The notes under the pieces are model-generated. The model made no database searches. It had not been told where the DNA came from and was given only the letters and a program-made list of their open reading frames with translations. Shown here in pieces: positions 1 through 48,344 of a stretch of 48,344 nt of DNA. Both the position numbers and the translations under genes were made by a program. The stretch is taken from positions 1 to 48,344 of the forward strand of contig CALWSW010000001.1 in NCBI GenBank assembly GCA_944384305.1, read 5' to 3'. The number at the start of each line of letters is the position of its first letter. Positions within the stretch are counted from its first letter, which is position 1. This DNA comes from an uncultured Christensenellaceae bacterium. GTDB taxonomy: Bacteria; Bacillota; Clostridia; Christensenellales; CALWSW01.

Positions 1-21
1 GTAGGTGATGAGCACGAGCAT
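1..21 (-). CDS. cas2: CRISPR-associated endoribonuclease Cas2, N-terminal 7 codons only (runs off window)
   Basis: The reverse complement of 1-21 reads ATG CTC GTG CTC ATC ACC TAC = MLVLITY, a typical Cas2 N-terminus. A GAGG Shine-Dalgarno sits 4 nt upstream, and the start lies immediately downstream of the cas1 stop (30). Confidence 0.55.
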
Positions 22-29
22 GAAGCACC

Positions 30-1061
30 TCACTTCCAGAAAAAGGGCGGGTATTCTTCCAGGTCGCCCCGCAGGGTCCGGGCAAGCAAAAGGGCCTGCA
101 CGTAAGGCACCAGCCCCCAGGCGAGCTTTTCGCCGAGGAAAGGGTGGGTGATGGTCTCTTGGCGCCGGCGTTGCCAGGCGGAAAGGAAGGCCTTTCGGCC
201 GTCGTCGGTCAGAAGCACTGCGCCGCTTTCCTGCCGGAGAAAATGCTTGGCCGAAAGCAGCTTTTGGTTGATGGCCGTCAGGATGAACCGGTCGGCGTAG
301 ACGCAGCGCAACTCCTCCATCAAGTCGAGCGCCAGGCTTTGCCGCCCCGGCCGGGGGCGGTGCAGAAAGCCCACGTAAGGGTCTAGCCCTACGCCTTCTA
401 AAGCGGCGGTACATTCCCGGGCGAGCAGGACGTAAGAAAAGGAGAGCAGTGCGTTTACGGGGTCGAGCGGCGGCCGGCGGCTGCGGCCCGCAAAGCAAAA
501 ATCTTCGCGCTGCTGCAGAATGAGGCTGTCGAACCCGTCGAAATACTGCTGGGAGGCCGCGCCCTCCAGCCCCCGCAGCTGGCCGAGCACAGCGCAGCTT
601 TGGAGCAGAGGCAAAATGGCCGCCATTCTGCCGGAAAGGGTTTTGAGCTGGCGGACGGGCACGCGCTGCGGGTGGTCGCGCGTGGCGCGCTCCAACACCC
701 AGCGGCCGTTGTACACTTTGCCCAGCAGGAAATTGCGCGCAAAGCGGCAGCTTTCGGCTTCGGCATCGGCCGCGCGGTATTGGGCTTGGCGCAGCAGCAC
801 GTTTCCGCGGGTCTCGCCGGCAACACGGGCTAAAAAGCGCCCGCGCGGCGTAAAAAAGCACAGGTCGACTCCGCGTTCGGCGCAGGCACCCATCAGGGCG
901 GGGCTTGCGCCTGCGTAACTGAAACACAGAATACCTTCGAGCGTGTGCAGGGGAAAGCGGGCGAGCACTGCTTTTTCCCGATTGACCAGCACGTTTTCGC
1001 CTTCCAGGGAAAGGTAGCTATCTTCTGTTAAGACGAATAGGGTGTTCAGCAGCTTTCTCAT
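30..1061 (-). CDS. cas1: CRISPR-associated endonuclease Cas1 (type I-C context)
   Basis: 343-aa ORF with a Cas1-like sequence throughout (MRKLLNTLFVLTEDSYLSLEGENV..., ...SLALDLMEELRCVYADRF...). Its ATG shares an ATGA overlap with the cas4 stop, and it holds the last-but-one position of the cas operon. Confidence 0.95.
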   Translation of the reverse strand: MRKLLNTLFVLTEDSYLSLEGENVLVNREKAVLARFPLHTLEGILCFSYAGASPALMGACAERGVDLCFFTPRGRFLARVAGETRGNVLLRQAQYRAADAEAESCRFARNFLLGKVYNGRWVLERATRDHPQRVPVRQLKTLSGRMAAILPLLQSCAVLGQLRGLEGAASQQYFDGFDSLILQQREDFCFAGRSRRPPLDPVNALLSFSYVLLARECTAALEGVGLDPYVGFLHRPRPGRQSLALDLMEELRCVYADRFILTAINQKLLSAKHFLRQESGAVLLTDDGRKAFLSAWQRRRQETITHPFLGEKLAWGLVPYVQALLLARTLRGDLEEYPPFFWK

Positions 1062-1726
1062 GGCGGGGCCTCCCCTTCAAAAATATGGCTGCGGATGTAA
1101 GCGGCGGCATCGCTTTTTTTGCAGAGCGCGGGCAGGCACAGCTCTTTGAGGGAACAGGCGGCGCAATGCTTGCCGGTGCGCACCTTGGGGGTGTAGCCAC
1201 GCGCGAAGTACTCGTTCATTTCCCTGGCCAAACGCCGGGTTTTTTGGCGCAGCTCTCCGGTCAATTCCACCTGTTCCCTGCGCCGGATGGCGGCGTAGTA
1301 CAGCGCTCCCTGCGGGATGCTGCAAACCAGCATCTCCTCGAGCGCCATGGCCTGCGCGCACAGCTGCAGGCGGTCGGCGTCTTCGTCCTTGGGGCGGCCG
1401 TGTTTGTACTCAACAGGCAGGACCGACCACCGGCCGCACTGGCCCTGCAGGGCGATACCGCCGGGATCCTGGCGGAATTCCACCACGTCGCAGATGCCGG
1501 AAAGCTGCAGGCGGTGGGAGACCACCCGCAGGCCCCGCACGGTCAAAAGATCCCCCCGGCGCTCATAGAGGCCTTCGTCGTGGCAGCGCGCGTGTTCCAG
1601 CCGGCCTTCTGCCGTGCGGCGGTTTTCGGCCCACTGCTCCTCCACGTGGATGAGCGCCCACTGCCGCCGGCAGAAGCAAAAGTGCTGGATGCCCGAAAGG
1701 GGCAGGTACTCCTCTTCGCGCTGCAT
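1058..1726 (-). CDS. cas4: CRISPR-associated exonuclease Cas4 (RecB-like, Fe-S)
   Basis: 222 aa with an N-terminal Cys (IQHFCFCRRQWAL) and a C-terminal Cys cluster (GKHCAACSLKELC), the pattern typical of Cas4. The start overlaps the cas7 stop by 1 nt (TGATG). Confidence 0.9.
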   Translation of the reverse strand: MQREEEYLPLSGIQHFCFCRRQWALIHVEEQWAENRRTAEGRLEHARCHDEGLYERRGDLLTVRGLRVVSHRLQLSGICDVVEFRQDPGGIALQGQCGRWSVLPVEYKHGRPKDEDADRLQLCAQAMALEEMLVCSIPQGALYYAAIRRREQVELTGELRQKTRRLAREMNEYFARGYTPKVRTGKHCAACSLKELCLPALCKKSDAAAYIRSHIFEGEAPP

Positions 1727-2616
1727 CAGCTGCGCCGCTCGCAGGTAACGCCGGCGGGCAGGTCCTCTTCGATCGTCACGGTGTAGTCCACGTAGCTGCG
1801 GGGGGCAATAACGCCCTCTTTGCGCGCCACCTTGACTTTATCGAACAACTTGTAGGAAGGGGCGTTCCCCAATTCAGAATTGTGCCGGAAGATGATGAGA
1901 TCGCGCACGGCCATTTTGCCGCGGGCGGCGCTGTGGTCGTGTTCGAACATGTTGAGGATGGCTTCCCACAGCATGTTCAGGTCCTCTTCCGAAAAACCGG
2001 TGGTCTTGCGGGCGAGGTTGGCCGAAACATACCCTTCCACGCGGTACAGCCCGTAGGGAACGATGTGCTTGCGGCCCATTTCCGTGCCCTTCTTTTCGGC
2101 GTCGGCTTCGGTGGTGATGGCCACGCGGGTAATGGTCACTTCCTGCGGGAGGATGGGGTCGATGCTGCGCGCAAAGCCCAGCTGCACCGGCCCGCGCACC
2201 TGGCCGCAGTTGAGGTTGCCCTTTACAAAGGTAGTCATGACAGCGCCGAAGGTGCGAATGTCGAAGAAATTTTGGCACATAAAATCGCGCACCTTGACAT
2301 CGAGCGAGGGGTCGGCCTTTTTGGCGGCTTTGAGGTCGCCTGTGACGCCCAAATAGGTCAGTGCCTCGGCGTCGCTGCGGTTGAGGGGCACCTGGTCTTT
2401 GATGTAGATGCGCCAGCCGGGCGTGTCTTCCTTGACGATTTCCACGTAGTTGCGGATCTTTCGCTTGAGGCAAACGTCGGTCACCAGGCCGCAGCCGGTC
2501 TCGGGATCGATGCGGGGCATGTTGCCCGAGTCGGGGTCGCCGTTGGGATTGCCGTTTTCTACGTCGAACAGAACGACGAAATCGCAGCGGTTTTTGATAG
2601 CTTCAGACATGGTCAC
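1726..2616 (-). CDS. cas7: Cascade backbone subunit Cas7 (Csd2, type I-C)
   Basis: 296 aa. The N-terminal FVVLFDVENGNPNGDPDSGNMPRIDPETG is the Csd2/Cas7c signature. GTG 2616 overlaps the cas8c stop; the alternative ATG 2610 lies 10 nt after the GGAGG. Confidence 0.9.
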   Translation of the reverse strand: MTMSEAIKNRCDFVVLFDVENGNPNGDPDSGNMPRIDPETGCGLVTDVCLKRKIRNYVEIVKEDTPGWRIYIKDQVPLNRSDAEALTYLGVTGDLKAAKKADPSLDVKVRDFMCQNFFDIRTFGAVMTTFVKGNLNCGQVRGPVQLGFARSIDPILPQEVTITRVAITTEADAEKKGTEMGRKHIVPYGLYRVEGYVSANLARKTTGFSEEDLNMLWEAILNMFEHDHSAARGKMAVRDLIIFRHNSELGNAPSYKLFDKVKVARKEGVIAPRSYVDYTVTIEEDLPAGVTCERRS

Positions 2617-2978
2617 TGTTCCTCCTTTTTGGTGTAGCGCTTTTGCGTTTCGTGGTAATAGCCGAGCTGAAAGGCGCCCTGCTCCTCAAGCGTCAGGCGG
2701 GCGGGCAGGGTCTCGTGGATGCGGGCAAGCAGTTCGCCGATGCGGCGGTCGTAAAAGACCCGAAGGCCGCCCTCCAATTTGGAGAGATGCTTTTGTGCCA
2801 GGTTGAGGAGCGTGGGGAAGACCACAGCCGGCGTGGCCGAAGCCGAGTTGAAATAGCGTTCGCGAATGGTGGTGTTGATGCCGGGGTTGGCGGCTGCCTG
2901 CACGGCTTCCAGCACCGAGAACAGACGGCCGAGCACGTAGGGCACATAGCTGCTTTGTTCGTTGAGTTCCACAGTCAT
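2613..2978 (-). CDS. cas11c: Putative Cas11c small subunit, translated from an internal start inside cas8c (same frame)
   Basis: An in-frame ATG (2978..2976) lies 121 codons before the cas8c stop. A perfect AAGGAGG (2987..2981) precedes it; spacing is 2 nt to the ATG and 8 nt to the next in-frame GTG (2972..2970). This matches the known internal-translation origin of I-C Cas11. Confidence 0.45.
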   Translation of the reverse strand: MTVELNEQSSYVPYVLGRLFSVLEAVQAAANPGINTTIRERYFNSASATPAVVFPTLLNLAQKHLSKLEGGLRVFYDRRIGELLARIHETLPARLTLEEQGAFQLGYYHETQKRYTKKEEQ

Positions 2979-4376
2979 GACCTCCTTGAGAGATTCGTTG
3001 CGGGAGTTGCGCAGATAATAGGCTTTGAGGATGGCTGCCCGCCCGCGATTCACGGTTTGTTCGGCGCGGATGCGCAGCGTGACGCCTGTTAGCAGTGTGG
3101 CGGGGTACAGGCCGTTGGTGAGGATGGCGAGCAGCAGGTCGCCGCTTAGGCGCTTGCTGGGTTCGGGGGTGCGGGCGTTCAGATTGACGGTCTCGCGCAG
3201 CAGGCGCCAGACGGGAAGCGTGGGGTAAGGGTCGAAGGAGGGCCGCACGATCTCTAAGCGCTCGTAATGCCGGGCGATGTTTTGCGCCAGCAAGCCGAAG
3301 CTGTTTTGCCAGAAGAAGCGCACCGAAAGGCGGCTGGCGTTGGGCGCAAGGCCGAGGATGTAGAACCGGCAGTTGGGGTCGAGCGAAACGCCCGGCCAGT
3401 CGGCGGGCTCTCCGCTGGCCAGTTTTTCCAGCGCGGCGCGGAGCTCTGCCGGGGCAAGCGCATGGGCCGCGTCAGCACCTTCATCGGGCTCGTCGTCGAA
3501 CATGGCCATCATGGTGAAGTCCTGGTAGGCGTCCTCGCCCCCTTCGGCCCAGCAGACCACCGTCGTGTCGCCGATGCGGCGCATGTGCTCCCGGTCGGCG
3601 ATGAGGTAGTTGAGGGCTGCGCCGTAAGCAAAGGCCGCGTAAGTGCCGGTGGGGGCGTTGCCGCCCTGCTCCTCGTCGTGGCCGTACGACCAGAACGAGG
3701 GCGCGTTGAAGGAGACCAGGGAAGCGCCGCTGGACTGCGCGCCCTGCACCCCCTTGATGGAAGGGTGGAGGACGGCAAGGGGGGCGTGTTTGCCCGTGAC
3801 TAGGCAGAGGATTTCCTTGCCCTCGCCGCTGTTGCTGTAGTGCTGTTCCCAGGCCCGGCGAATGGCGGAGTCTGTGGTGACGGGTTCGCCATCGTACCAG
3901 AAGATCAGATTGCCGCCCTTTATCAACTCCTCCCAGTCCTGCTGCAGCGCGGGGCAGGAAGCGGCCTGCGCGGGGTCCCAACGCTCAAAAAAGGCGGTGA
4001 CGGCCCGGGCGGCGGGGGAATCGACCGATGCGAGCAAGTTGAGGTGCAGCGCCTTTGCGGCGGCAAAGCAGTCGGCGGTGCGCCCGGGATTGCCCTTGGC
4101 GTCGGCCCCTAGCAGGTAGCCGCTGTTGTCGCACAGGAAGTTGGCCGCCACGCCCACCGTGCGCTTGACGGGGGCGGGAACTTCGAGTTCCTGTGGGACC
4201 GAAAGAGTTTTTTTGCCGCGCTGCACTTCCTGCTGCAGCGGCAAAAGCAGCAAAGGCGAGCCATCGGCCGAGAGCTCGAGCGCCCAGGAGACCTTGGCTT
4301 TTGACCAGCCGGAGGCGGCGATTTTGCCGCGTTTCAGCAGGATCTCGTAATAGCGCGTCAGCGCCTGCAGGATCAT
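2613..4376 (-). CDS. cas8c: Cascade large subunit Cas8c (Csd1, type I-C)
   Basis: 587 aa starting MILQALTRYYEIL.... Its size and its position between cas5 and cas7 fit Csd1. The start shares an ATGA overlap with the cas5 stop. Confidence 0.9.
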   Translation of the reverse strand: MILQALTRYYEILLKRGKIAASGWSKAKVSWALELSADGSPLLLLPLQQEVQRGKKTLSVPQELEVPAPVKRTVGVAANFLCDNSGYLLGADAKGNPGRTADCFAAAKALHLNLLASVDSPAARAVTAFFERWDPAQAASCPALQQDWEELIKGGNLIFWYDGEPVTTDSAIRRAWEQHYSNSGEGKEILCLVTGKHAPLAVLHPSIKGVQGAQSSGASLVSFNAPSFWSYGHDEEQGGNAPTGTYAAFAYGAALNYLIADREHMRRIGDTTVVCWAEGGEDAYQDFTMMAMFDDEPDEGADAAHALAPAELRAALEKLASGEPADWPGVSLDPNCRFYILGLAPNASRLSVRFFWQNSFGLLAQNIARHYERLEIVRPSFDPYPTLPVWRLLRETVNLNARTPEPSKRLSGDLLLAILTNGLYPATLLTGVTLRIRAEQTVNRGRAAILKAYYLRNSRNESLKEVMTVELNEQSSYVPYVLGRLFSVLEAVQAAANPGINTTIRERYFNSASATPAVVFPTLLNLAQKHLSKLEGGLRVFYDRRIGELLARIHETLPARLTLEEQGAFQLGYYHETQKRYTKKEEQ

Positions 4377-5017
4377 CGCAGCACCTCGCAGTCTGAAACA
4401 TTCAGCACGCCCTGTTCGAGCCGGGCACGAAAGTAGGTCGGTTCGATGCTGGCGGGGTCAGAATAGTCAAAGTCGTAGAGCGTGAGGCCGAGGTCGCGGG
4501 TCGCGGGGATGGCGGGAATGGGGCCGCCCGGCCAGCGGCGGAAATTTGCCGGGAATTCCCGGCAGCCGCAATAAGGCGTGTGGAAGCACTGGCCGCGTTC
4601 CATCCGGCGGGTGACGATGTCCTGAAATTTGCCGGGATTGTCGCTGGGGGCGGCGCGTTCTGTCATGTCGAAGTGCGCTTCGATCACGTAGTGCACATCC
4701 TGCAGCACCAGGGAAGCCCGCTGGACGATGTCCTGCGAAGCGGCGATGCAGAGCGGCTGGGTGCCGCCCCGCATGGCGCTGCGGGCGGCGGAACACAGCA
4801 GTTTGCTTTTGACCTCGTTGCGCCGGACGCTGGTGAAGCGGATGGGGGAGAGCACATAGATGCGGTCGATCACCCACTTGAGCCCAGGGTGAAAATAGAC
4901 GGCTTCCACAATGCCGCGCGCCGCCGAAGGGGTGGGGACATCGTAACTCATGCGCTCAACCTTGAGTTCCGGTCTGGAGAACAGCGCGTAATCCCCCCAG
5001 ACCTCCAATTGGATCAT
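4373..5017 (-). CDS. cas5: Cas5 (Cas5d, type I-C pre-crRNA endoribonuclease/Cascade subunit)
   Basis: MIQLEVWGDYALFSRPELKVERMSYDVPTPSAARGI... is the Cas5d signature. The ORF-track GTG (5026) abuts the GGAGG (5030..5026), whereas ATG 5017 is 8 nt downstream of it, so I call 5017 as the start. Confidence 0.9.
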   Translation of the reverse strand: MIQLEVWGDYALFSRPELKVERMSYDVPTPSAARGIVEAVYFHPGLKWVIDRIYVLSPIRFTSVRRNEVKSKLLCSAARSAMRGGTQPLCIAASQDIVQRASLVLQDVHYVIEAHFDMTERAAPSDNPGKFQDIVTRRMERGQCFHTPYCGCREFPANFRRWPGGPIPAIPATRDLGLTLYDFDYSDPASIEPTYFRARLEQGVLNVSDCEVLR

Positions 5018-5129
5018 GGAATACACCTCCTTTGTGATCTTTGCTTGTTGATCATTATGGTTGGTTTTTTTTACCGTTCGCTTGGTCGCCCCTTTTTGGT
5101 GCTCCCGGCCTGCAAACGGTGCAGGGTAT

Positions 5130-5146
5130 CTTTTCTTTCAGAAAAG
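5130..5146. promoter_or_regulatory. Perfect 7-3-7 inverted repeat CTTTTCT-TTC-AGAAAAG in the cas3-cas5 intergenic region (candidate operator)
   Basis: Read directly from the sequence. It lies about 110 nt upstream of the cas5 start, inside a 255-bp AT-rich gap in an otherwise overlapping operon. Confidence 0.3.
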
Positions 5147-5272
5147 TTCTGCGAATCTGGTAATTAAATTGTCGGATTCGATCGCACAAATTCCGAAGTT
5201 GCCGTTGTTCTGAAAACTGCGATTTCGTGTGTTTGTTTTGCAAGGAACCCCTTTGCGTTCCCTGCGGTTTCC

Positions 5273-7450
5273 TTAAGAAAACAGTCCGACCCCTCCTTCC
5301 ACCTCCAGCTGCAGCCCGGTGTCGGGGTCGTAGCAATCGGTGCGGGTCAAAACATAACAGCCGCTGTCCAACCGTTCGACAGCTCCCGCGGCCTCGAGCG
5401 CTTCCAGGTGCTGGGGGTAGACGCTGACGGCGTACTGCCCCAATTTGCGGTACAGGCCCTTTTCGTGCAGGCCGGCGCGCAGCTGGTTTACCAGCCCGGC
5501 TCCTTCGCCGATGGGCAGGTAGATGGCAGTGGTGGGGGAGTCGATCAGCCGGAAGGAATCCGCCACATGGGCAAAGGGAAAGACGCTGCCGCAGTGCCCC
5601 TCTTCAATGCTCTTTAAAATCTGCTGGCGGTCGAGTTCATTGCGCCCTTTCAGCTTTAAAAAGTAGTCAAAGTAAGTGTCGGCGGCGCTGGGCGAAGCCA
5701 GGTCGCTGTGTTTCTTTTCTGCGGCGTGCAGGGCAGCGATGTTTGTGCGAAGCAAAGAAAGCGGTTCGGCCCCTTCTAGGCGAAAGATTTTTACAAGGCT
5801 CTGTTCGGGCGGGCGGCGGCCTTCGCGGTTGCAGCGCCCGGCGGCCTGCAGAATGGAATCCAACCCGGCCTCTTCCCGCCAGGCTGCGGGAAAGTCCAGA
5901 TCGACGCCCGCTTCGATGAGCGAGGTGGAAACCACCCGGCAGGAGAGCCCCTGTGCCAGACGGGTGCGGATCTCGGCGATCTTCTGTTTGCGGCTGGCGG
6001 GGCAGAGCAGGGTGGTCAGGCAGAAGCTGCCTTCGCGCGGGAGACTTTGGTAAAGCGCCTGCGCGGTCTTCCGGCGGTTGACCACGCACAGCACCTGCCT
6101 AGCGGCGCCTAGCTCGTTTGCCAGTGCTTCTTCGTTTAGGGTGCCGGCGTTTTGAAAGGTCGCGCGGCGGAAAAAGCCGGAAAGCGCCTGGCGGTCGGGG
6201 CAGATCTCCTGCGCCGTGAGCCCGCCGGATTCTTGAAACAGAGGAGCGAGCTTGGGCTGCGTAGCCGTACACAGCACGGCGGTGACGCCGTAGTGCTGCA
6301 CGAGTTCTGCAATGGCGGCCACGCAGGGGCGCAGGTAGGGTACGGGCAGGGTCTGGGCCTCGTCAAAAATGACGACGCTTTGCGCGATGTTGTGCAGCTT
6401 GCGGCAGCGGGAAGAGCGGTTGGCGTAGAGCGATTCAAAGAACTGCACCGCCGTGGTCACCACCACGGGGACGTCCCAGTTTTCGGTGGCGAGCACCTTG
6501 CGGTAAACGGAAAGGCTGCTGCCGTTTGCCGCGTCGGTTTGCATGAGGTACTCTGCGCCGCTGTGGTGCTCCAACACGTTTTCTGCCCCCAGGATCTCCT
6601 GGAACTTGCCGGCGGTCTGGTCGATGATAGAGGTGTAGGGAATGACGTAAATGACCCGCTGCATCTGGAGCTTTACAGCCATGGAGAACGCAAAGGCCAG
6701 AGAGGCCACGGTCTTGCCGCCGCCCGTGGGCACGGTAAGGGTGTAAAGCCCCTGGGGGAAGGAAGCGCCCTTTGCAAAGCAGGCCTTTAAAATTTCGCTG
6801 CGCTTTTGGTTGAGGGGCGTTGTGGCGTTCCACCAGCCCTGTGCTTCGATGTAGCGCTCTAAAAGAGCCAGCAGCTCGGGCAGGGAAGCGTGGCCGCCCC
6901 GCGGGGCGGCAGAACCGCGCATGAAGGTCTCGGTATCCTGGTAGTCGGCGTCCACCAGGCAGGAATAGAGCATGCGGGTGTAAAAGAACTGGGCAAAGGG
7001 GCTGGAATGGCGCAAAAAATCCGGGTGGCGCACGGGGCCCTGGGGCAAACGGATCTCGCTTTGCCAGGCGCTGCAGTCGGGCAGGGCGCGCTTGAGGCGG
7101 CCGAACAGCGTGGCCTGCCCGGCAGTATCGGTGCGGCTGCCGCCGTCGGGAATGCCGCCGTGATGGCCGGCGATGGCGAAGGCGGCGGAGGTCTGCCTGA
7201 GTTTTTGGGAAACCTGAGCGCCGGCGGTGGAATGGTCGACCACCCTGCCGCCGTGCAGGCGCTCCTGAAAGCCCCGGCTGTATTTGCCGATGTCGTGCAG
7301 CAGCCCCGAAAGGCGGGCGGCTTCTTCCCCGCCGAAGGGGCGGGCGAACTCTGCGGCGAGCGCGGCGGTGTTTTCCAGGTGTTCCCGCACGGTTTGTGTG
7401 CGGGTGTGGTCTTCTGAAATGTGGGCGAGATAGGGGGGATTTGGATTCAT
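5273..7450 (-). CDS. cas3: Cas3 helicase-nuclease (HD domain + DEAD/DEAH-box helicase)
   Basis: 725 aa. The N-terminal HD motif is LSGLLHDIGKYS, with helicase Walker A TVPTGGGKT and a DEAQ box (VVIFDEAQ). AAGGAG lies 6 nt upstream of ATG 7450. Confidence 0.95.
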   Translation of the reverse strand: MNPNPPYLAHISEDHTRTQTVREHLENTAALAAEFARPFGGEEAARLSGLLHDIGKYSRGFQERLHGGRVVDHSTAGAQVSQKLRQTSAAFAIAGHHGGIPDGGSRTDTAGQATLFGRLKRALPDCSAWQSEIRLPQGPVRHPDFLRHSSPFAQFFYTRMLYSCLVDADYQDTETFMRGSAAPRGGHASLPELLALLERYIEAQGWWNATTPLNQKRSEILKACFAKGASFPQGLYTLTVPTGGGKTVASLAFAFSMAVKLQMQRVIYVIPYTSIIDQTAGKFQEILGAENVLEHHSGAEYLMQTDAANGSSLSVYRKVLATENWDVPVVVTTAVQFFESLYANRSSRCRKLHNIAQSVVIFDEAQTLPVPYLRPCVAAIAELVQHYGVTAVLCTATQPKLAPLFQESGGLTAQEICPDRQALSGFFRRATFQNAGTLNEEALANELGAARQVLCVVNRRKTAQALYQSLPREGSFCLTTLLCPASRKQKIAEIRTRLAQGLSCRVVSTSLIEAGVDLDFPAAWREEAGLDSILQAAGRCNREGRRPPEQSLVKIFRLEGAEPLSLLRTNIAALHAAEKKHSDLASPSAADTYFDYFLKLKGRNELDRQQILKSIEEGHCGSVFPFAHVADSFRLIDSPTTAIYLPIGEGAGLVNQLRAGLHEKGLYRKLGQYAVSVYPQHLEALEAAGAVERLDSGCYVLTRTDCYDPDTGLQLEVEGGVGLFS

Positions 7451-7544
7451 GGCAGGCTCCTTTGCCGGACGATGGGTAGAAAGGGGAGGCTAAGAAAAGC
7501 ATAGCAGACGGCCTGTACCATAGAAAGGCCATCTTAAAATGAGT

Positions 7545-7579
7545 GAACGAAAAATGCCGCCCGGAGGTTTTTGGGCGGC
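7545..7579 (-). terminator. Rho-independent terminator (minus strand) just upstream of the cas3 promoter region
   Basis: On the minus strand: GCCGCCC-aaaaacctcc-GGGCGGC (7-bp GC stem, 10-nt loop) followed by ATTTTTCGTT. Confidence 0.6.
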
Positions 7580-7617
7580 ACAAGGGCGGCGCAGGTGAGG
7601 CAGACGCCCCAGGGGTG

Positions 7618-7649
7618 ATTTCGATCCACGCCGCTTCCAGGGCCTGTTG
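7618..7649 (-). repeat. Orphan, half-degenerate type I-C CRISPR repeat (3' 13 nt intact)
   Basis: The minus strand reads CAACAGGCCCTGGAAGCGGCGTGGATCGAAAT. The last 13 nt (CGTGGATCGAAAT) are identical to repeat R2 of the mini-array; the 5' hairpin half is unrelated. Confidence 0.45.
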
Positions 7650-7877
7650 TGCAGACCGCTGGCCCGCCCGAGCTCTGGGAGCGGCGGCAGTGATGACCCG
7701 GGAGAGCCCGGTATGGTTCGGGTTTTGGCTTGTGCCCTTGGTTCGGACGGCGGCAGGGGAATGATCCCCTCCCGCGTTTTGGGCAGGTTTCGACCAGCGT
7801 TTGAGAGACCGCGGCAAACATGGACGGGCTCTTACCAAACGGCGCTTGAAGGCGTGCCCGGGCTTGTTCACCTCGGC

Positions 7878-7976
7878 ATTTCGATCCACGTCCTCGCGAG
7901 AAGGATGACATAGCGCTAAGCTGTGGGACTTCTTCGTATTCGACATTTCAATCCACATCCCCGCGAGGAGGATGAC
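7878..7976 (-). CRISPR. Type I-C mini-array: 2 repeats (32 nt) + 1 spacer (35 nt), transcribed like the cas genes
   Basis: R1 (7976..7945) is GTCATCCTCCTCGCGGGGATGTGGATTGAAAT and R2 (7909..7878) is GTCATCCTTCTCGCGAGGACGTGGATCGAAAT, 28/32 identical. The spacer (7944..7910) is GTCGAATACGAAGAAGTCCCACAGCTTAGCGCTAT. The 3' end GTGGATTGAAAT, a 7-bp hairpin and an 11-nt tail form the canonical I-C repeat architecture. An AT-rich leader-like stretch occupies 7977-8010. Confidence 0.75.
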
Positions 7977-8039
7977 TATAATTTGAAAAAATTCTCTGCT
8001 TTCTTCATATGGTTGGGGCTTGCGCCGGGCTGAAGGGGA

Positions 8040-8060
8040 AGGGGTGATTCGAACATCGGC
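8040..8060 (-). repeat. Repeat-derived fragment duplicating the 7611-7630 junction (AGGGGTGATT(T)CGA)
   Basis: Plus strand 8040-8049 AGGGGTGATT is identical to 7611-7620. The following cgaacatcgg resembles tcgatccacg with a 1-nt deletion. Confidence 0.25.
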
Positions 8061-8104
8061 GCGTTCGCTCTCTTTTGCAGGGGCATTGGCTGAAACAGCC
8101 GGGT

Positions 8105-8356
8105 TCAAATATTGTGAAGCCGCGTGAGCAAAGCGATGAGCTGGAACTTGTCGGCCATGAGCTGGCGGAAGGCCACGGTTTTTTGCTTGCCCTGTGCGCG
8201 CAGGGCGGCCATTTTTTGCTCGATGTTTTCCTGTTCAGAAAGCAGGGAATCGTACAGGTCTTCGAGTTTTCCCAGCTTTTCCAGGGCGGCGGATAGCTGC
8301 TGCCCTTCCTTTAACTGGTAGCCGTTTGGCGTAAACTGCGTCAGGCGTTCTTCCAT
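8105..8356 (-). CDS. Hypothetical small protein (83 aa, helical/coiled-coil-like)
   Basis: The internal ATG 8356 has AAAGGAG 6 nt upstream, and the longer ORF-track N-terminus has no RBS. Product MEERLTQFTPNGYQLKEGQQLSAALEKLGKLEDLYDSLLSEQENIEQKMAALRAQGK...; no family recognised. Confidence 0.55.
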   Translation of the reverse strand: MEERLTQFTPNGYQLKEGQQLSAALEKLGKLEDLYDSLLSEQENIEQKMAALRAQGKQKTVAFRQLMADKFQLIALLTRLHNI

Positions 8357-8440
8357 GAAGGCTCCTTTCTTGGCCGGGAAGCGGAGGTTTGGCAAGGCCG
8401 GTACAGTAGGCGAAGGGGGGGAAAGACTGGGCAAAAGAAC

Positions 8441-8492
8441 AAAGCGCAAAACCGCTGCCCGGGTAAATGCGTTCCCCTGGGCAGCGGTTTTT
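8441..8492 (-). terminator. Rho-independent terminator ending the mdh...frdA-like operon
   Basis: On the minus strand: CCGCTGCCCAGGgg...ccCGGGCAGCGG followed by TTTTGCGCTTTGTTCTTTTG, 12 nt after the stop at 8504. Confidence 0.65.
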
Positions 8493-8503
8493 CAATAAAA
8501 AGG

Positions 8504-10108
8504 TCAGAGTTCGTTGGTTTTTCGGGTGTAGTCGGGCAGCAGCAGGGGGGAGACCGCGCCGGTCTCGACGCCCGCTTCCTTGAGGGACTGCTCAAAAGCC
8601 TCTACGTGCGCAAGGCTCAACCGGCCCGGCGCCGTGTTTTTTGCGGCGCGCGCGGCGCTCTTGCCCGCCGTGCGGCCAAAGACGATGATGTCGAGCAGGG
8701 AATTGCCCATGAGGCGGTTGCGGCCGTGGATGCCGCCCACCGCTTCGCCCGCCACAAACAGGTTTTCCACTCCGCTCATGCCGTCCGGGGCGATCTCGAT
8801 GCCGCCGTTTTGGTAGTGCAGCGTGGGGTAGACCAGAATGGGGGTGGTGCGCAGGTCGATGCCGTATTTGCCGAACATCCGCAGCATGCCGGGGATGCGG
8901 CGCTCGATGGTGCCCTCGCCGCCTATTTGATCGATCATGGGGGTGTCCAGCCACACGCCGTAGCCGTTGCCGGTCTCAATGCCCAGCTGCCGCTCGGTGC
9001 ACTCGCGGATGATGGCCGCGGCCGAGACGTCGCGGGTCTCCAGGGGATGCATGAAGGCTTCGCCCTCGCGGTTGACGAGCATGGCGCCCAAAGAACGCAC
9101 CTTTTCGGTGACCAGCGCGCCGAAGATCTGCGGCGGGTAGGCCGCGCCCGTGGGATGGTACTGCAGGGTGTCGGCGTACAATAGCTTTGCCCCGGCGCGG
9201 TAGGCCAGCACCAGGCCGTCGGCCGTGGCGCCGTAGTGGTTGGAGGTCGGGAACCCCTGGTAGTGCAGCCGCCCGGCGCCGCCGGTAGCAAGCACCACGG
9301 TCTTGGCGCGGGCAACGAGCAGCTCCTTGGTCTCCATGTTCAAAAGCACCGCGCCGGCCGCGCGGCCGGACTCGTCTTTTAAGATCTCGATGGCGGCGGT
9401 AAAATCCCACACGGGGATCTCGCGGTTGAAGACCTCGTCGCGCAGCACGCGCATGATCTCGGCGCCGGAGTAGTCCTTGGCGGCGTGCATCCGCTTTCTC
9501 GAAGTGCCGCCGCCGTGGGTGGTGATCATGGTGCCGTCGGGGGCTTTGTCGAACATCACGCCCAGGTCGTTGAGCCATTTGACGGCCGCAGGGCCTTCGG
9601 TCACCAGCTTTTTGAGAAGCTCCGGCCGGTTGGCATAATGCCCGCCGCCCAGGGCGTCCAGGTAGTGGATGGCGGGGGAATCGCCGGGCTTGTCGGCCGC
9701 CTGGATGCCGCCTTCGGCCATCATGGTGTGGGCGTCGCCAATGCGCAGCTTGGTGGCAATGAGCACCTTTGCGCCGGCGGCGTGCGCCTCGATGGCGGCC
9801 GAAGCGCCCGCCCCGCCCCCGCCGATGACCAGCACGTCCACGTCGCAGTCGGGGTGCGCAAGATCCAGCGCTTTTCCGGCCAGACGGCTGTGCCCCAGCA
9901 GCAGCGCGCACAGCTCTTTGGGCACTTTGTCGCCCGCGTTGGGGCCGGCGGCGAGCACGGCAAAGGCGTCCTCGCGGTAGTCGGGGTGGAACTTTTTGAG
10001 CAGGGCGTCCTTTTCTTCGGCGGTCATGCGGCGGGGTTCCTGCGCCATGCGGGCCGCGCGGGTCGCCTCGACTTTTTGGATGGATGTAAGCATCTGTTCT
10101 GTCAACAT
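8504..10108 (-). CDS. FAD flavoprotein of the succinate dehydrogenase/fumarate reductase (SdhA/FrdA) family, soluble type
   Basis: Start re-set to ATG 10108 (AAAGGGGG SD; the upstream gene stops at 10122). Motifs: DVLVIGGGGAGASAAIEA (FAD), DAHTMMAEGG, LQYHPTG, TEKVRS (catalytic Arg), ETRD, PTLHYQNGG, AGEAVGGIHGRNRLMGNSL. Confidence 0.85.
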   Translation of the reverse strand: MLTEQMLTSIQKVEATRAARMAQEPRRMTAEEKDALLKKFHPDYREDAFAVLAAGPNAGDKVPKELCALLLGHSRLAGKALDLAHPDCDVDVLVIGGGGAGASAAIEAHAAGAKVLIATKLRIGDAHTMMAEGGIQAADKPGDSPAIHYLDALGGGHYANRPELLKKLVTEGPAAVKWLNDLGVMFDKAPDGTMITTHGGGTSRKRMHAAKDYSGAEIMRVLRDEVFNREIPVWDFTAAIEILKDESGRAAGAVLLNMETKELLVARAKTVVLATGGAGRLHYQGFPTSNHYGATADGLVLAYRAGAKLLYADTLQYHPTGAAYPPQIFGALVTEKVRSLGAMLVNREGEAFMHPLETRDVSAAAIIRECTERQLGIETGNGYGVWLDTPMIDQIGGEGTIERRIPGMLRMFGKYGIDLRTTPILVYPTLHYQNGGIEIAPDGMSGVENLFVAGEAVGGIHGRNRLMGNSLLDIIVFGRTAGKSAARAAKNTAPGRLSLAHVEAFEQSLKEAGVETGAVSPLLLPDYTRKTNEL

Positions 10109-10121
10109 CGCCGGGCCCCCT

Positions 10122-10796
10122 TTACTTTTCGATCTCGCGGTGGTTGTAAAGCTCCTGAAGCTCTTCCAGGGGCTTCTGCATGACCGATTCGAGCAGCGCT
10201 TCGCAATCGCCGCGCGCAATCTCTTCCACGCGCTCGGTCAGGTGCCTGGACTCGGGCGCGATGTACTTGCCGTACAGGCGCCGGGCCAGCAGCGCCACCT
10301 GCGGGTGGGTGATCTTGGCCGGGCAGCGCGAGGAGCAGATGCCGCACATCACACAGTCAAAGGAGAGTTCGGCGCAGCCCTCAAAGTCCCCCCGCTGGGC
10401 GGCGGCGATGTACTGCATGACGTTGAGGTCCTGCGGGCAGGCCTTGGTGCAGGCATTGCAGCCGATGCAGGCGTAAATTTCGGGGTAGAGCTGCATCATG
10501 ATCTGCTCTGTGGGCGAGACCTTTTCGATGTCGTACACCTGCTTGACCAAGGGGAAGTACGGCAGCGTGGCGATGTACATTTCGTCCTTTACCTGCTGCT
10601 GGCAGGCCAGGCAGGTGTAGAGCTCGCGGTCGTTCTTGATGCGGTAGATGGTGGCGCAGGCCCCGCAGAAGCCGTTGCGGCAGCCGCAGCCCCGCACCAG
10701 CTGGTAGCCGGCGTATTCCATGGCCGTCATGATGGTGAGGCTGCCCGGCACGCGGTAGCGCTTGCCGAACAGGTAGATGTTGACCATATCTTCCAT
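10122..10796 (-). CDS. Fe-S subunit, SdhB/FrdB-like (2Fe-2S plus 4Fe-4S dicluster domains)
   Basis: 224 aa. Cys patterns: CGCRNGFCGACA (plant-type 2Fe-2S), CIGCNACTKACP and CVMCGICSSRCP (two 4Fe-4S motifs). GGAGG lies 5 nt upstream of the ATG. Confidence 0.85.
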   Translation of the reverse strand: MEDMVNIYLFGKRYRVPGSLTIMTAMEYAGYQLVRGCGCRNGFCGACATIYRIKNDRELYTCLACQQQVKDEMYIATLPYFPLVKQVYDIEKVSPTEQIMMQLYPEIYACIGCNACTKACPQDLNVMQYIAAAQRGDFEGCAELSFDCVMCGICSSRCPAKITHPQVALLARRLYGKYIAPESRHLTERVEEIARGDCEALLESVMQKPLEELQELYNHREIEK

Positions 10797-10876
10797 AAAA
10801 ACCTCCGGTTCCGGAAAGAAGGCGTCGTTTTCTTTTTGATCGGGTCAGGAAACGGTGCTGTTGAACGGGGAAAACC

Positions 10877-11704
10877 TCAGTATTCGTCCGGCAGCTCGTC
10901 GAGCTGGTCCATGCGGAACACCGGGCCGTCCTTGCACACGTACTTGGAGCCGATGTTGCACCGGCCGCACTTGCCCACGCCGCACTTCATTCTGAGCTCC
11001 ATGGTGGTGTACACCTGGGTGCGGGCAAAGCCCAGTTCGGCAAGCGCCCCCAGCACGAATTTTATCATGATGGGCGGGCCGCACACAAGGGCTGTGGCGG
11101 TGGGGGCAAAGCCCAGTTCACGGACGTAGTTGGGCACGAAGCCGACGTTGCCCTCCCAACCTTCCTGCGCGCGGTCGATGGTGAGGTGCACGTCGACTCC
11201 CGGCGCGTGTGCCCAGGAGGCGCGGATCTCTTCAAGGTCGACCAGATCGTCGGCCGAGCGCGCGCCGTAAACGATATCTACCTTGCCGTAGCGCTCGCGC
11301 TTGTCCAGCACGTAGTTGATGACGGAGCGCAAGGGGGCCAGGCCAATGCCGCCCGCGATGAACAGAAGGTCCTGCCCAAGGAGCGCGCCTTCCACCGGGA
11401 AGCCGTTGCCGTACGGCCCGCGGATGGTCAGCTGTGCGCCCGCTTCCAGGCGGTGCAGCCAGTCGGTGAGGCAGCCGCACTTTTTGATGGAGAATTCCAA
11501 ATATTCGGTGTTGGTGGGGGAGGAGGTGATGGAAAACATCGCCTCGCCCACGCCGGGGATGCTGAGCATGGCGCACTGGCCGGGCATATGGGCAAAGTTT
11601 TTTCCGCCCGTGAGGGCGTTGACCCGGAAGGTCTTGACGTCGGGGGTGTCGCGCCGCACATCGGTCACGACGCCGATCATGGGGATCAAGGGATCATTGG
11701 GCAC
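10877..11704 (-). CDS. FAD/NAD(P)H-binding oxidoreductase with C-terminal 2Fe-2S (FlxA / AsrB / HydG / PyrK-like)
   Basis: Ferredoxin-reductase-type fold motifs (FAHMPGQCAML, LFIAGGIGLAPL) and a C-terminal CGVGKCGRCN cluster. The ORF-track GTG 11713 overlaps the GGAGG; GTG 11704 is 8 nt after it, so the start is uncertain by about 3-11 codons. Confidence 0.8.
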   Translation of the reverse strand: MPNDPLIPMIGVVTDVRRDTPDVKTFRVNALTGGKNFAHMPGQCAMLSIPGVGEAMFSITSSPTNTEYLEFSIKKCGCLTDWLHRLEAGAQLTIRGPYGNGFPVEGALLGQDLLFIAGGIGLAPLRSVINYVLDKRERYGKVDIVYGARSADDLVDLEEIRASWAHAPGVDVHLTIDRAQEGWEGNVGFVPNYVRELGFAPTATALVCGPPIMIKFVLGALAELGFARTQVYTTMELRMKCGVGKCGRCNIGSKYVCKDGPVFRMDQLDELPDEY

Positions 11705-12740
11705 GGGGTTCACCTCCCAGGGCCTTGGCGACCCGGATCATGTGCAGATTGGCGGGGCATTTTTTGACGCAGCGGCCGCACCCCACGCAGGAAAACAGGC
11801 CGCCGTTGTTCTTGGGGTAATACACCAGCTTGTGCAAAAAGCGCTGGCGGAACCGCTCCTTCTGGGTCTTGCGGGGGGTGCCGTGGGCCATCATGGTGAA
11901 GTCCTTGTACATGCAGGAATCCCAGCACCGAAAGCGCAGAACGCCCTTGCCCGTGTCGTAGTCGCGGATGTCGTAGCACTGGCAGGTGGGGCAGCTGAAG
12001 GTGCAGGAGCCGCAGCCCAGGCAGTGGGCCGAAAGCTCTTCCCAGGCGGGGTGGTCAAACAGCGCCAGCTCGTCCGACGCTTCGCCAAAGCGCGAAAGGT
12101 CGAGCTGGCCGTAGGGCAGGCGGCCGAGTACGGCGCGGGCGGCGGCCTGCTGGGCTGCTACTTCTTTTTCGTCCGCGGGGGCAAAGCCCGCAAAGCAGGA
12201 AACGATGGTTTCGCCCTTTTCGGTGCAGGGGCGCAGGTACAGGGCGGACTCGGTCAGCCAGGCGACGGCGTCGCAGGGGCCCTGGGGGCTTGTGGGGTCG
12301 ATGCCGAAGGCGGTGCAGAAGCAGCTTTCGGCCGGGCGGGCGCAGGCGAGCGCCACGACGGTGGCGTGTTCCCTGCGGCTTTGGTAAAAGCTGTCCACAG
12401 GCTCGGCCAAAAACACGCGGTCGAGCACCTCGATGGCCTGCAGATCGCAGGCTTTGACCCCAAAGAGCACAAAGGGCTCCTTCTGGCGGGCCGCTTCCTG
12501 CAGGGCGATCTCTGCCCCCGTCAGGCGGAACTTCACCAGCTCCTCGCTCTGGGGGAAGAACAGGTCCTTGGGGCTTTTGTCGCACAGCAGCAGCGAAAGG
12601 TCGGCTTCGCTGCCCTCCTCGCCGTAGGGCAAAAAGGCCGAAGCGCCGTTTTTGCGGGTGGGCAGGTACACCCGGCCCAGCGCGCCGAGCGCCTCGTACA
12701 ATTCGCCCAGGCGGGCGCGGTCCATTGCGTAAAGGCTCAT
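11694..12740 (-). CDS. Fe-S protein, AsrA/HydB (sulfhydrogenase beta)-like; FlxB-like
   Basis: Start re-set to ATG 12740 (ATGA overlap with the upstream stop). Motifs CLGCGSCTFSCPTCQC and CVGCGRCVKKCP. Confidence 0.75.
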   Translation of the reverse strand: MSLYAMDRARLGELYEALGALGRVYLPTRKNGASAFLPYGEEGSEADLSLLLCDKSPKDLFFPQSEELVKFRLTGAEIALQEAARQKEPFVLFGVKACDLQAIEVLDRVFLAEPVDSFYQSRREHATVVALACARPAESCFCTAFGIDPTSPQGPCDAVAWLTESALYLRPCTEKGETIVSCFAGFAPADEKEVAAQQAAARAVLGRLPYGQLDLSRFGEASDELALFDHPAWEELSAHCLGCGSCTFSCPTCQCYDIRDYDTGKGVLRFRCWDSCMYKDFTMMAHGTPRKTQKERFRQRFLHKLVYYPKNNGGLFSCVGCGRCVKKCPANLHMIRVAKALGGEPRAQ

Positions 12741-13714
12741 GCGCGCCCCCTTTCCAGCACGGCCGAAGGCTCGGGGTCCTCGGGCGTGTAGTTGACGAGC
12801 GGCGGGCGGGCGGCCGGGTCGGCCCCGGCCTGGTACTCGCCGTAAAGCTCGTTGACGTCTTTGATGAACTTGCGGTTCAGCAGGTGCAGCGGGATGGACT
12901 GCGGGCACACCCGCGAGCACTCGCCGCAGTCGGTGCAGCGCCCGGCCACGTGCCAGGCGCGGATGATGTGGAACAGGCTCTCTTCAAACTCCGTGCTGTT
13001 GGCCTTGGCGGCCACGCCGGACTGGGGGTTGTCGAACACGCACTGCACACAGGAGCAGGCCGGGCAGACGTTGCGGCAGGCGTTGCAGCGGATGCACTTG
13101 GAAAGCTCGCCCCGCCAGAAGGCGTAGCGCTCTTGTGCGGTCTGTTCTTCGAGCGCGGCGACTTTTTGGAAGCGGTCGCGTTTGGGGAGTTCGGGCAGGG
13201 CGTATTCGAGCGTTTCGTCCACGCCGGCGTATTCCCGGCCGCGGCAGCACAGGCAGCGCTCCAAAAGCAGCTCTTCGCGTGCAAGGCGCACCTCGCCATA
13301 AAGCGTTTCAAACACCACCTGGCCGTCTTCTTCCCGGAAGGAAAGCGCGCCTTCCACGCCTTTGGCGCGGGCTTTGCGCATATCCAGCTTGCCTTCGCAG
13401 GGGATGCCCAGAGCGTAAATGTTTTCCCGCTTTACGCGGTGCTCCTTGACCAGCTGGGCCAGGCTGTAGGAATCGCAGGGCTTTAAAAGCACCAGCACCT
13501 TGCCTTCCTTTTGACTTTCGGCAATGCAGTACTTGCTGAGATTGGCGGCGGTAAAGCCGTCGTACACCAGCTCGTTCAGCCGGCCTTCGGAAAAAACGCC
13601 GGGCGTGGGGTCGTAAAAGAATTCCCCCGGCGCCCAGCCAAGGACGCGGCCGGCCGCGCCGCTTTGCAGCAGCTCCTTGGCGCGGGCGCAAATGGCGTTG
13701 GTCAGTTCCCGCAT
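12737..13714 (-). CDS. Fe-S protein with two 4Fe-4S motifs; FlxC-like
   Basis: Start re-set to ATG 13714 (GAGGGA SD; 13-nt overlap with mvhD). Motifs CIRCNACRNVCPACSC and CTDCGECSRVCP. Confidence 0.7.
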   Translation of the reverse strand: MRELTNAICARAKELLQSGAAGRVLGWAPGEFFYDPTPGVFSEGRLNELVYDGFTAANLSKYCIAESQKEGKVLVLLKPCDSYSLAQLVKEHRVKRENIYALGIPCEGKLDMRKARAKGVEGALSFREEDGQVVFETLYGEVRLAREELLLERCLCCRGREYAGVDETLEYALPELPKRDRFQKVAALEEQTAQERYAFWRGELSKCIRCNACRNVCPACSCVQCVFDNPQSGVAAKANSTEFEESLFHIIRAWHVAGRCTDCGECSRVCPQSIPLHLLNRKFIKDVNELYGEYQAGADPAARPPLVNYTPEDPEPSAVLERGRA

Positions 13715-14160
13715 CGCAGATCCCTCAGCTTTCTGTTTTCGCCCAGCGCGCGGATGGTGCGGGCGAAGTCGTTCATGGTGGCGGAAAACTTTGCGCCTTC
13801 CGCGGCAGAGACCCACTCTACCCGTGTGCGCTCCCGTTCAATGCCCAGATAGTCGAGCATGGAGAACAGCAGCGTCATGCGGCGGCGGGTGTAGTAGTTG
13901 CCGGTGGTGTAGTGGCAGTCGCCGGGGTGGCAGCCGCACAGAATGACGCCGTCGGCGCCCCGCTCAAAGGCCTTCAGCACAAACAGCGGGTTGACCCGGC
14001 AGGAGCAGGGCACGCGGATGATCTTGACGTCGGCGGGGTAGGTCAGGCGGCTGGAGCCGGCAAGGTCTGCGCCGGCGTAGCTGCACCAGTTGCAGCAGAA
14101 GGCCACGATGAGCGGCCGGTATTCCCCGGTTTGCGCCGGGGCGCTCGTGTTCAGCGGCAT
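13702..14160 (-). CDS. mvhD: MvhD/FlxD-like protein (methyl-viologen-reducing hydrogenase delta subunit family)
   Basis: 152 aa; IVAFCCNWCSYAGADLAG...IIRVPCSCRVNP...GADGVILCGCHPGDCHY is the FlpD/MvhD signature. The start overlaps the hdrA stop by 10 nt. Confidence 0.9.
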   Translation of the reverse strand: MPLNTSAPAQTGEYRPLIVAFCCNWCSYAGADLAGSSRLTYPADVKIIRVPCSCRVNPLFVLKAFERGADGVILCGCHPGDCHYTTGNYYTRRRMTLLFSMLDYLGIERERTRVEWVSAAEGAKFSATMNDFARTIRALGENRKLRDLRCGN

Positions 14161-16136
14161 ATCGCGTCCACCTCCGCCATGATCTGTTGATTGGTAAAGC
14201 CTTTAAGGTCCATCGCGCCCGAGGGGCAGGCCACCGTGCAGGCGCCGCAGCCCTGGCAGACCGCCTCGTTCACCACGGCCACGCGGGCGGTGCGGCGCAC
14301 GCCCTTGTCGTTCAGCTCGCGCTCTTCGTAGGTGATGGCGCCGTAGGGGCAGACCTTTTCGCACGAGGAGCAGCCGTTGCAAAGCAGGGGGTCGGAAGAT
14401 GCCACGCAGGCGTTGTTCACCAGCTTCTGCTTGCACAAGAGGCCGATGACCTTGGCGGCGCAGGCGCTCGCCTGGGCCACGGTCTCGGGAATGTCCTTGG
14501 GTCCCTGGCACACCCCCGAAAGGAACACGCCGGCCGTGGGGCTTTCCACTGGGCGCAGCTTGGGGTGGGCCTCGGTCATGAAGCCGTTGGTGTCGATGCT
14601 GGCGGTGAGCATGGAGGCCACCGAGCGGGCCGTGGGGTCGGGCTCGATGGCGGCGGCGAGCACCACCATGTCGGCCTCCAGGTGCAGCTGGCGGTCGTTT
14701 AACAGGTCGGAGCCCTGCACCTTCAGGCGGCCGCCTTCGCGCGTGACCTTGCCCACCATGCCCTTGACGTACTGCACCCCGTATTCCTCCACCGCGCGGC
14801 GGTAGAATTCGTCGAAGTTCTTGCCGGGGGTGCGCACGTCGATGTAAAAGACCGTAACGCTGACGTCGGGGTACTTGTCGCGCACCAGGATGGCGTGTTT
14901 GGCGGTGTACATGCAGCAGATCTTGGAGCAATAGGGCTTGCCGCAGCCCGAGGTGTCGCGCGAGCCGACGCACTGGATGAACACGATGTGCTTGGGGTGG
15001 CGGCCGTCCGACGGGCAGACCAGATGCCCCCCGGTGGGGCCGGCGGCGTTCATCAGCCGCTCGAACTCCAGCGAGGTCAAAACGTCCTTGCTCTTGCCGT
15101 AGCCAAACTCGCCGAACCCCGAGGGGTCGATCATCTGAAAGCCCGTGGCCATGACGATGGCGCCGTAATTGCGGGTGACGAGCTCGTCTTCCTGGGCAAA
15201 ATCGATGGCCTTGGCCGAGCAGGTGCGCTCGCACAGGCCGCACTTGCCGGTTTTGAAGTGCAGGCAGTGTTCGCGGTCGATGACGGCGATCTTGGGCACG
15301 GCCTGCGCGTAGGGAATGTAGATGGCGCCGCGGGTGTCCATTCCCATATTAAATTCGTTTTTCGTCTTGCGCGAGGGGCACTTTTCGGTGCACTCGCCGC
15401 AGCCCGTGCACAAATCGGCGCGCACACTGCGGGCCTTTTTGCGGATGGTGACGGTGAAGTTGCCCACAAAGCCCTTCACGCTTTCCACCTCGCTGTAGGT
15501 AAACAGCTCGATGTTCTCGTTCGCGCCTGCGTCCACCATCTTGGGGGTGAGGATGCAGGCCGAGCAGTCCAGGGTGGGGAAGGTCTTGTCGAGCTGGGCC
15601 ATGCGCCCGCCGATGGTGGGCTGCTTTTCCACAATGTCCACCGCAAAGCCCGCCTCGGCGATGTCCAGGGCGGTCTGGATGCCGGCGATGCCGCCGCCGA
15701 TGACCAGCGCGCGCTTGGTCACCTCGGTGGTGCCGGAGGTCAGCGGCGCGTCTTTTAATACCTTGGCGATGGCCGCGCGGGCGAGCACGATGGCCTTTTC
15801 GGTCGCTTCTTCCATATTCTTATGGATCCACGAGCAGTGCTCGCGGATGTTGGCGATCTCTACCATGTAGGGGTTCAGCCCGGCGGCGGCAGCGGTCTTT
15901 TTAAAGGTGGCCTCGTGCATCCGCGGCGAGCAGGAGCACACCACGATGCCTGTGAGGCCGTGCTCTTTGACGGCGGACTTGATGAGGTTCTGGCCGCTGT
16001 CGGAGCACATGTACTGGTAGTCGGCGGCGAAGGCCACGCCGGGTTCCTGGCGCACGGCCTCTACCACGCGCCCCACGTCCACCGTGCCGGCGATGTTGCT
16101 GCCGCACCAGCAGACGAAAACGCCTATTTTCTGCAT
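14151..16136 (-). CDS. hdrA: Heterodisulfide reductase subunit A-like flavoprotein (HdrA)
   Basis: Start re-set to ATG 16136 (GAGG SD); the ORF-track N-terminal extension overlaps hdrC and is Arg/Pro-rich junk. Product MQKIGVFVCWCGSNIAGTVDV..., with FAD motif ALVIGGGIAGIQTALDIAEAG and several 4Fe-4S motifs (CTGCGECTEKCP, CGLCERTCS, CNGCSSCEKVCP, CQGCGACTVACP). Confidence 0.9.
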   Translation of the reverse strand: MQKIGVFVCWCGSNIAGTVDVGRVVEAVRQEPGVAFAADYQYMCSDSGQNLIKSAVKEHGLTGIVVCSCSPRMHEATFKKTAAAAGLNPYMVEIANIREHCSWIHKNMEEATEKAIVLARAAIAKVLKDAPLTSGTTEVTKRALVIGGGIAGIQTALDIAEAGFAVDIVEKQPTIGGRMAQLDKTFPTLDCSACILTPKMVDAGANENIELFTYSEVESVKGFVGNFTVTIRKKARSVRADLCTGCGECTEKCPSRKTKNEFNMGMDTRGAIYIPYAQAVPKIAVIDREHCLHFKTGKCGLCERTCSAKAIDFAQEDELVTRNYGAIVMATGFQMIDPSGFGEFGYGKSKDVLTSLEFERLMNAAGPTGGHLVCPSDGRHPKHIVFIQCVGSRDTSGCGKPYCSKICCMYTAKHAILVRDKYPDVSVTVFYIDVRTPGKNFDEFYRRAVEEYGVQYVKGMVGKVTREGGRLKVQGSDLLNDRQLHLEADMVVLAAAIEPDPTARSVASMLTASIDTNGFMTEAHPKLRPVESPTAGVFLSGVCQGPKDIPETVAQASACAAKVIGLLCKQKLVNNACVASSDPLLCNGCSSCEKVCPYGAITYEERELNDKGVRRTARVAVVNEAVCQGCGACTVACPSGAMDLKGFTNQQIMAEVDAICR

Positions 16137-16294
16137 TGAGATACCTCGTTTGAGCCCGCAAAAGCGGGGGAAACGCCGCTTTGCGGGGAAAATTGCCCCT
16201 GCCGGGCAGCGCGCAAAGGGCCTGCCGCAGGCAAAAGGGCGAGGAAAATGTTCAAGGAAAAACCAAAGGAAGAGCCCCAAAGAAGGCAGCCCGC

Positions 16295-16678
16295 CTATTT
16301 GCTGAGCTTGCGGAAGGCGCTCACCACGGCCTGCTGGGGGGTGCCGGCATCGATGAGCTCGGGGATGAGCTGTGCCGGCAGGCGGGTGTGCTCGCGCTCG
16401 CGCAGCACCATGGCCCGCAGGGCCTCGATGAGCGAGGCGGGCTGTACGCCGCGGGGGCAGCGCTCCACACAGGCAAAGCAGGACATGCAGGCGTAAAGCG
16501 ACTTGGACTGCAGAAGCGGCGCGATCTCGCCCCGTTCGACCATGGCGACGAACTGGTGGGGCCGGTAGTCCATGGCGTCGTAGGCCGGGCAAGAGCCCGA
16601 GCACTTGCCGCAGAGCATGCACTTGCGGGTGTTGGTGCCGCTGATGCGCAGCACGGTCTCGCGGGTGGTCTCAGGCAT
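16295..16678 (-). CDS. hdrC: Heterodisulfide reductase subunit C-like (HdrC, 2x4Fe-4S)
   Basis: 127 aa with CMLCGKCSGSCP and CMSCFACVERCP. The start overlaps the hdrB stop by 8 nt. Confidence 0.85.
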   Translation of the reverse strand: MPETTRETVLRISGTNTRKCMLCGKCSGSCPAYDAMDYRPHQFVAMVERGEIAPLLQSKSLYACMSCFACVERCPRGVQPASLIEALRAMVLREREHTRLPAQLIPELIDAGTPQQAVVSAFRKLSK

Positions 16679-17462
16679 GGCCGTTCCCTCCCTTCAGCGC
16701 CGCTTCCAGCAGCTCGGTCACGTAGTAGACCGGCAGGCTGCCGCCGCTGTGGCGCGAAAGATTGTACTGGCACAGCGGGCAGGCCGTGACCAGCGCTTCG
16801 GCCCCGGCTTCGCGCGCGCTCGTCAAAATGGCGCGGGTGCGGCGCGAAGCCGCCGCGGGGTCGGTGAGCGAAAGGTAGCCCGCGCAGCACTCGTTTTTCT
16901 GGTCGTAGTCCACGGGTGCAGCGCCCAGGGCGCGCAGAAGGTCCTCCAGCATGGTGGGGGATTCGGGGTCGTCAAACTGCATCACGTCCGCCGGGCGCAG
17001 CAGCAAACAGCCGTAATATGCCCCGATCTTTTGCCCCGTCAAGGGGTGTTTGACCTGCTGTTTAATGGTTTCAAACCCCACGTCGTTTTTCAGTACCTCC
17101 AGGTAGTGGAGCACTTTGGTCTCCCCGGCGTAGGGCGTGGAAAGGCCGAGGTAGTTGGCGGCCTTTTGCCGCAGGTCGGGGTTTTTGGCCATGTCGGCGT
17201 TTACCCGCTTGATGACGTGGTGGCAGGCCGAACAGAGCGTGACGAGTGGCACGCCGGCCTCGCGCGCCGCCAATAAGGCGCGCACGGCCGAAAGCCGGGC
17301 GGCGACTTCGTCCTGCGCCATGGGGTACACCGCGCCGCAGCACTGCCACTCGGGCACCTCGGTGAGCGTGACGCCCAAACATTCGGCTGCGGCGCGGGCC
17401 GAAGCGTCCAGCGCTTTGGCCTTGGTCTTGAGCGTGCAGCCGGGGTAGTAGTAATAGTTCAT
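16671..17462 (-). CDS. hdrB: Heterodisulfide reductase subunit B-like (HdrB, two CCG domains)
   Basis: 263 aa starting MNYYYYPGC, with two CCG-type motifs (EWQCCGAVYP and NECCAGYL) plus CSACHH and CPLCQ. Confidence 0.9.
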   Translation of the reverse strand: MNYYYYPGCTLKTKAKALDASARAAAECLGVTLTEVPEWQCCGAVYPMAQDEVAARLSAVRALLAAREAGVPLVTLCSACHHVIKRVNADMAKNPDLRQKAANYLGLSTPYAGETKVLHYLEVLKNDVGFETIKQQVKHPLTGQKIGAYYGCLLLRPADVMQFDDPESPTMLEDLLRALGAAPVDYDQKNECCAGYLSLTDPAAASRRTRAILTSAREAGAEALVTACPLCQYNLSRHSGGSLPVYYVTELLEAALKGGNGHA

Positions 17463-17515
17463 TGCAATCCTCGCGATGGGTCTTTCGCTGCTTATTTGGC
17501 CGCGCCCCGGAATGT

Positions 17516-18883
<1,368 letters not shown>

Positions 18884-18898
18884 TTTCTTCGCCCCCTT

Positions 18899-19882
18899 TC
18901 ACACGCTCAGCAGCTTTTTTGCCGAATCCATGGAAAGATCCAGCCCCGAAATGACCTCGCGCAAGCTCTCAGCGCTGCGCTCGAGCAGCGCCTGTTCGCT
19001 TTCAAGAAGTGTGGGGGTCAATTTGGTCTTGATGCCCCGGGAGGTGACGATGCAGGGCAGGCTGAGGCAGACGTCGTGGATGCCGTATTCGCCGTGCAGC
19101 ATGGACGAGACCGACAGCAGGGAGTTGCGGCCGTCGAAAATGGTCTTGATGATGTGGCAGGCCCCGATGGAGACGGCGTAGAAGGTGGCGCCCTTGCGGG
19201 AAATGACCTTGCCGCCCGAGGTGCGGGTGTACTGCTCGATCTCCTCGCGGTTGAACTCGGGCAGCGCGCCGATGTCTTCGTTGTGGTCGATGGTGGCCAA
19301 ATAGTCGTCCAGCCCGATGCCGCCGATGGTGGCGAGCGACCACGGCACGAAGGAGGTGTCGCCGTGTTCGCCAAACACGCTGGCGTATACGTTCTTCTGG
19401 CTGATGTCGAGGTACTCGGCGATGCGCGAGCGCAGGCGGGCGGTGTCCAAAATGGTGCCCGAGCCGATGATCTGCCGTTCGGGCAGGCCGGAGATTTTGG
19501 TGAACACGTAGGTCAAAATGTCCACCGGGTTGGCGATGATGAGGTAGATGGCGTTGGGGGCGTAGTGGACCAATTCGGGCGTGATGAGCTTGATGATGTC
19601 CACATTGGTCTGCGCGAGGTCCAGCCGGCTTTGGCCGGGCTTGCGCGCTACGCCGCAGGCGATGACCACCACGTCGGACCCCACGGCGTCGGAGTAGTTG
19701 CCGGCGTAGATCGAGACCGGCGCGCAAAAGGGCGTGCCCTGGCGGATGTCCATGGCCTCGCCGAGCGCTTTGTCCTCCTTGAGGTCGATGAGGGCGATTT
19801 CAGAAGCGATGCCCGTGACCACGAGGGTATAGGCGATGGTCGCGCCGACGCTGCCGGCGCCCACAATGGTGATCTTGCTCAT
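18899..19882 (-). CDS. mdh: LDH-family malate dehydrogenase (Arg at the Q102/R102 specificity position)
   Basis: 327 aa with ITIVGAGSVGATIAY (NAD) and catalytic GEHGDTS. The substrate loop GVARKPGQSR aligns to LDH GANQKPGETR, giving Arg in place of Gln102, the MDH determinant. Confidence 0.85.
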   Translation of the reverse strand: MSKITIVGAGSVGATIAYTLVVTGIASEIALIDLKEDKALGEAMDIRQGTPFCAPVSIYAGNYSDAVGSDVVVIACGVARKPGQSRLDLAQTNVDIIKLITPELVHYAPNAIYLIIANPVDILTYVFTKISGLPERQIIGSGTILDTARLRSRIAEYLDISQKNVYASVFGEHGDTSFVPWSLATIGGIGLDDYLATIDHNEDIGALPEFNREEIEQYTRTSGGKVISRKGATFYAVSIGACHIIKTIFDGRNSLLSVSSMLHGEYGIHDVCLSLPCIVTSRGIKTKLTPTLLESEQALLERSAESLREVISGLDLSMDSAKKLLSV

Positions 19883-19984
19883 GATTGTCTCACTTTCTTG
19901 GCCGAGTTGCCAGAATGTTGGCGTTTTTGTTCGGAAGGAAACAGAAGTTAACTTATGGGAGCGAAAAAAGCCGAAATCAAGTTA

Positions 19985-20014
19985 AATATAAAACAAACAA
20001 ATAAGAAATGTCAA
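19985..20014 (-). promoter_or_regulatory. Sigma-A-type promoter for the mdh operon (TTGACA-18-TATATT)
   Basis: The minus strand reads cacTTGACAtttcttatttgtttgtttTATATTtaac, about 100 nt upstream of the mdh ATG in an AT-rich gap. Confidence 0.5.
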
Positions 20015-20101
20015 GTGCGTTTGTAAATAAATTAACGAGTATGCTGAGGTAAACTTGCGCTGTGTGTCGAAACTCTGCCCAAACGGTACAAAAAATCATA
20101 T

Positions 20102-20137
20102 AAAAACTCCTGCGCAGGCAAAACGCAGGAGTTTTTT
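20102..20137. terminator. Bidirectional rho-independent terminator (serves the SorC-family regulator gene)
   Basis: AAAAA-CTCCTGCG-caggcaaaa-CGCAGGAG-TTTTTT. Confidence 0.7.
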
Positions 20138-20171
20138 AAAACAAGGGGAGCGGTAGAAAGCCAAGTGTCCG

Positions 20172-21134
20172 TCACGCGCTTCGTTCCGCCTCTGCAATGC
20201 GCATGATCTCTTCGGCGGTCAGCGAGTCGATGACCAAAATATCGATCAGTTCGTTCCGAAGGGCGCTGTAGATCGCCTGGGCCTTCTGCCGGCCGGTGAT
20301 GCAGGCCATCACGCAGTCGGCGCGGCGAATATCTTCAATAGAGATGCCCAGCGTGCGGCCGTCGAGGGTTTCGTCGCAGGGGCGGCCGCTCTCGTCAAAG
20401 AAGCGGCAGCAAATACTGCCCACGGCGCGGTTTTCTTTCAGGCGGACGAGGTCGGCGTCGGTGATGTAGCCGGCCTGGTACAGGCAGCTGCCCGCGTCGG
20501 GCAGGGCGATGTTGATCAGAAGCTTGTTGCAGCGCGCACCCGATTCCAGCACCCGCCGGATCTTAAAATCGTGCCGCAGGGTGTCGGAGATGATGGGGCT
20601 GTCCACAATGACGGGGCAGGGGAAGGCGTAGGCTTCCTTGGCGTTCCATTTGCGCGAGAGGTTGCCGACGATCTCGTTGGCGTAGCCCCGCACCATGGCG
20701 TTGTCCACGCTGCCGGTGATCTGGCACACCATGTCCAGCGAAACTTCCTGTTCGGCCAGGGCGGTAGAAAACTCGTAAAGCGTCCACCCCCAGCTCACGC
20801 CCAAACGGTCGCCCTCTTTCAAAAAGCCGGAAAGGTATTCCGCCCCCGCCTTGGCGGTGATTTTGACCGAAAGGCCGCTGTTGTCGTCCGGCACAGAGGC
20901 GATCTTCAGCCCGCTGAGCGAAAAGGTGGCGAGCATGCGGCGCTCCAGGTCGTGAACGGTGTCTTCTTCGCTGTCGATGAAGATCTTGACCACGCCCGCT
21001 TCGCGCGCTTCTGCCAGCTTGCGGGAGACGATGGTGCGGGAAATATCGTAACGCTGGGCGATCTCTGCCTGCGTGAGCCCCTGCTCGTAATAGAGCTTGG
21101 CAATATCGACTAATAGTTTTCGTTTCTGTTCCAT
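20172..21134 (-). CDS. SorC/DeoR(Bsu)/CggR-family sugar-phosphate-binding transcriptional regulator
   Basis: Start re-set to ATG 21134; the ORF-track upstream 105 codons run through an AT-rich intergenic region. N-terminal HTH region (LVDIAKLYYEQGLTQAEIAQRYDISRTIVSRKLAEAREAGVV) plus a long C-terminal sugar-binding-type domain. Confidence 0.85.
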   Translation of the reverse strand: MEQKRKLLVDIAKLYYEQGLTQAEIAQRYDISRTIVSRKLAEAREAGVVKIFIDSEEDTVHDLERRMLATFSLSGLKIASVPDDNSGLSVKITAKAGAEYLSGFLKEGDRLGVSWGWTLYEFSTALAEQEVSLDMVCQITGSVDNAMVRGYANEIVGNLSRKWNAKEAYAFPCPVIVDSPIISDTLRHDFKIRRVLESGARCNKLLINIALPDAGSCLYQAGYITDADLVRLKENRAVGSICCRFFDESGRPCDETLDGRTLGISIEDIRRADCVMACITGRQKAQAIYSALRNELIDILVIDSLTAEEIMRIAEAERSA

Positions 21135-21443
21135 ATAACGTAGTTGCTCTGCTGAGCGGTCGTTGGGAAAATGGGGGAAGGATATCCCTATCATACGCCA
21201 CGAATGTGAAACTTTCAAGAACGAAAGTTGCGAATGTTCATTTTTAACAAGAATACAGCAAACGCAATTTTGAAAAACAAAGGGATGTTTGGCAAAGGGG
21301 ACAGAGAGGGAAGAGGCAAAGCGGGACCTTCCGAAAATTGTGGGGAGCGAATGAGAGACGTTAGAGAAATAAAGGACCGCTGGAAGAATGAGGATGAACA
21401 TTTTCCCTAAAAAATAAAAAATAGAGAATTTGCAACAAAAGGC

Positions 21444-21472
21444 TTGCACAAATATGCAGGCTGTGCTAGGAT
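21444..21472 (+). promoter_or_regulatory. Candidate promoter of the aldolase-deoC-kinase-SDR operon (TTGCAC-17-TAGGAT; overlapping alternative TTGCAA-17-TATGCA at 21429)
   Basis: Hexamers and spacing read from the sequence; about 110 nt upstream of GTG 21585. Confidence 0.3.
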
Positions 21473-21496
21473 GAAAGCAGGCCGAACAAATGCGCT

Positions 21497-21510
21497 AAAA
21501 TCTAGATTTT
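21497..21510. promoter_or_regulatory. Perfect 14-bp palindrome AAAATCTAGATTTT in the operon leader (candidate operator)
   Basis: Read directly. It lies between the candidate promoter and the first gene of the divergent operon. Confidence 0.35.
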
Positions 21511-21584
21511 GAACAAAAGTTATTCGCCCGTCAGCTGACACCCCATCCCTTTGACCCCACAACCGAACAAAGGAGGAACCCCAA

Positions 21585-22478
21585 GTGGCATATAAGTCCT
21601 TTCAAGGCGCCGTGACCGAGCTGATCACGCCTTTTACGCAATCGGGCGAAGTCGATTACGCGCTGCTGCGCGCCGAAGCCGAATACCAGATCGAGGCCGG
21701 CATTGCGGCGCTCTTTACCAACGGCCTGGCGAGCGAGGCGCTCTCTTTGACCGCCGGCGAACAGATCCAGACCACCGCCGAGGTCGTCAAGCAGGCGGCC
21801 GGCCGCGTGCCGGTCATGGGCAACATCGTGCAGAACACCACCAAGGAAGCGCTCAAAGTTCTCAAGGGCTACGAGGAAGCCGGCGTGGACGCCATTTCGA
21901 TCGAGCAGCCCAACGTATACGCCTTTACCCAGGACGGTCTTTACGAGTTTTTTGAGACCCTCATCCGCGCGACCAAGCTGCCGGTGTGCATTTACAACGC
22001 GCCCCAAAGCGGCAATGTTTTGGCGGCGGCGACCGTTGCCAAGCTCTTTCAAAACAACGAGAACCTGTATTACTACAAAGAATCCACGCTGGATTTTGTG
22101 CACATTCAGGAGACCATGCGGCTCATTGGGCACGACCGGCCCATGGAATTCCTCAACGGCAGTGACGCCACCACCTACCCCGTGATGCTGCTTGGCGGCA
22201 AGGGCATCATCTCGCTGATCTCGGCGGTCTTCCCCGAGCCCATCATCAAGCTGTGCGCGCTGGTGAACGAGGGCAAAATTCAAGAAGCCCAGGCCCAGCA
22301 GGAATACGTGCTGCGCCTGCGCCAGGCCCTGAAGGCCGGCCCGTTCGTGGCGGGCTACAAGTACGCCGCTTCGCTCGTTGGGCTGGACCTCGGTTTCATG
22401 CGCAAGCCCCTGGCCGAAGCCACCGACGCCGACAAGGCCAAGATCAAAGCCAATTTGGAAGCCCTTGGTTTGGTGTAA
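21585..22478 (+). CDS. Dihydrodipicolinate synthase/N-acetylneuraminate lyase-family class I aldolase
   Basis: 297 aa; GTG start with AAAGGAGG upstream. AVTELITPFTQSGEVDY..., LFTNGLASE, and YNAPQSG (typical family motif is YN.P); the YYYKEST lysine region is consistent with the Schiff-base Lys. Confidence 0.85.
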   Translation: MAYKSFQGAVTELITPFTQSGEVDYALLRAEAEYQIEAGIAALFTNGLASEALSLTAGEQIQTTAEVVKQAAGRVPVMGNIVQNTTKEALKVLKGYEEAGVDAISIEQPNVYAFTQDGLYEFFETLIRATKLPVCIYNAPQSGNVLAAATVAKLFQNNENLYYYKESTLDFVHIQETMRLIGHDRPMEFLNGSDATTYPVMLLGGKGIISLISAVFPEPIIKLCALVNEGKIQEAQAQQEYVLRLRQALKAGPFVAGYKYAASLVGLDLGFMRKPLAEATDADKAKIKANLEALGLV

Positions 22479-22521
22479 AGCAAAACCATCCCCCTTACCT
22501 TCGATTTAGGAGAACAAAGCC

Positions 22522-23196
22522 ATGAACATTACCAGAAAAGAACTCGCCGGCATGATGGACCACACCCTGCTCAAGGCGTTTTCCACCCCGGCTGATATTG
22601 AAAAAGTCTGCAAGGAAGCCATGGAGATCGGCGCGGCTTCGGTGTGCGTCAACCCCGTGAACGTCAAGCAGGCCGCGGCGCTGCTGAAGGGCTCGGGCGT
22701 AAAGACCTGCACGGTCATCGGCTTCCCCCTGGGCGCCAACACCCCCGAGACCAAGGCCTTTGAAACAAAGGACGCCATTGCAAACGGCGCGGAAGAAGTC
22801 GACATGGTCATCAACATCGGCGCGGCCAAAGCCGGCGATTTTGAGACGGTGTACCAGGACATCAAGGCCGTGGTGGACGCCGCAAACGGCACGCTCGTAA
22901 AGGTCATCATCGAGACCTGCTACCTCACCGACGACGAAAAGGCAAACGCCTGCAAGGCAGCGGCCAAGGCCGGCGCGAATTTTGTAAAAACCAGCACGGG
23001 CTTCGGCACGGGCGGCGCAACGGCGCACGACGTGGCGCTGATGAAGGCCAGCATCCCCGCCAACATGAAGGTCAAGGCCTCGGGCGGCATGCGCAAGTGG
23101 GAAGACGTCGTTCCCAACTTGGAAGCGGGCGCCGACAGACTGGGCGTTTCGGCTTCCATCGCCATCCTCGCCGGCTACGACGAAGCGAACAAGTGA
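22522..23196 (+). CDS. deoC: Deoxyribose-phosphate aldolase
   Basis: 224 aa; [41 protein letters not shown] (Schiff-base Lys), KASGG. Confidence 0.9.
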
Positions 23197-23270
23197 GTTT
23201 CCCCCTCCCCTAAGAGCGCACAGAGACCCCAAAGAGAGCATATCGCCCAACTTCAGGAAGGAGAACGAAA

Positions 23271-24797
23271 GTGAAAAACAAGATCATGGCGTTCGACCTG
23301 GGCACCACCGGCATCAAGGTCGTCATCTTCGACGACAAGGCCAATGCCCTGGCTACGGAATATCGCGAATATCCCTCCTACTACCCGCACAACGACTGGG
23401 TGGAACAGAACCCCGACGACTGGTGGAACGCTTTTTGCGACATCTCCAAGACCCTCATTGAAAAGCACGGCATTGACCCGAACGAAATTGCGGGTGTGGC
23501 CCCTTCAGGGCAAATGTCCACCGCGATCCCGATCGACAAAGACGGCAATTTGCTGTTGAGCCCGGTGTTTATTTGGGCCGATATGCGCACCGGCAAACAG
23601 GTCAAAGAAGTGTGCGAAAAGCTGGGCGGTTTTGAAAAATTCTACGACATTACCGCCGGCGGCCTGGCCACCGAGACCTATTCGGCCATGAAGATCGCGT
23701 GGTACAACGACAACATGCCCGAATTGGTGGAAAAGACCTGGAAATTTTTGCAGGCGAAAGAATATGTGGCCTTCCGCCTGACGGGCGAAGTGGCGACCGA
23801 CTACACCGACGCTTCCGACTCGGCCATGATGGACCGCCGCACGCGCGACTGGTCGCCCGAGATCCTAGAAGCCATTGGCATTACCGCCGACAAACTGCCC
23901 AAGATCTACCCCTCCTCCCACGTGATGGGCCACGTGACCGCACAGGCGGCCAAGCTGACCGGCCTGGTGGAAGGCACCCCCGTGGTGGTGGGCGGCGGCG
24001 ACGTTTCCATCGGCGCGGCCGGTGCGGGCATCGTGGAAGAGGGGATCTGCTACATGTACATCGGCTCGGCCATGTGGACGGGCGTTTACAGCCCCCACAC
24101 CGTGGCAGACTGCCCCTCGCGCGTTCTGGGCCTTTCGGACGTTTCCGGCAAGGGATATGTGCCGCACCACATCGTGTTTGGCGGCGGCGTGTGCTACCAG
24201 TGGCTGAGGGACCTGCCCAAGTTCGACGGCCAGCACGAAGCGCTCAGCTACGACCGGCTCAACGAGCTGGCGCTCGACTGCCCGCCCGGGGCAGACGGCC
24301 TGATCTTTTTGCCCTACATGCGCGGCGGCGGGGCGCCTCACCACAACCCCAAGGCGCGCGGCGCGTTCATCGGCATGGGCCTGAACAACCACTACGGCCA
24401 TTACTCCCGCGCCGTTATGGAAGGCATCGCTTTTGGCCTGCGCGAAATGGTCGAGATCTTCAACGTGCCGTTTACAGAAGTGCGCATGGCGGGCGGCGGC
24501 GCAAAATCCAAGGTGTGGCGGCAGATCATTGCCGATATCACCGGCAAGAAGGTCACCACCACGGCCCTCACGCAGGAGACCAACGCCTGGGGCGCGGCGC
24601 TGTGCGCGGGCGTGGGCGTCGGGCTGTTTGAAGACTTTACCGTTACCAACAAGCTGCTGCCCGTTCTCGAGACCGTGGAACCCCGGCCGGAATACAAGCC
24701 TTTGTACGACAGGATGTTCGCCACCTTCAAGGAAGCTTACAAGGCCCTTGTGCCCACGCTGGAAGAACTGGCGGCCTGCCGCAAGGACGACGAATAA
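23271..24797 (+). CDS. FGGY-family carbohydrate kinase (xylulokinase-like; substrate unknown)
   Basis: 508 aa; GTG start 7 nt after AGGAG. MAFDLGTTGIKVVIFD, and VRMAGGGAKSKVWRQIIADITG near the C-terminus. Confidence 0.9.
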   Translation: MKNKIMAFDLGTTGIKVVIFDDKANALATEYREYPSYYPHNDWVEQNPDDWWNAFCDISKTLIEKHGIDPNEIAGVAPSGQMSTAIPIDKDGNLLLSPVFIWADMRTGKQVKEVCEKLGGFEKFYDITAGGLATETYSAMKIAWYNDNMPELVEKTWKFLQAKEYVAFRLTGEVATDYTDASDSAMMDRRTRDWSPEILEAIGITADKLPKIYPSSHVMGHVTAQAAKLTGLVEGTPVVVGGGDVSIGAAGAGIVEEGICYMYIGSAMWTGVYSPHTVADCPSRVLGLSDVSGKGYVPHHIVFGGGVCYQWLRDLPKFDGQHEALSYDRLNELALDCPPGADGLIFLPYMRGGGAPHHNPKARGAFIGMGLNNHYGHYSRAVMEGIAFGLREMVEIFNVPFTEVRMAGGGAKSKVWRQIIADITGKKVTTTALTQETNAWGAALCAGVGVGLFEDFTVTNKLLPVLETVEPRPEYKPLYDRMFATFKEAYKALVPTLEELAACRKDDE

Positions 24798-24808
24798 GGA
24801 GTATGACC

Positions 24809-25606
24809 ATGGAACGCAAAGTTGTTGCGATCACCGGCGGCGCACAGGGCCAGGGGCGCCTGCACGCCGTGAAGTTTGCCCAAAACGGCTACGACGTGGC
24901 GCTGGGCGATATGCAGGACCCCGCTTCCCCCCAGTTTGCCGGGACCATTGCGGAACTTGAGGGCATGGGGGCAAAGGTTTACGCCGCGCGCTGCGACGTG
25001 ACCAGCCCCGAAGAAATGGAAGCTTTTTTTGCCGGGCTGTGGGAAAAGTTCGGCAGGCTGGACGTGGCCATTGCCAACGCCGGCATCATGACCTTTGGCC
25101 TGACTTGGGAGCTGACCGACAAGCAGGTGCAGCAGATGATCGACATCAACCTCATCGGCGCCTGGCGCACCGATAAGGAAGCCGTCAAGCTCATGCTCAA
25201 GCAGGGCTTTGGCCGCATCATCAACATCTCTTCCACTGCCGGCCTCAAGTCCAGCCCCAACCTTTGCCATTACGCCATGGCCAAGTTCGGCATCATGGGC
25301 CTGACCAAATCCCTGGCGAAGGAAGTGGCAAAGAAGGGCATCACCGTCAACGCCATTTGCCCCTCGATGGTCAAATCGCCCATGACCGAGCAGCCGGCCT
25401 TCCTGGGCCACATCAAGTACACCACGGGCATGGAGTTCCACTCCTTCGAAGAAATGGACAAGGGCCTTTCCCCCAAGCGCCCCATGGGCGTGGCCTTTAT
25501 CGACCCGCAGGATGTGTCCGACCTGTGCTTCTGGGTGGGCGACAGCCACACAGCCCGCCTCATCAGCGGCGCGGCCATCGGCTTAGACGCCGGTTCGCTG
25601 ATCTGA
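24809..25606 (+). CDS. Short-chain dehydrogenase/reductase (SDR)
   Basis: VVAITGGAQGQG (TGxxxGxG), NAG, and YAMAK (YxxxK). ATG 24803 is only 1 nt after AAGGAG, so I call ATG 24809 (7-nt spacing). Confidence 0.9.
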   Translation: MERKVVAITGGAQGQGRLHAVKFAQNGYDVALGDMQDPASPQFAGTIAELEGMGAKVYAARCDVTSPEEMEAFFAGLWEKFGRLDVAIANAGIMTFGLTWELTDKQVQQMIDINLIGAWRTDKEAVKLMLKQGFGRIINISSTAGLKSSPNLCHYAMAKFGIMGLTKSLAKEVAKKGITVNAICPSMVKSPMTEQPAFLGHIKYTTGMEFHSFEEMDKGLSPKRPMGVAFIDPQDVSDLCFWVGDSHTARLISGAAIGLDAGSLI

Positions 25607-25645
25607 AGCAGCGGGCGCAAGCCGCGCAGCCGGCGCATGAAACCG

Positions 25646-25680
25646 GGCCGGGCAGAAGTTTTCTGCCCGGCCTTTGCCGT
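25646..25680 (+). terminator. Rho-independent terminator after the SDR gene
   Basis: GGCCGGGCAGA-agttt-TCTGCCCGGCC followed by TTTGCCGTTT. Confidence 0.65.
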
Positions 25681-25822
25681 TTGGCCGCGAGGTTTTGGTA
25701 GCCAAACGGCAAAGAGGGGAATATTTTGCCGGCAATGTGTCTTTTGGCAAGCGGGCCTTTTTGCTATAGTAAAAGAAAAAGGCGGCAGGCAAGCCTTGAC
25801 CGCCGCAAAAAGGAGGGACCGT

Positions 25823-27427
25823 TTGACCGTACTGCTTTTGATCGCGGGACTGGTAATGATCTCTTGCGTGCTGTGCAACCGCTTTTTGGGAAAACTAGGC
25901 GTGCCCATGCTGCTGGCGTTTATTCTGCTCGGCATGCTCTTTGGCTCCGACGGTTTGCTGCGCATCCCCTTTGACGATTACTCCTTTGCCGAGCAGATCT
26001 GCTCGGCGGCGCTCATCTTCATCATGTTCTACGGCGGGTTCGGCACCAGCTGGAAGGAGGCCCGGCCGGTCGTGGGCAAGGCGGCGCTGCTTTCCACGCT
26101 GGGCGTGGTGCTCACGGCGGCGCTGGTGGGGGCGTTCTGCCACTTTGCGCTGGGGTTTTCTTTGCTCGAGAGCTTTTTGGTGGGCGCGGTCATCAGCTCG
26201 ACCGACGCGGCTTCGGTGTTCTTCATCCTGCGCTCCAAAAAGCTCGGCCTCAAATACCACACCGCCTCGCTCCTGGAAGTGGAGAGCGGCAGCAACGACC
26301 CCTGCTCTTACATGCTCACCACCATCGTGCTCACGGTCATGGTGGGCGGCGCTTCGGCCGGGCAGGCGATTTATCTCGTCTTTTCGCAGGTGGTGTACGG
26401 CGGGGCGCTGGGCGTGGCCTGCGGGCTGCTCGCTGTGTGGTTCATGCGGCGCTTTTCCTTCAGCTCCTCGGGGTTTGAATCGGTCTTTGCCGTGGCGGTG
26501 GCGGTGCTTTCCTACGCCCTGCCCGCGGCCGTGGGCGGGAACGGCTACCTCAGCACGTATATTGCGGGCATCCTGCTCGGCAACGCGAACATCAAGTACA
26601 AGCAGACGCTGGTGCCCTTTTTTGACGGCGTCACCAATCTGATGCAGATGCTGCTCTTCTTTTTGCTCGGCCTGCTTTCCTACCCCTCGCGCCTGGGCCA
26701 GGTGATCTTGCCGGCGCTCGCCATTTTTCTGTTCTTGACCTTTATCGCCCGGCCGGCGGCGGTGTTCGGCATCCTCTCGCCCTTCAAAAGCCGGGTCAGA
26801 CAGCAGCTTTTCGTCTCCTGGGCGGGCATGCGCGGGGCGGCTTCCATCGTGTTTGCCGTCATGGTCACGGTGCACCCGGCCGTGGTGTCGTACGATATCT
26901 TCCACATCGTGCTGCTCATCGTGCTTTTGTCCATTTTGTTTCAGGGGTCCCTTTTGCCCGCGGCGGCCAAAAAGCTCGATTTATTGGACGCCGAAGAGGA
27001 CGTCATGCGCACCTTTACGGATTATGTGGACGAGGTGCCGGTACAGTTCATCCGCTTCTGCATCCCGCCGGGGCACACCTGGGAGAACAGGCAGATCAAG
27101 GAGATCGTGCTGCCGCCCGGCACCATTCTGGTGCTGCTGCAGCGGGGGGAAGAGCGCCTGGTGCCCACGGGCGAGACCGCGCTGCGCTCGGGCGATACCC
27201 TCATTTTAAGCGCGCTGGCGGCGGCCGGGGACCTGGAGGGCGTGCGGCTTTCGGAAAAGAAGTTGACAAAAGGCGATAAGCTCGCCGGCCGCACCCTTGC
27301 AGAAGCCCACCGCGAGCTGGACGCGCTGATCGTCATGATCCAGCGCCAGGGAGAAGTGGTCATTCCCAGCGGCAGCACCCAGCTGCTGCCCGGCGACGTT
27401 CTGGTGCTGCACCACGCGGAGCGGTGA
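25823..27427 (+). CDS. K+/H+ (cation:proton) antiporter, CPA1 NhaP2/CvrA-like with C-terminal TrkA-C (RCK_C) domains
   Basis: Multi-pass hydrophobic N-terminal ~390 aa, plus two C-terminal TrkA-C-like segments (ENRQIKEIVLPPGTILVLLQRGEERLVPTGETALRSGDTLIL; LAGRTLAEAH...VMIQRQGEVVIPSGSTQLLPGDVLVL). I call the TTG start at 25823, 5 nt after AAAGGAGGG. The ORF-track ATG 25637 lies inside the upstream terminator. Confidence 0.85.
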   Translation: MTVLLLIAGLVMISCVLCNRFLGKLGVPMLLAFILLGMLFGSDGLLRIPFDDYSFAEQICSAALIFIMFYGGFGTSWKEARPVVGKAALLSTLGVVLTAALVGAFCHFALGFSLLESFLVGAVISSTDAASVFFILRSKKLGLKYHTASLLEVESGSNDPCSYMLTTIVLTVMVGGASAGQAIYLVFSQVVYGGALGVACGLLAVWFMRRFSFSSSGFESVFAVAVAVLSYALPAAVGGNGYLSTYIAGILLGNANIKYKQTLVPFFDGVTNLMQMLLFFLLGLLSYPSRLGQVILPALAIFLFLTFIARPAAVFGILSPFKSRVRQQLFVSWAGMRGAASIVFAVMVTVHPAVVSYDIFHIVLLIVLLSILFQGSLLPAAAKKLDLLDAEEDVMRTFTDYVDEVPVQFIRFCIPPGHTWENRQIKEIVLPPGTILVLLQRGEERLVPTGETALRSGDTLILSALAAAGDLEGVRLSEKKLTKGDKLAGRTLAEAHRELDALIVMIQRQGEVVIPSGSTQLLPGDVLVLHHAER

Positions 27428-27540
27428 GCCGCGCGGCGCGGAACAAATGTCAATGTCCTTGTGCGGCCGGGCGGCCGGCGTGTATAATGAAAGCAACTGG
27501 CCGGGGCCGCCCGGCCGCAGCAAAATGGGAGGATCATGAC

Positions 27541-28422
27541 ATGAAGACCAGCCGGGAATACTGCCCTGCCTGCCAGTACCGTTCCTTTTACGACTGCCTC
27601 AAGCAGCTGCGCCTTTCGCCCGAGGAGGAAGAACGGCTGATCCGCTGGTATTTGAAAGAAGCGGCGGAGCGGTTTGATTTTACGCTGACGCCGGGCAAGA
27701 ACCACTTTTACAGCCGGCCCATCCACGAATACGCCGGGTACGACTTTTACGCCGGGCAAAAGCGCAAAGACAACGAGGAGATGCTCCGCTACGAGGAGCA
27801 CGCGAAAAAAGCCGTGCTCGCCGCAAAAAACGGGTTGGAAGCGGCGGTGCGCTACGCCATTGCCGGCAACGTCATCGACCCCACGGCCCACCACGACATC
27901 ACCGTGGAACAGGCGCTGGACGCCGCGGCGCAAAAGCCTTTGGCCATCGACGACGTAGAGCTGCTGCGCGCGGCGCTGCAGAAGGCCCGCAGCGTTCTTT
28001 ACGTGACAGACAACTGCGGCGAGCTGGTGTTCGACAAGGTCTTTTTGTGGGCGATGGATGCCCTGGGCCTGGCGCCGCTTTCCAAATTCACCGTGGCGGT
28101 GCGGGGTGGCCCCTTTGCCAACGACGCCATGATGGACGACGCCGCGCAGGTGGGGCTGACCGAAATGGTAAAGGTCATCACCACCGGTTCGGACCTGTGC
28201 ACGGTGTATTTGCCCGACATGGGCGAAGAATTTATGGAGGCTTACCGCGCCTGCGACCTGCTGATCGCCAAGGGCATGGGTAACTACGAATCGGTCGAAT
28301 CCTTTGCCGACAAAACCGTTTGTATGCTGCTGATGGCCAAGTGCGTGCCGGTGGCAAATAATTTGGGGGCGCGCATCGGGGACTTTGTGTGCAGGGTGAA
28401 AAATGCGGAGCTGATGAGGTAA
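27541..28422 (+). CDS. DUF89 (ARMT1-like damage-control phosphatase) family protein
   Basis: 293 aa from ATG 27541 (GGGAGGA 8 nt upstream). N-terminal CPACQYRS, ...YVTDNCGELVFDK..., ...LIAKGMGNYES typical of DUF89. Confidence 0.8.
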   Translation: MKTSREYCPACQYRSFYDCLKQLRLSPEEEERLIRWYLKEAAERFDFTLTPGKNHFYSRPIHEYAGYDFYAGQKRKDNEEMLRYEEHAKKAVLAAKNGLEAAVRYAIAGNVIDPTAHHDITVEQALDAAAQKPLAIDDVELLRAALQKARSVLYVTDNCGELVFDKVFLWAMDALGLAPLSKFTVAVRGGPFANDAMMDDAAQVGLTEMVKVITTGSDLCTVYLPDMGEEFMEAYRACDLLIAKGMGNYESVESFADKTVCMLLMAKCVPVANNLGARIGDFVCRVKNAELMR

Positions 28423-28465
28423 GAGGCGGAAAAAGGGGCCGCGGCAAAGGCGGAATAGAGGGGAC

Positions 28466-28590
28466 ATGGAGATCAAACAGCTGCGGTACTTTCGCCGCCT
28501 GCAGCGGTTACGCTCAAGACACTGCTGCAGTGGTGGGGACTTTCGTGCAAACTGCGGCAGGATGGTACCTTCCTGCAACCATAAACTGTT
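28466..28590 (+). pseudogene. Remnant of a LysR-family regulator N-terminus (frameshifted and truncated)
   Basis: ATG 28466 encodes MEIKQLRYF, the stereotyped LysR start. After a frame change, ...AAVVGTFVQTAAGWYLPAT resembles the HTH AVAEEGSFTKAAEKLYISQPT. No substrate-binding domain follows. Confidence 0.3.
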
Positions 28591-28628
28591 ATAAATTATA
28601 CAAAACGGGCCCCGCGCCAGGGGCTTGG

Positions 28629-28672
28629 AAAGGCCCGGAGCCTTGTGCCTCCGGGCCTTTCTTATGCTTTTT
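28629..28672 (+). terminator. Orphan rho-independent terminator in a non-coding stretch
   Basis: GGCCCGGAG-ccttgtgc-CTCCGGGCC followed by TTTCTTATGCTTTTTC; no intact gene ends nearby. Confidence 0.5.
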
Positions 28673-28816
28673 CTCTGGGAAAAAGGGAGGGGAAGGGGGA
28701 GATCCTTCTTCTTTGCAGCATGCCGGGCTGCACTTCAGGCGGCCCGCAGCGCAAAAAAGCGGGCGACGCGCCGCAAAGAAACCGCGTGATTGGGCGCTAA
28801 TTTCCCCGCCGTGCGC

Positions 28817-28845
28817 TTGAAAACTCGAAAATCCGAAATTATAAT
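28817..28845 (+). promoter_or_regulatory. Near-consensus sigma-A promoter TTGAAA-17-TATAAT upstream of the CobW-family genes
   Basis: TTGAAA at 28817-28822, an exact 17-nt spacer, and TATAAT at 28840-28845; 75 nt upstream of ATG 28921. Confidence 0.55.
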
Positions 28846-28920
28846 ATGGAAGGATCGAACCGGCGGGCAGGAGCGCCCGGCCGCAAAAAAGAAAGAGAAC
28901 ACAGGAAAGAAGAGTGCAGA

Positions 28921-30066
28921 ATGACCAAGATCGATATTTTTTCGGGGTTCCTCGGCGCGGGCAAGACCACGCTCATCAAAAAGCTCATCAAGGAAGCCTT
29001 TGCCGGCGAAAAGCTGGTGCTCATCGAAAACGAGTTCGGCGAGATCGGCGTGGACGGCGGCTTTATGGCTGAGGCCGGCATTCAGGTGACCGAGATGAAC
29101 TCCGGCTGCATCTGCTGCTCGCTGGTGGGCGATTTTGCCGCCGCTTTGCAAAAGGTGCTGGAAGAATACGCCCCCGACCGCATCCTCATCGAGCCTTCGG
29201 GCGTGGGGAAACTGAGCGACGTCATCCGCGCCGTGCAGGGCGTCAAGGCCGCCAACGCCCAGCTCAACAGCTTCACCACCGTGGTGGACGCCACCCGCTG
29301 CAAAATGTATATGAAGAACTTTGGCGAGTTCTTTGACGACCAGGTGGGCCACGCCAACGCCATTGTGCTCAGCCGCACCGGCGGCATGGACGAAAAGAAG
29401 CTGGAGGCCGCCGTGGCGCTTTTAAGAGAGCACAACGACAAGGCCACCATCGTCACCACGCCTTGGGAGCAGCTGACGGGCGCGGCCATTGTGGAGGCCA
29501 TGGAGCACAAGGGGGCGCTGGAAGCCGAGTTGGAAAAGCTCGCCCACGAGGCCGTGCACGAGCACCATCACCACCATCACGACCATGACCACGATCACGA
29601 TCATGAGCATGAGCACGGCCATGACCATGAGCACGGGTGCTGCCACCACGATCATGAGCATGAGCATGAGCATGAGTGCCACCATCACCACGACGAGGAA
29701 GGCCACTGCTGCCACCACGAGCACGGGCACGAACACCACCACGAGCACGGCGAGAGCTGCGGCTGCGGCTGCCACCACGACCACGACGCCGACGAGGTCT
29801 TTAACAGCTACGGCGTGGAGACTCCCAGGAAGTTCAGCAAAGAAGAGGTGGAGGCCGCGCTTGCCGCTTTGGCCGAAGGCCGGTGCGGCAACGTGCTGCG
29901 CGCCAAGGGCATTGTGGCGGGCAAGGACGGCGAGTGGATCTACTTTGACTACGTGCCCGGCGAAAGCGACCTGCGCACCGGCGCGCCCATGGTGACCGGC
30001 CGGCTGTGCGTCATTGGCGAGCACATCGACGGCCAGGCGGTCTCGGCGCTGTTCGGCCTGAACTGA
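28921..30066 (+). CDS. COG0523/CobW-family G3E GTPase metallochaperone with an ~80-aa His/Cys-rich insertion
   Basis: MTKIDIFSGFLGAGKTTLI (P-loop), GCICCS (CxCC metal motif), ILIEPSGVG. Residues 209-289 contain 39 His and 8 Cys by my count. Confidence 0.9.
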   Translation: MTKIDIFSGFLGAGKTTLIKKLIKEAFAGEKLVLIENEFGEIGVDGGFMAEAGIQVTEMNSGCICCSLVGDFAAALQKVLEEYAPDRILIEPSGVGKLSDVIRAVQGVKAANAQLNSFTTVVDATRCKMYMKNFGEFFDDQVGHANAIVLSRTGGMDEKKLEAAVALLREHNDKATIVTTPWEQLTGAAIVEAMEHKGALEAELEKLAHEAVHEHHHHHHDHDHDHDHEHEHGHDHEHGCCHHDHEHEHEHECHHHHDEEGHCCHHEHGHEHHHEHGESCGCGCHHDHDADEVFNSYGVETPRKFSKEEVEAALAALAEGRCGNVLRAKGIVAGKDGEWIYFDYVPGESDLRTGAPMVTGRLCVIGEHIDGQAVSALFGLN

Positions 30067-30076
30067 GGGGACTGCT

Positions 30077-31027
30077 ATGGCTGCGATGGAGATCCCGGTC
30101 TACCTGTTTACCGGCTTTTTGGAATCCGGCAAGACCAAGTTCATTCAGGAGACCATGGAAGACCCCCGCTTTGACGAGGGCAAGACCACGCTGCTATTGG
30201 TGTGCGAAGAGGGCTTGGAGGAATTTGAACCCGAAAAGTTCGTTTCCAGCAAGGTCGTCATCCGCGAGGTGGAAAAAGAGGCCGACCTTACGCCCGCCAA
30301 TCTGGAGGCGTGGCGCAAGGAGTGCGGGGCCTACCGCGTGCTCATTGAGTATAACGGGATGTGGATGCTCGAAAAGCTCTACCAGAGCCTGCCGGAAGGC
30401 TGGCTGGTGTACCAGGAGTTTTTGTTTGAAAACGCCCAGACTTTTTTGAGCTACAACGCCAATATGCGCGCGCTGGTGGTGGATAAGCTGAAGTCCTGCG
30501 AGCTGGTGGTGTTCAACCGCGTCACCCCGCTCATCGACAAAATGGCCTTCCACAAGGTGGTGCGCGGCATTTCCCGCCGGGCGCAGATCGCCTTTGAGTA
30601 CACCGACGGCAAGGTGGAGTACGACGAGATCGAAGACCCCCTGCCCTTCGACCTGAACGCCCCGGTCATCGAGATCAAGGACGAGGACTACGCCCTGTGG
30701 TACCGCGACATCGCCGAAGAGATGAAGAAGTACCAGGGGAAGACCGTGCGCTTCAAGGGGCAGGTGGTCATTCACGACAAGCTGCCCAAGGACTGCTTTA
30801 TCGTCGGCCGGCAGATCATGACCTGCTGTGTGGAGGACATCAGCTTTTCGGCCCTGGCCTGCAATTACGCCAAGGCCTCGGAGCTGAAAAAGCGGGAATG
30901 GGTGACTGTGACCGCCCAGGTCAATGTGCGCTTCCACCGCGTGTACGGCAAAAAGGGCCCGGTTTTGAACGTGCTCGCCCTCGAGCACTCCGAGCCGCCG
31001 GAGGTCGAAGTCGCGACTTTTTATTGA
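30077..31027 (+). CDS. CobW-N-like P-loop domain fused to a DUF1980-like C-terminal domain (putative partner of the metallochaperone)
   Basis: VYLFTGFLESGKTKFI (Walker A). The C-terminal part, with IMTCCVEDISF, resembles the conserved CC-containing DUF1980/TIGR03943 region. The gene starts 11 nt after the upstream gene. Confidence 0.7.
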   Translation: MAAMEIPVYLFTGFLESGKTKFIQETMEDPRFDEGKTTLLLVCEEGLEEFEPEKFVSSKVVIREVEKEADLTPANLEAWRKECGAYRVLIEYNGMWMLEKLYQSLPEGWLVYQEFLFENAQTFLSYNANMRALVVDKLKSCELVVFNRVTPLIDKMAFHKVVRGISRRAQIAFEYTDGKVEYDEIEDPLPFDLNAPVIEIKDEDYALWYRDIAEEMKKYQGKTVRFKGQVVIHDKLPKDCFIVGRQIMTCCVEDISFSALACNYAKASELKKREWVTVTAQVNVRFHRVYGKKGPVLNVLALEHSEPPEVEVATFY

Positions 31028-31053
31028 TCTGGCCGCGCCTGCAAAAAAGAAAG

Positions 31054-31085
31054 AGGCTTTCCCCAGCGTGAGAAAGCCTTTTTAC
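31054..31085 (+). terminator. Rho-independent terminator after the CobW pair
   Basis: AGGCTTTC-cccagcgtga-GAAAGCCT followed by TTTTT. Confidence 0.6.
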
Positions 31086-31101
31086 AAAAAGGAGAGTTTG
31101 C

Positions 31102-31782
31102 ATGAAAACGATGTGGAAAAAGTTTTTGGCCGCCGCACTGGCGCCCGTGCTCATCGCTGCGCTCGCGGCCTGCGGCGCGCCGGCGTCGAATGAAAACGAA
31201 GAGGCGCAGAACATTCCCGTTCAGCCCGCGCAGGAGAGCCCTGCGCCCGAAGAAAGCCCTGAACTGGAAGAGGTACCGGCGGCGGAGGAAGAGGAGATCC
31301 CCTGGCCGGACGCGCTGCCTTTGACATTCGTGTTCAGCAGCGGCGCGGGCGGGTGGTTCACGGAACTCGAATTGCAGCCCGACGGCTCCTTTACAGGCAG
31401 CTACCATGATTCTGAAATGGGCGAGTTCGCCGAAGACTACCCCAACGGCACGGTGTACGTGTGCGAGTTTTCCGGCCGGTTCGAGGCGCTTTCCCACCCG
31501 GATGAAAACACCTGGGTTTTGAGCCTGGAAGAGCTGACGGCCAGCCAGACCATGGGCGAGAGCTGGATCGAAGAGGGCATCCGCTACGTGGCGGCGACCC
31601 CCTACGGCGTGGACGGCGGCACGGCGTTTACGCTTTACGCGCCCGAGACCCCCACGAGCGGGCTTTCGGAGCAGTTTTTGAGCTGGTGGCCGGGCCGCTA
31701 CGAAGAGACCGCTCCCGCCACCCTCCAGTATTGGGGCTTGCTGAACGAGGCCACCGGCAGCGGCTTCTTTACCGGGGCCTGA
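31102..31782 (+). CDS. Lipoprotein, function unknown
   Basis: Signal peptide plus lipobox (MKTMWKKFLAAALAPVLIAALAAC|G), an acidic Pro/Glu-rich linker, then a globular domain. AAGGAG RBS. Confidence 0.75.
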   Translation: MKTMWKKFLAAALAPVLIAALAACGAPASNENEEAQNIPVQPAQESPAPEESPELEEVPAAEEEEIPWPDALPLTFVFSSGAGGWFTELELQPDGSFTGSYHDSEMGEFAEDYPNGTVYVCEFSGRFEALSHPDENTWVLSLEELTASQTMGESWIEEGIRYVAATPYGVDGGTAFTLYAPETPTSGLSEQFLSWWPGRYEETAPATLQYWGLLNEATGSGFFTGA

Positions 31783-31825
31783 GCGGGCGCCTGGCGTCCG
31801 GCGGAACACAACACCCAAAAAACTA

Positions 31826-31876
31826 CAAAACTCCCCCTGCCGGACGGCTTGGCAGGGGGAGTTTTTGTGTGTTTTT
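31826..31876. terminator. Bidirectional terminator between convergent genes
   Basis: A-rich tract, CTCCCCCTGCC-ggacggctt-GGCAGGGGGAG, then TTTTTGTGTGTTTTT. Confidence 0.7.
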
Positions 31877-31885
31877 GAGCGGGTA

Positions 31886-32803
31886 TTACGTTGCCCAAAC
31901 GCTGTTTAAAAACGCCATCCGCCGGTGCAGCGCGTCTTTTGTGGCGGGGGCATTTTGCAGAAGGTCGAAGCCGTGGGGCGCGCCCGGCACCTCGTATACC
32001 GTCACCGCCCCGCCCAAAGCCTTTAGGCGGCCGGCAAAGCGCAGGCCCTCGCCGCGCAGGCAGTCGCATCCCGCAACTTCCACGTAGGCCGGGGGCGGGG
32101 GCGGGCAAAGCGGCATGGTCAAAGGCGAGGCTTCACGCTTCTGCGCTTCGGTGCACCCCTGCAGGTACCACGCCCACATGTGCGCGTTGTTTCCGGCGTT
32201 CCACATGGGGGCGCGGGCAAGGCGGCGCAGAGAGGGGGAGGACTGCAAAGCGTCGGCAACGGGGTACAGCAGCACCTGCGCGCAGGGGCGGGGGCTGTTT
32301 TCCCAGTCGTGGGCGGCGGCGTAGGCGGCAAGCGCTCCGCCGGCGTTGTCGCCCAGCACGGCGATCTTTTGCGCGTCGGCGCCCAGCTCTTTTGCGCGGG
32401 CGCACACAAAGCGGTAGGCGGCAAGCGCGTCCTCTTTGGCGGCGGGGAAGGGATGGCGGGGCAGGCGGCGGTACCGCGGGCAGACCACGACGCACCCCAA
32501 ATCGTTTGCCAAGCGGAGCGCGAGCTGTTTGTGGTGGGGCGCGGCCCTGTAACCAAAGCCCCCGCCGTGAAAGAACAGCAGGCAGGGCCGCGGCGCACCC
32601 GGCCCTTTGGGGGCAAAAACTTCGGCGCGCAGCGGCCGCCCGCTTGCGCGCCTGATCGCGATGGTGCGGGCGCAAAGGCCTTTGGGGACCGGCACGCAGG
32701 CGAGCAGCAGCCCCTGCAGCGGCGCAGCAAGGCAAAAGAGCGGCCGGGCGTAGGGCATGGAACGGCCGAGCGCCCGGAATTCCGGCGAAAGGGAGGGGGG
32801 CAT
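31886..32803 (-). CDS. Alpha/beta hydrolase, hormone-sensitive-lipase-type esterase family, nucleophile Ser replaced by Asn
   Basis: 305 aa with the HGGG oxyanion motif (LLFFHGGGFGY) and triad Asp/His candidates (GCDCLRGEG, PGAPHGF). The GDSAG elbow reads GDNAGG (AAC codon at 32347..32345). Confidence 0.8.
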   Translation of the reverse strand: MPPSLSPEFRALGRSMPYARPLFCLAAPLQGLLLACVPVPKGLCARTIAIRRASGRPLRAEVFAPKGPGAPRPCLLFFHGGGFGYRAAPHHKQLALRLANDLGCVVVCPRYRRLPRHPFPAAKEDALAAYRFVCARAKELGADAQKIAVLGDNAGGALAAYAAAHDWENSPRPCAQVLLYPVADALQSSPSLRRLARAPMWNAGNNAHMWAWYLQGCTEAQKREASPLTMPLCPPPPPAYVEVAGCDCLRGEGLRFAGRLKALGGAVTVYEVPGAPHGFDLLQNAPATKDALHRRMAFLNSVWAT

Positions 32804-32868
32804 GGCGGGCCTCCTTCAGGCGGCGGGTATAACAAAAACCGGCCTGCAAAGGGAGCAAGCCGGAAGTT

Positions 32869-32944
32869 TGGAGCTACTGGCCGGACTCGAACCGGCGACC
32901 TGCTGATTACGAATCAGCTGCTCTACCAACTGAGCCACAGTAGC
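32869..32944 (-). tRNA. tRNA-Thr (anticodon CGU), CCA encoded
   Basis: The minus strand reads GCTACTGTGGCTCAGTTGGTAGAGCAGCTGATTCGTAATCAGCAGGTCGCCGGTTCGAGTCCGGCCAGTAGCTCCA. It forms a 76-nt cloverleaf: 7-bp acceptor stem, GCTC/GAGC D stem, GCTGA/TCAGC anticodon stem with loop TTCGTAA, and GCCGG/CCGGC T stem with TTCGAGT. Confidence 0.9.
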
Positions 32945-32973
32945 GCAGGGCGCACACGAAGCACGCAGGAAGC

Positions 32974-33001
32974 ATTATAGCACACCGAATGGGATTTGTC
33001 A
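32974..33001 (-). promoter_or_regulatory. Candidate tRNA-Thr promoter (GTGACA-17-TGcTATAAT, extended -10)
   Basis: The minus strand reads gcGTGACAaatcccattcggtgtgcTATAATgc, ending about 29 nt upstream of the tRNA 5' end. Confidence 0.45.
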
Positions 33002-33081
33002 CGCGCCAAAGCCCCCCTTTTTTTAAATTTTTGCGCGGATAAGGGGCAAAAACGATTTGCGCGCGGCCGGCGTTTGCGGCG

Positions 33082-33111
33082 TTGTCACCCCTTTGTGGCA
33101 CATGGTATAAT
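33082..33111 (+). promoter_or_regulatory. Candidate radC promoter (TTGTCA-18-TATAAT with TGg extended -10)
   Basis: TTGTCA at 33082-33087, TGG at 33103-33105, TATAAT at 33106-33111. Confidence 0.5.
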
Positions 33112-33159
33112 AAACCAACAGGGAATACCGCAGACCAGGCAAAAAAGGGGGGGAAGGAC

Positions 33160-33888
33160 GTGTGTGACGGCCACCGCGAACGCCTGCGCGAGCGCTACCG
33201 CCGCGCCGGGTTCAACGCTTTTGCCGAATACGAACTGCTCGAGCTGCTGCTCTTTTACGCCCTGCCCCGGCGGGACACCAAGGCCATTGCCCGAAAGCTG
33301 CTGGAGCGCTTCGGCAGCCTTTCGGCCGTGATCGCTGCCACGCCGGCCGAACTCAAAACGGTGGAAGGCGTGGGCGAAAAGACCGCTGCTTTTTTGTGCC
33401 TGGTGGGCGAGATCGACCGCCGGGCCGCGCTGGCCGAGCACGAGCGCACCCCCATGAACACCCGCGGCGCGGTGGCCGAATACTGCTACCACCTGCTGCG
33501 CGGCCGAAAGAGCGAGTGCGTTTACGCCCTGCTGTTTGACGCGCGCTTCAACCTCATTGCCGCCCGGCTGATCGCAGAAGGCCTGCCCGACCGCGTGGCG
33601 CTTTTGCCCCGGCGGGTGGCCGAAGAGGCGCTTGCGCACGCGGCGGTCCACGTGGTGCTCACGCACAATCACCCCGCGGGGGACAGCACGCCCTCGGCCG
33701 AGGACCGCTCCGCCACCCAGCGGGTGCGCGAGGCGCTTTCTACGGTGGGCATTTCGCTTTCGGAACACATCATTGTGACCGACGAGGACACCTACGCCGT
33801 GGTAGCGGACGGGAAGATTGCGGTGCGGGCGGCTGCCTGCGCGCAGACCGTGGGCGAGGCAGACGAAAAACTGCGCCGCCTGCGCTGA
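33160..33888 (+). CDS. radC: RadC-family JAB/MPN domain protein
   Basis: GTG 33160 follows a GGGGGGAAGGA RBS. N-terminal HRERLRERY... and HhH (AATPAELKTVEGVGEKTAAFL); JAB motif VVLTHNHPAGDSTPSAEDRSAT. Confidence 0.9.
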   Translation: MCDGHRERLRERYRRAGFNAFAEYELLELLLFYALPRRDTKAIARKLLERFGSLSAVIAATPAELKTVEGVGEKTAAFLCLVGEIDRRAALAEHERTPMNTRGAVAEYCYHLLRGRKSECVYALLFDARFNLIAARLIAEGLPDRVALLPRRVAEEALAHAAVHVVLTHNHPAGDSTPSAEDRSATQRVREALSTVGISLSEHIIVTDEDTYAVVADGKIAVRAAACAQTVGEADEKLRRLR

Positions 33889-33966
33889 ACCTTCACCGCG
33901 CGGCGGGGGGATGCATACCCTTTTTTCAGGGGCGCAACGCGCCCAGGAAAAGAGGAGGTAACATCC

Positions 33967-34980
33967 ATGAGCGGTAAAAAGAACCGGTTGGCCGCGGGCC
34001 TTGCGGCACTGTTGGGCGCGCTGGCACTGTTTGGCGGCTGCACCGAGAGCGGCCTGACCAAAGTGACGGTCAACGAAGTGACCCATTCGGTGTTGTACGC
34101 GCCGCAGTACGCGGCCATGGAACTGGGCTATTTTGAAGAAGAGGGCATCGAGATCGATCTGGTCAACGGCGGCGGGTCGGACAAATCCATGACCGCGCTG
34201 CTCTCCGGCGACGCCGACATTGGCCTCATGGGGCCGGAAACGGCGGTGTACGTTTACAACGAAGGGCGGGAGGACCACGCCGTCATCATCGGGCAGCTCA
34301 CCAAAAGGGACGGCTCGCTGCTTTTGGGCAAAGAGCCGGACGAGGATTTTTCCTGGCAGAAGCTGCGCGGCAAGACCGTGATCGGCGGGCGCCAGGGCGG
34401 CATGCCGCAGATGACCCTGGAATACGTGCTCAAGCAGAACGGATTGGAACCGGGCGTGGACGTGAATGTGCGCACCGACATCCAGTTCAATCTGATGGCC
34501 GGCGCCTTTGAATCGAGCGACAGCGAGTACGTCACGCTGTTTGAGCCCAGCGCCAGTTTGGCCGAGCGCGAGGGCGTGGGGTACATTGTGGCGGCCGTGG
34601 GCGACGAGAGCGGCGACGTGCCCTACACGGCCTACATGGTGCTCAAGAGCAAGGTGGAAGAAAACGCCGGGCTTTACGAGCGCTACCTGCGCGCGGTGTA
34701 CCGCGGCCAGCAGTGGGTGGCCACGCACACGCCCGCCGAGATCGCTTCGGTCATCGCCCCGCAGTTCCCCGATTCCGACGTGGAGCTTTTGACCCGCGTG
34801 GCCGAAAACTACCAGCGCATCGGCGCCTGGACCGAAACGCCGGTCATGACCGAGGAGATGTTTGAGCGCATGCTCGACATCATCGGCGAAGCGGGCGAGC
34901 TGAGCGGCCGCCCGGAATTTGACGCGCTGGTCGACAACTCCATTGCCCGCAAAGTGAGCGAAGAACAGCCGGCCGGATAA
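33967..34980 (+). CDS. ABC transporter substrate-binding lipoprotein, NMT1/THI5-like (NitT/TauT family); no cognate permease/ATPase adjacent
   Basis: Lipobox LFGGC; VTHSVLYAPQYAAMELGYFEEEGIEIDLVNGGGSDKSMTALLSGDADIG is typical of the family. Confidence 0.85.
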   Translation: MSGKKNRLAAGLAALLGALALFGGCTESGLTKVTVNEVTHSVLYAPQYAAMELGYFEEEGIEIDLVNGGGSDKSMTALLSGDADIGLMGPETAVYVYNEGREDHAVIIGQLTKRDGSLLLGKEPDEDFSWQKLRGKTVIGGRQGGMPQMTLEYVLKQNGLEPGVDVNVRTDIQFNLMAGAFESSDSEYVTLFEPSASLAEREGVGYIVAAVGDESGDVPYTAYMVLKSKVEENAGLYERYLRAVYRGQQWVATHTPAEIASVIAPQFPDSDVELLTRVAENYQRIGAWTETPVMTEEMFERMLDIIGEAGELSGRPEFDALVDNSIARKVSEEQPAG

Positions 34981-35078
34981 ACGCCCCCCGCCGCGGCCGG
35001 CGCTTTGGGGCGCGGCGGGCCCTTTTTGCGGAAAGGCCCGGCCGATCGCAAGATAAAAAACGTAAAGGAGACTCCACC

Positions 35079-36686
35079 ATGCAGCGTTCCTCCGGCATCC
35101 TGCTGCCCGTTTCCGCGCTGCCCTCGCCTTACGGCATCGGCACGCTCGGCAAAGAAGCCCGCAAGTTCGTCGACTTTCTGGCGGCGGCAAAACAAACCTA
35201 CTGGCAGGTGCTGCCCCTGGGCCCCACCAGCTACGGCGATTCGCCCTACCAGTGCTTTTCCAGCTTCGCCGGAAACCCTTATTACGTCGATCTGGAAGAG
35301 CTCATCGCCCTGGGCCTTCTCAAAAAAGAGGAGGTCGAGGCCGTCGACTGGGGGTGGGACCGCCGGTATGTGGACTACGAAAAGGTCTACTTTGGGCGCA
35401 GGCGCATCCTGCGGCAGGCCTTTGCGCGATTCAAAGACGGGGCGGCGCTGGCGCGCTTTGTGCAGAACAACCCGCGCATTGAGGAATACGCGCTGTTCAT
35501 GGCCATCAAGGACCAGTTCGGCGGCCGGCCCTGGACCCGCTGGCCGCAGGAGGGGCTGCGCAAGCGCAAACAGAGCACGCTGGAACTTTACGGCGCGATC
35601 TTAAAAGAAGAGGTCGATTTTTACTGCTTTGTGCAGATGTTCTTTTTCCGGCAGTGGCGATCTATCAGGGAATACGCCGCGGAAAAGGGCGTCATGATCA
35701 TTGGCGACCTGCCCATTTACGTGGCGGCGGATTCGGCCGACGTGTGGGCCAACCCCGCGCTGTTCGACCTGGATGAAGAGCACCTGCCCCGCGAGGTGGC
35801 GGGCGTGCCGCCCGACTACTTCAGCCCCACCGGCCAGCTGTGGGGCAACCCGCTTTACGACTGGGAGGCCCACAAACAGGAGGGGTACGCCTGGTGGAAG
35901 GAGCGGCTGCGGGCGGCCTACCGGCTGTTTGACGTGGTGCGCATCGACCATTTCCGCGGCTTTGCCGACTACTGGTGCGTGCCGTACGGCGCGGCCACGG
36001 CGCAGAACGGGCGCTGGAAGAAGGGCCCGGGCATGGACTTTTTCCGCGCTGCCAAAGAGGATGTGCCCGGCGCCGAGCTGATCGCCGAAGACCTGGGCTT
36101 TTTGAGCGAAGCGGCGGCCAAGCTGCGCGAAGAGGCCGGCCTGCCCGGGATGCGCGTGCTGCAGTTCGCCTTTGACGGCGGGCCGGAAAACGCCTATTTG
36201 CCCCACCATTATACCAAGGAGTGTGTGTGCTACACCGGCACGCACGACAACGATACCCTGGTTGGGTGGCTGGAAGGGTTGGAGGGCGAAAAGCGCTCCT
36301 TTGTGCGGCGCTACTGCGGCCTCAACCACGAAGAGGGCTACCACTGGGGCTGCATCCGCGCGGGCAGCGCTTCGGTGGCCGGCCTGTTCGTGCTGCAGAT
36401 GCAGGACATCCTGGGCCACTGCAGCTTTGCGCGCACCAACGTGCCCGGCACGCTGGGCATGAACTGGCGGTGGCGGCTGGAGCCCATGGAAGCGCTGGAG
36501 TGGATGGCCGCGCGATTGGCGGATGTGACCGAGCTTTACGGCCGCGCGCCCGAGTGGACGCCGGCTGCGGCCGAGGGCGTGGGCGCGGCGCTGCCTGCCG
36601 GAGCCGCCGCCCTGACGGCAAAGGAGGAAGCCCCCGGCGGGCAGAGCGCAGAAAGCGCGCCCGCGGCGCGCGCGGCCAACGCCTGA
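35079..36686 (+). CDS. malQ: 4-alpha-glucanotransferase (amylomaltase, GH77)
   Basis: MQRSSGILLPVSALPSPYGIGTLG..., YWQVLPLGPT, DSPYQ, VRIDHFRGF, IAEDLG, YTGTHDNDT. Confidence 0.95.
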   Translation: MQRSSGILLPVSALPSPYGIGTLGKEARKFVDFLAAAKQTYWQVLPLGPTSYGDSPYQCFSSFAGNPYYVDLEELIALGLLKKEEVEAVDWGWDRRYVDYEKVYFGRRRILRQAFARFKDGAALARFVQNNPRIEEYALFMAIKDQFGGRPWTRWPQEGLRKRKQSTLELYGAILKEEVDFYCFVQMFFFRQWRSIREYAAEKGVMIIGDLPIYVAADSADVWANPALFDLDEEHLPREVAGVPPDYFSPTGQLWGNPLYDWEAHKQEGYAWWKERLRAAYRLFDVVRIDHFRGFADYWCVPYGAATAQNGRWKKGPGMDFFRAAKEDVPGAELIAEDLGFLSEAAAKLREEAGLPGMRVLQFAFDGGPENAYLPHHYTKECVCYTGTHDNDTLVGWLEGLEGEKRSFVRRYCGLNHEEGYHWGCIRAGSASVAGLFVLQMQDILGHCSFARTNVPGTLGMNWRWRLEPMEALEWMAARLADVTELYGRAPEWTPAAAEGVGAALPAGAAALTAKEEAPGGQSAESAPAARAANA

Positions 36687-36723
36687 CGGAGAGAAAAACA
36701 AACAGCAGAAGGATACCTGTGCA

Positions 36724-36760
36724 AGTCCCCGGCGGAATTTTTTGCCGGGGACTACTTTTT
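36724..36760 (+). terminator. Rho-independent terminator after malQ
   Basis: AGTCCCCGGC-ggaatttttt-GCCGGGGACT followed by ACTTTTT. Confidence 0.7.
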
Positions 36761-36845
36761 GTGAGGCGTATCAGGTATAATAAACTGTCGAAATGTGTGA
36801 AAAAACCGGCCGCGGTTTGGCCGGCGGCAAAAGAAAGGACGGCAC

Positions 36846-37694
36846 ATGAAGCTGAAGTTTACCAAAATGCACGGCTGCGGGAACGACTACGTGTATTTTT
36901 CCACCTTTGACCAGGCCGTGCCCCACCCCGAAGAACTTGCGGTGCGGCTTTCCGACCGCCGCAAGGGCATTGGGGGGGACGGCGTCATCCTCATCCACCC
37001 CAGCAAGGTCGCCGATGCCAGGATGCAGATGTTCAATTTGGACGGCAGCGAAGGAAAGATGTGCGGCAACGGCATCCGCTGTGTGGGCAAGTACATTTAC
37101 GACCACGGCATTGCAAAAAAGCCGGTGGTGACGGTGGAGACCCTGAGCGGCATCAAGACCCTGGAGCTGACCGTAGAAAACGGCAGAGCCACGGCAGCGC
37201 GGGTGGACATGGGCGCGCCCATTCTAACGCCCGAAAAGATCCCCACCACGCTGTGCGCCGGCCAGGCGCAGGCTGTGGACGTGCCGCTCGCCGCCGCCGG
37301 CAAAGAGTGGCGGGTGACCTGCGTTTCCATGGGCAACCCCCACTGCGTCATTTTTGTGCCGGAGGACCCCATGGCGCTCGACCTGGAAAAAATCGGGCCG
37401 GAGTTTGAACACCACCCCGCCTTCCCCGAAGACGTCAACACCGAGTTCGTACAGGTGCTCGACGCCACCCATTTGAACATGCGGGTGTGGGAGCGGGGCA
37501 GCGGCGAGACCATGGCCTGCGGCACGGGCGCCACGGCGACGGCGGTGGCGGCGGTGCTCAACGGCATTTCCCCCAGGAACGAAGACATCACCGTGCACCT
37601 GCGCGGGGGCGATCTGATCATCCGCGTGACCGGCGAGACCGCCTACATGACCGGCGAGGCCGTGGAGGTCTTTGAAGGCACGGTCGAAGTGTAA
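36846..37694 (+). CDS. dapF: Diaminopimelate epimerase
   Basis: MKLKFTKMHGCGNDYVY..., NLDGSEGKMCGNGIRC, ERGSGETMACGTGATA (both catalytic Cys motifs). Confidence 0.95.
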   Translation: MKLKFTKMHGCGNDYVYFSTFDQAVPHPEELAVRLSDRRKGIGGDGVILIHPSKVADARMQMFNLDGSEGKMCGNGIRCVGKYIYDHGIAKKPVVTVETLSGIKTLELTVENGRATAARVDMGAPILTPEKIPTTLCAGQAQAVDVPLAAAGKEWRVTCVSMGNPHCVIFVPEDPMALDLEKIGPEFEHHPAFPEDVNTEFVQVLDATHLNMRVWERGSGETMACGTGATATAVAAVLNGISPRNEDITVHLRGGDLIIRVTGETAYMTGEAVEVFEGTVEV

Positions 37695-37722
37695 ACGGGC
37701 AGACAAGCGAGGAGGCCAATCC

Positions 37723-38907
37723 ATGAAGATCAACCGGAACTACGAAAACATTCAGGACAGCTACCTTTTTACGAACATCGCGCAGAAGGTGCGCGCCTAC
37801 AGCGAGCAGAACCCCCGGGCCGACATCATTCGCCTGGGCATTGGCGACGTCACGCTGCCCCTGCCCGAGGCGGCGGTGACGGCCATGGCGGAAGCCGCGC
37901 GCGAGCTGGGCGTGCAGGAGACCTTCCGCGGCTACGGCCCCGAACAGGGCTACGGGTTTTTGAAAGACGCCGTTAGAGAGTACTACGCCGGGCGGGGCGT
38001 GGCGCTGGAAGCGGACGAGATCTTCATCAGCGACGGCGCAAAGAGCGACCTGGGGAATATTTTGGACCTGTTCGACGCCGATAACACCGTGCTGGTGCCC
38101 GACCCGGTCTACCCCGTGTACGTGGACACCAACGTCATGGCCGGCCGCCGGATCGTTTACGCCAACGCCACGGCCGAAAACGGCTTCCTGCCCGCGCCAA
38201 ACCGCGCGCAGCAGGCCGATATCATCTATATCTGCTCGCCCAACAACCCCACCGGCGCGGTCTATCCCAAAGAGGGGCTGGCAGCGTGGGTGAACTACGC
38301 CAAAGAGCAGGGCGCCATTATTTTGTACGATGCCGCCTACGAGGCCTTTATTGCCGAGCCCGGCCTGCCCCGCAGCATTTACGAGATCGAGGGCGCAAGG
38401 GAGTGCGCCATTGAGTTTTGCTCCTTCTCGAAGTTCGCCGGCTTTACCGGCACGCGCTGCGGCTACACCGTGGTGCCCTTTGCCCTGGAGCGCGAGGGCG
38501 CAAAGCTCAACAAAATGTGGCTGCGCCGCCAGACCACCAAGTTCAACGGCGTGCCCTACATCGTGCAGCGCGGCGCGGCGGCGGCGCTTTCGGCCGAGGG
38601 GCGCAAACAGTGCCTGGAACACATTGGCTACTACCGCGAAAACGCCCGCGTCATTTCCCAAACGCTCGACGAACTGGGCGTGTGGTACACCGGCGGCAAA
38701 AACTCGCCCTACGTGTGGCTGCGCTGCCCGAACGGCATGGATTCCTGGGCGTTCTTTGACCTGCTGCTCCATGAAGCCAACGTGGTGGGCACGCCCGGCG
38801 CGGGCTTTGGCAAAAACGGCGAGGGTTTCTTCCGGCTGACGGCTTTTGGCAGCAAGGAGCGCACCGCCGAGGCCATGGAGCGCGTGAAAAAACTGCTGAG
38901 CCGCTGA
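37723..38907 (+). CDS. dapL: LL-diaminopimelate aminotransferase
   Basis: ATG 37723 follows GAGGAGG. MKINRNYENIQDSYLF, IRLGIGDVT, SDGAKSD, CSPNNPTG, SFSKFAGFTGTRCGY (PLP Lys). Confidence 0.9.
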   Translation: MKINRNYENIQDSYLFTNIAQKVRAYSEQNPRADIIRLGIGDVTLPLPEAAVTAMAEAARELGVQETFRGYGPEQGYGFLKDAVREYYAGRGVALEADEIFISDGAKSDLGNILDLFDADNTVLVPDPVYPVYVDTNVMAGRRIVYANATAENGFLPAPNRAQQADIIYICSPNNPTGAVYPKEGLAAWVNYAKEQGAIILYDAAYEAFIAEPGLPRSIYEIEGARECAIEFCSFSKFAGFTGTRCGYTVVPFALEREGAKLNKMWLRRQTTKFNGVPYIVQRGAAAALSAEGRKQCLEHIGYYRENARVISQTLDELGVWYTGGKNSPYVWLRCPNGMDSWAFFDLLLHEANVVGTPGAGFGKNGEGFFRLTAFGSKERTAEAMERVKKLLSR

Positions 38908-39027
38908 GGGGCGGCGCGCGGCAAACGGGAAAGCGCCTGCGCCTTTTAAAAGGGCCGGCGCTTGCCCGTTTGAAAGGTACTATACAAATGCAGGCCGCAG
39001 GGCGGCCATAAGGAGGCAGAAACCGCC

Positions 39028-42000
39028 ATGAAACAGTCCAAAACAGTGCTGATCGCCGTGCTTGCCGTGCTGGTGTGCGCGGCTGTTGCGCTGCTCGCGC
39101 TGCAGGAAGCGGGCGTTCTGCCCACAGAACAGGGCCTGGTCATCACCGAAGTGGTCTCCTCCAACAGCGCTTCGCTGCAGGACGAAATTTACGGCTCGCC
39201 CGACTGGATCGAGCTTTACAACCCCTCCTCCCGCGCGGTGGAGCTGAAGGGCTACGGCATCGGCCGCACGGACGACAGCGGCGAGCTGTACTTTTTTGAA
39301 GGCGGCTCCATTGGCCCGGGGGAATACTTGGTGGTGTACTGCTGCGCGCCGGTGGAGGGCGGCGCGGCTTACGCCACGGGTTTTAACCTGCCCAAGCGGG
39401 GCACCACCTTGCGGCTGTTGGACCCTTCGGGCGCAACGGTGCAGACGCTGGAAGTGCCAAAGCTTGAGGCCGACGTTTCCTACGGCGTGAGCGCCGAGGG
39501 GGAATACGCCTACTTTGCCAGCCCCACGCCGGGGGCCGAAAACACCGGCACGCACTTTGCCGCGCTCGAAGAGGTGGCTTCCGGCGCGGCAGCCGGCCTT
39601 GTCATCAGCGAGGTGCTGCCACACGCCGACGGCGACCAGACCTTTTTGGAGCTGTACAACGGCGGCACAGAACCCGTGCTGCTTTCCCGCCTGTACGCTA
39701 CCGACGACCCCTCCAGCCCCCAAAAGTGCGCGCTGCCGGACGTTTCGCTCGCCCCGGGCGAGTATTTGGCCGTGTATTTTGAAGAGAGCGGGCGCGAGGA
39801 CGCCCTGAGCTTTTCGCTGAACCGCCAGGAGACCGGCGTGTGGCTGTACGACGCCGCCGGGCGGGAGGTGGATTCGCTTTCGTGGGAGGAGGGGCTGTTT
39901 GACGGCACCTCGGCCGCGCACGGCGAAAACGGCGGCACGGTCTACTTTACGACGCCCACGCCGGGCGGCGGGAACACCGGCGAGCCCATGGAAAGCTTTG
40001 CGCTCAACGAAGGGCTTTCGGCGCTGGTCATCAACGAGGTGCTGCGCGAAAACACCTATTCGCTCATCGACCGCTTTGGCGACCGTTCGCCCTGGGTGGA
40101 GCTGTACAACGCTTCGGGGGAAGCGGTGGAGCTTTCGGACTACGCGCTTTCCGACCGGGCGGACGACCCCTTTAAGTGGCAGCTGCCCGCCGGCACGCTC
40201 GGCCCGGGCGAGTATTTGGTGGTGTTCCTTTCCGGGCAGGATTCCACCGAAGGCGGCGAGTGGCACTCCCCCTTCCGCCTGGGCGCGAGCGACGAGGTGC
40301 TGACCCTTGCCAACCGCGCAGAAGGCGTGGTGCAGACCGTGCCGCTCAAAAAAGAGAGCAGCGACAACGTTTCCTACGGCAGCAGTGCCGGCGGCACGTG
40401 GCTGTACTACGCCCAGCCCACGCCGGGCAAGGCGAACGACACCGCCGGCTTTGCAGAGCTTGTGGCGGCGCTGGGGAGCGGCAGCGCAGTGCGCATCAGC
40501 GAGGTGAGCGCCACCCACCGCTTCGGCAGCAGCGAGGCCGATTGGGTGGAGCTGTACAACGCCGGGGAGGAAACGGTCTCGCTCGAAGGCTGGCGGCTCT
40601 CCTCCAAGGCGGGGGAAGCGGGCGCGGTGCTTTCGGGCAGCATCGAGCCCGGCGGCTACGCGCTCTTTCGCGGCCTGGTAACGGTCTCGGCCGCGGGCGA
40701 CACGCTGTATCTTTACGACAGCGCAGGCGTTCTTGCCGACGTGTTTGAGACCGGCGTGCTGCGCGCCGGCCTTTCTTCCGGCCGTGCCGAAAGCCTTTCG
40801 GCCCGGGTGCTGTACACCAGCGCCACGCCGGGCGCGGCCAACACGCAGCAGACGGCGCTTGGCTATTGCGCCGCGCCGGAATTTTCCCGCGCGGGCGGGT
40901 ACGCCAGCGAGCCCTTTGCCCTGACGCTCAGCTGCAAGACCGCGGGCGCGTCCATCCACTACACCACCGACGGCTCCCAGCCCACCGAAAGCTCGCCGCT
41001 TTACACCGGCCCCCTTACCATCGACGGCACTGTGACGGTGCGGGCGGCGGCCTTCTGCGAAGGGTATCTGGAGTCCGACCCCGCGGGCGCGACCTATCTG
41101 TTTGAAGAGCCGCACGAGCTGAAGATCATCTGCCTTTCGATCGACGAGAGCGACCTAAATTACATCTACGGCAGCGAGAACCGGCGGGACAAGCGGGAGC
41201 GCGAGTGCTTTGTGGAAATTTACGAGCCGGACGGCAAGCTGGGCGCTTCTTTTGCGGCGGGGCTGCGCATTGGCGGCAACAGCACCCGCGCCTACCCGCA
41301 GCGCACCTTCAGCGTGTACCTGCGCGGGGCGTATGGCCGCAGCAAGCTGGTGTACCCGCTCTTTGACGGGTTCTCTACCACCGAGTTCACCTCCTTTACG
41401 CTGCGCAACTTCGGGCAGGACGCCTCGCGCTCGCTGCTGCGCGACGCTTACGGCTGCATGGCGGTGCAGGGCATGAACATCGACTCGGCCTGGAGCAGCT
41501 TTGCCGTGGTGTACCTGAACGGCGAGTACTGGGGCCTGTACGAGCTCAAGGAGAACCAGAGCGAGGACTACTTTGAGCAGAAGTACGGGGTGGACAAGGA
41601 CGTGGTGCAGGGGGTGCGTTCCAACACCTACGTGTACAACGGCAACGGCAACAACCGGAACATCAAAGCGTTGTTTGCCCTGGCCGCAAGGAACACCAAC
41701 GACCCCGACATTTACGCCCAATACGCCGCGCAGGCCGACGAGGACATGTTCATCGATTACCTGTGCGCGCAGTTCTTCTTTGCCAACGCCGACGTTTACA
41801 ACCAAAAGTACATCGGCTCGACCGACGGTTCCTTCAAGTGGCGGCCGGTGTTTTACGATTTGGACATGCTCTTTTCCTCCAACTCCCCTTCGGGAAACGT
41901 CATGGGCACCTATTTCCGCTCGGAGGTGGTGCCGGTGGGGGTGAACGGCAACGTGGTGGATATGGGGCTGTACTACGGCTTTTACAAAAACGACGCCTGG

Positions 42001-42279
42001 AAGGAGAAGTTCATTGCCCGCTACGCCGAGGTGCTGAACACCGTGCTGACCAACGAGCGGCTGCTTTCGCTTTTTGACGACATGGCCGCCATGGTGGAAA
42101 GCGAGATCGACCGGCACATTGCGCGGTGGGGGCGGCCCTCTTCCCGCTCGAAGTGGGAAAGCGAGGTGGAGTCGCTTCGAAGCTGCATCTCCCGCCGCCG
42201 GGAATACGCCAAGAGCAATTTGCAGCGCACCTTCGGGCTTTCGGACGAACGGATGGCGGAATTGTTCCCCAACGGGTAA
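39028..42279 (+). CDS. Large membrane-anchored surface protein: N-terminal TM helix, four lamin-tail-domain (LTD) repeats, a chitobiase/hexosaminidase-C-like domain and a C-terminal CotH kinase-like domain
   Basis: 1083 aa. Four LTD starts (LVITEVVSSN, LVISEVLPHA, LVINEVLREN, VRISEVSATH), each with a WIELYN/FLELYN/WVELYN core. IHYTTDGSQPTESSPLYTGPL matches the CHB_HEX_C-like motif. The CotH-like region is ECFVEIYEPDG...RIGGNSTRAYPQRTFSVYL...NGEYWGLYELKEN. Confidence 0.85.
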   Translation: MKQSKTVLIAVLAVLVCAAVALLALQEAGVLPTEQGLVITEVVSSNSASLQDEIYGSPDWIELYNPSSRAVELKGYGIGRTDDSGELYFFEGGSIGPGEYLVVYCCAPVEGGAAYATGFNLPKRGTTLRLLDPSGATVQTLEVPKLEADVSYGVSAEGEYAYFASPTPGAENTGTHFAALEEVASGAAAGLVISEVLPHADGDQTFLELYNGGTEPVLLSRLYATDDPSSPQKCALPDVSLAPGEYLAVYFEESGREDALSFSLNRQETGVWLYDAAGREVDSLSWEEGLFDGTSAAHGENGGTVYFTTPTPGGGNTGEPMESFALNEGLSALVINEVLRENTYSLIDRFGDRSPWVELYNASGEAVELSDYALSDRADDPFKWQLPAGTLGPGEYLVVFLSGQDSTEGGEWHSPFRLGASDEVLTLANRAEGVVQTVPLKKESSDNVSYGSSAGGTWLYYAQPTPGKANDTAGFAELVAALGSGSAVRISEVSATHRFGSSEADWVELYNAGEETVSLEGWRLSSKAGEAGAVLSGSIEPGGYALFRGLVTVSAAGDTLYLYDSAGVLADVFETGVLRAGLSSGRAESLSARVLYTSATPGAANTQQTALGYCAAPEFSRAGGYASEPFALTLSCKTAGASIHYTTDGSQPTESSPLYTGPLTIDGTVTVRAAAFCEGYLESDPAGATYLFEEPHELKIICLSIDESDLNYIYGSENRRDKRERECFVEIYEPDGKLGASFAAGLRIGGNSTRAYPQRTFSVYLRGAYGRSKLVYPLFDGFSTTEFTSFTLRNFGQDASRSLLRDAYGCMAVQGMNIDSAWSSFAVVYLNGEYWGLYELKENQSEDYFEQKYGVDKDVVQGVRSNTYVYNGNGNNRNIKALFALAARNTNDPDIYAQYAAQADEDMFIDYLCAQFFFANADVYNQKYIGSTDGSFKWRPVFYDLDMLFSSNSPSGNVMGTYFRSEVVPVGVNGNVVDMGLYYGFYKNDAWKEKFIARYAEVLNTVLTNERLLSLFDDMAAMVESEIDRHIARWGRPSSRSKWESEVESLRSCISRRREYAKSNLQRTFGLSDERMAELFPNG

Positions 42280-42301
42280 AAGCATTTGGAGCACGAACGC
42301 T

Positions 42302-42335
42302 GGAGCTGCCGCCTGTTTCGCGGCAGCTCCTTTGA
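42302..42335 (+). terminator. Terminator hairpin after the CotH gene (copy 1 of a duplicated stem)
   Basis: GGAGCTGCCGC-ctgtttc-GCGGCAGCTCC followed by TTTGAAC (short T-tract). Confidence 0.5.
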
Positions 42336-42367
42336 ACAACGCCCCTCGTTGCCAAGAAGGAAAAGCA

Positions 42368-42694
42368 GTGAAAAGGAAAATACCGGCCTTCGCAGTTTTG
42401 CTTGCAATATGTCTTTTTGTGGCGCTTTTTGCGGCCGCTCGCTCAGCCAACAGGGTGATCGGTACGATCAAGGGAGCGGAATGGGAGATCATCACGATCG
42501 ATGGCATCGCCTACAAAAAGACAGAGCTTCCCGGGTTCAGCTCAGCTGACAAGGGAGCCTTCCTTGGGATCGTCACAAATGGAAGGGAGCGGTTTCGCGT
42601 TTACTCGGTGAAGGGCGATTCGGAAGATCGGTACATTTACAGGCTGTGGGGCTACGACGGGGCGTTTTATGCCGTGGCCGGTTCATGTGGGTAG
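42368..42694 (+). CDS. Hypothetical small membrane-anchored protein (108 aa)
   Basis: GTG 42368 follows a purine-rich AAGAAGGAAAAG. N-terminal TM helix (IPAFAVLLAICLFVALFAAA) followed by a ~75-aa soluble part; no family recognised. Confidence 0.5.
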   Translation: MKRKIPAFAVLLAICLFVALFAAARSANRVIGTIKGAEWEIITIDGIAYKKTELPGFSSADKGAFLGIVTNGRERFRVYSVKGDSEDRYIYRLWGYDGAFYAVAGSCG

Positions 42695-42705
42695 GAAGTT
42701 TTGAG

Positions 42706-42753
42706 GGAGCTGCCGCAAAATGGGCGATCGCCTGTTTCGCGGCAGCTCCTTTT
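42706..42753 (+). terminator. Terminator hairpin (copy 2, same 11-bp stem with a 15-nt loop insertion)
   Basis: GGAGCTGCCGC-aaaatgggcgatcgcctgtttc-GCGGCAGCTCC followed by TTTTGCG. Confidence 0.55.
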
Positions 42754-42820
42754 GCGCGCATGAAGGGGCGCGAGCGCTCATATGCTGGAAGGATGAAATT
42801 AGGCGGCGTGGAGGGGGCAG

Positions 42821-43960
42821 ATGAAACGAATCCACCTGGCGGCGCCCGCCGTAAACGGGCGGGAGATGGCATATGTGCGCGCGGCGTTTGAGAGCAACTG
42901 GCTGGCCCCCGCGGGGGCAAACCTGCCGGCGTTTGAGGGGCGGGTGGCCGCCCTGTGCGGCCGCAAAGAAGGGGTGGCACTCGCCTCGGGCACGGCAGCG
43001 CTGCACCTGGCGCTGCGCCTGGCGGGGGTGGATAACGGGGATGTGGTGTTCTGTTCGGCCCTGACCTTTGTGGCCTCGGCCAACCCCATTTTGTACCTGG
43101 GCGCGCGGCCGGTGTTTTTGGACAGTGCGCCGGGCGATTGGAACCTTTCGCCCGATGCGCTTTGGCGCGCCTTCCGGCAGTACCGGCCCAAGGCGGAGGT
43201 GGCGGTGGACCTTTACGGCACACCGGCGCGGCTTTTTGAGATCGAAGAGCTGTGCAAACAGTACGGCGCGGCGCTGGTGGAGGACGCCGCCGAGGCCTTG
43301 GGTTCGGAATTGGAGGGACGCCCGGCGGGGAGCTTTGGGGAAAGCGCCGCCCTTTCCTTCAACGGCAACAAGATCGTCACCACAGCCGGCGGCGGCATGC
43401 TGCTCACGAACGACCCCGAGCGGGCGCAGAAGGCGCGTTTTTGGGCGGCGCAGGCCAAGGAACCCGCAAAGCACTACCAGCACCGCGAGCTGGGGTACAA
43501 CTACCGGCTTTCCAACGTGCTGGCGGGCATTGGCCTGGGGCAGCTGGAAACGCTGGGGGAGTTTCTGGAAAAAAAGCGCCGCATCCGCCAAGTTTACGAG
43601 CGGGAGTTTGCGGGGCTGCCGGGGGTCTCGCTGAACCCGCTGCCCCCAAACACCCGGCCCAACTGCTGGCTGACCTGCCTGCGCATCGACCCAAAGACGG
43701 GCGTGAGGCCAGAAGCGGTGCTGCGGGCGCTGGAGGAGGAGAACATTGAGAGCCGGCCGGTTTGGAAGCCCATGCAGCTGCAGCCCCTGTACACCGGCGC
43801 GCCCTTTTTTGCCCACGAGGAGGGCAAAACGCCGGTGAGTTCGGCGCTTTACGCCCAGGGGCTCTGCCTGCCGGGGGACATCAGGTGCACTGCGGAGGAT
43901 CTTGCGCGTGTTGTGAAGGCGGTGAAGGGATGTTTTGGAAAAGAACGGGCAGGCGGCTGA
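42821..43960 (+). CDS. DegT/DnrJ/EryC1/StrS-family PLP-dependent sugar aminotransferase
   Basis: 379 aa; IHLAAPAVNGREMAYV, LASGTAALHLAL, ALSFNGNKIVTTAGGGML (PLP Lys), NYRLSNVLAGIGLGQL. Confidence 0.9.
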   Translation: MKRIHLAAPAVNGREMAYVRAAFESNWLAPAGANLPAFEGRVAALCGRKEGVALASGTAALHLALRLAGVDNGDVVFCSALTFVASANPILYLGARPVFLDSAPGDWNLSPDALWRAFRQYRPKAEVAVDLYGTPARLFEIEELCKQYGAALVEDAAEALGSELEGRPAGSFGESAALSFNGNKIVTTAGGGMLLTNDPERAQKARFWAAQAKEPAKHYQHRELGYNYRLSNVLAGIGLGQLETLGEFLEKKRRIRQVYEREFAGLPGVSLNPLPPNTRPNCWLTCLRIDPKTGVRPEAVLRALEEENIESRPVWKPMQLQPLYTGAPFFAHEEGKTPVSSALYAQGLCLPGDIRCTAEDLARVVKAVKGCFGKERAGG

Positions 43961-44559
43961 TTCTTATTGGCGCGGGCGGTCACGGACGCGCAGTTTTTGA
44001 CGCTGCGCGTCTCTCAGGGCGGCGTGTGAAGGGTTTTCTGGACGATGAAAAACGAGGAGAACGGGGAGTTTTGGGCCCTATAGCAGAGGCAGGACGCTTT
44101 GGAAAAGGAACGGAGTTTTTGCTCTGTGTGGGCGATAATGCCGCGCGCCATGCTCTTGCGGATATTTTGGGCCCTTTGTGCTATGCGAGACTGGTTCACC
44201 CGTTGGCGTACGTGTCGCCGGATGCCCGCTTAGGAGCGGGAACGGTGGTGCTGCCCTTTGCCTTTGTGGGGCCGGGGGCGGCGGTGGGGAAGCACTGCAT
44301 CGTCAACACCGCAGCGGTCGTGGAACACGACTGTGTTTTGGGGGATTTTTGTCACGTCGGCCCCCACGCGACGCTGGCCGGGGGCGCGGCGGTGGGGGAG
44401 GGCGGTTTTGTGGGGGCGGCGGCCTGCGTAAAAAACGGCCTGCGCCTTGCGCCCTGGTGCACGCTGGGCGCGGGCGGCGCGGCCGTTTGCGACCTGGGAA
44501 GCGGCACGTATGTTGGCGTGCCGGCAAGGCCGCTGGAAAAGGAAAAAGAAAAAAGGTGA
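43930..44559 (+). CDS. NeuD/PglD-type sugar N/O-acetyltransferase (left-handed beta-helix)
   Basis: ATG 43930 overlaps the upstream gene by 31 nt. LILIGAGGHGRAVFD N-terminal domain, then hexapeptide repeats (ARLGAGTVVLPFAFVGPGAAVGKHCIVNTAAVVEHDCVLGDFCHVGPHATLAGGAAVGEG). Confidence 0.85.
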   Translation: MFWKRTGRRLILIGAGGHGRAVFDAARLSGRRVKGFLDDEKRGERGVLGPIAEAGRFGKGTEFLLCVGDNAARHALADILGPLCYARLVHPLAYVSPDARLGAGTVVLPFAFVGPGAAVGKHCIVNTAAVVEHDCVLGDFCHVGPHATLAGGAAVGEGGFVGAAACVKNGLRLAPWCTLGAGGAAVCDLGSGTYVGVPARPLEKEKEKR

Positions 44560-44584
44560 AAAGCAAAAATGCCTTTCACCTTTT
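44555..44584 (+). terminator. Terminator hairpin overlapping the acetyltransferase stop codon
   Basis: GGTGAAA-agcaaaaatgcc-TTTCACC followed by TTTT. Confidence 0.5.
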
Positions 44585-44598
44585 ATAAACAGGGGGTG

Positions 44599-45537
44599 CT
44601 ACTTTCCAAGAAACTCCAGCGCGGTTTCGGCAATGCCCTTGGCGTCGAGCTTGTAGTAGGCCAACAGATCGGCGTAAGGCCCGCTGATGGCGTAGACGTG
44701 CGGCACGCCGTGGCGCTTGACGGGCACGGGGCACTCCTCGCTCAAAAGCTCGGCCACAGCGCCGCCCAGGCCGCCGTATACGTAGTGTTCTTCCACTACC
44801 ATGACCCGGCCGGTGCGCTTGGCGCACTCTACGAGCAGCTCTTTGTCGAGCGGCCACACGGTGGGCATGCCCACCAGCGTGACGTTCACGCCCTTGGACT
44901 TGAGCATGTCGGCGGCCTTGATGGCGTCCACCGTGGTGGTGCCGGTGGAAACGATGGTGAGGTCGTCGCCCGACTGGAGCACGCGGCCCTTGCCGATGAC
45001 GAATTCGGAATCCTCAAACAGCACTTCCATGGCGGGGTTGCCGATGCGCATATACACCGGGCCGACGTGTTCGACCATGGCCTTGGCGGCCGAGCGGATC
45101 TCGGTGGGGTCCTGCGGGGCCAGCACCACCATGCCGGGGATCATGCGCATGATGGCAAAGTCCTCCAGCGAGTGGTGGGTAGCGCCCAGGTCGGAGTAGG
45201 TAAAGCCGCTGTTGCGGCCCACGAGCTTGACGTTCTGGCGCATATAGCCCAGGTCGTTGCGGGCCATTTCGTAGTTGCGGCAGGTAACAAAGGGCGCGAT
45301 GGCGCAGAAGATCGGGATCTTGCCGGTGGTGGCCAGGCCGGAAGCGATGCCGGTGACGCCCTGCTCCATGATGCCGCACTCGAAGTAGCGGTCGGGGTGG
45401 TTCTTCATAAAGGCCTTGTGGCCGGAACTGCCGCCGCTGTCGGCGGACATGACGACGATGCGGTCGTCCTTCTCGGCGAGCTCATCGATGGCCGCGCCGA
45501 AGGTTTTTCTGGGATCGAGCTTATCGCCAATCATCAT
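44599..45537 (-). CDS. Transketolase, C-terminal (pyrimidine-binding) subunit
   Basis: 312 aa; FFECGIMEQGVTGIASGLA, GATHHSLEDFAIMRMIPGM; overlaps the N-terminal subunit gene stop. Confidence 0.95.
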   Translation of the reverse strand: MMIGDKLDPRKTFGAAIDELAEKDDRIVVMSADSGGSSGHKAFMKNHPDRYFECGIMEQGVTGIASGLATTGKIPIFCAIAPFVTCRNYEMARNDLGYMRQNVKLVGRNSGFTYSDLGATHHSLEDFAIMRMIPGMVVLAPQDPTEIRSAAKAMVEHVGPVYMRIGNPAMEVLFEDSEFVIGKGRVLQSGDDLTIVSTGTTTVDAIKAADMLKSKGVNVTLVGMPTVWPLDKELLVECAKRTGRVMVVEEHYVYGGLGGAVAELLSEECPVPVKRHGVPHVYAISGPYADLLAYYKLDAKGIAETALEFLGK

Positions 45538-46388
45538 TCGGCCTCCTTCACAGCAGTTTCCAGCGCGCTGATCTTGGCTTCGATTTCGGCCTTGGCGCGC
45601 TCGAGCTCATCGCCCTTGGGGGTCCAGAAGTGGCAGGCGGCGGTATCTTCCAGGAAGGAGACGCCCTTGCCCTTTACGGTGTGGGCGACCACCATGCTGG
45701 GCTTGCCCGCTTCAAAGGGCAGACTGTCGAGAGCATCGACGATTTGGCGCATGTCGTTGCCGTCGATCTCGCGCACCGCCCAGCCAAAAGCGCGGAACTT
45801 TTCGGCGATGGGTTCCATGCTCATGACGTCGGTCACGCGGCCGCTGATCTGCAGGCCGTTGTTGTCGAGGAAGGCGGTCACGTTGTCTACCTTGTGGTGC
45901 GCGGCGGCCGCGGCGGCTTCCCAGTTGGAGCCTTCGGCCAGTTCGCCGTCGCCCATGATGGCATAGACCTTAGCGCCCGTGCCCCTGAGCCCCAGCGCCA
46001 TGCCCGTGGCGATGGAAAGGCCGTGGCCCAAAGCGCCGGTATTTGCTTCCACACCGGGGAGCTTGTACATGTCGGGGTGGCCGGGCAGCTTGGTGCCGAG
46101 CGAACCGTAGGTGTCGAGAACGGCCTTGTCGAAATACCCGCGCTCGGCCAGCACGGCGTACTGCGTCATGCACTTGTGGCCGGCAGAGAGCAAAAAGCGG
46201 TCGCGGTGCTCCATCTTGGGGTTCGCCGGGTCGATGTTCATTTTGTAAAAGTACAGCGCCGTGGCGATGTCGATGGACGAGAAGGAGCCGCCGAAGTGGC
46301 CGTGGTGGCCGGCTTCGATCATGCGCAGGATATTCCTGCGGCAGCGGTAGGCGGTCAGCTCAAGCCGCAGAAGTTCAGCCTCTTTCAT
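45534..46388 (-). CDS. Transketolase, N-terminal (TPP-binding) subunit
   Basis: 284 aa; GHFGGSFSSIDI, LSAGHKCM, GALGHGLSIATGMA, IMGDGELAEGSNWEA. Confidence 0.95.
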   Translation of the reverse strand: MKEAELLRLELTAYRCRRNILRMIEAGHHGHFGGSFSSIDIATALYFYKMNIDPANPKMEHRDRFLLSAGHKCMTQYAVLAERGYFDKAVLDTYGSLGTKLPGHPDMYKLPGVEANTGALGHGLSIATGMALGLRGTGAKVYAIMGDGELAEGSNWEAAAAAAHHKVDNVTAFLDNNGLQISGRVTDVMSMEPIAEKFRAFGWAVREIDGNDMRQIVDALDSLPFEAGKPSMVVAHTVKGKGVSFLEDTAACHFWTPKGDELERAKAEIEAKISALETAVKEAE

Positions 46389-46809
46389 ATTCGTAGATCC
46401 TTTCGATCTTGGGAGCGGAGCGGGAGTTGGGGTCGAAGGTGTGGCTGAGGTATTCCTTGACCATCATCTTGGCGACTTCAATGCCGGTGACCTGAGAGCC
46501 CATGGTGATGATGTTGGCGTGGTTGCTCAGCTCGGCGCGCTGCGCCTGATAGCAGTTGTTCACGGTCGCGGCGTAAGCGCCCTTGACCTTGTTGGCGGCG
46601 ATGGCAACGCCGATGCCGGTGCCGCAGATGAGGATGCCGCGGTCGTACTTCTTGGCGGCCACAGCCTCAGCCAGGGCGATGGCGGTGTTGGCGTAAATGG
46701 GGTCGTCGCTGCCAAAGTCGGTGCACTCGTGGCCCAAAGACTCCACATAAGCCTTGATGGTGTTCTTCATTTCGGTCGCATTCGGGTCGCAGCCAATTGC
46801 AATCTTCAT
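46375..46809 (-). CDS. rpiB: Ribose-5-phosphate isomerase B (RpiB/LacAB family)
   Basis: 144 aa; MKIAIGCDPNA, ILICGTGIGVAIAANK, NHANIITMG. Confidence 0.95.
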   Translation of the reverse strand: MKIAIGCDPNATEMKNTIKAYVESLGHECTDFGSDDPIYANTAIALAEAVAAKKYDRGILICGTGIGVAIAANKVKGAYAATVNNCYQAQRAELSNHANIITMGSQVTGIEVAKMMVKEYLSHTFDPNSRSAPKIERIYEYERG

Positions 46810-46942
46810 ACCTGATTACCGTCCTTTGCCTGAATTTTGTGAAGCGGGATACCGTTCTGCTGAAACCAGATCACTTGATAATGCACATATATACAAGTTA
46901 CCCTGCATACATCATACTACAAACCAGGGCCCGAGGCAATGA

Positions 46943-47617
46943 CTATTTTGCGCCGGCCGGGCAGGGGAGCCCAAGCACGGCTTCGGCGCGGGCCTTGGCG
47001 TCGCGCTCGATCTCGCGCTGGGCGGCGAGCTCCTGCTCGAGCTTTTTTTTGCGGGCGCGCTCGGTGTCGCGGTTGCGCCGGGCCTTGATGGCCAGCATGC
47101 CCCGCAGCTCTTCGATATTGTTTGCCCCGAACTGGTCGGCGCACAGCAAAATGAGCTGGGCGCAGGCCGTGGCGTCGCCGATGGCGTTGTGGTGGTTGAG
47201 CTCCAGGCCAAATTCTTCCGCCAGGCTGTTGAGGCGGTGGTGGGGCAGCTCCGGCCAGGCGATGCGCGACATTTCGACCGAGCAGAAGGGGTCTACCTTG
47301 GGCATTTTGAGCCCGCGGGCTTCGCAGGAAGCGCGCAGCACGGCGATGTCGAAGGCGGCGTTGTGCGCGGCGATGACCTGCCCGTCGAACAGGCGGAAGA
47401 GCTCGGGGTAAAGATCGGCAAAGGTGGGCGCCTGGCGCACGGCGCTTTCGGTGATGCCGTGAATATAGCAGCAGTAGCGCTGAAAGCTCATGTGCGGGTT
47501 GATGAGGGAATAGCGCCGTTCGACGATGGCGCCCTCCCGCACGACGGCAATGCCCAAGGAGCAGGCGCTGTTGCGGCTGCCGTTGGCGGTCTCAAAATCG
47601 ATAGCAATAAAATTCAT
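46943..47617 (-). CDS. DEDDh 3'-5' exonuclease (DNA polymerase III epsilon-like) with a charged C-terminal tail
   Basis: FIAIDFETANG (Exo I), AHNAAFDIAVL (Exo II), HHNAIGDATA (Exo III, H-x4-D). The last ~50 aa are a Lys/Arg/Glu-rich helix. Confidence 0.85.
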   Translation of the reverse strand: MNFIAIDFETANGSRNSACSLGIAVVREGAIVERRYSLINPHMSFQRYCCYIHGITESAVRQAPTFADLYPELFRLFDGQVIAAHNAAFDIAVLRASCEARGLKMPKVDPFCSVEMSRIAWPELPHHRLNSLAEEFGLELNHHNAIGDATACAQLILLCADQFGANNIEELRGMLAIKARRNRDTERARKKKLEQELAAQREIERDAKARAEAVLGLPCPAGAK

Positions 47618-47688
47618 CCATCCTTACCTCGGGCAACATTATACCACCGAAAGACCGCGCGAACAACCAGAAGGGAGGAAAGAAGGGC

Positions 47689-48344
47689 ATGGAAAGCGGA
47701 GGTTTGCTCATTTTGGGGGCGGGGGGCCTGTTGGGCAGCGAGCTTGCGGCGCTGCGAAAGGAGGCTTTGCGCCCGTCGCACGAAGAGCTGGATCTGACAG
47801 AGCGGGGGGCGGCGCTGGCGTATTTGAAAGCCCGCCGGCCCGCAGCCGTGATCAACTGCGCGGCGGCGGCCGGCGTTGACCGCTGCGAACACGAGCCCGA
47901 GTGGGCCTATCTGCTGAACGCCCGGGCGGCGGCGGAGCTGGCGGCGGCCTGCAAAGCCTGCGGGGCGCATTTGGTGCACATCAGCACCGACTACGTGTTT
48001 GACGGACGCGCCCGGACGCCGTTAAAAGAGGAGGCGCCCGCGCGGCCGCTGAACCATTACGGCCGCAGCAAGCGATTGGGGGAGCGGGCGGTTTTGCGCC
48101 AGGGCGGGTGCGTGCTGCGGCTGCAGTGGCTGTACGGCGCGGGGCGGCGGGGGTTTGTGGACTGGGTGGAAGCCTGCGCCGGGCGCGGCGAGGTGCGGGC
48201 GGTGTGCGACTGCTTTGGCGCGCCCACCTGGGCGCGGGAGGGGGCGCGCATGGCGCTCGTGCTCAGCGCGGCGCGGGCGGCGGGCGTGGTACACGGCGCC
48301 TGCGAAGGGATGACGAGCTGGATGGGTTTTGCGCGGGAGGTTTT
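47689..48344 (+). CDS. rmlD: dTDP-4-dehydrorhamnose reductase (RmlD family), 3'-truncated by window end
   Basis: This open-ended frame is not in the ORF track. My translation is MESGGLLILGAGGLLGSEL..., VINCAAAAGVDRCE, HISTDYVFDG, PLNHYGRSK (YxxxK), with no stop before 48344. Confidence 0.85.
   Translation, partial: MESGGLLILGAGGLLGSELAALRKEALRPSHEELDLTERGAALAYLKARRPAAVINCAAAAGVDRCEHEPEWAYLLNARAAAELAAACKACGAHLVHISTDYVFDGRARTPLKEEAPARPLNHYGRSKRLGERAVLRQGGCVLRLQWLYGAGRRGFVDWVEACAGRGEVRAVCDCFGAPTWAREGARMALVLSAARAAGVVHGACEGMTSWMGFAREV

Follow-up and report, generated by a model that had tools for sequence, protein, structure and literature searches.

A truncated CRISPR repeat before a terminator upstream of a Christensenellaceae cas3 gene is probably leftover array DNA

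Between a small CRISPR array and the type I-C cas3 gene of an uncultured Christensenellaceae bacterium lies a unit with the outline of a CRISPR RNA (crRNA), in which the 3' part of a repeat (the stub) is followed by a segment of spacer length (the guide, if it is one) and a hairpin with a U-tract. The question raised by this locus is whether the unit encodes a second guide RNA or is what remains of an array that once extended here. A sequence-only reading had put forward a degenerate guide RNA (psi-crRNA) as its headline and a decayed terminal repeat followed by its terminator as its fallback. The region was analyzed within the window (the whole stretch of DNA studied, 48,344 nt), in the assembled genome, and in related strains. 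The features on which the argument turns are as follows.

8356-8105, minus strand: small open reading frame (ORF) upstream of the leader of the array CRISPR2
7976-7878, minus strand: CRISPR2, with repeat R1 (7976-7945), one 35-nt spacer and the degenerate terminal repeat R2 (7909-7878)
7877-7631, minus strand: trailer, 247 nt from R2 to the half-repeat, with no recognizable repeats, ORF or RNA family
7686-7629, minus strand: predicted long hairpin (an inverted repeat) whose 3' base, G7629, adjoins the handle; candidate substitute for the repeat stem-loop
7630-7618, minus strand: half-repeat CGTGGATCGAAAT, equal in all 13 nt to the 3' end of R2 (7890-7878)
7628-7618, minus strand: equivalent of the type I-C 5' handle, the last 11 nt of the stub, UGGAUCGAAAU
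7617-7580, minus strand: spacer-like 38 nt, CACCCCTGGGGCGTCTGCCTCACCTGCGCCGCCCTTGT, 36 nt of which precede the folded stem
7581-7550, minus strand: intrinsic terminator with a 9-bp stem (7581-7573 with 7562-7554), a 10-nt loop and a U5 tract (7554-7550)
7526-7498, minus strand: putative cas3 promoter, TTTCTA-17 nt-TGcTATGCT (extended -10 at 7506-7498), read from the sequence
7450-5273, minus strand: cas3 (Pfam), first gene of the type I-C operon

The order of the operon is cas3-cas5c-cas8c-cas7-cas4-cas1 on the minus strand (Pfam), with cas2 past the end of the contig; cas2 and the main CRISPR array were seen on contigs of other strains. A second, distant Cas3-like gene, with 34% identity to the Cas3 of the window and one in-frame TGA, was present on another contig of the assembly (G000 contig C96:2677-4509) and may belong to a second or decaying CRISPR-Cas system.

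The anatomy given in the sequence-only reading held up. Only the 3' 13 nt of the repeat survive, identical to R2, at 7630 to 7618 on the minus strand; the 38 nt, the GCCGCCC/GGGCGGC hairpin and the U-tract all follow on this strand, with the stem refined to 9 bp, and the unit ends about 95 nt upstream of the cas3 start codon (ATG at 7450). Its crRNA-like geometry is real, with 36 nt from handle to stem, inside the range of 35 to 38 nt in genuine CRISPR2 units (spacers of 33 to 36 nt plus GU). The stub agreed with the repeats of the two arrays (CRISPR2 and the main array) at 12 of 13 positions, and its handle matched the canonical handle UGGAUUGAAAU at 10 of 11 positions. Over the other 19 nt of a complete repeat, the match fell to the random level (3/19), which identifies a genuine half-repeat with a sharp junction, not a full repeat. 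The exact 13-mer had two copies in the 2.07-Mb assembly, the stub and R2, and none of 20,000 shuffled versions of the 333-nt trailer contained it; the resemblance to the repeat is thus not due to chance. With one mismatch, it occurred in the assembly only within an orphan CRISPR array (G000 contig C113, ~1840-2040). This orphan array has three type I-C spacers, a degenerate terminal repeat and, in front, tandem copies of a ~47-nt GC-rich unit, with no cas genes or recognizable leader.

The stub and R2 have the old variants C(-13) and C(-6) in common, and the GCG at -14 to -12 of the stub is that of the main-array repeat. These common variants are consistent with an old repeat copy. The 13 perfect bases stand beside unrelated DNA, 260 nt past the equivalent bases of R2, and this sharp edge suggests a rearrangement junction, not gradual decay. 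A perfect 13-mer combined with an unrecognizable remainder of the repeat, and with any intermediate repeats also unrecognizable, is not simple neutral decay and needs truncation or rearrangement. In a search of the 247-nt trailer for intermediate decayed repeats, the best ungapped match (16/32; null P = 0.36) was the stub itself, and the weak motifs GTCATC (7697) and CTGGTCGAAAC (7797) were not significant. Other identities for the trailer were also considered. Positions 7000-8600 had no match to Rfam families, a mobile element was rejected for lack of further copies in the genome, and a coding function was ruled out by a 1-nt indel between strains, the overlapping ORFs being without a Pfam match.

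The status of CRISPR2 itself was settled by strain comparison. Metagenome contigs with members of the Cas3 cluster (at least 90% identity) were taken as the strain set, and alignment of their upstream regions yielded five haplotypes, all of one species (identity of ~97% or higher, except in a few patches). Most haplotypes have the same one-spacer CRISPR2 as the window. On the long-read contig L043, the site upstream of cas3 carries seven canonical repeats (GTCATCCTCCTCGCGAGGATGTGGATTGAAAT) and six spacers that the window lacks; beyond them come the oldest spacer and the degenerate R2, both shared with the window. The leader end of this array, GCAGAGAATTTTTTCAAACTGCA, equals that of the main array, which lies downstream of cas2 on contigs with the Cas1 of the window and has the repeat GTCGCTCCCCTCACGGGGAGCGTGGATTGAAAT. 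Given this multi-spacer array and the matching leader end, R1 and R2 mark the trailer end of a second, genuine array that is transcribed toward cas3, and the stub sits in its trailer, in array orientation. A normal array that simply ends here in a related genome had been named in the sequence-only reading as evidence against a guide RNA; a normal array does exist in L043, but its last repeat is R2, which lies 247 nt before the stub. Compared with CRISPR2 of the window (7976-7878), that of L043 (L043:3078-3573) has ~150 nt more leader, including an AT-rich TATAAT segment. The window haplotype is without this segment, and its one-spacer array may therefore be poorly transcribed. Downstream on L043, cas3 is split in three or four ORFs (L043:4001-6179) and cas8c has a 173-nt gap, and cas3 is truncated in L083; these disruptions reflect either long-read or assembly error or decay of cas3 in some strains.

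The hairpin that closes the unit has the properties of an intrinsic terminator. RNAfold gave it -17.9 kcal/mol (z = -2.2 to -2.3) and added U-A and G.U pairs to the GCCGCCC/GGGCGGC stem. A consensus terminator scan missed it because the loop limit of the scan is 8 nt and this loop has 10. Four haplotype versions of the stem, of 9, 12, 10 and 10 bp, ranged from -17.9 to -21.4 kcal/mol (z = -2.2 to -3.7), and every haplotype has AUUUUU after the hairpin. The haplotype substitutions all keep or lengthen the stem; in L040-42, one arm change results in a G.U pair and two loop changes give two extra pairs. This upkeep has the look of a selected terminator; divergence among the haplotypes is too low for hairpin covariation to be informative. 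Also in L040-42, both copies of GCCGCCC, located 13 nt apart at the 3' end of the guide and in the 5' arm of the terminator (window 7587 and 7575), read GCCGTCC, a concerted change for which gene conversion and alternative pairing with GGGCGGC are possibilities. Derivation of the terminator from a mutated repeat stem-loop was rejected, as it aligned with five I-C repeats no better than shuffles did (P = 0.29-1.0). The ~95 nt between the terminator and the cas3 ATG hold the putative promoter and a ribosome-binding site. This promoter was not called by a consensus scan, and its TGn-TATGCT motif is retained in all haplotypes. Placed past the array trailer and ~25 nt before the putative cas3 -35 element, the terminator would insulate the cas3 promoter from array transcription.

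A different pattern was found in the stub and the 38 nt that follow it. The 38-mer diverged from the window by 2.6% in L040-42 (a change at guide position 31) and by 10.5% in L043, and the cas3 coding sequence by 0.8 to 2.3%. In L043, guide positions 9 to 14, adjacent to the seed, read TGCGGGCGC, and in the window TGGGGCGTC. The first base of the handle, T7628, is C in L083 and L084 (2/5 haplotypes). Substitutions in stub and guide were at or above the flanking rate, and in this small sample (5 haplotypes, one species) both evolve without detectable constraint. Further upstream in the trailer, a patch of ~30 nt (window 7745-7715, minus strand) has a dozen or more differences between haplotype groups (GGGCACAAGCCAAAACCCGAACC versus GAATGCGAATGGAAAATCAAACG); given its near-identical flanks, it looks like a mosaic or recombination patch.

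Beyond the species, the 654-nt region upstream of cas3 had no DNA match in 7 other genomes of the family, and a survey of the DNA upstream of cas3 in 27 genomes from the order (Cas3 identity, 43 to 59%) gave no repeat-like array motif. Contigs of the group with 58 to 62% Cas3 identity had no array or convincing repeat stub at this place, and the trailer had no homology to the cas3-upstream regions of these distant relatives. The CRISPR2 repeat was absent from GTDB representative genomes, and the 24 matches of the junction 18-mer in JGI metagenomes were all discarded as chance, with unrelated flanks. Conservation as a block, which had been proposed as a check on a guide RNA, therefore extended to every strain contig found, all of one species, but to none of the more distant relatives checked, and the lack of a match in the latter makes the block lineage-specific and young. 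One distant contig (L029 of G134), whose cas3 product is 59% identical, has a lone handle-like GCCGGATTGAAAC 320 nt upstream of cas3; this motif had no TTC-flanked target within 1.5 kb, the best candidate having a TTG flank and 8/10 seed matches.

We consider it likely that the stub unit is a truncated old repeat plus the spacer or trailer sequence following it, in front of the intrinsic terminator of the array, and that it is nonfunctional leftover array DNA. CRISPR2 lies upstream of cas3 and is read in the direction of the cas genes; its trailer would hold an old repeat of which the 3' 13 to 14 nt are left, with the breakpoint joined to unrelated DNA. The sequence after the stub would probably be the last spacer or trailer sequence, and the Rho-independent terminator would then stop array transcripts short of the cas3 promoter. 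Arrest of array transcription at the hairpin and an origin of the stub by truncation are both inferred. Like degenerate terminal repeats followed by a terminator in array trailers, the stub occupies the trailer end, oriented like the array, has the old variants of R2, has kept a hairpin and U-tract, and corresponds in position to a full array in a sister strain. Unlike them, it is 247 nt past the terminal repeat, not adjacent to it, and it is cleanly cut (13 perfect bases), not uniformly degenerate. The fallback of the sequence-only reading thus fits as to the array at the same site in L043 and the maintained hairpin, but not as to gradual decay, the stub having the look of a truncation at a junction.

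The strongest alternative to leftover array DNA is that the stub is a solitary-repeat-unit (SRU) gene for a crRNA-like regulatory RNA (crlRNA) of the CreR type, in which Cas5c would cut after the upstream hairpin to leave the 11-nt handle, Cascade would hold the ~36-nt guide, the terminator hairpin would form the 3' end, and a promoter would be repressed by partial pairing. We regard this as unlikely. Published type I-C SRU crlRNAs combine an 11-nt handle with a non-repeat hairpin at the 3' end and repress the defense genes Nezha, Gabija and "CRISIS" (bioRxiv 10.1101/2024.12.27.630466). Cleavage of their precursor immediately 3' of a hairpin gives the handle, the 3' end lies in a noncanonical hairpin, and the RNAs are 48 to 50 nt long (bioRxiv 10.1101/2024.12.27.630466). 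The published SRUs sit between inserted defense genes and cas5c, with an 11- to 16-nt promoter match flanked by TTC or TTA and normally in the same locus; the psi-spacer of the Nezha SRU has a 16-bp match to a promoter of its locus with a TTC protospacer-adjacent motif (PAM), and in the CRISIS units the match is partial, next to a TTC or TTA PAM (bioRxiv 10.1101/2024.12.27.630466). In the related CreR/CreA systems, degenerate mini-CRISPRs autorepress cas promoters, and CreR consists of two psi-repeats and a psi-spacer that matches a PAM-flanked site at the cas promoter (bioRxiv 10.1101/2023.03.10.532045).

The stub unit resembles the type I-C SRUs in having a repeat-like element with an 11-nt handle (10/11 canonical), a spacer-length segment whose 36 nt fall within the genuine range, and a non-repeat 3' hairpin. 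It differs from them in having no PAM-flanked target in the locus or the assembly and no canonical repeat stem-loop (3/19 matches 5' of the handle), and in the length of the RNA, which would be ~55 to 60 nt to the hairpin loop compared with the published 48 to 50 nt. The resemblance to CreR/CreA lies in a degenerate repeat that best keeps the 5'-handle nucleotides and stands beside a cas promoter; unlike there, a single stub is present, and neither the cas3 nor the cas5 promoter region has a match. In the 246-nt gap between cas3 and cas5 (window 5027-5272), no handle-like motif was found within 2 mismatches; the usual location of published type I-C SRUs thus lacks one here.

In favor of processing, the predicted hairpin at 7686-7629 ends exactly at the Cas5c cleavage position (G7629), and it is the centroid of the local fold. 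Against this, its stability was no better than that of shuffles (z = -1.1), it was not formed in the 181-nt minimum free energy fold, in which handle-guide pairing replaced it, and L043 and L083 have lost one of its base pairs. Recognition by Cas5c of B. halodurans centers on U22-G23-G24, just past the cut (PMC8524198). The U-to-C change at handle base 1 in L083 and L084 affects the U22 equivalent and thus falls in the trinucleotide most important to this enzyme, which counts against a guide, as does the altered guide at positions 9 to 14 in L043. A consensus scan found no sigma-70-like promoter in front of the stub unit, and an RNA from it could thus come only by read-through from the array.

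Targets of the 38-mer were sought in the assembly (80% complete, 186 contigs) and at the locus, and neither gave a seed match next to TTC or TTA. None of 67,006 TTC sites flanked a seed match, and the TTC-flanked partial matches that the sequence-only reading had proposed to look for were accordingly lacking from this assembly; at these sites the seed matched at no more than 9 of 10 positions, in an alignment with 18/38 identities in all, and no run from position 1 exceeded 9. Irrespective of flank, the longest runs in the assembly were 13 nt, with flanks TGG and TCC that are not PAMs, and the top matches inspected lay inside long ORFs of GC-rich sequence and were not promoter-like. In the cas locus (window 4900-8600), no seed match with a TTC or TTA PAM was found, and handle-like motifs in the first 8.6 kb were limited to R1, R2 and the stub. 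The sole similarity of the 38-mer to the cas3 and cas5 promoter regions was a PAM-distal, out-of-register 10-mer (GGGCGTCTGC versus GGCCGTCTGC). A copy of AATCACCCCT in the leader (8049-8040) was rejected as a target: it has a 7-nt seed only, its flank AAT is not a PAM, it is missing from L043, and 10-mer repeats are anyway expected within 900 nt. An origin of the 38-mer as an old phage spacer was likewise set aside, exact 18-mer matches being absent or non-extending and BLAST matches at chance level. For comparison, no IMG/VR protospacers were found for the L043 spacers or the window spacer S1.

In two defining tests, those of a target and of guide conservation, the outcome is therefore negative for a crlRNA. 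The psi-crRNA headline of the sequence-only reading found no support: there is no PAM-flanked target, the guide varies at or above the flanking rate, and two strains have a mutation at base 1 of the handle. With 20% of the genome unassembled, some room is left for a live single-repeat crlRNA gene, with read-through from the CRISPR2 leader, the long hairpin for Cas5c cleavage, the terminator as 3' handle, and a target in the missing part or on a mobile element; this combination appears quite improbable.

A further alternative to leftover array DNA is a cis-acting sensor, in which Cascade subunits assembling on the nascent handle and guide would alter the adjacent terminator and read-through from the array into cas3 would track Cascade and crRNA levels. 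The placement of a handle, a Cascade-length segment and a terminator directly before the cas3 promoter would suit such a sensor in its geometry alone, as would the alternative pairings of the handle with the 3' part of the guide or with the U-tract. However, the last Cas7 on a genuine crRNA adjoins an intact 3' hairpin, from which melting of the terminator would not be expected; handle and guide are not conserved between strains; and cas3 is apparently served by a separate promoter past the terminator. We know of no precedent for a terminator sensor controlled by Cascade, and we judge this explanation very unlikely. Chance resemblance, a random 13-mer beside an unrelated terminator, has nothing but the GC-rich background in its favor and is refuted by the shuffles, by the restriction of the 13-mer to stub and R2 in the whole assembly, and by its position in a genuine trailer, oriented like the array.

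As it stands, the unit carries little weight for crlRNA biology: a crRNA-shaped layout beside a cas promoter is insufficient to call a regulatory crlRNA, for which a PAM-flanked target and guide conservation are decisive, and the stub unit has neither. On the favored reading, the stub is an ordinary array remnant. If a Cascade-dependent RNA did start at 7628, it would be a type I-C crlRNA in which a terminator serves as 3' handle and processing relies on a non-repeat hairpin, and would represent a modest extension of the published class.

What the first reader, a model, noticed from the sequence alone, without database searches (positions are those of the whole stretch)
8504..19882. Eleven-gene operon linking mdh and fumC to an HdrABC-MvhD-Flx-like module and a soluble FrdAB-like pair: candidate electron-bifurcating fumarate reductase
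Seen: mdh, fumC, hdrB, hdrC, hdrA, mvhD, two AsrA/HydB-like Fe-S proteins, an AsrB/PyrK-like FAD/NAD(P)H + 2Fe-2S protein, an SdhB/FrdB-like Fe-S protein and an SdhA/FrdA-like flavoprotein lie on one strand. They are bounded by a TTGACA-18-TATATT promoter (20014..19985) and a strong terminator (8441-8492). Most junctions overlap (12737-12740 ATGA, 13702-13714, 14151-14160, 16671-16678, 11694-11704). None of the products looks like a membrane anchor (no FrdC/D or SdhC/D-type hydrophobic ORF). Established: HdrABC-MvhD is the flavin-based electron-bifurcating core of Mvh-Hdr in methanogens, Flx-Hdr in Desulfovibrio and MetFV-HdrABC-MvhD in Moorella. CCG-domain (HdrB-like) proteins are the partners of SdhAB in type-E succinate:quinone reductases and are fused to the Fe-S subunit in methanogen thiol:fumarate reductase. 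Inference: oxaloacetate is converted to malate, fumarate and then succinate, with the very exergonic fumarate reduction (NADH entering through the FlxA-like subunit) coupled through HdrA to reduction of ferredoxin or to a thiol/disulfide carrier. To my knowledge a bacterial Hdr/Flx-coupled cytoplasmic fumarate reductase is not an established enzyme.
Basis: partly seen in the sequence, partly recalled or inferred. Interest (0 to 1): 0.75.

Follow-up and report, generated by a model that had tools for sequence, protein, structure and literature searches.

The report
Hdr-Flx-linked soluble fumarate reductase operon
This gut Clostridia operon joins the enzymes that make fumarate to a membrane-free fumarate reductase wired to a heterodisulfide-reductase/NADH-dehydrogenase module; the gene set is real and conserved in hundreds of species, but the idea has been published and the enzyme has never been purified.

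Summary
Eleven minus-strand genes (mdh, fumC, hdrB, hdrC, hdrA, mvhD/flxD, flxC-like, flxB-like, flxA-like, frdB-like, frdA-like) lie between an 11/12 sigma-70 promoter match and a -29.9 kcal/mol terminator. None has a membrane segment.

The flavoprotein keeps every fumarate/succinate catalytic residue. It lacks the Succ_DH_flav_C domain and carries a conserved ~90-residue N-terminal extension. In 51 of 51 related genomes with enough contig, all nine hdr-flx-frd genes are present and colinear; fumC is present in 48 of 51.

More distant relatives of the FrdBA pair sit beside fumarase, malic enzyme, mdh or TCA-cycle genes. They are paired with other electron-input modules: Mvh hydrogenase plus HdrABC in an Asgard archaeon, hdrCB in Bathyarchaeota-type archaea, and a NuoF-like protein in sulfur-oxidising Gammaproteobacteria.

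The best reading is a cytoplasmic NADH-driven, probably ferredoxin-reducing (bifurcating) fumarate reductase.

This reading is not new. The same operon type was proposed for Pseudoclostridium thermosuccinogenes (2019 preprint; BMC Microbiol 2020). A related Hdr-Flx to "TfrAB" model was proposed for tubeworm symbionts (2019, 2024). I found no biochemical proof. Verdict: a new member of a proposed but uncharacterised kind, of moderate interest.

The parts
20021..20038 (-). Candidate Rex (NADH/NAD+ sensing repressor) operator TCGTTAATTTATTTACAA, 6 nt upstream of the -35 box
   Evidence: 12/14 match to TTGTTAAnnnnTTAACAA (consensus from my own knowledge). Matches of >=12/14 occur upstream of mdh in 10/46 related loci versus 0.2% of shuffles. 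A rex-type gene lies directly upstream of mdh in L003/L004. This is an inference, not a demonstrated site.
19985..20014 (-). Sigma-70-type promoter TTGACA-18-TATATT
   Evidence: Best site of the scan, 11/12; sequence read. The terminator of the upstream gene lies at 20136..20102.
18899..19882 (-). LDH-family malate dehydrogenase (327 aa)
   Evidence: Ldh_1_N and Ldh_1_C. NCBIfam names it L-LDH, but Arg80 at the LDH-Q102 specificity position is invariant in 46/46 orthologues.
17516..18883 (-). Class II fumarate hydratase FumC (455 aa)
   Evidence: TIGR00979 734 bits versus cutoff 665; Lyase_1 and FumaraseC_C.
16671..17462 (-). HdrB-like CCG protein (263 aa), two complete CXnCCXnCXXC motifs
   Evidence: CCG x2. 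Cys pattern 9/41-42/77/80 and 152/192-193/228/231. 122 bits to solved HdrB 8rvv_B. Equal NCBIfam scores to HdrB and to the SdhE anchor of methylmenaquinol:fumarate reductase.
16295..16678 (-). HdrC-like 2x[4Fe-4S] protein (127 aa)
   Evidence: Fer4_8; CoB_CoM_SS_C best hit; two CxxCxxCxxxCP motifs.
14151..16136 (-). HdrA (661 aa), FAD plus multiple Fe-S clusters; the putative bifurcating subunit
   Evidence: HdrA2 model 802 bits. 680 bits, residues 3-659 colinear with 5odc_A.
13702..14160 (-). MvhD/FlxD (152 aa), 2Fe-2S electron connector
   Evidence: FlpD E=6e-55.
12737..13714 (-). FlxC-like Fe-S protein (325 aa)
   Evidence: Fer4_8; two CxxCxxCxxxCP motifs. The C-terminal half resembles FdhB of Fdh-Hdr complexes 9t1s_M/7bkb_E.
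11694..12740 (-). FlxB-like Fe-S protein (348 aa), HydB/ShyB/AsrA type
   Evidence: Fer4_22; ShyB/HydB/AsrA; sulfhydrogenase beta 9nez_B E=1e-43.
10877..11713 (-). FlxA-like FAD/NAD(P)H/2Fe-2S protein (278 aa; alternative GTG start at 11704)
   Evidence: FAD_binding_6, NAD_binding_1 and DHODB_Fe-S_bind; HydG/AsrB/PyrK models.
10122..10796 (-). FrdB-like Fe-S subunit (224 aa): CX4CX2C...C 2Fe-2S motif plus two full 4-Cys motifs (no 3Fe-4S signature)
   Evidence: Weak Fer2_3, Fer2_4 and dhsB hits; matches N-terminal TfrB positions 19-148. Cys map. No close solved structure. Naturally fused to the flavoprotein in P0122.
8504..10108 (-). FrdA-like flavoprotein (534 aa): FAD_binding_2 core, conserved ~90-aa N-terminal extension, no Succ_DH_flav_C domain
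   Evidence: Codon 127 (9728-9730) is CAC (His) here, but AAC (Asn) in all relatives.
8441..8492 (-). Intrinsic terminator (13-bp G+C-rich stem, then UUUUGCGCUUUGUUCUUUU)
   Evidence: Sequence read; RNAfold -29.9 kcal/mol.

Best explanation
The operon encodes the last three steps of the reductive C4 branch: oxaloacetate to malate to fumarate to succinate. The final step is carried out by a soluble multi-subunit complex with no quinone or membrane anchor.

Inferred electron path:
1. NAD(P)H is oxidised at FlxA (FAD, 2Fe-2S).
2. Electrons pass through the Fe-S proteins FlxB and FlxC, then MvhD/FlxD, to the FAD of HdrA.
3. From HdrA one electron branch goes uphill to ferredoxin through HdrA's ferredoxin domains.
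4. The other branch goes downhill through HdrC and the two non-cubane clusters of HdrB into FrdB (2Fe-2S plus two 4Fe-4S). From there it reaches the non-covalently bound FAD of FrdA, where fumarate is reduced.

Net reaction: 2 NADH + Fd(ox) + fumarate -> 2 NAD+ + Fd(red) + succinate. Reduced ferredoxin can then be used by Rnf or a hydrogenase, which would give energy conservation from fumarate reduction without quinones.

FrdA + FrdB + HdrC + HdrB together look like a split version of methanogen thiol:fumarate reductase TfrAB.

What is shown: gene content, cofactor motifs, catalytic residues, absence of an anchor, and co-conservation. What is inferred: complex formation, NADH as the donor, ferredoxin as the second acceptor, and direct HdrB-to-FrdB electron transfer.
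For: Gene content and motifs:
- Domain and motif content of all subunits.
- HdrA is full-length and colinear with the structurally characterised bifurcating HdrA (680 bits).
- HdrB has both CCG motifs.
- The flavoprotein keeps all dicarboxylate-binding and catalytic residues in 119-120 of 120 homologues. Its fold matches FrdA/SdhA/Fcc3.
- The residue at the covalent-FAD His position is Asn in 119 of 120 homologues and in all conspecific copies. By established knowledge (E. coli FrdA His44 variants), non-covalent FAD allows fumarate reduction but not efficient succinate oxidation.
- FrdB has two 4-Cys motifs rather than the 3Fe-4S/quinone-site arrangement, and there is no anchor.

Co-conservation:
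- The nine-gene hdrBCA-mvhD-flxCBA-frdBA core is present and colinear in 51 of 51 related species genomes with a full flank. fumC is in 48 of 51 and mdh in 44 of 51. These include the cultured Christensenella tenuis, and the protein of C. minuta.
- A natural FrdB-FrdA fusion exists.

Deep relatives with different electron donors:
- Asgard L087: hdrA-mvhDGA-hycI-hdrC-hdrB-frdB-frdA.
- Asgard L089: hdrC-hdrB-hdrA-(999 aa protein)-mvhD-frhB-like-frdB-frdA.
- Bathyarchaeota-type L088: hdrC-hdrB-frdB-frdA.
- L086: malic enzyme-fumarase-frdB-frdA.

Other:
- TfrB is a natural fusion of an FrdB-like, an HdrC-like and a CCG part. Window FrdB, HdrC and HdrB match TfrB model positions 19-148, 131-221 and 409-485 respectively.
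- In P. thermosuccinogenes the equivalent operon is co-regulated (about 4-fold up under CO2 limitation), and H2 abolishes succinate formation (PMC7282089).
- Thermodynamics, from established potentials (NADH -320 mV, fumarate +33 mV, Fd about -450 mV): the coupled reaction is exergonic by roughly 40 kJ/mol.
Against: - No biochemical data exist for any member. I found none in the literature.
- The related MetFV-HdrABC-MvhD of Moorella did not show ferredoxin reduction in vitro, and Flx-Hdr of Desulfovibrio has not been purified as a bifurcating enzyme (my own knowledge).
- HdrB keeps an intact disulfide-reducing site, which a pure electron wire would not obviously need.
- The gammaproteobacterial relatives pair FrdBA with a NuoF-like protein and have no adjacent hdr genes within 10 kb. 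FrdBA therefore does not strictly require Hdr.
- The 158-nt hdrC-hdrA gap in this genome leaves a single transcript unproven.
- The NAD(H) versus NADP(H) specificity of FlxA is unknown.
- Christensenella is not known as a succinate producer (my own knowledge), so the physiological role may be anabolic.
Confidence: 0.6

Rival explanations
1. Thiol-shuttle version. Flx-HdrABC reduces a disulfide carrier (a small thiol or a DsrC-like protein) by bifurcation. The resulting thiol is re-oxidised at a CCG site to drive FrdAB, as in methanogen TfrAB. The two activities would be coupled chemically, not by a continuous Fe-S wire.
For: HdrB retains both complete CCG motifs, which form the disulfide-reducing site. 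The closest curated model of the flavoprotein is thiol:fumarate reductase TfrA. A DsrC-mediated route was offered as an alternative in the Endoriftia model (PMC11636981).
Against: FrdB has no CCG domain of its own, so the only thiol site is HdrB. No DsrC-like or other carrier gene is conserved inside the cluster; all 11 genes are colinear with no extra conserved gene. In archaeal relatives hdrB lies directly upstream of frdB, mimicking the TfrB fusion.
Confidence: 0.15
2. Non-bifurcating soluble NADH:fumarate reductase. The Hdr and Flx proteins act only as an Fe-S/flavin wire from NADH to FrdA, and no ferredoxin is reduced.
For: NADH to fumarate is strongly exergonic on its own. Gammaproteobacterial relatives pair FrdBA with only a NuoF-like NADH-binding protein. 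Moorella MetFV-HdrABC-MvhD showed no ferredoxin reduction in vitro (my own knowledge).
Against: Seven extra subunits are strictly conserved in 51 of 51 genomes, including a full-length HdrA with both ferredoxin-type domains. That is hard to explain for a simple wire. In P. thermosuccinogenes, H2 suppresses succinate formation, as expected if ferredoxin re-oxidation is required (PMC7282089).
Confidence: 0.15
3. The complex runs in reverse. Succinate is oxidised to fumarate, and reduced ferredoxin helps push electrons onto NAD+ (confurcation), as a syntrophic propionate or succinate oxidiser would need.
For: Hdr-type complexes are reversible in principle. mdh and fumC are reversible enzymes.
Against: The family has Asn instead of the FAD-linking His (119 of 120). 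Non-covalent FAD disfavours succinate oxidation (established for E. coli FrdA/SdhA). The hosts are gut fermenters (record titles). Under standard potentials the reverse reaction is endergonic.
Confidence: 0.05
4. The flavoprotein acts on another substrate (L-aspartate as in NadB, or another enoate such as urocanate or acrylate-type acids), and its position next to mdh and fumC is incidental.
For: It passes no curated equivalog cutoff (best is TfrA at 337.6 versus 718 bits). NadB models score nearly as high. The FAD_binding_2 superfamily has many substrates.
Against: The full set of fumarate/succinate catalytic residues is conserved. An Fe-S partner subunit is present, which NadB and urocanate reductase lack. 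Linkage to fumarase, mdh or malic enzyme recurs in three distant lineages.
Confidence: 0.05

Closest known systems
'Succinate operon' of Pseudoclostridium thermosuccinogenes (CDQ83_RS03365-03315). Koendjbiharie & van Kranenburg, preprint 10.20944/preprints201912.0288.v1; PMC7282089.
   Same: Same reported content and order: fumarate hydratase, then seven Flx-Hdr genes, then two fumarate reductase genes. Same published interpretation: NADH-driven fumarate reduction coupled to ferredoxin reduction.
   Different: The window operon also starts with mdh. It lacks the trailing hypothetical 'transporter' gene; the small ORF after its terminator is soluble. The P. thermosuccinogenes enzyme is itself uncharacterised biochemically.
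FlxABCD-HdrABC NADH dehydrogenase/heterodisulfide reductase of Desulfovibrio vulgaris (Ramos et al. 2015)
   Same: All seven subunit types are present: FlxA (FAD/NAD/2Fe-2S), FlxB/C Fe-S proteins, FlxD (MvhD) and HdrA/B/C.
   Different: The gene order is hdrBCA-flxDCBA rather than flxABCD-hdrABC. The proposed high-potential acceptor is fumarate through FrdBA, instead of the DsrC disulfide. No dsrC or adh linkage was seen in the cluster or in the parts of the window I annotated.
Thiol:fumarate reductase TfrAB of Methanothermobacter
   Same: It is soluble with no anchor. The flavoprotein is the closest curated relative. CCG-type clusters are linked to an SdhB-like Fe-S chain and a fumarate-reducing FAD.
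   Different: TfrB is one polypeptide (2Fe-2S + 4Fe-4S + CCG). Here these parts are split into FrdB, HdrC and HdrB. The window flavoprotein lacks the last ~125 residues of TfrA and has an N-terminal extension instead. No CoM/CoB is expected in Clostridia. HdrA/MvhD/Flx are added.
'TfrAB' of the rTCA gene clusters of tubeworm symbionts and Chromatiaceae (PMC6315080; PMC11636981)
   Same: Same flavoprotein family: 47% identity, same N-terminal extension and Asn. It has also been proposed to receive electrons from Hdr-Flx.
   Different: In the two loci I read, frdB-frdA is followed by a NuoF-like gene, and hdr/flx are not within 10 kb. The context there is autotrophic rTCA, not fermentation.
Membrane-bound quinol:fumarate reductases / succinate:quinone reductases (types A-E), including type E with CCG-domain SdhE
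   Same: Homologous flavoprotein core and catalytic residues. HdrB scores as well on the SdhE anchor model as on HdrB.
   Different: There is no hydrophobic anchor, no quinone-site 3Fe-4S signature, no Succ_DH_flav_C domain, and (in the family) no covalent-FAD histidine.
MvhADG-HdrABC and Fdh-HdrABC of methanogens (5odc, 7bkb, 8rvu)
   Same: HdrA, HdrB, HdrC and MvhD are homologous and colinear. The C-terminal half of FlxC resembles the FdhB part of those complexes.
   Different: The donor module is Flx (NAD(P)H), not a hydrogenase or formate dehydrogenase. The acceptor is proposed to be fumarate, not CoM-S-S-CoB.

Membership tests
FlxABCD-HdrABC type complex | HdrA with an FAD domain plus N-terminal, inserted and C-terminal Fe-S domains | tested here: met
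   HdrA2 model 802 bits. 680 bits, residues 3-659 versus 5odc_A 5-649. Three CxxCxxCxxxCP motifs plus further Cys clusters.
FlxABCD-HdrABC type complex | HdrB with two CCG motifs (CXnCCXnCXXC), and HdrC with two 4Fe-4S motifs | tested here: met
FlxABCD-HdrABC type complex | FlxD (MvhD/FlpD), FlxA (FAD, NAD(P), 2Fe-2S), and FlxB and FlxC Fe-S proteins encoded together with hdrABC | tested here: met
   The gene order differs from D. vulgaris.
FlxABCD-HdrABC type complex | NADH-dependent reduction of ferredoxin plus a disulfide (DsrC) | not testable with these tools
No DsrC-like gene lies in the cluster.
SdhA/FrdA fumarate reductase/succinate dehydrogenase flavoproteins | FAD_binding_2 domain with the catalytic His/Arg pairs and Thr-Glu of the dicarboxylate site | tested here: met
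   E=2e-66. Motifs containing H318, T334/E335, R359, H431 and R465 are present in 119-120 of 120 homologues. Fold match to FrdA/SdhA.
SdhA/FrdA fumarate reductase/succinate dehydrogenase flavoproteins | C-terminal Succ_DH_flav_C domain | tested here: not met
   No Pfam hit. Curated models align only to their first ~420 positions.
SdhA/FrdA fumarate reductase/succinate dehydrogenase flavoproteins | Histidine for covalent 8-alpha-FAD attachment | tested here: inconclusive
   The window has His127, but 119 of 120 homologues and 8 of 8 full-length cluster mates that are >=98.9% identical have Asn.
SdhA/FrdA fumarate reductase/succinate dehydrogenase flavoproteins | Score above a curated equivalog cutoff (NCBIfam) | tested here: not met
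   Best is TfrA at 337.6 versus 718 bits. All Sdh/Frd/NadB models are also below their cutoffs.
Thiol:fumarate reductase TfrAB | TfrB: a single subunit fusing 2Fe-2S/4Fe-4S domains with two CCG domains | tested here: not met
   FrdB (224 aa) has no CCG domain. The CCG domains are on the separate HdrB protein.
Thiol:fumarate reductase TfrAB | Uses CoM-SH + CoB-SH as the electron donor | not testable with these tools
   The hosts are Clostridia, which are not known to make these coenzymes (my own knowledge).
Membrane-bound quinol:fumarate reductase / succinate:quinone reductase | Hydrophobic anchor subunit(s) (FrdC/D, SdhC/D) or a membrane-associated SdhE/F | tested here: not met
   No product has a 19-residue hydropathy mean above 1.79, and the two highest are Rossmann strands. 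There are no further genes between the promoter and the terminator.
Membrane-bound quinol:fumarate reductase / succinate:quinone reductase | SdhB-type 2Fe-2S, 4Fe-4S and 3Fe-4S triad | tested here: not met
   A 2Fe-2S motif is present, but both ferredoxin-type motifs have four Cys (CxxCxxCxxxCP at 110 and 148). dhsB scores 35 versus a cutoff of 88 bits.
P. thermosuccinogenes-type Flx-Hdr-linked fumarate reductase operon | Fumarase gene + seven flx/hdr genes + two frd genes in one co-directional cluster | tested here: met
   Window gene order compared with the published locus-tag description (PMC7282089). No direct sequence comparison was done.

The most novel reading that the evidence does not exclude
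FrdBA may be a portable fumarate-reducing end-module that plugs directly into HdrBC. In this reading HdrB's non-cubane clusters hand electrons to FrdB with no thiol/disulfide substrate at all. The same Hdr-Frd core would be driven by interchangeable donors across domains: Flx/NADH in several hundred gut Clostridia species, Mvh hydrogenase/H2 or an FrhB-like module in Asgard archaea, and hdrCB-linked forms in Bathyarchaeota-type archaea. That would amount to a widespread, quinone-independent, ferredoxin-generating form of fumarate respiration. It would also be the first Hdr whose physiological acceptor is not a disulfide.
Probability: 0.4. Interest if true: 0.7.

Novelty: new member of a known kind. 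Interest (0 to 1): 0.45.

Why it matters
Many strict anaerobes of the gut (Christensenellaceae, Oscillospiraceae and related Clostridia) are thought to lack quinones and cytochromes. They are therefore assumed unable to conserve energy from fumarate reduction.

A soluble complex that uses the large NADH-to-fumarate potential drop to make reduced ferredoxin would change that. The ferredoxin could be used by Rnf or a hydrogenase, giving these bacteria a respiration-like energy gain and an electron sink. The operon occurs in at least about 600 species-level genomes, and its flavoprotein is 71-79% identical across the closest relatives examined. Its activity could affect succinate, H2 and redox balance in gut ecosystems.

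Mechanistically, it would add fumarate to the short list of high-potential acceptors of flavin-based bifurcation. It would also show an Hdr core working without a heterodisulfide. Cultured hosts exist (Christensenella minuta and C. tenuis, P. thermosuccinogenes), so the hypothesis can be tested directly.

Tried and rejected
- Literature searches for a demonstrated 'bifurcating fumarate reductase', for Flx-Hdr plus succinate, and for papers citing the 2019 preprint. They returned only the P. thermosuccinogenes paper itself and no biochemical study.
- Possible membrane anchor or succinate transporter. There is none in the cluster. The ORF after the terminator (8105-8449) is hydrophilic.
- hdrC-hdrA 158-nt spacer as a regulatory RNA, terminator or repeat. 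The fold is not significant (z=-1.65). There is no Rfam family in the cluster, no copy elsewhere in the window and no match in related loci. Its role is unresolved.
- Placing the flavoprotein by a formal tree. No named reference sequences could be imported, so I used curated-model scores on the window protein and on 10 cluster representatives instead.
- Both Flx Fe-S proteins as AsrA-like paralogues. Rejected: they share only the ferredoxin motifs.
- Direct comparison with P. thermosuccinogenes proteins. My last two homologue searches led to Gammaproteobacteria and Archaea instead.
- The AlphaFold model of the flavoprotein has only moderate confidence (pLDDT 73, active-site loops below 50). 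I used it only for the overall fold.

Full report
**1. What is in the sequence**

Eleven co-directional ORFs lie on the minus strand between 19882 and 8504. After choosing starts with ribosome-binding sites, the genes are:

| Gene | Coordinates |
|---|---|
| mdh | 18899-19882 |
| fumC | 17516-18883 |
| hdrB | 16671-17462 |
| hdrC | 16295-16678 |
| hdrA | 14151-16136 |
| mvhD/flxD | 13702-14160 |
| flxC-like | 12737-13714 |
| flxB-like | 11694-12740 |
| flxA-like | 10877-11713 |
| frdB-like | 10122-10796 |
| frdA-like | 8504-10108 |

- Pfam and NCBIfam confirm each assignment.
- The TTGACA-18-TATATT promoter is the best site in the scan (11/12). It sits just after the terminator of the upstream SorC-type regulator gene.
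- The downstream hairpin at 8441-8492 folds at -29.9 kcal/mol and is followed by a U-rich tract.
- Five junctions overlap by 4-20 nt. The others are gaps of 13-80 nt, except for a 158-nt hdrC-hdrA spacer.
- No product has a transmembrane-like segment.
- The flanks are unrelated: a type I-C CRISPR-Cas operon downstream and sugar-metabolism genes upstream.

**2. Corrections of detail**

- The 'mdh' passes NCBIfam's L-LDH cutoff. However, it has Arg at the position equivalent to LDH Gln102, in 46 of 46 orthologues. By the classic Q102R specificity switch (established knowledge), this predicts a malate dehydrogenase of the LDH-like class.
- Only FlxB is HydB/AsrA-like; it matches sulfhydrogenase beta 9nez_B. 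FlxC shares only ferredoxin motifs with FlxB, and its C-terminal half resembles FdhB of the methanogen Fdh-Hdr complexes.
- FrdB is only distantly SdhB-like. It has a CX4CX2C...C 2Fe-2S motif and two complete CxxCxxCxxxCP motifs, so no 3Fe-4S signature. It has no close solved structure.

**3. The flavoprotein**

- It has a FAD_binding_2 core (E=2e-66) but no Succ_DH_flav_C domain. Instead it has a ~90-residue N-terminal extension that is conserved and predicted with high confidence.
- Its best curated model is thiol:fumarate reductase TfrA at 337.6 bits, far below the 718-bit cutoff. Next come Sdh/Frd and NadB models.
- Its best solved relatives by sequence are mycobacterial Sdh1 and E. coli SdhA. 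By fold they are E. coli FrdA, Sdh1, Fcc3 and NadB.
- Residues equivalent to E. coli SdhA H242, T254/E255, R286, H354 and R399 are H318, T334/E335, R359, H431 and R465. Their motifs are present in 119-120 of 120 homologues.
- The position of the covalent-FAD histidine is Asn in 119 of 120 homologues. Established work on E. coli FrdA His44 variants shows that non-covalent FAD supports fumarate reduction but not efficient succinate oxidation. This favours the reductive direction.

**4. Conservation**

- The flavoprotein has thousands of relatives. The top 120 are all 74-79% identical.
By their record titles, the closest 80 are almost all gut or rumen Clostridia: Oscillospiraceae, Christensenellaceae (including the cultured Christensenella tenuis), Ruminococcaceae and Acutalibacteraceae.
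- tblastn with the eleven window proteins shows that wherever the contig is long enough, every hdr, flx and frd gene is present and colinear. The counts are 55/55 for hdrB, hdrC and hdrA, rising to 79/79 for frdB; fumC is 49/52.
- Of the 51 loci with the full 10-kb flank, 51 have all nine core genes, 48 have fumC and 44 have mdh.
- There are four exceptions: two clusters that start at hdrB and two in which mdh abuts hdrB.
- The same 11-gene layout is seen around the Christensenella minuta and 'Ca. Pararuminococcus gallinarum' proteins.

**5. Deeper relatives**

At 50% clustering, only a few full-length clusters share the N-terminal extension.

- The 47%-identity cluster is gammaproteobacterial (Ridgeia symbiont, Sedimenticola, Thiorhodococcus). 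There frdB-frdA is followed by a NuoF-like gene and sits among mdh, citrate synthase, aconitase, pntAB and 2-oxoglutarate:ferredoxin oxidoreductase genes.
- The 56%-identity cluster is archaeal (Bathyarchaeota, Asgard). Four loci were read:
  - L086: malic enzyme, class I fumarase, frdB, frdA.
  - L088: hdrC-hdrB-frdB-frdA beside a divergent hdrA-mvhD fusion.
  - L087 (Asgard): hdrA-mvhD-mvhG-mvhA-hycI-hdrC-hdrB-frdB-frdA.
  - L089 (Asgard): hdrC-hdrB-hdrA-(999-aa Fe-S/flavoprotein)-mvhD-frhB-like-frdB-frdA.
- One representative is a natural FrdB-FrdA fusion.

Three conclusions follow. The FrdBA pair is a module. It is repeatedly linked to fumarate-forming enzymes. It is repeatedly linked to HdrCB(A), with different electron-input modules.

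**6. Mechanism (inferred)**

FlxA, with FlxB, is the homologue of the NAD(P)H-oxidising gamma/beta pair of sulfhydrogenase. FlxC and MvhD are the homologues of the connectors that feed HdrA in methanogen complexes. HdrA is full-length and colinear with the structurally defined bifurcating HdrA (680 bits).

Window FrdB, HdrC and HdrB align to successive parts of the TfrB model: positions 19-148, 131-221 and 409-485. FrdA+FrdB+HdrC+HdrB therefore looks like a split TfrAB.

The most economical model is:
- NAD(P)H -> FlxA -> FlxB/C -> MvhD -> HdrA-FAD.
- From HdrA-FAD, a low-potential branch goes to ferredoxin.
- A high-potential branch goes HdrC -> HdrB -> FrdB -> FrdA-FAD -> fumarate.

With standard potentials (NADH -320 mV, fumarate/succinate +33 mV, ferredoxin about -450 mV; established values), the reaction 2 NADH + Fd(ox) + fumarate is exergonic by roughly 40 kJ/mol.

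It cannot be decided here whether HdrB passes electrons directly or through a bound thiol/disulfide. The intact CCG motifs keep the thiol-shuttle rival alive.

**7. Comparison with what is known**

The idea is already in the literature.

- Koendjbiharie and van Kranenburg described a 'succinate operon' in Pseudoclostridium thermosuccinogenes. It consists of fumarate hydratase, seven Flx-Hdr genes and two fumarate reductase genes. They proposed that it couples succinate formation to ferredoxin reduction. The operon is about 4-fold induced under CO2 limitation, and H2 suppresses succinate formation (PMC7282089, citing preprint 10.20944/preprints201912.0288.v1).
- Rubin-Blum et al. (PMC6315080) and Mitchell et al. 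(PMC11636981) proposed that Hdr-Flx feeds a 'TfrAB' in the rTCA cluster of tubeworm symbionts. One search shows that this 'TfrA' belongs to the same flavoprotein family as the window protein.
- I found no report of purification or of a bifurcation assay.

The window operon is therefore a new member of a proposed but biochemically unestablished kind.

It is not a member of the membrane QFR/SQR classes: it has no anchor, no 3Fe-4S signature and no C-terminal domain. It is not TfrAB proper, because the CCG part is on a separate protein and the score is below the cutoff. It does meet all sequence-level features of a Flx-Hdr complex.

**8. Verdict**

- Observation: confirmed.
- Interpretation: supported as a candidate. 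Bifurcation itself is untested and there is prior art.
- Interest: moderate (0.45). A specialist would not be surprised by the hypothesis.
- Three points add something. The operon is very widespread and tightly conserved in gut Clostridia, including cultured Christensenella. The family carries Asn at the FAD-linking position. Archaeal Mvh-Hdr-Frd and FrhB-like-Hdr-Frd variants exist. Together these make the hypothesis stronger and directly testable.

Noticed in passing
window 9728-9730 (codon 127 of the frdA-like gene, minus strand): The window has CAC (His) exactly at the position of the covalent-FAD histidine of SdhA/FrdA. In contrast, 119 of 120 homologues, 8 of 8 full-length cluster mates (98.9-99.8% identical) and 5 of 5 conspecific contigs have AAC (Asn). 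Those five contigs differ from the window gene by only 2-12 nt, and this A-to-C change is always one of the differences. It is either a strain-specific N127H change at the flavinylation site or a sequencing error.
   Followed up: yes
window 20021-20038 (minus strand); upstream regions of mdh in L030, L032, L037, L061, L063, L066, L067, L069, L077: Rex-box-like palindromes (>=12/14 match to TTGTTAAnnnnTTAACAA; perfect in L063) lie upstream of mdh in 10 of 46 loci, versus 0.2% of shuffles. A rex-type gene (Put_DNA-bind_N + CoA_binding) directly precedes mdh in L003/L004. This suggests NADH/NAD+-responsive control of the operon in part of the family.
   Followed up: partly
window 16137-16294: The hdrC-hdrA spacer is 158 nt here, compared with 12-38 nt in the Christensenella-type and Pararuminococcus-type loci. 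It is G+C-rich, but its fold is not significant (z=-1.65). It has no copy elsewhere in the window, no match in the related loci and no Rfam match. Its origin and any effect on transcription are unknown.
   Followed up: partly
L087 2617-11656 and L089 1344-11656 (Asgard archaeon GCA_052584985.1): One Asgard genome carries two FrdBA-Hdr clusters with different donor modules. One has a [NiFe] Mvh hydrogenase (hdrA-mvhDGA-hycI-hdrCB-frdBA). The other has an FrhB/FdhB-like subunit plus a 999-aa Fe-S/pyridine-nucleotide-disulfide-oxidoreductase protein. The hdrA of L087 was not in the called-gene list, but tblastn shows it as one intact 654-residue match.
   Followed up: partly
L085 9354-12877 and L090 9331-12925 (Gammaproteobacteria, including the Ridgeia symbiont): In sulfur-oxidising Gammaproteobacteria the FrdBA pair is followed by a NuoF-like (Complex1_51K, NADH_4Fe-4S) gene instead of hdr/flx. 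This suggests a simpler NADH-linked soluble fumarate reductase within rTCA gene clusters.
   Followed up: no
P0122 (727 aa, metagenomic representative): A natural fusion of an FrdB-like domain (40% identical to window FrdB over all 224 residues) to the N-terminus of the FrdA-like flavoprotein.
   Followed up: yes
window 30-7450 (minus strand): A type I-C CRISPR-Cas operon lies immediately downstream of the fumarate reductase operon: cas3 (HD + DEAD + Cas3 C-terminal domains) at 5273-7450 and Csd1/Cas8c at 2613-4376. Four further unannotated minus-strand ORFs run down to position 30. No CRISPR array was looked for. The same cas3 neighbour is seen in conspecific contigs (L091-L093).
   Followed up: partly
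window 7451-8440: About 1 kb between cas3 and the operon terminator has no recognisable gene. It holds only a hydrophilic, coiled-coil-like ORF with no Pfam hit (8105-8449; called as 83 aa in conspecific contigs), which is conserved in position in conspecific assemblies.
   Followed up: partly
window 39028-42279 (plus strand): A large 1083-aa protein with four lamin-tail domains, a chitobiase/Fn3-associated domain and a CotH kinase domain. A tRNA gene lies at 32872-32944 (minus strand).
   Followed up: no
L052 (record titled 'Planctomycetota bacterium' MAG): A contig assigned to a Planctomycetota MAG carries a flavoprotein 72% identical to the Clostridia type, with the same flx-frd synteny. 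This is probably a binning error rather than a real occurrence.
   Followed up: no
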